Positions 1-64,000 of a stretch of DNA of 64,000 nt are shown piece by piece. Every line of letters starts with the position of its first letter. The stretch's first letter is position 1. The notes below the pieces were generated by a model that saw only the letters and a list, made by a program, of their open reading frames with translations, was not told the DNA's origin and did not search any database. The position numbers and the translations under genes are program-made. Origin of the DNA: Alphaproteobacteria bacterium (GTDB lineage: Bacteria > Pseudomonadota > Alphaproteobacteria > RF32 > CAG-239); contig JAZUCK010000010.1 in NCBI GenBank assembly GCA_045639065.1, positions 3,794-67,793 on the forward strand. Reading direction: 5' to 3'.

Positions 1-279
1 TTCTACTATACCAACATTGATTGTTGGCATGTAGTAATTTAAGTAATCTTGCTTACCATCAGCCATTTCTAAGTCCCCATAGTAGACTTTTTCAAGCATA
101 CTATGCTCCTCATTCCAACGGTATTTCTCGTAGACATATACTGTATCATAGAGATATATTGTATCACATACCTCTACATATGTTGTATCATATGTTATAT
201 TTTCAATACGAGAATTTGTCTGTGCTGAAATGGTGATGGCACTTACTACAGTAGCTAACGCTAATAAAATCTTTTTCAT
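1..279 (-). CDS. secreted protein, N-terminal part only (ORF runs off the left edge)
   Basis: ATG at 279-277 on the minus strand, open in frame to position 1. It is absent from the ORF track because there is no stop in the window. Translation MKKILLALATVVSAITISAQT... is a classic signal peptide. Confidence 0.5.
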   Translation of the reverse strand, partial: MKKILLALATVVSAITISAQTNSRIENITYDTTYVEVCDTIYLYDTVYVYEKYRWNEEHSMLEKVYYGDLEMADGKQDYLNYYMPTINVGIVE

Positions 280-510
280 AATGTTTTTATTTTTATTGTT
301 GTTTTTATTGTTGTTAATTAGTTCCAAAGATAAAAAATATTATTCTGTCACAAATTAACGCAAACATTAACAAAGCAAATGCAAAAAGCAAAAACTTATG
401 AAAACGAAATACATAATAAGGACAGAATAATATTTTATCATAAGTATATTATACCACTTTTTACGCTCTAGGTCAAGCGGTGTAACTTATTGAAATATAT
501 GAATAAAATA

Positions 511-560
511 AAAAAAATCTCGCAAATGCGAGATATACAAAACTTGATGCACCAAAGTTG
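511..560 (-). repeat. degenerate third copy of the terminator-hairpin + tRNA-Leu 3'-end module
   Basis: aaaaaaaatctcgcaaatgcgagatatacaaaacttgatgcaccaaagttg aligns with 1168-1222 (about 26 of 32 nt over the gatatacaaaa...ttg part). Confidence 0.5.
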
Positions 561-647
561 ACGGATTGTTGAACTCGATTGAAAGATGAAACAAAAGAGA
601 TAAATGAGTGGCAATAATTAAAATATAATAACTTGCGTAGATTACAA

Positions 648-683
648 TAAAAAACAGTCCTGAGTTTCAAACTCAGAACTGTT
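648..683 (-). terminator. rho-independent terminator of the 693-1091 ORF
   Basis: 12-bp stem acagtcctgagt / actcagaactgt with 1 mismatch, followed by a U-run on the minus strand. Confidence 0.6.
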
Positions 684-692
684 TTATACTAC

Positions 693-1091
693 TTAATCGT
701 TGTGTCTAACAGCTTCAAACCATCGTTCAACGATACATCGTCTATGCTCTAACAGATTTGGATATGAGATTTCAAAATAACCTCTTAAAGACCCTATATA
801 TGCAAAAAGTATTTGTTTTACACCTTTAGGGCAACTCGGTGAGTTATAATACTCTTCATAAAAAAGAATAGTGTTTACATATCCGTATGCATACAACAGC
901 AGTGTATCTTTGCTATCAGGAGGATATGGGGATTCAACTTTTGTATTAATCAAGTTATAAACCTTATCTTTTTTTATGATATTGTTTATATACTCAATAT
1001 CCTCTTCAGTAACTCTAATCTTAAAAATCATTGCCATATTTGCAAATGGAGGACCTAGACGATGCCATGTTTCTTTATCTAAAAAGTCCAT
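693..1091 (-). CDS. hypothetical protein (132 aa), no recognisable motif
   Basis: Long ORF with its own terminator. It sits between two att-like tRNA-Leu 3'-end repeats. Confidence 0.5.
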   Translation of the reverse strand: MDFLDKETWHRLGPPFANMAMIFKIRVTEEDIEYINNIIKKDKVYNLINTKVESPYPPDSKDTLLLYAYGYVNTILFYEEYYNSPSCPKGVKQILFAYIGSLRGYFEISYPNLLEHRRCIVERWFEAVRHND

Positions 1092-1167
1092 AATTATAAA
1101 ATTTTAAATTGTACATACTAATTAATTTTGTAGTTCATTACTTATCATATTTTCTCTATTTTGCAAC

Positions 1168-1218
1168 AAAAAATCCCCGCATTTTGCGAGGATATACAAA
1201 AATTGGTGCTCCGGAAAG
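1168..1218 (-). repeat. duplicate of tRNA-Leu 3' end (16 nt exact) plus copy of its terminator hairpin
   Basis: ttggtgctccggaaag at 1203-1218 is identical to 1426-1441. The hairpin ccccgcattttgcgagg at about 1175-1191 repeats 1401-1418. Confidence 0.75.
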
Positions 1219-1426
1219 AATTGCTAAGTAAAAACAAGCATTGCTCTGCTTGTTTTTGTCTGCAAAATCTTGGAAAACGTTGTTGAGTGAGGGAGATAAA
1301 ATCGAACCGAAACGAATACTACGTTCCCAAGTGATAGTCCTTTGCATAATTTTAAGGGATTTTGAAAAAATGACCTTAAATTATGCCGGAGCATAAAAAA
1401 CCCCGCATTTTGCGAGGGTTTTTAAT

Positions 1427-1513
1427 TGGTGCTCCGGAAAGGACTTGAACCTTCATGAAGAAACCTTCACAAGTACCTGAAACTTGCGCGTCTACCAATT
1501 CCGCCACCGGAGC
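1427..1513 (-). tRNA. tRNA-Leu (anticodon CAG), long variable arm, CCA encoded
   Basis: The reverse complement gctccggtggcggaattggtagacgcgcaagtttcaggtacttgtgaaggtttcttcatgaaggttcaagtcctttccggagcacca folds as a type II cloverleaf. The anticodon loop is ttCAGgt. Confidence 0.9.
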
Positions 1514-1519
1514 TTGTTT

Positions 1520-2341
1520 TTAGATATTTATACTTATAATTCCGTAAGAATCAAGTAATAAAATCGAGCCTAAGGCAATTCTATATAAAACAAACGGTAA
1601 AAATGTCGATTTTTTAAGCCACCACATTACTATATATATAGCAACTATTGATGAAACATAAGAGAATAAAACTCCGTCGAACATCCAACGCAATTCGTTT
1701 AAGCTACCTGCTTGCCACACTTCATATGTTGTTAAAACAGCTGCCCCGATTATAGCCGGAATCGACAGTAACATCGAAAACTTGGCTGCTTCACGTCTTT
1801 CCATGCCTAGAAAGCGAGCAAAAGTAACTGTAATTCCCGAGCGAGAAGTTCCCGGAACAAGAGCTAAGCATTGTGCGCAACCGATTACAATTGCGTCAAA
1901 GACTCCTATATGTTCAATTTTTCTGATTGTCATAGAAATTTTATCGGCAACAAACAAAAGCAAACCATAACCCAATATTGTCCAACCTATAAGTTTGGTG
2001 TTTCTTGCCCATTCCATTCCATAGTTTTTTAGAAAATATCCGACAATAACGGCCGGTATTGTACCGATAACCAACAACCAAAAAAGTTTTGCCCCTTGAT
2101 TTTTAAATGTTGGTATAAAATAGGTCTTAAAAACACCTTTTACCATATCGTATATTGTTTCGGAAAAATATATCATCACTGCCAAAATTGAGCCTACATG
2201 AACAGCGACATCCAAGGCTAATCCTTGGTCAGGAAAATAGCTGAATTTTGACAACAATATAAGGTGTCCCGAAGAGCTTACAGGTAAAAATTCGGTAATA
2301 CCTTGAAGAAGAGATAGATAAAAAATTTGAATTGTACTCAT
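1520..2341 (-). CDS. uppP: undecaprenyl-diphosphate phosphatase
   Basis: N-terminal EFLPVSSSGHL signature, polytopic membrane protein, 273 aa. Confidence 0.9.
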   Translation of the reverse strand: MSTIQIFYLSLLQGITEFLPVSSSGHLILLSKFSYFPDQGLALDVAVHVGSILAVMIYFSETIYDMVKGVFKTYFIPTFKNQGAKLFWLLVIGTIPAVIVGYFLKNYGMEWARNTKLIGWTILGYGLLLFVADKISMTIRKIEHIGVFDAIVIGCAQCLALVPGTSRSGITVTFARFLGMERREAAKFSMLLSIPAIIGAAVLTTYEVWQAGSLNELRWMFDGVLFSYVSSIVAIYIVMWWLKKSTFLPFVLYRIALGSILLLDSYGIISINI

Positions 2342-2763
2342 GATTTATTTTCTTTAATTCCAAAAGCTGTACACAGGCGTTTTTTTAAGGCCAAAGGTGA
2401 AATCGGTTTTACTAAATATTCATGTATACCTATAGATTTTGCTTCCATTACGGTATTTTCTTTAGTATCGATAGTTACCATAATCACCGGCAAGTCTTTA
2501 TTGTCACCTATTGTTCCTTCTTTTATTTGGCGCGCAAGTGCCAATCCGCTTTGTTCCGGTAATTGTTGATCCATTAAAACAACATTTACTTTATAGTTAC
2601 GCAGTACTTCTATTGCCTCAGCTATATTTGAAGCTTCTTTGGTATTTTTCACTCCAATTTGATACAGGGCTGTTTTCACAAAAGTGCGTGAAAATTTATC
2701 ATCATCAACAACTAAACAAGTAATTGCATCCCAGTTGATTTGTTTGCTATTAGTTTCATTCAT
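2338..2763 (-). CDS. single-domain CheY-like response regulator
   Basis: VVDDD...VLMDQQLP...LVKP receiver-domain pattern. There is a 4-nt ATGA overlap with uppP. Confidence 0.8.
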   Translation of the reverse strand: MNETNSKQINWDAITCLVVDDDKFSRTFVKTALYQIGVKNTKEASNIAEAIEVLRNYKVNVVLMDQQLPEQSGLALARQIKEGTIGDNKDLPVIMVTIDTKENTVMEAKSIGIHEYLVKPISPLALKKRLCTAFGIKENKS

Positions 2764-2814
2764 GTTGACCTCTCTTGTTTTAAGTTGTTATATCATCATT
2801 TTATTAACAATTAT

Positions 2815-3642
2815 TTACAATTTTAAACATTTTAGCTGATTTTTTTCCATATCAACCAAGGACTGAGGATTAAACCTTACGTTTCTTAATGAGGCTCCCC
2901 AATGCAAGTGAGGTCCTGTGGCGCGACCGGTCATTCCAACTGTTCCGATAACATCTCCTTGTGATACTTTTTGACCAACTTTTACGCTCATATCTTTCAT
3001 ATGAGCATATATAGTTTGAAGCCCAAATCCATGGTCAATAACAACGACATTTCCCGAATAAAACAAATCGGGATATGCCAAAACAACCTCGCCATCGGCC
3101 GAAGCCTTTATAGGTGTTCCTTCTTTGGCTGCTATATCCATACCTTGATGCGGGTTTTTAGGAACTTTATTCATTATGCGTTGACCACCGAATTTGCCGG
3201 AAATACGACCCTCGATAGGCATAATAAAACCCGAAAGCCATGCTGTGTTATCGTTTATACCTTTGAGCGAAGCTCGAACCACCTTGCGCTCAAGTTCAAT
3301 AGCTGCCAAATCGGAATCTGACGGAGTAACTTTTCTTGGCGGGACGCCTTTAATGTTTTGGATATCCCATTTAGTTTTTCTCACATCAAAAGAATAGTTA
3401 AAATCCTCGTTTGTTGTAATAGTCAATTTTTGAGTATTTTTTTCATCTCGTCCGAATGCAAGCAAAAAATAGCCGTCTTTACTTAATAAAACATCGTCGC
3501 CGTTAAGACTTATTTTATTAGCATCTTTGGCTTTACCGATAACAAATTCGCCTTGTCTGATTTCACCGCAAAGCTCAAAAGCTTGTGCATTAACGGTCAC
3601 AAGAAACGCACTAAATATCGAAAAGAGAAATTTGTTTTTCAT
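2815..3642 (-). CDS. M23 family (LytM-type) metallopeptidase, secreted
   Basis: Signal peptide MKNKFLFSIFSAFLVTVNAQA. HQGMDI and GPHLHW motifs of peptidase M23. Confidence 0.85.
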   Translation of the reverse strand: MKNKFLFSIFSAFLVTVNAQAFELCGEIRQGEFVIGKAKDANKISLNGDDVLLSKDGYFLLAFGRDEKNTQKLTITTNEDFNYSFDVRKTKWDIQNIKGVPPRKVTPSDSDLAAIELERKVVRASLKGINDNTAWLSGFIMPIEGRISGKFGGQRIMNKVPKNPHQGMDIAAKEGTPIKASADGEVVLAYPDLFYSGNVVVIDHGFGLQTIYAHMKDMSVKVGQKVSQGDVIGTVGMTGRATGPHLHWGASLRNVRFNPQSLVDMEKNQLKCLKL

Positions 3643-5002
3643 TATTTGGTTTTTCCTTTTTTGCTGGTTTTGGTTCTTTTTTTACAGGCGTTGTAATTTG
3701 TTTTTCGCCGGTGTATACGTCAACACTGCCATCGGCAAATTTAATTTCCAATCGGCTATCTTTTGGGGTGTCTTTAGCTAAATATACTGTTTTACCTGAA
3801 TCATTTTTTACCCAAGCAAAACCACGATTTAAGACAGAATCAACAGAAACAGATGACAAGCGCAATGCCAAATTGTTTAGCGCCTCTTTGTTTTTTTCAA
3901 TAATGGTTTGGATATAAAAAGGCTTAACTTTACAAAGTTCAATCTGATTGGATTTGTTTTGAATAAAGTTTTTGAAAGACATCTGCAGTCTTTCTATTCT
4001 GTCATCAAATTTTTGCGTAGCTTCTTGCAGAATCTGCTCCAAATTCGGAATACCTCGAGCAAGACCGGATAATATATTATTAAGCTCATTAAAATATCTG
4101 ATTTTAGAATTTTTCAAACGAGCCTCTAAGTTGTTTAAGTTTGCTTGCAACTCAGCTTTTACCGGAACGGCAAATTCGGCTGCACCGGTCGGAGTGGGAG
4201 CTCTTTTATCTGCGACATAATCTATCAACATAGTGTCAGTTTCGTGTCCGACTGCCGAAATAATCGGAATTTGACTGGCAAAAACTGCTCTGATAACGCA
4301 CTCTTCATTAAACGGCCACAAATCTTCCAAGCTTCCGCCACCGCGCGCCACAATCAAAACATCCGGCTTATCATAATTTGATATTTCATCAATACGGTTA
4401 AAATCTTTAATCGCTTGAGCAATTTTTTCGGCAGCACCCTCGCCTTGTACCGGAGTAGGAATAAGCAAAATATGAGAAGGAAATCTGTCTCTTACTCTAT
4501 GGATAATATCTCGGATTACCGCACCGGAAGCCGAAGTTACCACGCCAATAGTTTTGGGTAAAAACGGAATCGGTTTTTTATGAATAGCGTCGAACAGGCC
4601 TTCTTTAGCGAATGCTTGTTTGCGTTCTTCCAATAATTTTAATAAAGCGCCTGTTCCGGCAACTTCCATTGATTCGATAACCATTTGATATGATGATTTA
4701 CCGGCAAAAGTGGTAATTTTTCCGGTTGCTACGACCTCGAGCCCGTCTTCGGGTTTTATGGCTAGATTGGAAGCAACGCCACGCCAAACAACTGCCGAAA
4801 GTGTGGCATTTTCATCTTTTAGCGACAAATACCAATGTCCTGAATCGGCTCGCTTGGCACCAAAAATTTCGCCTTTCACCCTAACACGTGCAAAAGCTGT
4901 TTCGACAAATCGTTTTATTTCAAACGAAATCTCGCTGACACTAAATTCGGGTATATCTTGAGCCTTTGAGCTTTGGGTAAATAAATCTTCCATTTTTAAC
5001 AA
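3611..5002 (-). CDS. xseA: exodeoxyribonuclease VII large subunit
   Basis: N-terminal OB-fold pattern (VKGEI...HWYLSLKD) and full-length XseA-like architecture. A Lys-rich C-terminal tail overlaps the M23 start by 32 nt. Confidence 0.88.
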   Translation of the reverse strand: MLKMEDLFTQSSKAQDIPEFSVSEISFEIKRFVETAFARVRVKGEIFGAKRADSGHWYLSLKDENATLSAVVWRGVASNLAIKPEDGLEVVATGKITTFAGKSSYQMVIESMEVAGTGALLKLLEERKQAFAKEGLFDAIHKKPIPFLPKTIGVVTSASGAVIRDIIHRVRDRFPSHILLIPTPVQGEGAAEKIAQAIKDFNRIDEISNYDKPDVLIVARGGGSLEDLWPFNEECVIRAVFASQIPIISAVGHETDTMLIDYVADKRAPTPTGAAEFAVPVKAELQANLNNLEARLKNSKIRYFNELNNILSGLARGIPNLEQILQEATQKFDDRIERLQMSFKNFIQNKSNQIELCKVKPFYIQTIIEKNKEALNNLALRLSSVSVDSVLNRGFAWVKNDSGKTVYLAKDTPKDSRLEIKFADGSVDVYTGEKQITTPVKKEPKPAKKEKPNNEKQISLFDI

Positions 5003-5086
5003 TTCTTTTTATTGGCTTCTTTTTATTAACTTTAAGCAAAGCAAAGCCAAAAGTTAAGCAAAAAATCTAATCTATGCAAAGGTAAT

Positions 5087-5118
5087 AAAAAGCCCTCGAT
5101 TTTTTTCGAGGGCTTTTT
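5087..5118. terminator. bidirectional hairpin terminator downstream of alaS
   Basis: agccctcga / tcgagggct 9-bp stem flanked by A- and T-runs. Confidence 0.7.
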
Positions 5119-5119
5119 A

Positions 5120-7738
5120 TTAAAGTGAGTTTCTGATTTCGGCAATTGCTTCGTCAAAACGAGAGCAATCAGTTCCGCCGGTCTGAGCCATATCGGGACG
5201 ACCACCGCCACCTTGAGCTCCGACATAGGAAGCAACCTTTTTAACCAAATCGACGGCAGAAACCTTGTCTTTGACATCATCACTTACGCCGATAACGACT
5301 GAGGCTTTGCCTTCGTTTGATGCAAACAAGGCAATAACAACATTGTCTTTATATTTGTCTTTCATGTCGTCGATAATGGCTTTCAGTTCTTTGGCTTGAA
5401 TATCAGAAAGCTTTTTAGCGACAAACTTAACGCCGTTTACTTCTTCTATTTCGTCTTTAGCTGAAGCACCTCCGCTGACGAGTTGCTTTTTCAACTCAAA
5501 AATTTTGGCTTCCATTTCTTTGCGTTCAGCCAATAAATTAGCCAAACGCTCTTCAATATCATTTACGCCCACTTTCAAAAGTTGGCTGATATTGTGAACT
5601 TTGTTTTCCAAATCTCTAGTATGCGAAACAGCGCCACAACCGGTTACACATTCCAAACGACGCACGCCGGCAGCAATAGCAGAATCGGACAAAATAGAAA
5701 AGCTTCCGATATTGCCGGTATTTTTAACATGGGTACCACCGCAAAGCTCTACCGAAACACCGTCGCCGACGCAAACAACACGAACTTCGTCACCATATTT
5801 TTCGCCAAACAAAGCCATAGCACCGGAGTTGACAGCATCTTCCTGCGACATAATTTTGGTTTGGACATCATAGCTTGAAGCAATCATTTCATTAACTCTG
5901 TCTTCAAGCTGACGCAATTCGTCCGAAGAAATTTGCTTATTGTAAGCAATATCAAAACGCATTCTTTCGGGAGCTACAAACGAACCTTTTTGAGTAACCG
6001 AAGCGCCGTATTTTTCTTGCAAAGCCTTGTGCAACAAGTGAGTTACGGTGTGGTTGCGTTGAATAGCATCACGATTTTTGGCATTGACCTCAAAAGTTGC
6101 CGAAGTGTCGACTTTGATAACACCTTTTATCATACGACACATATGAACATGAAGTCCTTCGCATTTCTTTTTAGTATCATAAACCTCAACCTCAAAATCA
6201 GCACCTTTAATAATACCGATATCGCCGACTTGTCCGCCCATTTCGGCATAAAAAGGTGTTTGATTGGCAAGTAATGAAAATTCGCCGTCTTTGACTTCGT
6301 TGACCAAAGCTCCGTCTTTAACCAAGGCAATAATTTGACCGTCTGCTGACAAGGTAGAGTAACCCAAAAATTCGCTTGAACCGTGTTTGTCTTGCATTTC
6401 GAACCAAACTTTTTCAGTTCCGGCATCGCCCGAACCTGCCCAGTTTTTGCGGGCTTCGGCTTTTTGAGCTTCCATAGCTTCATTAAAGGCTTTCTCATCA
6501 ACACTGATGTTGCGTAATTTTAAGGCATCTTGGGTTAAATCAAGCGGAAATCCGTAGGTGTCATAAAGTTTGAAGGCAACTTTGCCGTCCAAACAATCGC
6601 CTTCACTCATATCTTTGGTTTCGTCATCAAGCAATTTTAAGCCTTTTTCCATTGTTTTGATAAAACGTTCTTCTTCGGTTTTGATTGTTTCGGAAATAAG
6701 AGTTTCGGCTTTTATCAACTCAGGATAAGCCTCACCCATTTCTTTTTGTAAAGAAGGCAACAATTTATAAATCATCGGTTCATTTACACCAAGCATATGA
6801 ACATGGCGCATTGCACGACGCATAATACGGCGCAATACATATCCTCTGCCCTCGTTTGACGGCAAAACACCGTCGGCAATCAAAAATGACATTGAGCGCA
6901 AGTGGTCGGCAATCACATTATGCGAAGAAGCAAACTCGCCTTTAGGATCAGAATTGGCCATATCAGCGATTGATTTGATAAGATTTTGGAACAAATCAAT
7001 TTCATAGTTAGAGTGAACGCCTTGCAAAATTGCCGAAATACGTTCCAAGCCCATACCAGTATCAATACAACGTTGTTTTAGGTTAATACGTGTTCCGTCA
7101 GGCAAATCTTCAAATTCATCAAAAACTAAGTTCCAAATTTCTATCCAACGATCGCCATCTTCTTCCGGTGTTCCGGGTAATCCGCCCCAAACATCAGGAC
7201 CATGATCATAGAAAATTTCTGAACAATAACCGCAAGGACCGGTATCGCCCATTTGCCAAAAGTTGTCTTTGGTAGCAATAGGTATAATTCTGTCTGACGG
7301 CAAACCCGATACTTTTTTCCAAATATCACGAGAAACTTCGTCAGTATGAAAATAAGTTACAGCTAACTTGTCTTTAGCAATACCGAACTCTTTGGTAACC
7401 AATTCCCAAGCATAAGCAATAGCTTCGTCCTTAAAATAGTCGCCAAAAGAAAAGTTACCCAACATTTCGAAAAATGTATGGTGACGAACGTCATAACCTA
7501 CGGCATCCAAATCATTGTGTTTTCCGCCGGCTCGAACAGATTTTTGGGATGTCGCCGCGCGTTTGTATGCGGCTGTTTCATTGCCGGTAAACACATTTTT
7601 GAATTGAACCATACCAGAGTTGGTAAACATTAAAGTCGGATCATTATTCGGCACTAAAGATGATGAGGGCAGAATCTTATGTCCGTTCTTTTCAAAATAC
7701 TTTAAAAAAGTGCTTCTAATTTCATTTACTGTAGTCAT
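5120..7738 (-). CDS. alaS: alanine--tRNA ligase
   Basis: 872 aa. Class II AlaRS N-terminus (FLKYFEKNGH..., FTNSGM), an editing domain with an HTVTHLLH motif, and a C-terminal DHHA1-like region. Confidence 0.97.
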   Translation of the reverse strand: MTTVNEIRSTFLKYFEKNGHKILPSSSLVPNNDPTLMFTNSGMVQFKNVFTGNETAAYKRAATSQKSVRAGGKHNDLDAVGYDVRHHTFFEMLGNFSFGDYFKDEAIAYAWELVTKEFGIAKDKLAVTYFHTDEVSRDIWKKVSGLPSDRIIPIATKDNFWQMGDTGPCGYCSEIFYDHGPDVWGGLPGTPEEDGDRWIEIWNLVFDEFEDLPDGTRINLKQRCIDTGMGLERISAILQGVHSNYEIDLFQNLIKSIADMANSDPKGEFASSHNVIADHLRSMSFLIADGVLPSNEGRGYVLRRIMRRAMRHVHMLGVNEPMIYKLLPSLQKEMGEAYPELIKAETLISETIKTEEERFIKTMEKGLKLLDDETKDMSEGDCLDGKVAFKLYDTYGFPLDLTQDALKLRNISVDEKAFNEAMEAQKAEARKNWAGSGDAGTEKVWFEMQDKHGSSEFLGYSTLSADGQIIALVKDGALVNEVKDGEFSLLANQTPFYAEMGGQVGDIGIIKGADFEVEVYDTKKKCEGLHVHMCRMIKGVIKVDTSATFEVNAKNRDAIQRNHTVTHLLHKALQEKYGASVTQKGSFVAPERMRFDIAYNKQISSDELRQLEDRVNEMIASSYDVQTKIMSQEDAVNSGAMALFGEKYGDEVRVVCVGDGVSVELCGGTHVKNTGNIGSFSILSDSAIAAGVRRLECVTGCGAVSHTRDLENKVHNISQLLKVGVNDIEERLANLLAERKEMEAKIFELKKQLVSGGASAKDEIEEVNGVKFVAKKLSDIQAKELKAIIDDMKDKYKDNVVIALFASNEGKASVVIGVSDDVKDKVSAVDLVKKVASYVGAQGGGGRPDMAQTGGTDCSRFDEAIAEIRNSL

Positions 7739-7820
7739 TTTTACTTCCCAAAAATCAAAATAAACATTAACTTCTCATTGATAATGCAAAATTTTGACCT
7801 TGGCAAGTGTTTTTAAACAC

Positions 7821-8306
7821 CTAAAGTACCATTACCAAACCGAAATTATATACAAAATTAAAGTTCATAAATGTAGCAAACAACAACCACCAATAATAAG
7901 GATACAGCATATACGAAGCTGTTTTATTTATTTTGGAATATATACCTATCATCTTGAATACGGCTATATCAAGCAAAAGTATTATAGCAAAACCCAAACC
8001 TAAGTGTCCTTCGGCAAAAAAGGTAAAACACCATAATATCTGTAAGAACAGTTGAAGTATGAAATAATTATTGGCTTTTTTGCGATTGTAAGAATCGGCA
8101 TCTTTTAGAGCTATAAATGTCGATATTATAATCAGCACATACAAAATTGCCCATGCAATCGGAAAAACTTTGTTAGGAGGTGTAAGAAAAGGCTTTTCAA
8201 TATTATCATACCATTGACTTATACCATTATTCGTAAATACCGAGCATATATATGCCGTTAACATTACGGCAAAAAACACATAAAAAAATTTAATTCCTTG
8301 TTTCAT
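7821..8306 (-). CDS. tspO: TspO/MBR tryptophan-rich sensory protein
   Basis: Five-TM protein of 161 aa with the WY..L.KP...PP..VFP.AW..LY pattern. Confidence 0.8.
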   Translation of the reverse strand: MKQGIKFFYVFFAVMLTAYICSVFTNNGISQWYDNIEKPFLTPPNKVFPIAWAILYVLIIISTFIALKDADSYNRKKANNYFILQLFLQILWCFTFFAEGHLGLGFAIILLLDIAVFKMIGIYSKINKTASYMLYPYYWWLLFATFMNFNFVYNFGLVMVL

Positions 8307-8385
8307 TGCGTTTATTCCTTGAAATGTTAAATCTTTTCATATAATTTAGGTGTTAATTGATTTTTTTAAATAGGGGCAAAGATAA

Positions 8386-9081
8386 TTGGAATATAAATAT
8401 AAACTGCTAAAAGCCAATGTGGAAGAAGTTTGCAACAACCTTATTGTTGATGCAAGGCTTGAGGACGGTCAAAAAGTTACGGCTTTTTGTGGTGCTCCAA
8501 ATATTGCCGAACAGTGCAAAGAAGGTACTGTCATTTGGTTGAAAAGAACATCTAATCCTACAAGATTGGTAAAATATAACGTCGCTTTTATTGAAACTGA
8601 CGGAACATTGGTGTTTGCTAATCCGAAATATGATAAGCAGCTCTTTTTAGAGGCTTTTGAAAATGATATTTTGGAAGAGTTTGAAAAATATGATGAGTGT
8701 ACTTCATTAGAAAATGAAGATGAGGCTCGCGGAATCGATTTTGTTTTATCAAATGCAAACGGCGAAAAATGTCTTGTCTATGCTACATCAATTTATTCAA
8801 AACGCGGATCATATGCTGTTTTTCCGCATAATATCAATTTCTATGAAATGAAAGTTTTTGAAGAAATGATGAAACGAAAAAAACAAGGATATGAAACCTA
8901 CGTTTTTTTAATTTCGCCCAGAGAAGATTGCATGGACGCCAAATTTGTATGGGATATAAGCACTTTGGCTTCCGGTGCAGTATATAATGCAGCTCAAAAT
9001 GGTGTAAATTTTATTTGTTACAGCTGTAATGTTGATAAAGAATGTATAGAAATAGATCATAAATTGGATATTTTATATTAA
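8386..9081 (+). CDS. sfsA: SfsA-like (sugar fermentation stimulation protein family) nuclease-fold protein
   Basis: Length and order of segments resemble SfsA (N-terminal OB-like part, IDFVL, YVFLI core). It is divergent, and a TTG start is assumed. Confidence 0.55.
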   Translation: MEYKYKLLKANVEEVCNNLIVDARLEDGQKVTAFCGAPNIAEQCKEGTVIWLKRTSNPTRLVKYNVAFIETDGTLVFANPKYDKQLFLEAFENDILEEFEKYDECTSLENEDEARGIDFVLSNANGEKCLVYATSIYSKRGSYAVFPHNINFYEMKVFEEMMKRKKQGYETYVFLISPREDCMDAKFVWDISTLASGAVYNAAQNGVNFICYSCNVDKECIEIDHKLDILY

Positions 9082-9100
9082 AAAAATTAAAGGATATATC

Positions 9101-9904
9101 ATGGCTAAAAAAAATAAAGACGGTATTACAATATACAACTCAAGCGACTTTGACGGAATGAGAAAAGCCGGAAAATTGGCAGCCGAATGCTTGGATTATA
9201 TTACCGATTTTGTTGATGTCGGCGTTACAACCGAATATTTGGACGATCTGTGTCGTAAGTTTATTTTAGAACACGGTGCTATACCGGCTTGTTTAGGATA
9301 TAGAGGATATCCGAAATCAACTTGTATTTCAATCAATCATGAAATTTGCCATGGCATACCTTCTCCGGAAAGAAAGCTCTTAAACGGCGATATGTTAAAT
9401 ATCGATGTTACAGTTATTGTTGATGGTTGGTATGGTGATACTTCGAGGATGTATTATGCAGGAAAACCATCGGTTAAAGCAAAAAGATTGTGCGATGTTA
9501 CTTATGAATGTCTAATGCGAGGAATCGACGCAGTAAAGCCTGGGGCTTATTTTGGAGATATCGGAGCCGCCATTGAAGAATTTGCTTATCATTATGGCTA
9601 TTCTATTGTCGATATGTTTTGCGGTCATGGCCTAGGCAAAGTTTTTCATGATGAACCAAATGTTATGCATTGTGGCAGAAAAGGCAGTGGTCCGCGCATT
9701 GAAGAAGGAATGTTTTTTACCATTGAACCGATGATTAACTTCGGTAAAAAAGACGCCACCATATTAGCAAATGATTGGACCGCAGTAACCAAAGACCGCT
9801 CTTTATCGGCTCAGTTTGAACACTCTCTCGGCGTAACCAAAGACGGTGCCGAAGTATTTACATTTTCACCCAAGGGCTTAAATCAACCTCCTTATAAAAA
9901 ATAA
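9101..9904 (+). CDS. map: type I methionine aminopeptidase
   Basis: Pita-bread fold metal-ligand pattern (DIDVTV..DGWYGD, GHGLG, FTIEP, EHS). Confidence 0.95.
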   Translation: MAKKNKDGITIYNSSDFDGMRKAGKLAAECLDYITDFVDVGVTTEYLDDLCRKFILEHGAIPACLGYRGYPKSTCISINHEICHGIPSPERKLLNGDMLNIDVTVIVDGWYGDTSRMYYAGKPSVKAKRLCDVTYECLMRGIDAVKPGAYFGDIGAAIEEFAYHYGYSIVDMFCGHGLGKVFHDEPNVMHCGRKGSGPRIEEGMFFTIEPMINFGKKDATILANDWTAVTKDRSLSAQFEHSLGVTKDGAEVFTFSPKGLNQPPYKK

Positions 9905-9915
9905 GGTATTTGATT

Positions 9916-10605
9916 ATGGACGAAGAAGCAAGCTATTTAGGGCACAGGCAAAGGTTAAAAGAGCGCTTTTTACGAGGACAAGGCGCTGATATGGCAGATT
10001 ATGAAGCCATAGAATTATTGCTGACCTATGCGATACCAAGGAAAGATGTAAAACCATTGGCAAAAAGCTTAATAAAAAAATTCGGTTCGTTTGCCGGTGT
10101 AATATCAGCACCGATTGAAAGATTGTATGAAGTTGTAGGAATAAAAGAAAATTCGGCAACCTTAATCAAATTTGTTGAATTCGCTTCACAAAAATTGTCA
10201 TGGCAGAATTTGGCATTTGAAGATGCTCCTTACATTACTTCGACCGATAATTTAATCGAATTTTGCCGTTGCACAATGGGATATAGTGAAGTCGAAGTCT
10301 TGCGTTTAATCTATGTCGATGCCAAATTAAAAGTTATCGAAACCGAAGTGTTGCAAAAAGGTTCGGTTTCATCGGTTAATATTAACCCTCGAGACATTGT
10401 TGCAAATGCTTTGAAGAAAAATGCTTCCGGTGTTATTATGGTTCACAACCACCCAACCGGAGATCCAAGACCATCTAATAACGATATTGAAGCTACCAAA
10501 AGAGTTAAAATCGCTTGCGAAGCTGTCGGAGTTGCCTTACACGAACACCTTATCATTACTCCTTCTGATTTCTACTCTTTTGCTCATCATCATTTGATTG
10601 TCTAA
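9916..10605 (+). CDS. radC: RadC-family JAB/MPN domain protein, copy 1
   Basis: HNHPTGDPRPSNND (HxH-x7-S-xxD JAMM motif). ATG at 9916 preferred over the TTG at 9910. Confidence 0.9.
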   Translation: MDEEASYLGHRQRLKERFLRGQGADMADYEAIELLLTYAIPRKDVKPLAKSLIKKFGSFAGVISAPIERLYEVVGIKENSATLIKFVEFASQKLSWQNLAFEDAPYITSTDNLIEFCRCTMGYSEVEVLRLIYVDAKLKVIETEVLQKGSVSSVNINPRDIVANALKKNASGVIMVHNHPTGDPRPSNNDIEATKRVKIACEAVGVALHEHLIITPSDFYSFAHHHLIV

Positions 10606-10696
10606 GTTTTCCTAATTAAATAAATATTGAATCGAATGAAAAAATGTGATATAGTCCGAATATCTTAACTGTATTTATTAATTAAAAATTTTTTAC

Positions 10697-11167
10697 ATGA
10701 AATTATTTAGCTTTAAGAAGCCTGTATCATTTGGCGCAAACGACATTATGATTAATGATCTTTCCTACAATCACAAGTACAAAGCCGAAGGTAAATACCT
10801 TGTAGTTGAAGGCGAAGAGAGATCTTGTATGAAAAGGTCATATAAGGCATATTACGACAAGAAAGGCAATTTTTCGCATGTCGTAGTAAGAAGACAAGAA
10901 AAAAGTAAAGCAATGCTTTGCTGGAAACAAGAGTACCGAACAGAGTACGTAGAAAGAATTAACCGACAAGGTAATCGAATTCTCACAATCTCTGTTTATC
11001 TGACAACAGATACGGTAGAAGACAAACTTATCCGCAAATCGTTCTTGTCTGAGATTAACGAGCAAGGATTATGCGAAATAATGTTTGAACTAAATTCAGA
11101 GGGAAAATGGCATTCAAAAGGCCAGTTTTTACCCGAACACCGAAAATATTGGCTGACTAAAAATTAG
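10697..11167 (+). CDS. hypothetical protein (156 aa)
   Basis: ORF preceded by TTGAAT-17-TATAGT with an extended -10 TG. No motif recognised. Confidence 0.5.
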   Translation: MKLFSFKKPVSFGANDIMINDLSYNHKYKAEGKYLVVEGEERSCMKRSYKAYYDKKGNFSHVVVRRQEKSKAMLCWKQEYRTEYVERINRQGNRILTISVYLTTDTVEDKLIRKSFLSEINEQGLCEIMFELNSEGKWHSKGQFLPEHRKYWLTKN

Positions 11168-11180
11168 TCATTCGATATTT

Positions 11181-11239
11181 AAAATAAAAAAACCTATCCC
11201 ACGGATAGGTTTTTTTATTTTGGTTGCGGGGGCAGGATT
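11181..11239 (-). repeat. duplicate of tRNA-fMet 3' end (19 nt) plus flanks of its terminator
   Basis: aaaataaaaaaacc-hairpin-tttttttattt-tggttgcgggggcaggatt parallels 11368-11426. The hairpin stems differ but the flanks are identical. Confidence 0.75.
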
Positions 11240-11407
11240 GACTCTTCATTTATATTTGAGTTGCCTCTGCGGTTCTTCGGCTTATTAGCCTCATCGGCGC
11301 GCTTCCGCTCGCCTGAACCTTGTGGTGAACCTACTTTTTCGTAGGTTCAAATCTGACCGCACCTTTCAAAATAAAAAAACCACCCTGACGGGTGGAGTTT
11401 TTTATTT

Positions 11408-11484
<77 letters not shown>

Positions 11485-11535
11485 ATAAGATGAGGCATTA
11501 TTATACCCTAAACATTGTCTTGTCAAGCATATTTT

Positions 11536-11604
11536 TCAAAAAAATAGGCTTATGACTAAAGCAAATACAAAAACAAGCAATATTATCCAATGTCCTAACT
11601 TCAT
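11536..11604 (-). CDS. possible 22-aa hydrophobic peptide MKLGHWIILLVFVFALVISLFF
   Basis: Strong SD (gAAGGAGacaaacaaATG). Below the ORF-track length cutoff. Function unknown. Confidence 0.3.
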   Translation of the reverse strand: MKLGHWIILLVFVFALVISLFF

Positions 11605-11711
11605 TTGTTTGTCTCCTTCAGATATTCAAATTTTAGATATACAAAAAAAAATAAAAAACAAGGCATACCCTATTTTTTATTTTTCTTGGAGCTAATGAAT
11701 TAGTTATGTTT

Positions 11712-11915
11712 TTATAAAACTTTTATGTTACCGGCTGCAATTCGACCTCTGTCATCATATAACTCATATCCTACACGTTGACCGTCATTTAGTCTTTTAA
11801 GCCCAATTTTTTCTAACTGAGTTATGTGTAAAAACACATCCTTTCCGCTTACTTCGGGTTCAATAAATCCATAACCCTTTTTGGTATTAAACCATTTTAT
11901 CGTTCCAAACAACAT
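11712..11915 (-). CDS. cspA: cold-shock domain protein (CspA family)
   Basis: 67 aa, GTIKWFN..KGYGFI RNP-1 motif. Confidence 0.9.
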   Translation of the reverse strand: MLFGTIKWFNTKKGYGFIEPEVSGKDVFLHITQLEKIGLKRLNDGQRVGYELYDDRGRIAAGNIKVL

Positions 11916-12053
11916 TTGTTATAATTCCTTTCATAGATTAAAAGTCTTAAGTATCAGTTCATAGAAAAATATATAAAAAAATACTGTATATTGGAATACA
12001 GTATTTTTAGTCGCTCGAAGAGTGTGTTTTTCGGTGCATACAAAATTTAGTAA

Positions 12054-12821
12054 CTACAACAAGTTTATCGTTTCAAAAAATTCCTCACAGCTCTTATTTG
12101 CTAAGGCAACAACTGAAGATGTTTCAAAAAAATTATCCAAAGGCTTATTATCCATTGTTCTGACAATACCACCGGCTTCTTCAATTATTAAAACACCAGC
12201 AGAAAAATCCCATGGTCTGAGCTTAAGCTCCCAAAAGGCTCCATATCTTCCACAAGCCAAATCAGCAAGATCTAAAACCGCAGAACCTGTGCGTCGCACA
12301 TCTAAGCCCATTTTCAAGCTTTGTTCTGCCAAGTTCCAAGTTTGTTTTTGTAAATCAGAATCATATGGTGAAGTTCCAAAAACTATAAGCGAATTTCTTA
12401 AATTTTCGGAAGACGCATAAATCTGTTTACCGTTGCAAAATGCTCCTTTATTCTTTTCGGCATAGAATAATTCATCTAAATACGGATTATAAATGACACC
12501 TAATATCGGTTTGCCTTTACTAAGAAGAGCAACAGATATGGCGCTATGTTTTAAATTTTTTACAAAGTTTGTCGTGCCGTCAATCGGGTCGCAAACAAAA
12601 CAGTAACCTTCTTTATTAAAAGATTGTATGCCCTCTTCACCCAGAAAGCTTGCATCAGGCAAAATATCAAGCAACCGCTTGTGCAAAATTTCTTGTATTT
12701 GAGTATCGCAATCAGTAACTATATTTCTGTAGTTATTATCCTTTGTGTTTATAATTTTTGCATTTGCATTAAGCAATATTTTGCCACAATATTTGACAAC
12801 ATCAATAATTCTATTTAGCAT
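12054..12821 (-). CDS. suhB: inositol monophosphatase family protein (SuhB-like)
   Basis: CDPIDGTTNF and WDFSAG motifs. Confidence 0.85.
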   Translation of the reverse strand: MLNRIIDVVKYCGKILLNANAKIINTKDNNYRNIVTDCDTQIQEILHKRLLDILPDASFLGEEGIQSFNKEGYCFVCDPIDGTTNFVKNLKHSAISVALLSKGKPILGVIYNPYLDELFYAEKNKGAFCNGKQIYASSENLRNSLIVFGTSPYDSDLQKQTWNLAEQSLKMGLDVRRTGSAVLDLADLACGRYGAFWELKLRPWDFSAGVLIIEEAGGIVRTMDNKPLDNFFETSSVVALANKSCEEFFETINLL

Positions 12822-14661
12822 TCTTGCCTTCTTTTGTTATCAACTTATCAAGTTTTTCAAGTTCATCAATATATTTTGATATCAAGCTTAAGCCTATATT
12901 CCAAAACTGTGCATCTTTTGGATTAAGTCCGAACGGCTTTAATATTTCATCATATTTTTTGACACCGGTCAAAGACAACATATTTAAATATTTGTCTTCA
13001 AAATCTTTGACTTTGCCGTCTTGATAAACCTGATATAATGAATTAACCAAACAATCGGCAAAAGAATAAGCGTAAACATAAAACGGTTTCCAAAAGAAAT
13101 GTCCGACCACAGCCCAATTATCTTCGGTAACCTCATCAATATTTACATATTTACCTAATGATGCACTCATCTCTTCACGCCAAATTTCAGCTAAGCGAGC
13201 TTGTGACACTTCGCCTTTGCGACGTTCATCATGAACTCTGGTTTCAAAGAAGTGAAAGGCAATTTGTCTTACGGCGGTGTTAATCATGTCATTAACTTTG
13301 CCGGCAATAAGGCAAAGTTTTTCTTTGTTTGACGTTGCTTGTTTTAACAAAGACTGAAAAGTCAACATTTCGCCAAAAACCGAAGCGACCTCAGCCAACG
13401 TCAAAGGTGTGGCATCATTCAAATCACCTTGTTTTGAGCTTAAGCGCATATGACAACCATGTCCCAATTCATGAGCCAAGGTTAAGACATCATTTTGCTT
13501 ACCGACAAAATTTAAGAACAAGTATGGGTGATACTTATCCGGCAAGGGCATAGCAAAGGCACCGCTTCTTTTTCCGTCACGTGGCGGAACATCTATCCAA
13601 GAGTGCTCTTTGTTAAAGAAATCTTTTGCCAAATCATAAAGTTTTGGTGAAAATTCCTTATAAGCTTTTAGGACCGTATCAACAGCCTCGTCCCATGAGT
13701 ATTTTTTGTCGCTCTCAAACGGAAGCGGGGCATTTCTATCCCAATATTCAAGTTTTTTGACACCGAGCCATTTAGCTTTTAGTTTATAAAAACGATGAGC
13801 AATGTTAGCATAATTTTCTCTGACTGTTTCGGCCAATGCTACAACTGCCTTGTCATCAACACGATTAGCCAAGTTTTGTGAAGCAACCGGAGATTTAAAA
13901 CCCCTTTTAATATCTTCAATAGCCTTGTCTTTTACTACCATATTATAAATTAAAGTAAATAAAGGTGCATTTTCTTTAAACACTTGAGCAATTTCTTTTC
14001 CGGCTTTTGCACGAACTTTAGCGTCTTTATCTAAGGTCAACTTTGAAATTTCGCTATCATTATATTCCTTACCGTCAACCACGAATTTTAATCTGGCTGA
14101 GGTTTCTTCATACAATCTTTGCCAACCATCACCTGATGTTACTGATTTTTCGTGCAAAATTTCCTCAACCGATTCAGATAGCTCATATTTTTTGAACAAT
14201 CTGATACGATTTAACCAAGGCGCATAGTATGATGCTTTTTTGTCTTTTAGCCACTCATCAATTTTTGATTGAGGAAGTTTGTTTAACTCTAAAGACAAAA
14301 AAATCAACGGCAAACCATAGTCATTAAGCTTTTCTGATGTATTTTGGTAAAAAGCCATAGCTTCGGCGTTTTTCATTTGAGTAACCATATTCAAATAAGC
14401 AAAAACACCTATTTTATTTCCTAAAACCGAGCGTTCTTCGCAATCTTTTGCCATTTCAAAAAATTGCTTTGCGCTTAAACTTTCCAATTTTCCCTTATAT
14501 TTTTTGGCAAAATTTATTGCTGATTTTCTATAGTTTTGCATATCGATTTCAATTTGTTTGTCGTCGATGCCATTATATAAATCAGATAAATCCCAAGCTA
14601 AAAGCTCATTCTTTTTGCAACATTTCTTCGCTGTATTCTTGGTTGTTTTCTTCATTTTCAA
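12811..14661 (-). CDS. pepF: oligoendopeptidase F (peptidase M3B)
   Basis: 616 aa, HELGHG zinc motif, WDLSDLY N-terminus. The start overlaps the upstream ORF by about 50 nt. Confidence 0.9.
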   Translation of the reverse strand: MKMKKTTKNTAKKCCKKNELLAWDLSDLYNGIDDKQIEIDMQNYRKSAINFAKKYKGKLESLSAKQFFEMAKDCEERSVLGNKIGVFAYLNMVTQMKNAEAMAFYQNTSEKLNDYGLPLIFLSLELNKLPQSKIDEWLKDKKASYYAPWLNRIRLFKKYELSESVEEILHEKSVTSGDGWQRLYEETSARLKFVVDGKEYNDSEISKLTLDKDAKVRAKAGKEIAQVFKENAPLFTLIYNMVVKDKAIEDIKRGFKSPVASQNLANRVDDKAVVALAETVRENYANIAHRFYKLKAKWLGVKKLEYWDRNAPLPFESDKKYSWDEAVDTVLKAYKEFSPKLYDLAKDFFNKEHSWIDVPPRDGKRSGAFAMPLPDKYHPYLFLNFVGKQNDVLTLAHELGHGCHMRLSSKQGDLNDATPLTLAEVASVFGEMLTFQSLLKQATSNKEKLCLIAGKVNDMINTAVRQIAFHFFETRVHDERRKGEVSQARLAEIWREEMSASLGKYVNIDEVTEDNWAVVGHFFWKPFYVYAYSFADCLVNSLYQVYQDGKVKDFEDKYLNMLSLTGVKKYDEILKPFGLNPKDAQFWNIGLSLISKYIDELEKLDKLITKEGKNAK

Positions 14662-15070
14662 GATCCTTTCTAAGCTTGTTTAAGCGCATCATATCTCTTT
14701 TTACATCAGGATATTTTTTTAAATATTCGGTTCGAGCTTCTTCATCAAAAAATGAATTATCCACAATTATCGGTTCATATATATAATTGCTCCACGGATA
14801 TTTTTGTTTGTTATCAATCCACAAATCAACACCCTCGGCAATAACTTTTACATTACACCATGTGTTATTCATTATGGCTTTTACCGTACAGTAAAAACCT
14901 TTGTTGCAATCACTCAAATTGTCTATCATTTCATGGGTGCATTTTACAAAACCGCGTTTATCAGCATCATCTTTTGGCGACATTACCAATAAAATAAACA
15001 GCAACATAAAAAAGCAAACTATAAAAGCAATCAGTCCGCCGAACCAATAACGTTTGATAAAACTCATCAA
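14606..15070 (-). CDS. membrane-anchored Cys-containing hypothetical protein (154 aa)
   Basis: N-terminal TM helix, then a domain with 5 Cys and an acidic C-terminus. Confidence 0.5.
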   Translation of the reverse strand: MMSFIKRYWFGGLIAFIVCFFMLLFILLVMSPKDDADKRGFVKCTHEMIDNLSDCNKGFYCTVKAIMNNTWCNVKVIAEGVDLWIDNKQKYPWSNYIYEPIIVDNSFFDEEARTEYLKKYPDVKRDMMRLNKLRKDLENEENNQEYSEEMLQKE

Positions 15071-15077
15071 TCAACCT

Positions 15078-15812
15078 TTATTTTTTAGACTTTCTTTTCT
15101 TTATCAACTCTTCCAACAATGCAAGCTCTTCCAATGTATTAGCGGCTGATGCTTCATCAACAGGACATTCAACGGCAGAACATTTTAGTCCTAAACGAAG
15201 AGCTATTTCAACAGCATCTGTAAGATAATATTCTTGAGCAGCATTTTCATTACTGATTGCAGATAAAATTGAAAATAATTTTTCGCCATCAAAGCACATA
15301 ATTCCGGAATTACAGAAATTTATTTTCTTTTCTTCATCAGATGCATCCTTAAACTCAACAATACGTTTTAGATCTTCACCGTCCATAATCAAACGGCCGT
15401 AACGAGCCGGATCTTCAGGCCTAAAACCCATGCATACGACAGAAAAACCTTCAGCACGTTTTTTCAATAATTTTTTCATACTTTCCTTGGTATATAATGG
15501 TTGATCACCGAAAATCACCAAAATATCGCCTGTAAATCCTCTAAACTCATCACGAGCTGATAATACGGCATGACCGGTTCCGAGTTGCTTTTCTTGTATG
15601 CATGTCGGATACGGAGAAACTTCTCTTTTTACGGCATCACCATCGGGAGCAATAACCGTTACAATTTTTTTTACCTTCAGCTCTTCCAAAGTGTCTATAA
15701 TGTGACGTATCATCGGCTTGTTATCGACAGGCATCAAAACCTTCGGCAAGTCCGATTTCATACGAGTTCCCTTACCTGCTCCCAAAATAATTGCGCCAAT
15801 TTCTTTACTCAT
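15078..15812 (-). CDS. GlmU-like UDP-GlcNAc pyrophosphorylase domain only (no LbH acetyltransferase domain)
   Basis: ILGAGKGTRMKSDLPKVL, QLGTGHAV, EYYLTD motifs of the GlmU N-terminal half. The ORF ends at 244 aa. Confidence 0.8.
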   Translation of the reverse strand: MSKEIGAIILGAGKGTRMKSDLPKVLMPVDNKPMIRHIIDTLEELKVKKIVTVIAPDGDAVKREVSPYPTCIQEKQLGTGHAVLSARDEFRGFTGDILVIFGDQPLYTKESMKKLLKKRAEGFSVVCMGFRPEDPARYGRLIMDGEDLKRIVEFKDASDEEKKINFCNSGIMCFDGEKLFSILSAISNENAAQEYYLTDAVEIALRLGLKCSAVECPVDEASAANTLEELALLEELIKKRKSKK

Positions 15813-15898
15813 TTCACAAGTTCTCCTTTATAACTTTTTTAATAACTTTATTATACAATAATATATATGATTATAAATTTAACAGCGAGTGTCAAGTT

Positions 15899-17965
15899 AT
15901 GAAAAAACTTTTTTTTACAATATGTTTCAATATTTGCTTATTTGGAATTGCTAATGCCAAAATTACGCCTATTAGCGGATATACAAACATAACTCAACAG
16001 GTTGTGGGTAATAAAGATGAAGCTGTAAAAGAAGTTGACACCAAAGAATTTGCCGAATTTTTGGATATAAGGTTTAAAAATGCAAAAAAGGCAAACAAAA
16101 AAGAAATAAATAAGACATCATCAAATGCGCAACAAGAAATACAGCAGATTCAAAAAGAGGATGGCGGCAAAAATTTCTTTCAAAATATTTATGAAAATGC
16201 ACTGAAACGAATTCGTAAAAAATCAGATGAATCTCGAGATGATGTTGCTTTTGAAGATGATTTAAAAGCAATGTTAGATGCTGAAGGTTCAAATCAAATT
16301 GAAGAACAGACCAAACAATGGCGAAATTCTATAGTACCGATGATTACAGCTCTTTTACCGCCATATGATACGCCAACTGAAGTTCCGGCCATTGAGCACA
16401 TTCCTTATTTGATGAACGATATAGAAATTTTACCTAGCGGTATGGTTATGTTTGAGGAAACCGTAGTTGTTGTTGCAAATGGTCAAAAATTAAAATCAGG
16501 CCTAACTAAAATTCTTCCTTCTCAAAGAATGGACAAGAACGGAAAGACGCAAAACATTGATTATACAATCATAAGTGTTTCCATAAATGATGAACCTATA
16601 AATTACAGATTAGCAAAAGCAAATGATAATGTTTTGCTTGTGCCTGATAAATCTTATAGACTTCCTGCAGGCATTTATACTTATAAATTTCAATATTTAG
16701 CAGATAACTTGCTTATAAACAACGGCGACAACTATATGTTCTATTGGGATGCCGGCGGAAATGGTTGGAACTTGATTATTGACAGAAGTTTTGCCAAAGT
16801 ACGTACTCCTGACAAACAGGCTGTCATTCAGCAAGATGCCATTATCGGCTCAGCAAAAGCTTTTTATTCTGATAGCGTGACTATTGATGATGACGCAGTC
16901 TCACATAACTTTGAATCTCAAATACCTTTATTTATCGGAACAGGAATGCATATATTAACAAAAATCGATAAAGTTGCGTTCAATTCTATAACATTAGGTC
17001 AAAGGTTTATACGCTCATTTTATAATTATGGCGATGTATACATATCATTTATAGGATTGTTAGTCATTGCATTATCCTTTGCGATATCATGGCAATATAT
17101 CATCAACGGAAAGAGCAAAATAAAGACCTCTTTGAGTAAAACATCTTTGATGATAAGATATATGTTATATGAAAAATTTGATAAAAAATCTATTTGCGGA
17201 TTTTTACTGGATCTGTACAAAAAAAATATAATAGACATACAACAGTCCGGTGAGACTATTCTTTTAGTAAAATGTACCGACAACCTGAAATCACTACTAC
17301 CTTATGAAAGAAAAGCATTAAGGGCTATTTTCCCATCGCATGAAACTACTTTTTCGATAACCAAAACAAACAAACTTCCACTAAAACGTTTTGTAAAAAT
17401 ATTGGAGAAAGGTCTGAAAAAAGACGTACTTAAATTTAGCCTAAAATTAAACCTGAGCTATTTGTTCTTTAGTGTTGCAATGATGTTTGTTGTATGGTTC
17501 GGAATGGCATTCTTTAAGATAGATACAACATTTGTCCTCAGCATATTGACATTAACATCTTTGCTTTCTTTTGTCGGAGCTTGGTTGTGGTATGTCGGAA
17601 CTAAAAAATGGGTGAAAATCGTAGCTAGATATGTTTCCATAAACTTATTAACACTTAGTTTATTGATTTATTCTGCTGTTATTCATCCGCTTAGTGCGTT
17701 ACTTGTAATTTGGAGTATCTTCCTAACGGTTTATTCAATCAGAATGTTTTCAAAACGAAACGGATTGATTAGTTCATATGTTCAAGATATTATAAAGCAA
17801 AAAGAATATCTGCTAAATAATAAGAACACTGTGGTATTGAGTAAAGATTTTGCAAATAATCAAGCTTTGATTTTTGTTTGTGATTTGGAAAACGAGATAA
17901 AACCTGTTAACGAAGATGTTTGTTATAAGATACCGACAATAAAAAATATCATGGAACGTCTCTGA
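15899..17965 (+). CDS. DUF2207-like membrane protein (signal peptide, beta-rich ectodomain, C-terminal TM bundle)
   Basis: ATG at 15899 gives MKKLFFTICFNICLFGIANA. The segment YTYKFQY...FYWDAGGNGWNLIIDR...VRTP, and the TM followed by a helical juxtamembrane segment, resemble DUF2207 as I recall it. Confidence 0.55.
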   Translation: MKKLFFTICFNICLFGIANAKITPISGYTNITQQVVGNKDEAVKEVDTKEFAEFLDIRFKNAKKANKKEINKTSSNAQQEIQQIQKEDGGKNFFQNIYENALKRIRKKSDESRDDVAFEDDLKAMLDAEGSNQIEEQTKQWRNSIVPMITALLPPYDTPTEVPAIEHIPYLMNDIEILPSGMVMFEETVVVVANGQKLKSGLTKILPSQRMDKNGKTQNIDYTIISVSINDEPINYRLAKANDNVLLVPDKSYRLPAGIYTYKFQYLADNLLINNGDNYMFYWDAGGNGWNLIIDRSFAKVRTPDKQAVIQQDAIIGSAKAFYSDSVTIDDDAVSHNFESQIPLFIGTGMHILTKIDKVAFNSITLGQRFIRSFYNYGDVYISFIGLLVIALSFAISWQYIINGKSKIKTSLSKTSLMIRYMLYEKFDKKSICGFLLDLYKKNIIDIQQSGETILLVKCTDNLKSLLPYERKALRAIFPSHETTFSITKTNKLPLKRFVKILEKGLKKDVLKFSLKLNLSYLFFSVAMMFVVWFGMAFFKIDTTFVLSILTLTSLLSFVGAWLWYVGTKKWVKIVARYVSINLLTLSLLIYSAVIHPLSALLVIWSIFLTVYSIRMFSKRNGLISSYVQDIIKQKEYLLNNKNTVVLSKDFANNQALIFVCDLENEIKPVNEDVCYKIPTIKNIMERL

Positions 17966-17969
17966 TAGC

Positions 17970-18776
17970 TTATTTTACTACGTCTTCTAGGTTTTCATGA
18001 ACTTTCTTGGCCGTTTGGATAGCGGAATAGGCCTTTTCGGGCTTTCCGGCATAGCTTACTTCATAAGACATAACCTTAAAACCGAATGGGTTTTGCACAT
18101 AGTTGATTTTATCAATTTCACTTTTTTCAAGATCTTCGTAATTTTGAAAAGCCGAATACATTATTCTTAAGTAAGCCTTCCAAATAATAACATCAGGTTT
18201 TTCCATATTTTTGGCGGTTGTATAAGTTTTAAATCGTACAATCCAAAAGTCTCTGCCAACTTTCTTCACTTCGTCAATTTCAACCGTTCTTCTTACCTTT
18301 AGTTTTATAAAGCTTCTTATTTGAGCTTTATTTATTTTACCTATAAATTCATAATAGGTAGCACCGCCGGAATACCAATAAAACTTTGATTTATCGTCCC
18401 AACGATAGTATAAATCAGCAGTCGACGTAGGAATCTCATGCCTCATTTTAATGTAATCCGAAATATATTTTTCACTAAGCAGATCTTTGTATGATACAGT
18501 TATATTTAAGGGTTCTGTTCTATCTAAAGTGTAATCTATTTCATTAGCTCTGTATAATAGCGGACCGGATGTTTTTTGGTCGGGTAACATATAAATTACA
18601 AAAGTAAGAGCAATATTAACACAGATACTAAATACGGCACAAATGACCAAAATCCTTGAAGTCCACAAATATCTTCTTTCAGGAAATGCCGATACATGAA
18701 ATTTTTCCGGATAAAGACCTAGTTTATCAGGGCTTTTTTTGTCTTTATATCTGAATATAAGCGAAAAAAGACTCAT
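17970..18776 (-). CDS. VirB8-like bitopic inner-membrane protein, paralog A (268 aa)
   Basis: Short cytoplasmic N-terminus, one TM, about 200-aa periplasmic domain ending in NPFGFKVMSYEVSY (the NPxG motif of VirB8/TrbF). Confidence 0.65.
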   Translation of the reverse strand: MSLFSLIFRYKDKKSPDKLGLYPEKFHVSAFPERRYLWTSRILVICAVFSICVNIALTFVIYMLPDQKTSGPLLYRANEIDYTLDRTEPLNITVSYKDLLSEKYISDYIKMRHEIPTSTADLYYRWDDKSKFYWYSGGATYYEFIGKINKAQIRSFIKLKVRRTVEIDEVKKVGRDFWIVRFKTYTTAKNMEKPDVIIWKAYLRIMYSAFQNYEDLEKSEIDKINYVQNPFGFKVMSYEVSYAGKPEKAYSAIQTAKKVHENLEDVVK

Positions 18777-18803
18777 AAAATACTATCCTTTAAACGATAA
18801 CCT

Positions 18804-19583
18804 TTAGTACTCGTACATTTCTTGTCGCACTTCCTTAGCAGTATTTAAATAACTTTTTGGATCACCAGGAGTTCCGACATAAGCCAGTGCATAGTTTCTT
18901 ACAAGAAAACCGAATGGATTTTGCTCTCTTAATGACTTATTTTCATAGGGTATGGGAGCAAGAGCTGCTCTGATATATGCTCGCCAGATATTAATTATCG
19001 GAACTCTCTCCCCGGGATAATAATCCATGGTAATAAATTGTGCCTGCCAAAAACCTCGTGATGTCGGTCTTATCCACTCGACTTCGACAAGCCTTACCAA
19101 ACCTGTTGATTGAAAGTCTCGCACATTATTAACAATATCATTAGATGCAAATGCAGAATATACATCTCTTGATGACATCCAATAAAATTTTGAACCCGTA
19201 CCCCAACGATACATCAATTCATCGTAGTCAGATGAAATAACATGACGCAAATAAATATACTCTTCAATAAAGGACTCTGTTAGCAAGTCGAGTGCCGCTA
19301 TAGGTTTTTCTTGTCTTTCAACAACAGAAAGCTGACTAAAAATTTTATCATGATAAAATACCAGAGGATACGAGCTTCGTTGCGGTATCATCAAATATAT
19401 GCCGGATACCAACATAAGATTTAAGCAAATACTGAGACATGAAAAAATAACAAGCAAGCGAGTTGACCACAAATATCTCCTCTCCGGAAAAGCCATAGTA
19501 TGAATTGCTTCAGGATACTTTCCAAGCTTGTCCGGGCTTTTATTTTCTTTATATTTAAAAACAGTATTAAACAGACCAAGCAT
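18804..19583 (-). CDS. VirB8-like bitopic inner-membrane protein, paralog B (259 aa)
   Basis: Same architecture, NPFGFLVRNYALAY. ATG at 19583 preferred (AAGAGG 5 nt upstream) over the GTG at 19589. Confidence 0.65.
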   Translation of the reverse strand: MLGLFNTVFKYKENKSPDKLGKYPEAIHTMAFPERRYLWSTRLLVIFSCLSICLNLMLVSGIYLMIPQRSSYPLVFYHDKIFSQLSVVERQEKPIAALDLLTESFIEEYIYLRHVISSDYDELMYRWGTGSKFYWMSSRDVYSAFASNDIVNNVRDFQSTGLVRLVEVEWIRPTSRGFWQAQFITMDYYPGERVPIINIWRAYIRAALAPIPYENKSLREQNPFGFLVRNYALAYVGTPGDPKSYLNTAKEVRQEMYEY

Positions 19584-19754
19584 AAACACCTCTTATATAA
19601 AAATAAGATATTTCGATATTATCATAACACACTAATAATATCTTTTTTGTTAATTTTATACAACATTGTTGAATAAAAGCAAATAAAACTGTTAATATTT
19701 AAAATATTGATATAATCTATCATTGAAAGAACGTTCTATTTTAAGGTAGTGATA

Positions 19755-21650
19755 ATGAAAAAAATTATAGTATCATTTGGCTTTTTTGCGCTGTTAATAA
19801 CTGCATGCACAAATAACGGCGTTATTTTTAATGAAGATATCCCTGCTCCGGCAGCATATACTGATTGGGACAGAGCGATTCGTGTTGATACCGATATGCA
19901 AACAATGTATTCGGCAACTCCACGTAAAATTGAAAAACCTATCGATATGTACATGGCCTTTGCTCTTGCATTAAAGTATAACTATACTCGCAGATTGGTC
20001 AGCTATCAACAAAGCATGATTGAAGTCGGAAAGAATCCTGAGAATCGTCTGCCCGAAATTTTCTCTTCGGCCGGATATGTTAATACGGATAATGCCGATG
20101 CAATGGATTCTGAATTAAAGCTAGCATGGAATATTTTGGATATAAGTACGGTATATTATCAAAGTAAAGATGATTGGTACAAAACCAGTGTAGCCTATGA
20201 ACAAAGCCGAAAGGTTATTCATAACCTTATGCAAGAAACAAGAGTTTTGTATTGGAAAGCTTTGAGTGCCCAACGTTTACTTCCGCTTATTGATGATATG
20301 ATTGAATATATGACATTAGATGTTGATGAACTTAATGCAAGATCTGTTGATTTAGCCAAAGAAGGTTTAAGTCTTAATGTCGGCGAATTAGAACGTAAAC
20401 GTGAGTTTATGCAAGCCACTAAAGAGCTGTCTGACATTAAACGTGACTTAGAAACAGCTAATGTCCGCTTAGCATCATTGATGGGGTTCCATCCTTCAAC
20501 GGAATTCACTTTGGTCGGCAAAGAAATGGGTAACTTTGACTTGCCCGAAATCAAAAGCTCATTAAGCGAAATGGAATGGGTGGCTTTGACTAACCGTCCG
20601 GAACTAAGAGCCAGAGATTTGGTTACAAACGCTGATGAGGTTGTTGCCTCATTTAAAATCTTTTCCGATCCGGGTAATGTAAAATATAAAACCGATTCAA
20701 ACTACTATAACCGTACTTGGTCTAAAAAAGCAAAAGAAGTCGGAATGGAAGTGTTTGAAAAAGTTAATGACCCAAAATATTTCGAAGTTGAGGCTTTGCG
20801 TCGCCAACGCATGACAAACCTTATATTGACTCAAGTTTATGTCGCTTGGGCCCGATATATGTCAGCAGTCGAAGATTATGAAATAGCTCAAGAATTGGCT
20901 CGTGCCTCAGAAGATATTGCCGAAGACACTACTATTTCATCAGGTGCAAGAGCTGTGAATTCACAACTTGAATCAGCCAGAGCTATTGAAGACGAAGCTA
21001 AGGCTATGATTGCATATGTAAAATTGCAAGATGCTTTAGGCAATTTGTATTCAACATTGGGTATGGATGCAATTCCTTATTATATGTTGAACGAAAAACC
21101 ATCAAAAATTGCTATCTACTTACGCGGTGTTTTAGAAAAATGGCGCAAGGGCGAATTTTTACCGGATAACCGTCCTTATATGTTAGATGTTCCGACCAAA
21201 CGTCCGCCGGTAAATTTATCATCGCAAGCATTGATACCGGACTTGGTATTGGAAAGCGGTCAAAAAATAAATGTTTATATTCCGCAGTCAATCATCAACA
21301 AACTTGACCCTCAGGGTAAAGTTACCATTAAGGCAGGTATGATTGATGACACTCCTTTACCTGATTGGTTAATGTTTGATGAAGCCAGAAGATCATTTAT
21401 CGGTATGGCTATGCCGGGTAATGTAGGTAATCATCAGGTTAAAGCTTATATTTCAGATGAAGAAGGCAGGGTCGGATTTATAACTTTCGGAATTAAAATT
21501 ACCGATGTTTATGTCCCCTCAATAAAAATGAAAGGTTTAACCGAAGGACGTACTGCTCAGGTTTTGAAGCGTTGTGTCGGACGACAATGTTCCGATGAAT
21601 ATATTACCGATACTACTGTCGGTCGAGATGTTTCAAAAAATCGCAGATAA
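19755..21650 (+). CDS. TolC-like outer-membrane factor lipoprotein with C-terminal Ig/cadherin-like module
   Basis: Lipobox LLITAC. Two OEP-like helical repeats (ALKYNY..., NVRLASLMGF, NRPELRA). C-terminal PLPDWLMFDEARRSFIGMAMPGNVGNHQVKAYISDEEG resembles putative-Ig/CADG domains. Confidence 0.6.
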   Translation: MKKIIVSFGFFALLITACTNNGVIFNEDIPAPAAYTDWDRAIRVDTDMQTMYSATPRKIEKPIDMYMAFALALKYNYTRRLVSYQQSMIEVGKNPENRLPEIFSSAGYVNTDNADAMDSELKLAWNILDISTVYYQSKDDWYKTSVAYEQSRKVIHNLMQETRVLYWKALSAQRLLPLIDDMIEYMTLDVDELNARSVDLAKEGLSLNVGELERKREFMQATKELSDIKRDLETANVRLASLMGFHPSTEFTLVGKEMGNFDLPEIKSSLSEMEWVALTNRPELRARDLVTNADEVVASFKIFSDPGNVKYKTDSNYYNRTWSKKAKEVGMEVFEKVNDPKYFEVEALRRQRMTNLILTQVYVAWARYMSAVEDYEIAQELARASEDIAEDTTISSGARAVNSQLESARAIEDEAKAMIAYVKLQDALGNLYSTLGMDAIPYYMLNEKPSKIAIYLRGVLEKWRKGEFLPDNRPYMLDVPTKRPPVNLSSQALIPDLVLESGQKINVYIPQSIINKLDPQGKVTIKAGMIDDTPLPDWLMFDEARRSFIGMAMPGNVGNHQVKAYISDEEGRVGFITFGIKITDVYVPSIKMKGLTEGRTAQVLKRCVGRQCSDEYITDTTVGRDVSKNRR

Positions 21651-21654
21651 AACT

Positions 21655-21691
21655 CTAAAAAAAGCAACTCAACTGAGTTGCTTTTTTTTTT
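21655..21691. terminator. bidirectional terminator between convergent genes
   Basis: agcaactc-aact-gagttgct hairpin flanked by A- and T-runs. Confidence 0.7.
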
Positions 21692-21749
21692 AATATCATT
21701 CCTGTTTGTTTAACCATAAACTATTAAAGTAAAATCTACTTATTTATAT

Positions 21750-22592
21750 TTAATTCAATGTAGACAAGTGGTCACTATCTATGAGATCAACATATTTATA
21801 TAAATTTTCTTTAATAGCTTGAGGATTATCGACAATTTTATAACTCGGGTTACCATATAAAATAACTGTTATTCCTTTGTTATGAAGTTCGCCTATATAT
21901 TCTTTATTTTTATTAAAAGACTTTTCACCTAAAATAACTGATTTTATATTACCTATACCCATCAATACTTTGTATATTTCTTTAACTCCTCGTCTTCCGC
22001 CTTTTAAGCGAAGTGTCGGATATTTATAACCTAACTGTAAAGCTTTAAAATAGTTGTGAAGAGCAAAAACCTGAACAATCATACGATCGTGATACGGCAA
22101 ATATTTATGCAAATAGTCAAGGTCTCGAATCTTATCAACTACCATTACCCAATCAGGATATTTTTCAAACAAGTCGGCTACATCTTGTATCGACATAGGA
22201 GTATATTTACCATAAAGTTTTGATGATAAAAATTCTTCTCTAGTCAGTGGTTTATCGCCTTGTCTACCAGTCATCTCGTTAATACGTTCCCAATCATGAC
22301 CAGCGATATATTCTCCATCAGCAGTCTTAATTAAATCAATTTCGATATATTTACGTCCGGCTTTTATTGATCCTTCGATAGCCTCGCGAGAGTTAGTATA
22401 TACTATGCCATCAATAGCTCCTCCTGCATGAGCAATAAGATGTTGCTTAGCCAGTTCATCATTATAAAAAGGATATGGCTTATCAACTTTACGAGAAATT
22501 AAAACACCCTGTCCGAATAATGCCAACCAGCCTATACAAAAAACAACAATAGCAGCAAGTAATCCTAATAAAATTTTTTTTGATTTTGACAT
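21750..22592 (-). CDS. membrane-anchored GDPD/PI-PLC-like phosphodiesterase family protein
   Basis: N-terminal TM. AHAGG...IEIDL...AGHDW resembles the GDPD-like TIM-barrel signature. Weak call. Confidence 0.5.
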   Translation of the reverse strand: MSKSKKILLGLLAAIVVFCIGWLALFGQGVLISRKVDKPYPFYNDELAKQHLIAHAGGAIDGIVYTNSREAIEGSIKAGRKYIEIDLIKTADGEYIAGHDWERINEMTGRQGDKPLTREEFLSSKLYGKYTPMSIQDVADLFEKYPDWVMVVDKIRDLDYLHKYLPYHDRMIVQVFALHNYFKALQLGYKYPTLRLKGGRRGVKEIYKVLMGIGNIKSVILGEKSFNKNKEYIGELHNKGITVILYGNPSYKIVDNPQAIKENLYKYVDLIDSDHLSTLN

Positions 22593-22737
22593 ATTTGCAC
22601 CTCAAATTAAAATTTTGTATGTTCTTAAACATACATCAAATTTAAAACAAATAAATATATTTTTTCTTAATAACACAATTTGGTATGTAATTTATATTTT
22701 TTTAAATTATACTTGTCTAAGAAAAAGGAGCTTCATT

Positions 22738-23469
22738 TTGCGAATATTAGCTTTATTGTTCTTTCTTAGCGCTTGCTCAACGACATTTAATGTGCCGTCT
22801 GATTTTGTATATAAAGAAATAGACACGCACAGTTTTAAGTTAGCCAGTTGGCAAAAGATTACCGACAAATCACAAGGATATACTATATATATTGAAGGTG
22901 ATGGATATGCTTTTAATTCCAGAGGAAAACCAACCAAAAATCCGACACCACATTCTCATTTAGTACGAAATTTAGCTTTTGCTGACGATAGCGCAAATGT
23001 CATATATTTGGCACGCCCTTGCCAGTATGTTAACGATGACAACTGTTCACAAAGACATTGGACAACAGCTCGCTTTGCTCCGGAAGTTATAAACGCCACT
23101 CATCAGGCTATTTATTCAATTACCCAGAATGAACCTATAACTTTGATAGGTTTTTCCGGTGGAGCACAAGTCGCAGGATTAGTTGCATCTGCAAAAAAAG
23201 GATTAAACGTAAAAAAAATTATAACCATTGCCGGCAATTTGGATCATTTGTCTTGGACAAACTATCACAATCTGCTACCGCTTAATGAATCTATGAATTT
23301 GGCTGATTATAGAAAAAACTTTATAAAAATACCTCAGCAACACTATGTCGGAGCAAAAGACAAAGTGATACCATATCATATTACACAACAATTTATTCAA
23401 AATGATAATATTATCGTTATTTTGCCCGAGGCCTCTCATAATGACGGCTGGAGCAATCTAAAATTCTAA
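22738..23469 (+). CDS. alpha/beta-hydrolase lipoprotein
   Basis: TTG at 22738, 6 nt after AAGGAG. Lipobox FFLSAC. GFSGGAQ nucleophile elbow. Confidence 0.6.
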   Translation: MRILALLFFLSACSTTFNVPSDFVYKEIDTHSFKLASWQKITDKSQGYTIYIEGDGYAFNSRGKPTKNPTPHSHLVRNLAFADDSANVIYLARPCQYVNDDNCSQRHWTTARFAPEVINATHQAIYSITQNEPITLIGFSGGAQVAGLVASAKKGLNVKKIITIAGNLDHLSWTNYHNLLPLNESMNLADYRKNFIKIPQQHYVGAKDKVIPYHITQQFIQNDNIIVILPEASHNDGWSNLKF

Positions 23470-23481
23470 AGGACTTAAGCT

Positions 23482-24171
23482 ATGGAAGAAGAAGCGAGCT
23501 ATATTGGCCACAGACAAAGATTAAAAGAAAGATTTTTGCGCTCAAAAGGAGCGGATATGGCCGATTACGAGGCCTTAGAGTTGCTGCTTACCTATGCGAT
23601 ACCAAGGAAAGATGTAAAACCTTTGGCTAAAAGTCTGATTAAAAAATTCGGTTCGTTTGCCGGTGTAATATCAGCACCGATTGAAAGATTGTATGAAGTT
23701 GTAGGAATAAAAGAAAATTCGGCAACTCTGATAAAATTTATCGAATTTGCTTCGCAAAAATTGTCATGGCAGAATTTGGCATTTGAAGATGCTCCTTACA
23801 TTACTTCGACCGATAATTTAATCGAATTTTGCCGTTGCACAATGGGATATAGTGAAGTCGAAGTTTTACGTTTAATTTATGTTGATGCAAAATTAAAAGT
23901 TATCGAAACCGAAGTGTTGCAAAAAGGTTCGGTTTCATCGGTTAATATTAACCCTCGAGACATTGTTGCAAATGCTTTGAAGAAAAATGCTTCCGGTGTT
24001 ATTATGGTTCACAACCACCCGACCGGCGATCCCAGACCATCTAATAATGATGTTGAGGCCACAAAAAGAGTTAAATCTGCTTGTGATGCCGTCGGTATTG
24101 CTTTGCACGAACACCTTATTATTACTCCTTCTGATTTTTACTCTTTTGCTGAGCACAATCTCGTTGTTTAA
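23482..24171 (+). CDS. radC: RadC-family JAB/MPN domain protein, copy 2
   Basis: 229 aa, HNHPTGDPRPSNND. Long tracts are nucleotide-identical to copy 1. Confidence 0.9.
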   Translation: MEEEASYIGHRQRLKERFLRSKGADMADYEALELLLTYAIPRKDVKPLAKSLIKKFGSFAGVISAPIERLYEVVGIKENSATLIKFIEFASQKLSWQNLAFEDAPYITSTDNLIEFCRCTMGYSEVEVLRLIYVDAKLKVIETEVLQKGSVSSVNINPRDIVANALKKNASGVIMVHNHPTGDPRPSNNDVEATKRVKSACDAVGIALHEHLIITPSDFYSFAEHNLVV

Positions 24172-24242
24172 GATAAAAAAACTTGCGCACTAAATTTTAG
24201 TGTGTTATTCATTTTGATGAATTATTTTTAAAGGAGCATTTT

Positions 24243-25718
24243 ATGTTGGCATTATTTGTTGTCTTTGTCGGATTTATGATGTTTTCATCAGCAAATTGGA
24301 TAGTAAGAAAATTTGGTGAAGTTACTTATGAACAAATTATGTTTCACCTTAATATGCCTTTTGCTTCCGAAACAAGAATGATGCTCAGCTATGCAAAAAA
24401 TACTGTTATGACCGGCGCAATAATCGTTTTGGCTTTAACATTATTATTTTGCTACAAATATAAATTTCATATCAAGTTGATTGATAAATTTCGTGAATTT
24501 GTATATCAAAAACGCAACTTGTTGAGCTATATATGGCTTGCATTTTGTGTGGTTTTTGTATTCTTTAAGATGAATGTGTGGAATATGATTACTTTCCACA
24601 AATATAAAAGTGAAACTTCAAACTTTTACGAAGAAAACTATGTAATTCCGCAAGATACTAAAATTACCTTCCCTAACAAAAAGCCTAACCTTGTTTTGTT
24701 GTTTGCCGAATCGTTTGAGGCTACATATGCTAAAACACCAAAGCACAATTATTTTGGTGCAGATTTAATCCCTAACGTTCATAAGTTGGCCAATGAAAAT
24801 ATTTCATTCAGTGACAACGAATTTTTGGGAGGTGCTTTTGAGATTGACGGAACTCAATGGACACAAGCAGGTCTTTTTGCCCAAACCTGCGGAGCCCCCA
24901 TACAGCTTCCGATTAACGATCCAAACTGGTTTCATCCCAAAGACGGATTTTTCCCAAAGGCATGGTGTCTGTATGATATTTTAGAACAACAGGGATATAA
25001 CCTTGTTTCACTTATCGGTTCAAACGGCGAATTTGCAGGTATGGATAAGTTTGTTGAAACTCATGGAAAACAAAAACTTTTGGATACAAACTTTTTTGCT
25101 AAACGTGATGGAATCGAACTTTCTTTGGAAAAAACAACAAAATTACCGGACACTCAAGTGTTTAACTATGCCAAAGAAGAATTAACCAAGTTAAAAAAAG
25201 AAGGTAAACCTTTTGCTTTTACCTTAATGACACTTGATACTCATTATGGAACATATCGCTTTGCTGATGATGTTTGCGAGAGAAAATTCGGTCCTCATAA
25301 CAACATTGAAAATGTGGTATCTTGCTCTGACAAACAGATAAGTAATTTTATTGAATGGGTTAAAGTTCAAGATTTTTATAACGAAACGGTTGTTGTTATT
25401 ATTGGCGATCATTTAACAATGAATCAACGTTTTACCAAGGATATGAATCGTAAATTGGTAAATGTGTTTATGAATACACCGGTAGCAGCCATAAATACAA
25501 AAGACAGAACTTTTACACCTTTTGATATTTATCCGACTATTATTGAGAGTTTGGGTGCAAAAATTGAAGGTCACAGACTTGGTTTGGGAACTTCGCTGTT
25601 TTCAGATGTACCGACACTTACCGAAGGAAAATTTAAGGTTGAAGAACTTGATATAGAAGTAAGGAAAAAATCAAAAATATACGACTGGTTACTTTATGGC
25701 AAAAACGTAAGACAGTAA
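24243..25718 (+). CDS. sulfatase/alkaline-phosphatase superfamily membrane protein (LtaS/OpgB-like phosphoglycerol transferase type)
   Basis: N-terminal TM helices followed by an LLFAESFE...TLDTH...IGDH sulfatase-fold pattern. Confidence 0.7.
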   Translation: MLALFVVFVGFMMFSSANWIVRKFGEVTYEQIMFHLNMPFASETRMMLSYAKNTVMTGAIIVLALTLLFCYKYKFHIKLIDKFREFVYQKRNLLSYIWLAFCVVFVFFKMNVWNMITFHKYKSETSNFYEENYVIPQDTKITFPNKKPNLVLLFAESFEATYAKTPKHNYFGADLIPNVHKLANENISFSDNEFLGGAFEIDGTQWTQAGLFAQTCGAPIQLPINDPNWFHPKDGFFPKAWCLYDILEQQGYNLVSLIGSNGEFAGMDKFVETHGKQKLLDTNFFAKRDGIELSLEKTTKLPDTQVFNYAKEELTKLKKEGKPFAFTLMTLDTHYGTYRFADDVCERKFGPHNNIENVVSCSDKQISNFIEWVKVQDFYNETVVVIIGDHLTMNQRFTKDMNRKLVNVFMNTPVAAINTKDRTFTPFDIYPTIIESLGAKIEGHRLGLGTSLFSDVPTLTEGKFKVEELDIEVRKKSKIYDWLLYGKNVRQ

Positions 25719-25753
25719 TAAAAAAGCGAAGTTCTTAAAACTTCGCTTTTTTA

Positions 25754-26134
25754 TTATTCATTCGGCTCGGAATACGGTTCAAATACCATATTAGAACCAT
25801 CTTCCATTTCTAAAACCAACTTATCATCTTGCATCTTAAATGTTTTTACCAACAATAATGATTGAACAAAATTTTGTTCAACATCCATTTCTTTTTGAGG
25901 CCCCATCATCATAGTTGAACCTGCCGGATTTATAGTAATAACATTTCCGCTAGTTGTATACTGTCCCATAATTATATTTACAACTTTGGCATTTAATTTT
26001 CCGTCTTTTGCCAAAGTCAAAATAACAGGCACATTGTCAGGAGAATTTATCATTTTATAAGTGCCATATCCAAGTCCTGACGAATTATTACAGGCACACA
26101 ATAATAAGAAAAATGTAAAAAGTATTTTTTTCAT
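25754..26134 (-). CDS. META-domain lipoprotein (HslJ-like)
   Basis: Lipobox LLLCAC. The pattern NIIMGQY...ITINPAGSTMMMGP...LVL is typical of META domains. Confidence 0.6.
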   Translation of the reverse strand: MKKILFTFFLLLCACNNSSGLGYGTYKMINSPDNVPVILTLAKDGKLNAKVVNIIMGQYTTSGNVITINPAGSTMMMGPQKEMDVEQNFVQSLLLVKTFKMQDDKLVLEMEDGSNMVFEPYSEPNE

Positions 26135-26143
26135 AATTTCACC

Positions 26144-27439
26144 CTATTCCTCATCTTCTTTAACACGAACAATATCTGCACCGACCGATCGGAGTTTTTC
26201 TTCAAGTTTTTCATAGCCGCGGTCTAAGTGATATACGCGATTTACAACTGTTTCGCCTTCGGCAATAAGTCCGGCCAAAACAAGTGCAAACGAAGCACGC
26301 AAGTCGGTAGCCATAACTGGAGCACCTGAGAGTTTATCAACACAACGAACGATAGCCGAAGCATGACCGTGAACATTGATGTTTGCACCCATACGCAAAA
26401 GCTCAGGTACATGCATAAAACGATTTTCAAAAATTGTTTCGGTAACCATAGACGCACCTTGTGCTGTCATCATCAAGGCTAAAAATTGTGCTTGAAGATC
26501 TGTCGGAAAACCTGGGAAAGGCTCGGTCATAATATCTTTACCAACCAGTTCACAACCCTTGGCATCAACGATTAGTCCGGTTTCGGTTTCTTCGACTTTT
26601 ACACCCATATCACGCAAAACTTGTACCGGACGACGCAAAGTTTCGATTTGAGCATTTATCAATTCAATACGTCCACGAGTTATGGCTGCGGCGACAGCAT
26701 AAGAGCCTGCCTCAATTCTATCGGCAATAACTTTATGAACAGCACCATGAAGTTTGTCAACACCTTCAATTGTAAGCACTGCTGTACCGATACCGGATAT
26801 TTTTGCGCCCATGGCATTTAACAATTTTGCCAAGTCACCGATTTCAGGCTCTTTGGCTGAATTTTCAAGAACTGTGCGACCTTCGGCTAAAACAGCAGCC
26901 ATTAACACATTACAAGTTGCACCGACCGATACTCCCGGAAATATAATATGAGCACCTTTTAAGCGACCATCTACATTAGCATGAATATAGCCGTTTTTAA
27001 TTTCTATCTTAGCGCCCATTTTTTCTAAAGAAGATAAGTGTATATCCATTGGACGAGCACCGATTGCGCAACCACCGGGAAGAGATAGCTCACATTTGCC
27101 GTAACGAGCAAGCAAAGGACCTAAAACGTAGTATGAGGCGCGCATTTTTCTGACATAATCATATGGAGCAACAAGGCTTTCGATATCTTTGGTGCGATAA
27201 GAATAAGTTTTGGTGGAGTGACCATCGACAAAGTCATCAAATTCATTTATTTTGGTGCCGTGTTGGGTTAATAAGTCGTTCATTGCCTTAATATCCGAAA
27301 GCATCGGAACGTTGGTCAAAGTAACGGTTTCATCTGTGAGCAAAGAAGCACAGATTAAAGGCAAAGCGGCGTTTTTGGCGCCACTGATAAAGATTTTACC
27401 TTCTAAAGCCTTACCACCATGAATTTTTATCTTATCCAT
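26144..27439 (-). CDS. murA: UDP-N-acetylglucosamine 1-carboxyvinyltransferase
   Basis: 431 aa, KNAALP, active-site loop [11 protein letters not shown]. Confidence 0.97.
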
Positions 27440-27578
27440 TGTTTTTCTCCTGTTTTAATGCCTCGCGTTTCTTTTGTTGAAGTTTGCGCTTTTCCAAATT
27501 TTTTTGCAAAGCTTTGGCCTCTCGTTCAAATCGCTCTTCATAACGAGGTTTTTCAGACTTTTTAGAAACTTTCGGCAT
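27432..27578 (-). CDS. small Lys/Glu-rich protein (48 aa) translationally coupled to murA
   Basis: ATG at 27578 with AAGGAA upstream. 8-nt overlap with the murA start. Confidence 0.45.
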
Positions 27579-27708
27579 AGTGGATTCCTTTTGATTATAT
27601 ATAGTATGGTTAAGGTTATATACCATAATTGCAAAAAAAAAATTAAAATCCTTAAAAAATCCCTTGATTTTTATAAAATGCTTTTGTATGTTGTCATTCG
27701 CAAGATGA

Positions 27709-27865
27709 TATTTTGCCGCTATAGCTCAGTGGTAGCGCTAAGTAAAATTGATATGGTATATCAATTTTGTCTGAAAGCTCTTTGGAACATCTTAGCGAGA
27801 GAGTGCAGATGATAATCAAGCGAAACGAGCTTAGATGCCTAAGGCACACCCTTTAAGGTGTGTGC
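27709..27865 (+). pseudogene. decayed, interrupted copy of tRNA-Thr (5' flank + nt 1-21, 108-nt insert, degenerate anticodon arm)
   Basis: The 27-mer tattttgccgctatagctcagtggtag is identical to 27885-27911. gcacaccctt at 27844-27853 matches tRNA positions 23-32. There is no T-arm or acceptor 3' strand. Confidence 0.7.
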
Positions 27866-27890
27866 TATACGAAAAAGAAAATATTATTTT

Positions 27891-27965
27891 GCCGCTATAG
27901 CTCAGTGGTAGAGCACACCCTTGGTAAGGGTGGGGTCGTAAGTCCGATTCTTACTAGCGGCACCA
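27891..27965 (+). tRNA. tRNA-Thr (anticodon GGU), CCA encoded
   Basis: gccgcta-ta-gctc-agtggta-gagc-a-caccc-ttGGTaa-gggtg-gggtc-gtaag-tccgatt-cttac-tagcggc-acca cloverleaf. Confidence 0.9.
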
Positions 27966-27972
27966 TTAAAAA

Positions 27973-27997
27973 GCCTCTCTCTTGGGAGGTTTTTTTT
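27973..27997 (+). terminator. terminator after tRNA-Thr
   Basis: cctctc / gggagg stem followed by T8. Confidence 0.65.
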
Positions 27998-28051
27998 ATG
28001 GTTTGAAGATAGTTAGAAGCGGACTTATCCAGAGCGGATAGTTAGCAAGCA

Positions 28052-28807
28052 CTACATCTGCTTAACTGTTTCTTTTGAATTATTTGCTACTTTACCAGAT
28101 AAATCAAATTTTTCACCCTTAAACATAAAGTTCTTAACGGCTTTAGATTGATTAAACTTATTCATATCAACAATCTCATTTTCTGTGATTACCCCCTCTT
28201 TTTTCAATTGTAAAAGGGCCAATCCAAAGGCTACGGGCTCATAGTCAGCATTTTTGCGAACATCGTCTTCTTTAAATCTTCCTTTTAAAACATATGATGA
28301 CATTACAAGAGTGTCTATACATTCTGCCAGAATCTCATAATCATTAATTTTTTTTGCAAATCTTGATGCTAATTCAACAACAATAGGAGACCATTCACCT
28401 TGAATGGATTTGATATAATGATCTTTCATAACCTTTTGTAAGTTAGAGTTATTTTTTATTTCTTGAATACTACCAAACCTCAATGATTGAGGAAGTTTAT
28501 ATTTTTCTATTACAATGTCTGCAGCTTCATTACACGCTTTACTAACTCCATTATCATCCAATTTCTTACAAGCAGAAACTCTTAATCTTTTAGTAAATTC
28601 TTCAATTGGCTCTTTAAGGTCGGGATATAAAGTCTGAATAAGTACGTTACTAATCTTGACTGGAACAGGAGGACGCTCGCCAACTAAATTTTCTATATAT
28701 TCATATGACGATTCAAAATGAGGATCATCCAAGTATTCCGGATTAGTCATATATGTAGCAATATGTAATAAATGCTTCGTACTAATCTCTTTTCCATCGT
28801 TGCTCAT
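28052..28807 (-). CDS. hypothetical protein (251 aa), downstream partner of the HExxH protein
   Basis: Long ORF, no signal peptide or recognisable motif. Confidence 0.55.
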   Translation of the reverse strand: MSNDGKEISTKHLLHIATYMTNPEYLDDPHFESSYEYIENLVGERPPVPVKISNVLIQTLYPDLKEPIEEFTKRLRVSACKKLDDNGVSKACNEAADIVIEKYKLPQSLRFGSIQEIKNNSNLQKVMKDHYIKSIQGEWSPIVVELASRFAKKINDYEILAECIDTLVMSSYVLKGRFKEDDVRKNADYEPVAFGLALLQLKKEGVITENEIVDMNKFNQSKAVKNFMFKGEKFDLSGKVANNSKETVKQM

Positions 28808-28917
28808 AGTTATATCCTTATATCTTTTTTTTCATTATAGCAAAAAATCATCAAATGAATGTACGAAATTCTGGTGCGCCATATTATTGCTCCTGTATTA
28901 GAAAATGCTTTTTTATT

Positions 28918-29892
28918 TTAACCGCCATTTACAACTTGGTTTGCGAATTGTTTTTGCGCAATCAAATTAGATTTACATTGTTTTTGCATATCGCCCGCAA
29001 ATTTTAATAAACTATCCATTCGCTCGATATCTTCTGTTTCCATAAATTGGGTTGTAACACCACCGTTTTTATAAAGATTAATTACCTTTTGTTGAAATGC
29101 ATAGATTTTATCAATTTCTTCAGATGTTTGAGCTTTTCTTAAACGATATTCTACAGCTCCTTTAAGCATTTCATCTGATCTTTTGCTATCTTCTTCATTT
29201 CCAATAACTTTAAATCCTTGCAAATACTCGGAAAACTTAGTTTTAGATGCCTTTATTGTTCGATCAAAGTCTTCAGCAAATCTTTCGCCTTTTCTAAAAT
29301 AGACATCTTGGATGAAAAAATTATCTTCAACATTTTCTCCGATAAGCAAATCAGCCATAATAAGTTGAGAGGAATATGTTGCACCACTATTTGGACCTAT
29401 AAGGTTATGTTTTCTGCTGGCCAAAGCGTCTGTTATAGACTCATTTAAATCTTCATTATACTTTTTGATAATATTTTCTTCACTGTCGTATTCAATATAT
29501 TTCGAGCCCATTTTTATATATTTTCCACCATTTTCCATTCTACCTGTCTCTGAAGAAAAAGCGTGTAATGATTCATGTGTTATCACGTGGGAACTTGCTT
29601 CCGGAAGAACTGCGATACCTGATGTGGTTGTACATAACTTGGAATTAATGTTTTCAAAAAATGCAATAGCGCCTGCATTAAATTTTCTATCCACCAAAAT
29701 TCCATCTTTGAGTGACTTAAACGTTCTACTGCCATCACACAAAAAGATTGTTAAATTGTTATATCTTTCTTCAACGTTTTCTTTGCAATCATCCGGTGCT
29801 ATTTTCATAGCAAACTCTTTTGCTGACTCTATTATTTCGGCAATTCTCGTATCTTTTGATGTTTCTTCATGGTCAGGGTTTCTAAAAATCAT
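28918..29892 (-). CDS. putative zinc metallopeptidase (HExxH) of unknown family
   Basis: SHVITHESLHAF contains HExxH. A possible third ligand lies in NESITDAL about 50 aa downstream. No signal peptide. TTGACG-17-TAGTAT promoter upstream. Confidence 0.55.
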   Translation of the reverse strand: MIFRNPDHEETSKDTRIAEIIESAKEFAMKIAPDDCKENVEERYNNLTIFLCDGSRTFKSLKDGILVDRKFNAGAIAFFENINSKLCTTTSGIAVLPEASSHVITHESLHAFSSETGRMENGGKYIKMGSKYIEYDSEENIIKKYNEDLNESITDALASRKHNLIGPNSGATYSSQLIMADLLIGENVEDNFFIQDVYFRKGERFAEDFDRTIKASKTKFSEYLQGFKVIGNEEDSKRSDEMLKGAVEYRLRKAQTSEEIDKIYAFQQKVINLYKNGGVTTQFMETEDIERMDSLLKFAGDMQKQCKSNLIAQKQFANQVVNGG

Positions 29893-30205
29893 GGCGCAAC
29901 CTCTCTATATGTAATACTAGCATTTTTAACCTCTACCGTCAAGTATATGTCAGAATGCTTTAGCCGAATTATCTTATTTTACATATTTTTTACAAATATT
30001 TATCTGCTTTTCTTACTTTCTAGGCTCAACAAGCGAGCATATTTCTTCATATTCGGCCGGCTGATTTAGCAAAATTTAGCAATATATCTATCATCTTAGC
30101 ACCTTTTTAACTTTGTTTTTGTAATTTCCTATCATAATAGTCTTAATTATTAATAAATGTACTTTGTTTTAATTTAATCTAAAATTCTTATGGAAATGGC
30201 GTAAA

Positions 30206-30652
30206 ATGGAATATTGTGTAAAAAAAGCTTTTATTTCTGATTGGCCCGATTTGATGATGATTTTTGATAAATCATTACGTTCAACTATTGACCTTCCTGA
30301 TGATGATTGGAAAAAGCTTTATGAGCGAGTAATAACATATAATTATCCGAATTTTGATACATATATCTATACACAAGACAGTAAAAGTGTCGGATATATC
30401 AATTATTCAAGGCAAGAAAAGAACATTAAACAGCTTTACGTTTTGCCGGAATACCACAATCAAGGTATCGGGCAAAAGTTGATTAAATATGTCTTAGAAA
30501 GCTATAATGAAACAATGACCATCGGTGTAAGAAAAGATAATGATGTCGCATTACATATCTACACAAAATATGGCTTTGAGATAATTAAGGAAGAAGAATA
30601 TGATGCTTCAGGAATTTACCTTCCGCATTATGTCTTGGAGAGAATAGTTTGA
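30206..30652 (+). CDS. GNAT N-acetyltransferase (148 aa)
   Basis: QLYVLPEYHNQGIGQKLI acetyl-CoA motif A. Confidence 0.8.
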   Translation: MEYCVKKAFISDWPDLMMIFDKSLRSTIDLPDDDWKKLYERVITYNYPNFDTYIYTQDSKSVGYINYSRQEKNIKQLYVLPEYHNQGIGQKLIKYVLESYNETMTIGVRKDNDVALHIYTKYGFEIIKEEEYDASGIYLPHYVLERIV

Positions 30653-30736
30653 TTTTGTAAAATGTTTTAACATAAAAAAAGAGTGTGATTAGTTATATTT
30701 AAGAAAATTACACACTAGTTAATGAGTAAAACAAAC

Positions 30737-30765
30737 TAGACAAAATCTTCAAAACATGATACTCT
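30737..30765 (+). promoter_or_regulatory. promoter module copy P4 (TAGACA-17-TACTCT, extended -10 TG)
   Basis: tagacaaaatcttcaaaacatgatactct matches about 22 of 29 nt of the module at 44350-44378. Confidence 0.55.
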
Positions 30766-30828
30766 AAATTATATTTTAAGGAATTTGAATTATACTTATC
30801 TTGTATATTATAAGAGGAGTAATGTAAA

Positions 30829-31446
30829 ATGAAACCGAAGGAATATTTAGAAAAAGTCAAAACAAAACTTAAAGATAAAGCGTCTAAAGCGGTTGTCGGA
30901 ACCGCTATCGCGGCCAGTGTTCTTTTTGGCGGTAAGCGCCTCTTTTCTGATGGTGGTGCTAATAAAATTCCGTTTAATGAACAAAAAGATTTTGCGGCAG
31001 CCGTTGTTAAAGGAGATGAAGTCAATAAATTTAAAATTCCGGCCAGTACTTTTAAGCTAGATTCAGTATCTGCAGTTGAAGAAATTAGTGATCTTATGGC
31101 TCCAGGTTTCGTTGATAGAAAAGATAAATCGGAAGTTGCCGCTACAATATACAGTAACATTAAAGCCATCGAAAATGCTGCAAATGACGAGGGAAAACCA
31201 TCAATCGAAGGCAGGATGGTATCAGGAACATCGCTTGACGGACGACATCAACATGGTTACCTTAAACCAAGTTATGGCAAGGTCACACCTGATGTAAATA
31301 CAATAGTCTCCGGAGAAAATAATACATATGATGTTTCTACAGAAACACCATATGGTTACACAGGTCCAATGGGAGAATTTTTGCGAGCGGATAGAATTTC
31401 TGTTTTTTTTGCTAATAATAATCGTCAAGTATTCCCTGAAAGATAA
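30829..31446 (+). CDS. membrane-anchored hypothetical protein (205 aa)
   Basis: AGGAG SD. One TM (AVVGTAIAASVLFGG) after a Lys-rich N-terminus. Confidence 0.6.
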   Translation: MKPKEYLEKVKTKLKDKASKAVVGTAIAASVLFGGKRLFSDGGANKIPFNEQKDFAAAVVKGDEVNKFKIPASTFKLDSVSAVEEISDLMAPGFVDRKDKSEVAATIYSNIKAIENAANDEGKPSIEGRMVSGTSLDGRHQHGYLKPSYGKVTPDVNTIVSGENNTYDVSTETPYGYTGPMGEFLRADRISVFFANNNRQVFPER

Positions 31447-31465
31447 GCATTTAATTATAAGGTTT

Positions 31466-31509
31466 CCAAAAAAAAGAGTGTGAGATTAAACTCACACTCT
31501 TTTTTTTTT
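31466..31509. repeat. hairpin repeat copy 1 (ccaaaaaaaagagtgtgagattaaactcacactc + T-run), also a bidirectional terminator
   Basis: Nearly identical to 33229-33265. Confidence 0.8.
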
Positions 31510-33028
31510 AGTTGTCTTGCTTGATTTTTGCATTTGCAGCCAAAAAACTATAATGAGATGTAATCAATATATCATATTCGATTTGTGTTAAACATTTTTT
31601 GTGTCTAATGTATTCTCGAATATGCTCTGCAGTTGCAACTTTGATGTACATTTCAAAAGCTTGCGGAGATATATCAAAGTTAAGCAGATACGTTTTAGCA
31701 ATAATTGCAAGCTGACAAGCATCCTGATAATTTGTAGCGAGACAATCTGCATTGGCTATTCTTGCAATAGCTACCTCGACTTCGTCACTTCGTTTACATG
31801 AACAAAGCGCTTTTACATCGTTAATAGTTCCACGTTCAACAGTGGCGATTTGAGCGTTTATTTCCAGTTGTTCCAAAGCATATTTCCTTAAATCAGCAGG
31901 CAACTGATTAAGCTTTTGGATATCAAGGCGATTCTGTTTTGCCATAACCCTTAATGCAGATTTTTGCAAATTTTCCGGCCAGTCAGTGAATGGAAAATAC
32001 TTGTCTATAAATACATAAGTATTCCATCGGTATATGACCTTGAGCTTATGAACAGGTTCAACTTTTTCGACAAATTCCGGACAATTTGCTTTAGAATAAC
32101 CACACATCCTCTCGCAAATTTGTGCAAATATTGCCGAATTGACTTTTTTGATATCTCCAAGCGCATTGAACACCGCATCAAATACTTCGACTCTTTTGTT
32201 TACGTAATTGTATGCAATTTTAAGCCAAGCCAATGCATCAGCCTTGCTGTCTAAACGTCCTGTGGTTTTGATATCATTGATGTCTTTAATATCAATACCT
32301 TGCGGAAGATTCTTAGGCTCGAATGCTTTGCTAATAATAATTTCCTTATTTTGTATGTTATCGATGTTCTCACGAATCCAAACATACGAATTAGGAAAAA
32401 GTTCTCTTAGGCAAGGAATGTAGTCATTAATCCCGCTCTTATAGTCATGGCTAGCAGCAAATTTCCACAACGTAGCTACCAGGTTGTCGTAAGGCTTTTT
32501 GTTTAAGATAATATGACGTAAATATTTGTACATCAAATATGTATCTTTTTCTTTTATTGCCTTCTCGATTATGACTTCAACAAGCTCATTGATGTCTATT
32601 ATCCTTTCGCAAGATACATTCTTGAATGCTTCCGGAACCTCGCAGAAAAGTTTTTGGATATACTCATTTGTGTAATTCAGAGAATCCAAAACTTTATTAG
32701 ATGGAGTGTGTTCTTTCAGCACTTTTACCATAATTGGTCGAGGTGCTTCAGAATTAAACAAACTGAACAATTCTGCGTCACTCTCAATCTCAAACGCCAA
32801 TTCAAACATTTTGTTTTCAATCATCCATTTGCGAAAATTTTCGCTCCAGACGTGACCTTTAAGAATAAAGGCTCGTTCATTACTGTGCTCAATCTCTCTC
32901 TTGAACAACCCGATTTCTTTTGACACATCGGTCGGTATAAACCATTTACACCGTTTGTTTGTTTTTTTTGTAAAGTGAAACCACAAACTGTCTGTTGATC
33001 TCACGATTTTGGAAAAAAGTTTTAACAT
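31508..33028 (-). CDS. hypothetical protein (506 aa), helical, no recognisable domain
   Basis: Long ORF. TTGACA-17-TATAAA promoter about 170 nt upstream of the ATG. Confidence 0.6.
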   Translation of the reverse strand: MLKLFSKIVRSTDSLWFHFTKKTNKRCKWFIPTDVSKEIGLFKREIEHSNERAFILKGHVWSENFRKWMIENKMFELAFEIESDAELFSLFNSEAPRPIMVKVLKEHTPSNKVLDSLNYTNEYIQKLFCEVPEAFKNVSCERIIDINELVEVIIEKAIKEKDTYLMYKYLRHIILNKKPYDNLVATLWKFAASHDYKSGINDYIPCLRELFPNSYVWIRENIDNIQNKEIIISKAFEPKNLPQGIDIKDINDIKTTGRLDSKADALAWLKIAYNYVNKRVEVFDAVFNALGDIKKVNSAIFAQICERMCGYSKANCPEFVEKVEPVHKLKVIYRWNTYVFIDKYFPFTDWPENLQKSALRVMAKQNRLDIQKLNQLPADLRKYALEQLEINAQIATVERGTINDVKALCSCKRSDEVEVAIARIANADCLATNYQDACQLAIIAKTYLLNFDISPQAFEMYIKVATAEHIREYIRHKKCLTQIEYDILITSHYSFLAANAKIKQDN

Positions 33029-33228
33029 AAAATTAGTAGATTTTAAAATTTTCCTATAAGACTATCCCATAGGAAGCCAACCAATAAACCCTCTTTTAAA
33101 AACCCGAAACTTCTCCCTTATAAAAGCAAACGGCTTTAAGAAAGACAACTTCAAATCTAATAGAAAATTCATAATATGGTTAACAACAAGGTTTATATCA
33201 TATTCACATAATTCTGTCAATCATTTGT

Positions 33229-33265
33229 CCAAAAAAAAGTGTGAGATTAAACTCACACTTTTTTC
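33229..33265. repeat. hairpin repeat copy 2 (ccaaaaaaaagtgtgagattaaactcacac + T-run)
   Basis: Same loop and stem as 31466-31509. Confidence 0.8.
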
Positions 33266-33283
33266 TTCTTCATCGCAGAACTT

Positions 33284-33766
33284 CTAATGTTCTATGATGA
33301 TTTTTACTGCTTGGTACATACAATCAGGGGTTAAAATACATTCTCCTGTTTCCATACACAAACCGTAATGTCGGTACGGTTCTTTGATGAAGCTTGTAAT
33401 GTCCTCTTTACGATACTCTTGGCACCAGTACGTTTTTTGAGTACCCTTAATAGTATCGACCTCGTGAAACGGATAACTTTCACCCATCTTTTCCTTAAGG
33501 ATACGAATAGTCTCCTTAATTTTCGAATAAGATGACCTTAAAAGAAAACGGTCACAAACACTTAAGAGCTTACCATTCACTTTCTTAGCAAGAGCGTCTG
33601 CTTTTTCAAAATTTTCAAAGATTTCGTTTATCATCAACTCTTTATGAGGCGTGATCATAAGGCCTCTGACTCGGTTAAGAGGAATGTCAGGTAAAATAAC
33701 ATCCGACATTTTGATTTCGCCGTTGCGCAAAGCATACACGACTGACATAGGCAATTTTTCTTCCAT
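33284..33766 (-). CDS. hypothetical protein (160 aa)
   Basis: ORF with a TTGCAA-17-TACTTT extended -10 promoter upstream. Confidence 0.5.
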   Translation of the reverse strand: MEEKLPMSVVYALRNGEIKMSDVILPDIPLNRVRGLMITPHKELMINEIFENFEKADALAKKVNGKLLSVCDRFLLRSSYSKIKETIRILKEKMGESYPFHEVDTIKGTQKTYWCQEYRKEDITSFIKEPYRHYGLCMETGECILTPDCMYQAVKIIIEH

Positions 33767-33908
33767 ATCTTTATATTTTATTGTTATACTTTAGTATGTA
33801 TCCATAAGAAAACCGCTTGCAACACAGTAATTAGGACACAATAATTTTATTATTTGGATTAAAGTATCACAATTTCATATATCTTGCAAGCACAAAATTA
33901 GACAAAAA

Positions 33909-34451
33909 TCAATCAGCAATTTTCTTTACAATATTATCTAAAACATCTTTTCTGTTGAATGAGGTATCATAAAAATTTAAGCCCAGTTCTTTGCATTCGA
34001 TTTCAAAATTTTTGGAATATTCAACATGACGAGTTAAGGTACTCAAAAGTTGCTCATCGGTAATAGCGCGAGTATAATCAAATTTACCCTCGTATTTTCT
34101 AACATTTGCCAAGACTTGTTCGCCGGTTAATTGCGGGTAGCCTAAGACAACAATTTCGCATTTGTCGCCAAAAAGTTTTACGGCATCATCAAGTTTTATA
34201 TGATATCCCTCGATAACAAAATTTAAATTCGGGTAATGATATATAAGATTATTCACATACGAAGCCACAAAAGGTGCAATCAAATGATTGCTTTTGGAAT
34301 GATAATCAAACCCTAAATTAGGATAATTTTCTTTAAATGCACCTATAAGCGCATCAATATCAACTATCGAAAAACCGTGCTTTTGGGCAATCATATTTGC
34401 CAAAGTAGATTTTCCACTACGTGATGCTCCGAGAATAAGAATATTTTTCAT
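33909..34451 (-). CDS. small P-loop kinase-like protein (180 aa)
   Basis: Walker A ILILGASRSGKST at the N-terminus. The size is typical of CPT/adenylate-kinase-like NTP kinases. Confidence 0.65.
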   Translation of the reverse strand: MKNILILGASRSGKSTLANMIAQKHGFSIVDIDALIGAFKENYPNLGFDYHSKSNHLIAPFVASYVNNLIYHYPNLNFVIEGYHIKLDDAVKLFGDKCEIVVLGYPQLTGEQVLANVRKYEGKFDYTRAITDEQLLSTLTRHVEYSKNFEIECKELGLNFYDTSFNRKDVLDNIVKKIAD

Positions 34452-34547
34452 CAGACAAGGCTCCTTTGTATTACCTAATTATAAATTACTTGCTTTTGTT
34501 TGTAAATAATGATATAATTTTATTATAAAAAGTGAAAGGATATATAT

Positions 34548-35339
34548 ATGGTTTCTTTAGCTTATCCTAACGAAAATCATTATGAGGCATATTTAGAGGC
34601 CTGTAAATCCGTTGTCGATTATGTTAATAGCGACCGAGGTAATGATATTGCCCGCAGAGAAACCGCAAATTTTGAATTTGCACATCACTCTAACATTTCA
34701 AAGGAAGATTTTTTAAAACTTGTAGACACCTATAGACAATCCCGCGAGGTAGATTTTCAAAAAAATCCTTCAGAAGCAAACCCTCAAATTTATTTTTTTA
34801 TTATGGATAACGACAAAATAATCGGAATGATTGACGCACAAGCAAAACTTCTTAAAGATGCAGATATTAAAGAAGGAGTTAAGCCTGTTGAACGTTGGTC
34901 CGGAAAGTATCCGTGCAAGGCTGATTTTGGTGAAATGATATTACCTGAATACCGCGGAAAAGGGCTTAATAAAGAAATAAAAAAACAATTTTTTGATGCT
35001 TTACAAAATGATTATGGAATAACTCAAGTTACGGCTACTGTTTTACAAGATAATGATAATTCTAATCGAGCTCAAAACAAGCTTATTGAGCGATATGGAG
35101 GAAAATCTTATAAGAAGGAGATGCTAACACCCACCGGAAAAATAGTATGTAACTCATACCTTATTAGCACAGACACCAGCGGAAATAGTAAGCATTTATA
35201 TCAAAGCAATAACGAATTAAGCATTGAACATCTAAACAAACTTCGTGGCATAGGTCCCCAAGTAGCGCACCCCATCCAAAAAAGAAGTTTGGATATGACC
35301 CTTGTTCATCATCAACAACAACAAAACATCAATAAATAA
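34548..35339 (+). CDS. GNAT-like acetyltransferase with extended N-terminus and Gln-rich tail (263 aa)
   Basis: ILPEYRGKGLNKEIKKQFF motif A. C-terminal HHQQQQNINK. Confidence 0.6.
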   Translation: MVSLAYPNENHYEAYLEACKSVVDYVNSDRGNDIARRETANFEFAHHSNISKEDFLKLVDTYRQSREVDFQKNPSEANPQIYFFIMDNDKIIGMIDAQAKLLKDADIKEGVKPVERWSGKYPCKADFGEMILPEYRGKGLNKEIKKQFFDALQNDYGITQVTATVLQDNDNSNRAQNKLIERYGGKSYKKEMLTPTGKIVCNSYLISTDTSGNSKHLYQSNNELSIEHLNKLRGIGPQVAHPIQKRSLDMTLVHHQQQQNINK

Positions 35340-35471
35340 TTTTTGTACAAAAACAGAGTGGGAGTAAGGACTCCTCGCTATTTTTATTTAACTCATCTTA
35401 TTGAGTCAAAATTTTTAGGTCATCAAGCATAACTCGTATTCCCCCTCAAACTGTTTTAATTATCATCTATC

Positions 35472-35731
35472 CTTAAATGAATTTTTACCTTTATAGCCAT
35501 ATTTGTGTTTGAGGAGCAACTTATGCAGACATACCTTATCATCGGCAATTTGCATCGCCGTTTCGGCCGTTAAGCAGCAAAAAAGATTTTATGTATTGGC
35601 AAGTCGGTAACACCGTTTTCGGTATTTTTTGCAACCTTGTTTTATTTGCATATGCTGCTTTGGTCATAAGTCTTGTGTCGCTTATTCGTAATTTGCTTTC
35701 TTGCAAAAATAAATTAACAAAAACCCTCACC
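35472..35731 (+). pseudogene. truncated, frameshifted duplicate of the promoter and 5' third of the 38825-39331 gene
   Basis: Aligns with 38762-39068. A deletion between the two atcggcaat direct repeats gives MQTYLIIGNLHRRFGR-stop. Confidence 0.75.
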
Positions 35732-35858
35732 TTTTTTTGATAAGATTGCTTAACGACTGTAGTTTTATTGTTTTTTTTTATATTTTAATCAATTTGAAAT
35801 TATTTTTTGTTATTAGTAATGTTATAAGATTATAACAACTGAATCTATGGGGATATAA

Positions 35859-38036
35859 ATGTTTGCTGTTTTTAATCTATGTATTTTTACCAGTGCATTC
35901 TTACTATTTTTAATTCAACCGATGGTCGCAAACATTTTGTTACCGAAAGTTGGCGGTTCGCCTAATATTTGGAATACTTGCTCCGTATTTTTTCAACTTT
36001 CACTATTGTTGGGTTATCTATACTCTTACCTTGTATCCAAAAAACTTTCACTAAAAAAACAAATCTCATTACATTGTTTTTTGTTATTTTGCGCCTTATG
36101 GGCCGTAAATTTTCATTTTAAGGCGGGGGCGGTTGATATGAGCACTCCGATTATGGATACATTGTGGCTTTTGTTTAGAAACATCTTTTTTCCGTTTATG
36201 TTGCTTTCAACAACATCTCCTCTTATTCAACATTGGTTAGCGACATCAAATTTGAAAGAAAACAAGAATCCCTATATTTTGTACGTATGCAGTAATATTG
36301 GCAGTTTGCTCGCTTTATATACCTATCCTTTAGTTTTTGAAAAGCAATTGGCTGTTTCGTTGCAGGGTTTTGTTTGGCATATTGTATTTATCGGCTTTTT
36401 CTTATGTGTTTTGGCAATTGGCTTATATTTGAGTAAATCACAAGTTTCCTTAAAAGCGGAAGCCGAAACAAAAACCAAATCAAAAGTAAATCCTATCAGT
36501 ATTTTTTATTGGATATTTTTTGCTTTTGTGCCATCAAGCCTGATGTTGGGTGTTACCAACCATTTATCAACCGATATCGGTGGATTGCCATTTTTATGGA
36601 TATTACCTTTGTCGCTATATCTATTATCTTTTATTTGGACATTTTCTCGGTTTTATACAAACGAAGTTTCTGTTCAAATTAAACGACTTTATAAAATATC
36701 GGCATTAATTGCTGTATTCTTATTTTATAATTTGACACTCAGCTCAAAGTTAGTTGATAACATTACCTTTATCGGAATACATTGCTTTATTTATTTTATA
36801 TTTGCAACTTTTTGTCATGGTATTCTGTCACAAAAGAAACCGACACCCGAAAATTTGACTCTGTTTTATTTATGCTTAGCTATAGGAGGTGCTTTAGGCG
36901 GAGCTTTTAATACCTTTGTTGCTCCATATTTATTTACTTCTATTGAAGAATATCCGTTTATTATAGTATTATCTTTACCATTTGTATTAAGTAATTTGAC
37001 AGATACAAAAACCGAATTGGTAAAAATAGCACGTAATGTTACTATCTTGGCTATAATTATTACAGTTTTTGCATCATTAAATATAAAACTAAGCGAAAAT
37101 ATTGCACATATTCTGTTTTATACAAGCATCTTAGTATTATTAATGTTTGTGTTCAGCTCGAAAAAAAGTTTTATCTTTTTATGTGTATTCAGTTGTATTT
37201 TTACATCGTTGTTTTTCAACGGAAACTCCAATATTATATTTAAAAAACGCAACTTTTTCGGTACGATTTCGATAAAACAAGACACCTTCTTTGAACATGT
37301 CGGCTTATCGCTTTATCATGGTAATACTCTTCATGGACGACAAAAACTAATTAATCAACAAAATGAGCAAACTTACTTGTATGATCCACATACCTATTAT
37401 GGTAAAAGAGCTGCTGTTGAAGACTTTTTTAAGATATATGACAAAAAAAATGCTTCGATTGCATGGCTGGGTCTCGGTTCGGGGGCAATAATCTGCTATG
37501 CCGACACCAAATCGTCTCATCATATTTTTGAAATCAATCAAGATATTGTAGACATATCTAAAAAATATCGCTATTTCAGATATCTGGAAAAATGTGCACC
37601 CGAGGCAAAAATAACTATCGGTGATGCACGTATTGAAATGCAGAAAGAAGAAAATAATAAATACGACTTGATTGTGGTTGATGTTTTCAGTTCGCATTTT
37701 ATTCCGGTTCATCTGACAACAAAAGAAGCCATTGAAGTTTATCGTTCAAAACTGAAAAAAGACGGACTTATACTTTTTCATATCAGTTCCAGAGCTTTTG
37801 ATATAGAGCCGATTTTAACTAAGATTGCCTCTCATTCAAACATGACGTTTATCGTACGTGATAGAAAAGACCTGAGATATCGTTATCCGCAATGGGGGGT
37901 TTTGAGTAATGATAAAAAACATCCTGACATTATCAAACTACTCTCACTGGAAGGTTGGCGTGAAGGCAAAACAGATAATGAAACATCTTTATGGACTGAC
38001 GACTTTCATAATTTATTGTCAGCATTACGACATTAA
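35859..38036 (+). CDS. fused polytopic membrane domain / spermidine-synthase-like methyltransferase-fold protein
   Basis: About 12 TM helices, then WLGLGSGA...DLIVVDVFSS...LTTKEA (class I SAM/spermidine synthase-like). Confidence 0.75.
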   Translation: MFAVFNLCIFTSAFLLFLIQPMVANILLPKVGGSPNIWNTCSVFFQLSLLLGYLYSYLVSKKLSLKKQISLHCFLLFCALWAVNFHFKAGAVDMSTPIMDTLWLLFRNIFFPFMLLSTTSPLIQHWLATSNLKENKNPYILYVCSNIGSLLALYTYPLVFEKQLAVSLQGFVWHIVFIGFFLCVLAIGLYLSKSQVSLKAEAETKTKSKVNPISIFYWIFFAFVPSSLMLGVTNHLSTDIGGLPFLWILPLSLYLLSFIWTFSRFYTNEVSVQIKRLYKISALIAVFLFYNLTLSSKLVDNITFIGIHCFIYFIFATFCHGILSQKKPTPENLTLFYLCLAIGGALGGAFNTFVAPYLFTSIEEYPFIIVLSLPFVLSNLTDTKTELVKIARNVTILAIIITVFASLNIKLSENIAHILFYTSILVLLMFVFSSKKSFIFLCVFSCIFTSLFFNGNSNIIFKKRNFFGTISIKQDTFFEHVGLSLYHGNTLHGRQKLINQQNEQTYLYDPHTYYGKRAAVEDFFKIYDKKNASIAWLGLGSGAIICYADTKSSHHIFEINQDIVDISKKYRYFRYLEKCAPEAKITIGDARIEMQKEENNKYDLIVVDVFSSHFIPVHLTTKEAIEVYRSKLKKDGLILFHISSRAFDIEPILTKIASHSNMTFIVRDRKDLRYRYPQWGVLSNDKKHPDIIKLLSLEGWREGKTDNETSLWTDDFHNLLSALRH

Positions 38037-38153
38037 TGGTCTGTATAATTATTTTTTGAGTGTATTTTAACTTAAAAGGTAACAGAGTACAAAAAAAGAG
38101 TGGGAAGCTTAAAATGCTTCTCACTCTTTTATCATTTTTTCTTGTTCTAAAAC

Positions 38154-38525
38154 CTAGCGTGTCAGAACTTTGAGATCATCCATCATGCAACGGATGTGCT
38201 GGCAAGTTCCACTTGTTACGGTGGAGCAGATCCCGTTTTTGCCTAGCTCAGCATAATATTTGAATGATGCTGAATTAATTAGCTTTTCTAACCGGTCTTT
38301 TACCATGATAATGTATATTTTATCACGATAGTGCCCATCAAGAACGCTTTGTAACGCAACAATTAAGGTGTCCGCTGTTTGACACAATGTTGTCAAAATT
38401 TCCTTTGCCGCACTGTCTAAGAAATCATATCCTTCACGGATATCGTTGCTCCAACCGGAACGATATACCTTTAGGTTAATGATTTCTTGTTTGATGTCGT
38501 TTGCACAAATTTCCAATTTTGCCAT
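38154..38525 (-). CDS. hypothetical protein (123 aa)
   Basis: ORF starting MAKLE. Structured 5' leader. Confidence 0.45.
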   Translation of the reverse strand: MAKLEICANDIKQEIINLKVYRSGWSNDIREGYDFLDSAAKEILTTLCQTADTLIVALQSVLDGHYRDKIYIIMVKDRLEKLINSASFKYYAELGKNGICSTVTSGTCQHIRCMMDDLKVLTR

Positions 38526-38824
38526 AATACTTCTGGGTTTGTTTATAGAGGGTGTGTCCTTTTACACGTCCCGTTCCCTCTTTTATTAATGAATAAACTT
38601 ACTTGTATTAAAGTAATCACGGAATTTTAGACGCATAAAAATATCCTCTTATGAGCAACCCATAAAATGACAAAAAATACATATAATATCCATAATACTT
38701 ACAATACCCTTTTAGTATATCATATTTTTAAGCTTGATTCAACTGTTTTTGTGAAACGAAACTTAAATGAATTTTTACCATTAAGGTGTTATGTTTCATA
38801 GTATATTTATGTTTAGGAGCACTT

Positions 38825-56198: not shown

Positions 56199-57284
56199 TT
56201 AAATTTTGTTTACGCATTTTAAGATTGAGCTATCTCCATATGAATAAAAACGATATTTTTCCTCAATAGCATGAGCATAGGCTTTTTGCATACGTTCCAA
56301 GCCGGCAACAGCAGAGACAAGCATAAACAATGTAGATTTAGGAAGATGAAAATTGGTAATGAGCATATCTATCATCTTAAACTTATAACCGGGAGTAATA
56401 AAAATATCGGTTTCTTTAGCAAACGGGTGCAACACTTCTTTATCATCAGCAGCCGATTCAAGCAATCGCAACGAAGTTGTTCCTACCGCAATAATACGGT
56501 TTCCGTTTTGTTTAGCCTGATTGATAATATCAGCTGTTTCCTTAGATATTATACCATATTCGGCGTGCATTTTATGATCTTCGGTATTATCGGTTTTAAT
56601 CGGTAAAAAAGTACCGGCACCGACGTGAAGAGTAACAAAGACCTGACGTACACCCTTGTCTTTTAATTTAGCTAAAACCTCAGGGGTAAAATGAAGCCCT
56701 GCCGTAGGAGCGGCAACAGCACCTTCTTTTGACGCATAAATTGTCTGATAGTTTTCTTTGTCGTCAAATTTGTGCCACAAAGAATCTTCACCGGGGCGCT
56801 CTCTTTTAATATATGGAGGAAGAGGCATATATCCGAAAACTTGTAAATATTCGGATAGCTCTTCGTCTTGACAGTTAAACTTTAGCAACACACCATCTTC
56901 ACTGTCTTTTTTTAAGACTGTTGCACTAAATTTTGAGTCTTGTGCGCTTATGTTGTCGTTATAAAATTTGATAACATCATTTTCTTTTAAGCGTTTGGCA
57001 TTTTTGATAAAGGACCACCAAGTTAGCATATCTTGCGGATGATATAAAGTAACCTCGACTTTTGCTTCGCCTCTTTGTGCATACAAACGTGCCGGAATAA
57101 CCTTGGTATCATTGCACACTAAAACATCGCCTTCTTGCAAAATATCTGGCAAATCACTAAAACGTCTGTCGGTTATTTTGTCTTCTTCGGACAAATCTAA
57201 TAAGCGAGATGCATGGCGTGGACTTATCGGTTGTGAGGCGATAAGTTCTCGAGGTAAATCATAATCAAATAACTCTACTTTCAT
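56199..57284 (-). CDS. queA: S-adenosylmethionine:tRNA ribosyltransferase-isomerase
   Basis: MKVELFDYDLPRELIA, and full-length QueA pattern including HVGAGTF. Confidence 0.95.
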   Translation of the reverse strand: MKVELFDYDLPRELIASQPISPRHASRLLDLSEEDKITDRRFSDLPDILQEGDVLVCNDTKVIPARLYAQRGEAKVEVTLYHPQDMLTWWSFIKNAKRLKENDVIKFYNDNISAQDSKFSATVLKKDSEDGVLLKFNCQDEELSEYLQVFGYMPLPPYIKRERPGEDSLWHKFDDKENYQTIYASKEGAVAAPTAGLHFTPEVLAKLKDKGVRQVFVTLHVGAGTFLPIKTDNTEDHKMHAEYGIISKETADIINQAKQNGNRIIAVGTTSLRLLESAADDKEVLHPFAKETDIFITPGYKFKMIDMLITNFHLPKSTLFMLVSAVAGLERMQKAYAHAIEEKYRFYSYGDSSILKCVNKI

Positions 57285-57328
57285 TTTCTAAACCTTATAA
57301 TTTTATTTATTGGTGTTATATTATAAAC

Positions 57329-57346
57329 AATAGTTTTTAGCAACTA
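57329..57346. promoter_or_regulatory. ATAGT-N8-ACTAT inverted repeat containing T-N11-A (candidate LysR-type box)
   Basis: It sits in the divergent queA / LysR-like intergenic region. Confidence 0.35.
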
Positions 57347-57443
57347 TTTTATAATTTTTAATTTTATTCAATTTTTACTTGATTGTATATTATAATTAAA
57401 CTATAAGTTTTATAGATGAGCATAACTTCTTAAGGATATTATA

Positions 57444-58550
57444 ATGAACAAAAAAGATTTGCAACGCCTTGAAGGACTTTTGCTACTTACTTTACTACGC
57501 AAAACAAAAAACAAACGGCTGTCAGCATCTGTTGTCGGAATATCGGTAGATACATTAACAAAATATATAAATTTTTTAGAAAATGATATCGGCGCAAAAC
57601 TTCATTTAAACAACAAAAATTCTTGTATGTTTACCCCTAAGGCCAACGAGCTCTTTTCTAAATTAAAAAACTTAGATATTGAAAATTGGATAGTAAACAA
57701 TAAAAAAATAAATTTATTCGATCTTAAAAATGTAAAAGGAATTTTTTATCTTAAAGCAATTTCATTATACGGTAATAAACGAAATGCCTCTCATATGCTT
57801 GCAACTTCGATTGAAACGATAAATCTTTATATCAATTATTTGCAAAATTCCTTACAAACTGAGCTAATGAAATGCGACACACAGGGAAGTTATCTTACTA
57901 ATGACGGATTTGCCATTATTTTTAAATTTGACAGAATTACCAAATTTATAAATTTTTTGATTAAACAAAAATATGATCGTGATAAGACTATACGCTTGGC
58001 TTTGGAAAAGGGAATAAATATCACTATCAATTCGGCAAATACCTCCGCAAAACAAAATATTACCGTATTTGTCGATAATCCGGATTTGCACGCTAATGAT
58101 TGGGATATAGCAATAAGCTTCTCTAAACCGCAATCCGATAACCTGATTGTGTTTTATAAAAGGAAAATAAATTGCGGTTTCTTTGCCAGTACAGATTATT
58201 TATCTCATTTTGGTATACCACAAGATTTAGATGATATAAAACAAAATCATGTTGTCCTAGACGGACGAACAAGACCATATGCAGATAACAAGTATTGTGA
58301 ATTTATTGATGATTGCGAAAATACACGATTTATAGAAAACTCAAATATTGCCATTTTAGACATGGTCGGTTATGGCGCCGGAATTTGTCTTGTTCCGTTA
58401 ACTATTCAGAAGAGCGATCTGGTACACTTGAAACATTTGCCATGTCATGCTGAAGCAACATTATACTTAACCATACACAAATCATTTAATAACATTCCCA
58501 GATATCGTCAAGCAATGAATGATTATCGCCAAATACTGAGTTCTATTTAG
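57444..58550 (+). CDS. LysR-like regulator with two tandem N-terminal wHTH modules
   Basis: Residues about 6-70 and about 96-160 both fit the LysR HTH pattern (...SASVVGISVDTLTKYINFLENDIGAKL / ...ASHMLATSIETINLYINYLQNSLQTEL). The C-terminal half is substrate-binding-like. Confidence 0.55.
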   Translation: MNKKDLQRLEGLLLLTLLRKTKNKRLSASVVGISVDTLTKYINFLENDIGAKLHLNNKNSCMFTPKANELFSKLKNLDIENWIVNNKKINLFDLKNVKGIFYLKAISLYGNKRNASHMLATSIETINLYINYLQNSLQTELMKCDTQGSYLTNDGFAIIFKFDRITKFINFLIKQKYDRDKTIRLALEKGINITINSANTSAKQNITVFVDNPDLHANDWDIAISFSKPQSDNLIVFYKRKINCGFFASTDYLSHFGIPQDLDDIKQNHVVLDGRTRPYADNKYCEFIDDCENTRFIENSNIAILDMVGYGAGICLVPLTIQKSDLVHLKHLPCHAEATLYLTIHKSFNNIPRYRQAMNDYRQILSSI

Positions 58551-59275
58551 AGAATGCTTCTGGATACCGTTAGAGCATCTATTGATTTTGGTTTAGCAAT
58601 TTTAATGGCTTTAGCACATTCATTTAAGGTAGATCCTGTGGTTAAAACATCATCAACCAGTAACACTCTTTTGCCTTTTAGTTTGCTTATATCTTTCAGA
58701 TAAAAAGCATCTTTTACATTTATCAATCTTTCATTTCCGTTGCAATCAACTTGTGCTTTAGTTCTTTTACCTTTTATAAGATTATGCAAATCAACTTCAA
58801 TGTTTGTAAGTTTGCTCAACTCATTGGCCAATAAAGATGATTGATTATAGCGGCGTTTTATCAAACGTGTGTAGTGTAAAGGAACAGGAATAATAACATC
58901 TATCCCTTCGAAGAATATATCTTTTCCCGCAACGTACAGCATCTTGGCTAAAATAGGCGCTAAATCAGTCTTATCATAAAACTTAAAATCTAAGATAAGC
59001 TTTTTGGAAAAATCATCATAAAGATAAGCTGAGCGCATCATGCGAAACAGCATATTATTTTTATATTTAAGACAACTTCCACACAAAATTTTCTTAGAAG
59101 GACTATCGTTTTGTTCAAGTAACGGAGTACCACACTTATGACAAACAGGGCCGTTTAAGAATTCTATTTTAGATATGCAGTCGTCACAAATTCCTTTGTC
59201 TTCGTCGAGTACTTTTCCGCACATATAGCAACGAGGTGGAAGAATAAAACTTATAATATCCCTTATAAAACTCAT
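58547..59275 (-). CDS. comF: ComF family phosphoribosyltransferase-fold protein
   Basis: N-terminal Cys4 zinc-finger-like segment. VLLVDDVLTTGSTL PRT motif. Confidence 0.8.
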   Translation of the reverse strand: MSFIRDIISFILPPRCYMCGKVLDEDKGICDDCISKIEFLNGPVCHKCGTPLLEQNDSPSKKILCGSCLKYKNNMLFRMMRSAYLYDDFSKKLILDFKFYDKTDLAPILAKMLYVAGKDIFFEGIDVIIPVPLHYTRLIKRRYNQSSLLANELSKLTNIEVDLHNLIKGKRTKAQVDCNGNERLINVKDAFYLKDISKLKGKRVLLVDDVLTTGSTLNECAKAIKIAKPKSIDALTVSRSIL

Positions 59276-60141
59276 TTAAGCTTTGCCAACTCAAGATGAA
59301 TATCATTTACATTATCGACAACTATCATACCGGCAGATGATAATATATCTTTTTTATCCAATACTGATATATACCCTTTAGTCATAACATCGCCGGCATA
59401 ACCCATTTTATGACCAAATGGCATTGCATTTCCGGCAACAAAAGCTATTACCGGCTTTTTGTTGGGAATATTTTTATACCACTCTGCTGCAACTTCCTCA
59501 AAACCACCGCCAAGCTGGCCAATCATAACAATTACTTTAGTGCTTTTGTCAGCGTGAAAAGCGCTTAGGGCATCTATAAAATCTATTCCAATAAGAACGT
59601 CATCACCCAAACCCAATACTGTAGACTGTCCCATTCCTGCGCGATTTACTTCCAAGACAGCCTCATAAGTAAGAGTTGACGAACGTGATACCACGCCGAC
59701 ATTACCCTTTTTATGAATATTTTCCGGAAAAATACCTAACCTTGCTTCTTTAGGTGTTATTATTCCCGGTGTATCCGGACCTATAAATTTAGTTTTTGAA
59801 CCTTTCAGCATTGATTTTATCTCAAGCATATCCTTTAGAGGAACTCTATCTGTAATGCTAACAATTAAGTCGAGTTCCGCTTCAATTGCTTCACGTGTTG
59901 CTGCTTTTACTGCTTTGGCCGGAACGTACATCACACTTGCTGTTGCTTGTGTTTCTTTAACAGCCTCTTCAACAGTATCAAACACCGGTAAATTAAGGTG
60001 CATACTACCACCTTTTCCGGGAGTAATACCTCCGACTATTTTAGTCCCATAATCAAGAGAACGCGGAATATGGAATGAGGCTTGTGTACCGGTGATACCT
60101 TGACATATGACTTTGGTATTTTTATTTACAAAAATTGACAT
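59272..60141 (-). CDS. sucD: succinyl-CoA ligase alpha-subunit homolog with altered catalytic motifs
   Basis: Full-length SucD-like (TKVICQGITG, GGITPGKGG, SRSSTLTYE). It reads KMGYAGDV where the family has MGHAGA. Confidence 0.75.
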   Translation of the reverse strand: MSIFVNKNTKVICQGITGTQASFHIPRSLDYGTKIVGGITPGKGGSMHLNLPVFDTVEEAVKETQATASVMYVPAKAVKAATREAIEAELDLIVSITDRVPLKDMLEIKSMLKGSKTKFIGPDTPGIITPKEARLGIFPENIHKKGNVGVVSRSSTLTYEAVLEVNRAGMGQSTVLGLGDDVLIGIDFIDALSAFHADKSTKVIVMIGQLGGGFEEVAAEWYKNIPNKKPVIAFVAGNAMPFGHKMGYAGDVMTKGYISVLDKKDILSSAGMIVVDNVNDIHLELAKLK

Positions 60142-61344
60142 CTATGCAGCCTCCTCTATAGCTTTAGCCAATTTTTCAACAGATTCTTCCATGCTGTCTG
60201 CCCAAATTACCGGTAAGCGTGAATTTTCCAAAATTTCTTTGGCCATATCTTTATTAGTTCCTTCAAAACGAATAACCATAGGCACATTCAAACCAACTTC
60301 TGATGCTGCGGCAACAATACCGTCGGCGATTAAGTTACATCTGACGAATCCACCCAAAATATTTAATAAAATTCCTTCTACTCGGGGATTGGTCATAATT
60401 ATTTTTATTCCCGAGGCTATTTTGTCTTTATCAACACCACCTTTTACGTTTATAAAACAAGCTGTTCCGATAGATTTTTCTCTAAGCATATCCATTGCCG
60501 CCAATGCAATTCCATCACCATTTACAATACAACCCACCGAACCATCAAATTCACTATAAGTAAATTTATATTTTGACGCCTTAATTTCACGCTCAGATAT
60601 TTCACAGTCGTCTTTCAAATTAGCCAAATCGACCTGTCGATACAAGGCATTGTCATCTATAGACATTTTTGAATCCAGCGCGACAAGCTCACCGTTTCGG
60701 AGCACTCCTACAGGATTTATTTCAATCATTGAAGAATCTGTTTGCAAAAATGCCTTATGCACGCCATTTACCAAATCCTCCAAATGTTTTGCCGAACGAG
60801 GAGGCAGATTTAGAAAATCCATAATTTCTTTTACTTGTTCCGGTTGAGTATTTTGAGCAATATTTAATTTTACTTTTAATATTTTTTCCGGTTCGGTCAG
60901 GGCAACTTTTAAAATGTCGGAATGTTGAAGAGGTGCTACAATCAGGGTTAGCTCAGCAGTAACTCTGTTTATGGCTACTGACAGATAAAATGACTTTTCA
61001 ACTTTTATATAATTTTCTACATAAACTCGATTAACTTTCTTTCCTTGCGGACCGGTTTGCATAGTTACCAATGTTGCACCCAACATTTGTTTTGCAATTT
61101 CCAAAATATTTCTTTTGGATTTTACTAAACGTATTCCACCTCCATGTCCTTTGTCTTTTTCTATGAAATATCCTCTATCTCTAGCACCTGATTGAATCTG
61201 AGCTTTAAGCATCCACGGTCCTGTTTTAGAAAGTTTATCGGCAGCAGCTTTGGCTTCATTAGGCGTATAGGCTATCATTCCCTTAGGAATTTTTACACCA
61301 TATTCACTCAATATTTTTTTTGCCTGATATTCGTGTATATTCAT
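60142..61344 (-). CDS. sucC: succinyl-CoA ligase beta-subunit homolog (ATP-grasp)
   Basis: MNIHEYQAKK, IEINPV, NILGGFVRCNLIADGI. ATG at 61344 preferred. There is an insertion of about 10 aa after the first Gly-rich loop. Confidence 0.8.
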   Translation of the reverse strand: MNIHEYQAKKILSEYGVKIPKGMIAYTPNEAKAAADKLSKTGPWMLKAQIQSGARDRGYFIEKDKGHGGGIRLVKSKRNILEIAKQMLGATLVTMQTGPQGKKVNRVYVENYIKVEKSFYLSVAINRVTAELTLIVAPLQHSDILKVALTEPEKILKVKLNIAQNTQPEQVKEIMDFLNLPPRSAKHLEDLVNGVHKAFLQTDSSMIEINPVGVLRNGELVALDSKMSIDDNALYRQVDLANLKDDCEISEREIKASKYKFTYSEFDGSVGCIVNGDGIALAAMDMLREKSIGTACFINVKGGVDKDKIASGIKIIMTNPRVEGILLNILGGFVRCNLIADGIVAAASEVGLNVPMVIRFEGTNKDMAKEILENSRLPVIWADSMEESVEKLAKAIEEAA

Positions 61345-61362
61345 AAACAAAAACCTTCCGAT

Positions 61363-61764
61363 TTATAAAATTGAAGCATAGTGCTTGATTTTTTCTATCA
61401 TTGCTTCCAATCCGTTGCGACGTGATGGACTTAAGTGTTCTTGTAATCCTATTGAAGCAAAAATATCGTTAATTGCAAGGCTTTTTATTTCGCTTGCGGT
61501 TAAGTTGTTATATATCATCAAAACTATGGCTATCAATCCTTTAACAATCATCGCATCGCTATCACCGGTAAATTTCAACGTTCCGTCATTTTGTTTCTGA
61601 GGAACAAGCCACACTTGCGATTGACAACCTTTTACCTGCCAATCGGTTGTATGAAATTCTTCGGCCAAAGGTTCTAGCTTTTCACCGAGCTCGATAATAT
61701 ATTTATATTTATCTTCCCAAGAATCCAAAAATTCAAAATTTTCTATTAATTCTTCCGTATTCAT
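61363..61764 (-). CDS. sufE: cysteine desulfuration protein SufE
   Basis: VKGCQSQVWL motif with the sulfur-acceptor Cys. Confidence 0.85.
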   Translation of the reverse strand: MNTEELIENFEFLDSWEDKYKYIIELGEKLEPLAEEFHTTDWQVKGCQSQVWLVPQKQNDGTLKFTGDSDAMIVKGLIAIVLMIYNNLTASEIKSLAINDIFASIGLQEHLSPSRRNGLEAMIEKIKHYASIL

Positions 61765-62393
61765 AAATCTAACTTTCCAAAAATTGCTATTTTAGAGCCG
61801 GTTAATTTTGCCCACAATCTGTCGCCAAACGAATAATGCCACCATTCTGACGGATAATTTACAAAACCGACTTCACTGAGAGCATTATACAAAATTATTC
61901 GATTTTTCTTGGCTTCATAACTAATGTCAGCACAATCAAATTCGGACGTATCTTCAAAACCTCTAACGCTACCACCCATATCATACTCATTACCGGTGTC
62001 ATCAATTAACGACACATCAATAGCAGCACCGGATTGATGTCCGCTCCCCTGACGAAAGGGATTAGCGACAAACTTATCGCACAACGTAATAAACTCTTCG
62101 CTATCGATTGCCATCTCAGGATTTTTGGCACTCTCTTTTGCTACAATCTCATCCCATAATGCAATCTGTGATGCCAACGGACGATAAGCCTCATAAACAA
62201 CAAAATTATAACCTTTAGGAAGATGTTTTTTTGCCTTTAGCAACATTTCATATATATATTTGCGAATTATTTTAACGCTTGTATAACGATTATTAAAAAA
62301 AATACCGTCACTTTGAGATATTTCAACCATTTGAACTCGGGGTTCAATTTCTTGTATCAGTTTTGGCTCCGGCAATAAAGCATCACTAAACAT
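61761..62393 (-). CDS. D-Ala-D-Ala dipeptidase, VanX/DdpX family (peptidase M15D), copy 2
   Basis: EAYRP, GHQSGAAIDV, SEWWHY motifs. 4-nt overlap with sufE. Confidence 0.8.
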   Translation of the reverse strand: MFSDALLPEPKLIQEIEPRVQMVEISQSDGIFFNNRYTSVKIIRKYIYEMLLKAKKHLPKGYNFVVYEAYRPLASQIALWDEIVAKESAKNPEMAIDSEEFITLCDKFVANPFRQGSGHQSGAAIDVSLIDDTGNEYDMGGSVRGFEDTSEFDCADISYEAKKNRIILYNALSEVGFVNYPSEWWHYSFGDRLWAKLTGSKIAIFGKLDL

Positions 62394-62394
62394 A

Positions 62395-63072
62395 TTATTT
62401 CCTTTTTGCTTGTTTGTTTATTAAAACAGCAAGCAGACTTGGCATTTTTTTATTAAACGGACAATGTTGATAAAAGTCTTTTTTTGCAACTTCAAAAACT
62501 ACTCTGGGCTCAGAATTACCATAATGTGAGGCTTCTTTGTAGCCGACTTCTTTTCCGCCGATTTTTTCAATTAAGTTACGCGAAAATTTGTTATTGGGAT
62601 GTGTAGTAACATCTAATTTTTCATATTTTTTGAAAAAATAGTGTGTTAATCCTCTTACGGCTTCAATAGCATAGCCTTTAGAACCGTGTTCGGGATTTAT
62701 AAAGTATCCTAAATCACCATAGATTGTTTTGCCGTCTTCTTCAATCGGTAACATATCTATTGTAGCATTACCGATTAGCGTGCCGTCTTTTAATCTTACA
62801 GCCATACGATAAGTTGAACGCGGTTCTTGTTGTCTCTCTTTGTTAGCCTTGATTATAAAATCGGCAACTTTTTGGCGTATTTTATTAAAACGATTTTCCT
62901 CATCTTTGGCAACTTGGAAGGTATAAAAAGGACAATAACCGTCAGCATAATGAATATCGGCATTTTCGTTTATTTTAAATGCGATTTGTTGTAATGCTTC
63001 AAAATCAGAATTTTTAAATTCATCAATTATTAAGCGATCTGTTTCAATAGGCACAAAATCTTCTCTTGGCAT
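62395..63072 (-). CDS. GNAT N-acetyltransferase (RimJ/RimL-like, 225 aa)
   Basis: Acetyltransferase fold pattern (INPEHGSKGYAIEAVRGL). The start lies 1 nt from the downstream gene. Confidence 0.7.
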   Translation of the reverse strand: MPREDFVPIETDRLIIDEFKNSDFEALQQIAFKINENADIHYADGYCPFYTFQVAKDEENRFNKIRQKVADFIIKANKERQQEPRSTYRMAVRLKDGTLIGNATIDMLPIEEDGKTIYGDLGYFINPEHGSKGYAIEAVRGLTHYFFKKYEKLDVTTHPNNKFSRNLIEKIGGKEVGYKEASHYGNSEPRVVFEVAKKDFYQHCPFNKKMPSLLAVLINKQAKRK

Positions 63073-63154
63073 AAGCTTATGTCCTTTCTAATGTTATTTG
63101 AGTTAATAACATTAAAAAGGCAAAACTGCAATAACTATTTTGAAAAGACACCAA

Positions 63155-63544
63155 TTAAAGAAGCTCGAACATTTCTTTGGCTTCATCACTCAAATTGGCC
63201 AAACTCCATGCCGGCTCCCAAACTATTTTGACTTCGACTTCGCCAACACCTTCAAGTGATGAAACGGCGTCGGCTGCCTGTTGTGGTAAAACTCCGGCTA
63301 CAGGACACATAGGCGAAGTTACGGTCATTTCGATATATACATCGGCATTTGCTTTTTGTTCGATTTTATAAACCAATCCCATATCCCATATATTTATCAT
63401 AATTTCGGGATCTGATACGGTTTTTAAGGATTCGATAATAGCCTCACGAGTAGCAATTTCAACTCCTTGCTTTATCGGCGTTCCGGCTTTTGCTACATAG
63501 TCTTTTTTATAATCATCAGGATTTATATCTGTAATTTCTTCCAT
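63155..63544 (-). CDS. DUF59/SufT-like Fe-S cluster assembly protein
   Basis: SDPEI..NIWDMGLVY...MTVTSPMCP motif. Confidence 0.8.
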   Translation of the reverse strand: MEEITDINPDDYKKDYVAKAGTPIKQGVEIATREAIIESLKTVSDPEIMINIWDMGLVYKIEQKANADVYIEMTVTSPMCPVAGVLPQQAADAVSSLEGVGEVEVKIVWEPAWSLANLSDEAKEMFELL

Positions 63545-63558
63545 TTTATCATAAGTCC

Positions 63559-64000
63559 TTAAAAAAATGTTTTTGCCTTATTTATGGCTTGGCATAATAT
63601 ATCTATATCTTCTTTGGTGTTATACAAACCAAGGCTGGCTCTAACAACCGATTCATATCCCATACGGCGAACAAGAGGAGCAGCACAGTGATGACCAACC
63701 CTTACCGAAACACCCTCTTTGTTTAAGATAAAAGCCAAATCTTGCGGATGTATTTTATCTACCACAAAAGAGAATACTCCTCCCTTGTCTTTGGCTGTTC
63801 CGACCAACTTTAACCCTTTGATTTGCAACAGCTTTTCGGTTGCATATAAAGTTAATTCTTTTTCGTGTTTGGCAATATTTTCTAAGCCTAATTCCATCAT
63901 ATATTCCAAGGCTTTGCCCAAGCCGATTGCTTGAACAATAGCAGGTGTTCCGGCCTCGAATCGTGCTGGCGGAACATCATAGGTGGTAGATTGATAAGTT
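63559..64000 (-). CDS. sufS: cysteine desulfurase SufS, C-terminal part (continues beyond the right edge)
   Basis: PARFEAGTP...RVGHHCAAPL. The reading frame stays open upstream of the TTG the track used as its start. Confidence 0.85.
   Translation of the reverse strand, partial: TYQSTTYDVPPARFEAGTPAIVQAIGLGKALEYMMELGLENIAKHEKELTLYATEKLLQIKGLKLVGTAKDKGGVFSFVVDKIHPQDLAFILNKEGVSVRVGHHCAAPLVRRMGYESVVRASLGLYNTKEDIDILCQAINKAKTFF

What the first reader, a model, noticed from the sequence alone, without database searches (positions are those of the whole stretch)
15899..21650. Orphan tandem VirB8-like pair, divergent TolC-like/Ig-domain lipoprotein and DUF2207-like protein: candidate undescribed envelope module
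Two adjacent paralogs (17970-18776 and 18804-19583) share a conserved cytoplasmic N-terminus (K.KSPDKLG.YPE...AFPERRYLW). They also share one TM and a periplasmic domain of about 200 aa ending in NPFGF(K/L)V..Y. This matches the NPxG signature and overall layout of VirB8/TrbF/DotI NTF2-like type IV secretion components. No other T4SS gene (VirB1-7, B9-11, D4) occurs anywhere in this 64-kb window. Divergently transcribed from the pair, across a 165-bp shared control region, is a 632-aa lipoprotein. It combines TolC-like outer-membrane-factor helices with a C-terminal Ig/cadherin-like module (PLPDWLMFDEARRSFIGMAMPGNVGNH...), which is an unusual fusion. On the other side, 4 nt away and convergent, is a 688-aa DUF2207-like membrane protein with a large ectodomain. 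Together these give inner-membrane bitopic scaffolds, an outer-membrane channel-like lipoprotein and an ectodomain membrane protein. That is the parts list of a trans-envelope apparatus, but not in any arrangement I recognise.
Basis: partly seen in the sequence, partly recalled or inferred. Interest (0 to 1): 0.7.

Follow-up and report, generated by a model that had tools for sequence, protein, structure and literature searches.

The report
VirB8 genes paired with TolC-like lipoprotein
In a large group of uncultured gut Alphaproteobacteria, one or two inner-membrane VirB8 proteins (normally type IV secretion parts) always sit back-to-back with a very conserved, divergent TolC-type outer-membrane lipoprotein carrying an extra Ig domain, a pairing I found no report of and which suggests an undescribed envelope-spanning assembly.

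Summary
The four ORFs exist as described. Both 260-aa proteins are true VirB8-family members (Pfam E=3.5e-16 and 2e-12; the family profile hits solved VirB8/TraE/TrwG structures). The 631-aa lipoprotein is a divergent TolC/OEP-family protein with a C-terminal He_PIG/dystroglycan-type Ig domain. It fails Pfam OEP itself, but full-length homologs at about 30% identity pass it (E=1e-18 to 1e-29), and Foldseek returns only TolC-family channels for that part of the model.

Across 165 related loci, all from gut or rumen Alphaproteobacteria, the lipoprotein and a VirB8 gene are divergent neighbours wherever the contig reaches (82/82 and 71/71), while both flanks vary. The lipoprotein is as conserved as housekeeping genes. 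The second VirB8 copy comes from one old duplication and is absent from many species. DUF2207 is not part of the unit: it travels with an NTP-transferase/M3-peptidase block that is often inverted or elsewhere.

No other T4SS gene, membrane-fusion protein or transporter is in the 64-kb window or among the recurrent neighbour families I scanned. I could not inventory the whole genome, so a scattered T4SS remains the main rival.

Verdict: a real, conserved two-to-three-gene module of unknown function, most likely a VirB8 scaffold coupled to a TolC-like channel.

The parts
19755..21650 (+). OMF-Ig lipoprotein. It has a signal peptide with lipobox (Cys18), a divergent TolC/OEP-like two-repeat helical domain (about residues 55-465), a conserved linker, a He_PIG/dystroglycan-type Ig domain (about 495-606) and a tail with two invariant Cys (C607, C612).
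   Evidence: Lipobox. Pfam He_PIG E=1.6e-4 and OEP E=0.29. Profile hit to dystroglycan E=6.5e-8, improving to 6.5e-13. AF2 models. Foldseek top hits are all TolC-family OMFs. Full-length homologs at about 30% identity pass Pfam OEP at E=1e-18 to 1e-29. Identity across the clade is 52-91%.
18804..19583 (-). VirB8-family protein, lipoprotein-proximal copy (p1). It is a bitopic inner-membrane protein and is present in every related genome examined.
   Evidence: Pfam VirB8 E=2e-12, 47.9 bits against a cutoff of 23.2. TM at residues 44-62. p1 clade in the tree. Always divergent from the lipoprotein.
17970..18776 (-). VirB8-family protein, distal copy (p2). It is a faster-evolving paralog from one ancient duplication and is absent from many species.
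   Evidence: Pfam VirB8 E=3.5e-16. The family profile hits solved VirB8 structures, e.g. 4lso at E=4.6e-9. p2 clade, with 46 two-copy and 35 one-copy loci.
19584..19754 (.). 171-bp AT-rich divergent intergenic region between the proximal VirB8 gene and the lipoprotein gene. It is the presumed shared control region.
   Evidence: Sequence. The promoter scan is not informative in this AT-rich DNA (26 sites found against 27.6 expected).
21657..21688 (.). Bidirectional intrinsic-terminator-like hairpin 7 nt after the lipoprotein stop codon. It marks the lipoprotein gene as monocistronic.
   Evidence: 14-bp stem with T-runs on both strands.
15899..17965 (+). DUF2207 membrane protein. It is adjacent to the distal VirB8 gene in this window, but I judge it NOT part of the module.
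   Evidence: Pfam DUF2207 E=1.3e-9. It is linked to the NTP-transferase block rather than to VirB8 in the related loci.

Best explanation
The real unit is a conserved two-to-three-gene envelope module. Its parts are a divergent TolC-family outer-membrane lipoprotein with an extra C-terminal Ig domain, and one or two VirB8-family bitopic inner-membrane proteins transcribed divergently from it.

Proposed mechanism (inferred, not shown):
- The lipoprotein trimerises into a TolC-like duct that projects from the outer membrane into the periplasm. By TolC topology both termini are periplasmic, so the Ig domains would sit at the equatorial or lower part of the duct.
- The VirB8 proteins are anchored in the inner membrane with NTF2-like periplasmic domains. 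They would act as the inner-membrane-side scaffold or adaptor that docks to the duct or its Ig domains. This matches the assembly-factor role VirB8 has in type IV systems, and it occupies the position that membrane-fusion proteins hold in TolC-dependent pumps.
- The almost invariant cytoplasmic tail (FKYKEKxSPDKLGxYPE..A(F/M)PERRYLW) would recruit an unidentified cytoplasmic or inner-membrane partner encoded elsewhere.

Shown: family membership of both parts, topology, invariant gene linkage and strong purifying selection. Inferred: physical interaction, channel function, and substrate.
For: - VirB8 membership: Pfam above threshold, and the family profile hits solved VirB8/TraE/TrwG structures.
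- TolC relationship: Foldseek returns only TolC-family channels for the helical domain with two independent models. Full-length homologs (E=1e-56 to 1e-115 to the profile; 30-33% identity by tblastn) pass Pfam OEP with two repeats and carry the same He_PIG domain. The barrel-hairpin motifs are conserved.
- Linkage: the lipoprotein and a VirB8 gene are divergent neighbours in 82/82 genome-set loci and 71/71 metagenome loci with room. The left flank has at least 5 different neighbours and the right flank at least 6. Linkage persists in a deep lineage, L090, where the lipoprotein is only 38% identical.
- Constraint: lipoprotein mean identity is 72%, equal to the M3 peptidase. The VirB8 cytoplasmic tail is 69% identical between paralogs, against 34% for the periplasmic domain.
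- No T4SS, MFP or transporter genes were found in the window or among ten recurrent neighbour families.
- Established principle, from my own knowledge: bidirectionally transcribed pairs that stay conserved across distant genomes predict functional association.
Against: - There is no direct evidence of interaction. No multimer modelling was possible.
- The whole genome could not be searched, so VirB4 and other T4SS parts may lie elsewhere.
- More distant OMF-Ig homologs (L088, L091) have no VirB8 nearby, so the lipoprotein family can function without an adjacent VirB8.
- The lipoprotein's housekeeping-level conservation would also fit a general TolC serving efflux pumps.
- The barrel segments of the lipoprotein are modelled with low confidence, as helices, so a true channel is not demonstrated.
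- All loci come from one clade, so shared ancestry inflates the counts.
Confidence: 0.45

Rival explanations
1. Scattered T4SS. These genomes carry a vertically inherited, Rickettsiales-style dispersed type IV secretion system, and the genes here are simply its VirB8 copies. The TolC-like neighbour is then either unrelated or is co-opted as that system's outer-membrane part.
For: - The proteins are bona fide VirB8 family members whose best solved-structure matches are alphaproteobacterial VirB8s from Bartonella and Brucella.
- Duplicated VirB8 genes and scattered loci are known in Rickettsiales (literature retrieved, e.g. PMC2653234, which I did not read in detail).
- The strongly conserved cytoplasmic tail would fit binding to a conserved ATPase such as VirB4.
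Against: - No VirB4/B6/B9/B10/B11/D4 was found in 64 kb or in the ten recurrent neighbour families scanned.
- From my own knowledge, in Rickettsiales the VirB8 copies sit with virB9/B10/B11/D4, which is not the case here.
- This reading does not explain the invariant divergent pairing with the TolC-like gene through many rearrangements.
Confidence: 0.3
2. Coincidental or purely regulatory adjacency. The lipoprotein is the clade's general TolC, serving efflux or type I export pumps encoded elsewhere. The VirB8-like genes are relics with an unrelated role, and the two stay together only because they share a promoter region within a slowly rearranging clade.
For: - The lipoprotein is conserved at housekeeping level.
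- It is monocistronic with its own terminator.
- Its distant homologs occur without VirB8.
- Neighbouring housekeeping genes are also broadly syntenic in the clade.
Against: - Both flanks of the pair have been rearranged repeatedly, yet the pair was never split in 153 informative loci.
- The VirB8 genes are intact and strongly constrained in every species, so they are not decaying relics.
Confidence: 0.2
3. One reading: DUF2207, two VirB8 proteins and the TolC-like lipoprotein form one trans-envelope machine.
For: In this window the DUF2207 gene ends 4 nt from the distal VirB8 gene. The same arrangement is seen in about a quarter of the genome-set loci.
Against: - DUF2207 always stays beside the NTP-transferase gene.
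- That block is inverted, so that the M3 peptidase abuts VirB8, or is absent from the locus in most species.
- Only 3 of 80 metagenome loci show DUF2207 next to VirB8.
- DUF2207 is weakly conserved, at a mean of 40% identity.
Confidence: 0.05

Closest known systems
VirB8/TrbF/TraE/TrwG assembly factors of P-type type IV secretion systems (Pfam PF04335)
   Same: The topology is the same: a short cytoplasmic tail, one TM helix and a periplasmic domain of about 200 aa. The NPxG motif is present. The Pfam score is above threshold, and the profile matches solved VirB8 structures.
   Different: There are no neighbouring T4SS genes. The genes lie in chromosomal housekeeping context and are universal and vertically inherited within a clade. 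They carry a clade-specific, nearly invariant cytoplasmic tail motif. They are partnered with a TolC-like gene instead of VirB9/VirB10.
TolC-family outer-membrane factors (TolC, OprM, CusC, NodT; Pfam OEP PF02321)
   Same: The protein has a two-repeat architecture with long helical hairpins, conserved barrel-hairpin motifs and a lipoprotein anchor as in OprM/NodT. Foldseek top hits are exclusively this family, and homologs pass Pfam OEP.
   Different: The window protein itself fails Pfam OEP (11.4 bits against a cutoff of 22). It has a 23-aa deletion in the first hairpin loop. It carries an additional C-terminal He_PIG Ig domain and a Cys-pair tail of about 170 aa. No membrane-fusion protein or inner-membrane transporter is encoded nearby.
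Rickettsiales vir homolog (rvh) T4SS with duplicated, scattered components
   Same: The host is alphaproteobacterial. Duplicated VirB8 paralogs are inherited vertically in the chromosome, and one copy evolves faster.
   Different: From my own knowledge, rvh VirB8 copies are embedded between virB9, virB7, virB10, virB11 and virD4. Here none of those is within 64 kb.
TolC accessory partners and periplasmic adaptors (membrane-fusion proteins; the YbjP lipoprotein bound to TolC, PDB 9tg4/9v52)
   Same: This is a conceptual parallel only: a non-transporter protein that docks onto a TolC-type duct. Those entries appear among the fold hits solely because they contain TolC.
   Different: VirB8 has an NTF2-like fold, not the hairpin/lipoyl/beta-barrel MFP architecture. 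No interaction has been shown here.

Membership tests
VirB8/TrbF family (PF04335) | Pfam model score above the gathering threshold | tested here: met
   60.1 and 47.9 bits against a cutoff of 23.2.
VirB8/TrbF family (PF04335) | Bitopic N-in topology with a single TM helix followed by a periplasmic domain of about 200 aa | tested here: met
   Hydropathy gives one TM segment at residues 42-60 (distal copy) and 44-62 (proximal copy). Orientation is inferred from the family.
VirB8/TrbF family (PF04335) | Sequence relationship to solved NTF2-like VirB8 periplasmic domains, including the NPxG motif | tested here: met
   The family profile hits 4lso at E=4.6e-9, and also 2bhm, 5i97, 4jf8, 4o3v and 2cc3. 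NPFGF is conserved. The fold itself was not modelled.
Type IV secretion system (as a system) | Presence of a VirB4-family ATPase and core components VirB6/B9/B10 (plus or minus B11/D4) | tested here: inconclusive
   None was found among 30 window ORFs of 225 aa or more, nor in ten recurrent neighbour families. The rest of the genome could not be searched.
TolC/OMF family (Pfam OEP PF02321) | Pfam OEP score above the gathering threshold | tested here: not met
   The window protein scores 11.4 bits, E=0.29, against a cutoff of 22. hhalign against E. coli TolC gives E=0.0015 with probability 16%.
TolC/OMF family (Pfam OEP PF02321) | Homology to undisputed OEP members, by transitivity | tested here: met
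   P0269, P0273, P0283, P0324 and P0367 match the lipoprotein profile at E=1e-56 to 1e-115. They hit OEP at E=1e-18 to 1e-29 with two repeats. tblastn gives 30-33% identity over the full length.
TolC/OMF family (Pfam OEP PF02321) | Fold: two repeats of long antiparallel helical hairpins forming the periplasmic duct | tested here: met
   The AF2 model has confident hairpins at 140-202/209-242 and 342-396/401-435. Foldseek top hits are TolC, OprM/N/J, CusC, SilC, CmeC, VceC and NodT. TM-scores are only 0.3-0.54.
TolC/OMF family (Pfam OEP PF02321) | Four beta-strands per protomer forming a 12-stranded trimeric outer-membrane barrel | tested here: inconclusive
   The hairpin motifs LP..AGY / WN.LD and Y..N..W align with OEP-positive homologs. 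However, AF2 models these segments as low-confidence helices, and hairpin 1 is 23 aa shorter.
Tripartite TolC-dependent exporters (RND/ABC/MFS pump + MFP + OMF) | Membrane-fusion protein and inner-membrane transporter genes linked to the OMF | tested here: not met
   No HlyD/MFP, RND or ABC genes appear in the precomputed Pfam annotation of L001-L005, among the neighbour families or in the window. The rest of the genome was not searched.
He_PIG / dystroglycan-type Ig domain (PF05345) | Significant profile match | tested here: met
   The window protein alone scores 22.5 bits against a cutoff of 24, just below. The family profile hits dystroglycan 9c3c at E=6.5e-13. Many clade members carry a precomputed PF05345 hit. 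Foldseek rmsd to dystroglycan is about 3 A.
DUF2207 (PF09972), as a member of this module | Conserved linkage to the VirB8/lipoprotein pair | tested here: not met
   The Pfam domain is present (38.9 bits). But the gene follows the NTP-transferase block and is adjacent to VirB8 in only about 23 of 85 genome-set loci and 3 of 80 metagenome loci.

The most novel reading that the evidence does not exclude
These bacteria have no type IV secretion system at all. A VirB8-family scaffold has been exapted as the inner-membrane partner of a specialised TolC-like duct whose periplasmic Ig domains are the docking sites. Together they would form a previously undescribed, essential-like trans-envelope apparatus, either a new export route or an envelope tether, that is core to a whole order of gut Alphaproteobacteria.
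Probability: 0.3. Interest if true: 0.8.

Novelty: new variant of a known kind. Interest (0 to 1): 0.55.

Why it matters
To my knowledge, VirB8 is described only as a type IV secretion or conjugation assembly factor. TolC-family ducts are known to work with membrane-fusion proteins and inner-membrane pumps.

A strictly conserved pairing of the two, in housekeeping chromosomal context and under strong selection, would be one of two things. It could be the first example of a VirB8 protein working outside a T4SS, or a T4SS variant that uses a TolC-like outer-membrane conduit. Either would extend how secretion-system parts are known to be recombined.

It also concerns an abundant but uncultured gut and rumen lineage about which almost nothing functional is known. 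Finally, it defines a wider, unnamed family of TolC homologs with a C-terminal He_PIG Ig domain.

Tried and rejected
- **Single-sequence searches:** searches of all four proteins against PDB gave nothing. Profiles were needed.
- **Wasted look-ups:** five encoding-contig look-ups on the window's own proteins failed because this assembly is not in that index. A Pfam-annotated walk along the contig was therefore impossible, and I scanned ORFs directly instead.
- **Direct TolC comparison:** hhalign of the narrow lipoprotein profile against E. coli TolC and CusC was not significant. The broader profile gave only E=0.0015, and a PDB profile search gave only a marginal NodT hit at E=0.29.
- **Cryptic VirB8 in L088:** I tested whether the small unannotated neighbours of the distant OMF-Ig homolog were cryptic VirB8 proteins. 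They were not.
- **Representative search:** it was largely swamped by giant He_PIG-repeat proteins.
- **Metagenome scans:** the scan seeded with L090's VirB8 alone found nothing. The repeat with an alignment returned only main-clade loci, so no further deep-branching versions were recovered.
- **Literature:** searches for VirB8-like with TolC (0 papers), orphan VirB8 and the RF32/CAG-239 clade gave nothing relevant.
- **Promoter scan:** uninformative in this AT-rich DNA.
- **DUF2207:** rejected as a member of the module.
- **Hypothetical ORFs as T4SS parts:** I considered whether the window's hypothetical ORFs could be hidden VirB6/9/10. They have no Pfam or NCBIfam hits, and those I inspected at 28-33 kb look soluble.


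Full report
**1. Observation.**

The four ORFs are present as described.
- DUF2207-like: 15899-17965 on the + strand.
- Two VirB8-like genes: 17970-18776 and 18804-19583, both on the - strand.
- Lipoprotein gene: 19755-21650 on the + strand.

The window has about 35% GC. The two VirB8-like proteins are 38% identical. They share a cytoplasmic N-terminal motif, one TM helix each and an NPFGF motif near the C-terminus.

The lipoprotein has a lipobox (LLITAC). Its gene follows a Shine-Dalgarno-like AAGGTAG and ends at a strong bidirectional terminator at 21657-21688. The divergent intergenic region is 171 bp.

**2. What the proteins are.**

*VirB8 copies.* Both pass Pfam VirB8 well above threshold, at E=3.5e-16 and 2e-12. 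A family profile hits solved VirB8, TraE and TrwG structures from Bartonella, Brucella, pKM101, R388, Rickettsia and Agrobacterium, with the best at E=4.6e-9.

*Lipoprotein, C-terminal part.* Residues of about 495-606 form a He_PIG/dystroglycan-type Ig domain. The profile gives E=6.5e-8 against dystroglycan, improving to 6.5e-13 with a broader profile.

*Lipoprotein, N-terminal part.* The first ~470 residues match nothing by direct sequence search and fail Pfam OEP (E=0.29). Three lines of evidence nevertheless place it in the TolC family.
- Two AlphaFold models (pLDDT 61 and 74) show two repeats of long helical hairpins. Foldseek returns only TolC-family channels for this part: TolC, ST50, OprM/N/J, CusC, SilC, MtrE, CmeC, VceC and NodT.
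- An exhaustive profile search found full-length distant homologs at E=1e-56 to 1e-115. These pass Pfam OEP with two repeats at E=1e-18 to 1e-29, and most have the same He_PIG domain. tblastn gives 30-33% identity over the full length. JGI names one of them 'outer membrane protein TolC'.
- The barrel-hairpin motifs align with those homologs.

*Caveats on the TolC assignment.* TM-scores are low (0.3-0.54). The barrel segments are modelled as low-confidence helices. The clade's proteins have a 23-aa deletion in the first hairpin loop. So the TolC ancestry is secure, but a functional channel is not demonstrated.

**3. Distribution and linkage.**

Homologs of the VirB8 proteins occur only in uncultured gut and rumen Alphaproteobacteria. 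Record titles include 'Proteobacteria bacterium CAG:495' and 'Azospirillum sp. UMGS63'. From my own knowledge these correspond to the GTDB RF32-type lineage; I did not test this.

*Adjacency.* Among the 85 loci held at that point (80 from species-level genomes, 5 from earlier contig look-ups), the lipoprotein and a VirB8 gene are divergent neighbours in all 82 with room. The same holds in 71 of 71 independent metagenome loci with room.

*Flanks.* Both flanks vary.
- On the lipoprotein side the neighbours are nrdDG in most loci and several other genes in the rest.
- On the VirB8 side they are DUF2207, the M3 peptidase, tgt-containing blocks and others.

*Deep lineage.* Linkage persists in L090, which has 28% GC and a lipoprotein only 38% identical to the clade's. 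There a 548-aa multi-TM gene lies between the two genes. More distant OMF-Ig homologs (L088, L091) have no VirB8 nearby.

*Conservation.* The lipoprotein is conserved as strongly as the housekeeping neighbours: 72% mean identity, the same as the M3 peptidase, against 40% for DUF2207.

**4. The VirB8 paralogs.**

A distance tree separates all lipoprotein-proximal copies from all distal copies. That indicates one ancient duplication, with the distal copy evolving faster. Of 81 genome-set loci, 35 have only the proximal copy.

The cytoplasmic tail is the most constrained region. It is 69% identical between paralogs, against 34% for the periplasmic domain. This points to a conserved cytoplasmic or inner-membrane partner that remains unidentified.

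**5. DUF2207.**

It has a genuine DUF2207 N-terminal domain. However, it always sits beside the NTP-transferase gene of an NTP-transferase/p154/M3-peptidase block. That block is inverted or absent in most species. DUF2207 is next to VirB8 in about 23 of 85 genome-set loci and 3 of 80 metagenome loci. It is not part of the module.

**6. T4SS inventory.**

Thirty further window ORFs of 225 aa or more are ordinary housekeeping genes, including BacA, AlaRS, XseA, a MurA-type enzyme, FtsY, Mdh, FabF, MltG, Lgt, QueA and SucCD. A VirB8 HMM finds only the two copies.

Five ORFs without Pfam hits also lack NCBIfam hits, and those inspected look soluble. Ten recurrent neighbour families in related loci contain no T4SS, MFP or transporter domains.

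The whole genome could not be examined.

**7. Interpretation.**

The best-supported reading is a conserved module consisting of a TolC-derived outer-membrane lipoprotein with periplasmic Ig domains and one or two VirB8-family inner-membrane scaffolds. Physical coupling between them is inferred from the invariant divergent linkage and from VirB8's known role as an assembly factor.

The main rival is a dispersed T4SS encoded elsewhere. A third possibility is that the lipoprotein is simply the clade's general TolC and the adjacency has no mechanistic meaning.

I found no literature describing a VirB8-TolC pairing.

**8. Verdict.**

The module is real but smaller than proposed: the lipoprotein plus one or two VirB8 genes, without DUF2207. 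I rate it a new variant built from known families. Interest is moderate to high, pending a whole-genome T4SS inventory and an interaction test.

Noticed in passing
window 28052-33028 (next to tRNA-Thr at 27891-27965): A run of ORFs of 251, 324, 205 and 506 aa has no Pfam or NCBIfam match and looks soluble. It lies directly downstream of a tRNA gene, so it could be a small genomic island or clade-specific genes.
   Followed up: partly
window 9910-10605 and 23482-24171: Two RadC-like JAB-domain genes lie in the same 64-kb window. The first has a Pfam RadC hit; the second was recognised from its sequence and its tblastn match in L007.
   Followed up: no
window 14606-15070: A conserved 154-aa protein with an N-terminal hydrophobic segment and no Pfam or NCBIfam hit always sits between the NTP-transferase and M3-peptidase genes, overlapping the peptidase start. 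This three-gene block plus DUF2207 moves as a unit across the clade.
   Followed up: partly
L090:4141-5787: In the deep-branching low-GC lineage (28% GC), a 548-aa multi-TM protein with no Pfam hit is inserted between the VirB8 gene and the OMF-Ig gene, co-directional with the latter. It might be an additional module component in that lineage.
   Followed up: partly
L088:6801-12046 (also L089): A distant lineage (45% GC) carries two OMF paralogs near each other: one of 635 aa with a faint OEP hit, and one of 681 aa with OEP plus He_PIG. They are 33% identical and interspersed with small unannotated genes of 86-254 aa, next to a Sel1-repeat protein. No VirB8 is detectable.
   Followed up: partly
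L001-L003, L006-L008, L011-L015 and other loci, left of the lipoprotein gene: In most related genomes the anaerobic ribonucleotide reductase genes nrdD/nrdG lie immediately downstream of the lipoprotein gene, and flagellar fliI/fliJ lie a few kb further on. In the window that position is occupied instead by a GDPD-like gene and a serine-hydrolase-like gene.
   Followed up: no
L001:16988-20807: A serine recombinase (Resolvase/Recombinase/Zn_ribbon_recom) with DUF2924 and DUF6291 genes follows the cold-shock gene on this contig. The sibling contigs L002 and L003 end before this point. It looks like a prophage or mobile-element insertion.
   Followed up: no
window 35859-38036: A 725-aa protein matches the NCBIfam 'fused MFS/spermidine synthase' model (E=4e-11).
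   Followed up: no
one search hit list (P0242-P0390): The He_PIG domain of the lipoprotein matches hundreds of giant proteins of 1,000-8,000 aa that carry up to 44 tandem He_PIG repeats. They are presumably surface adhesins, and they swamped the representative search.
   Followed up: no
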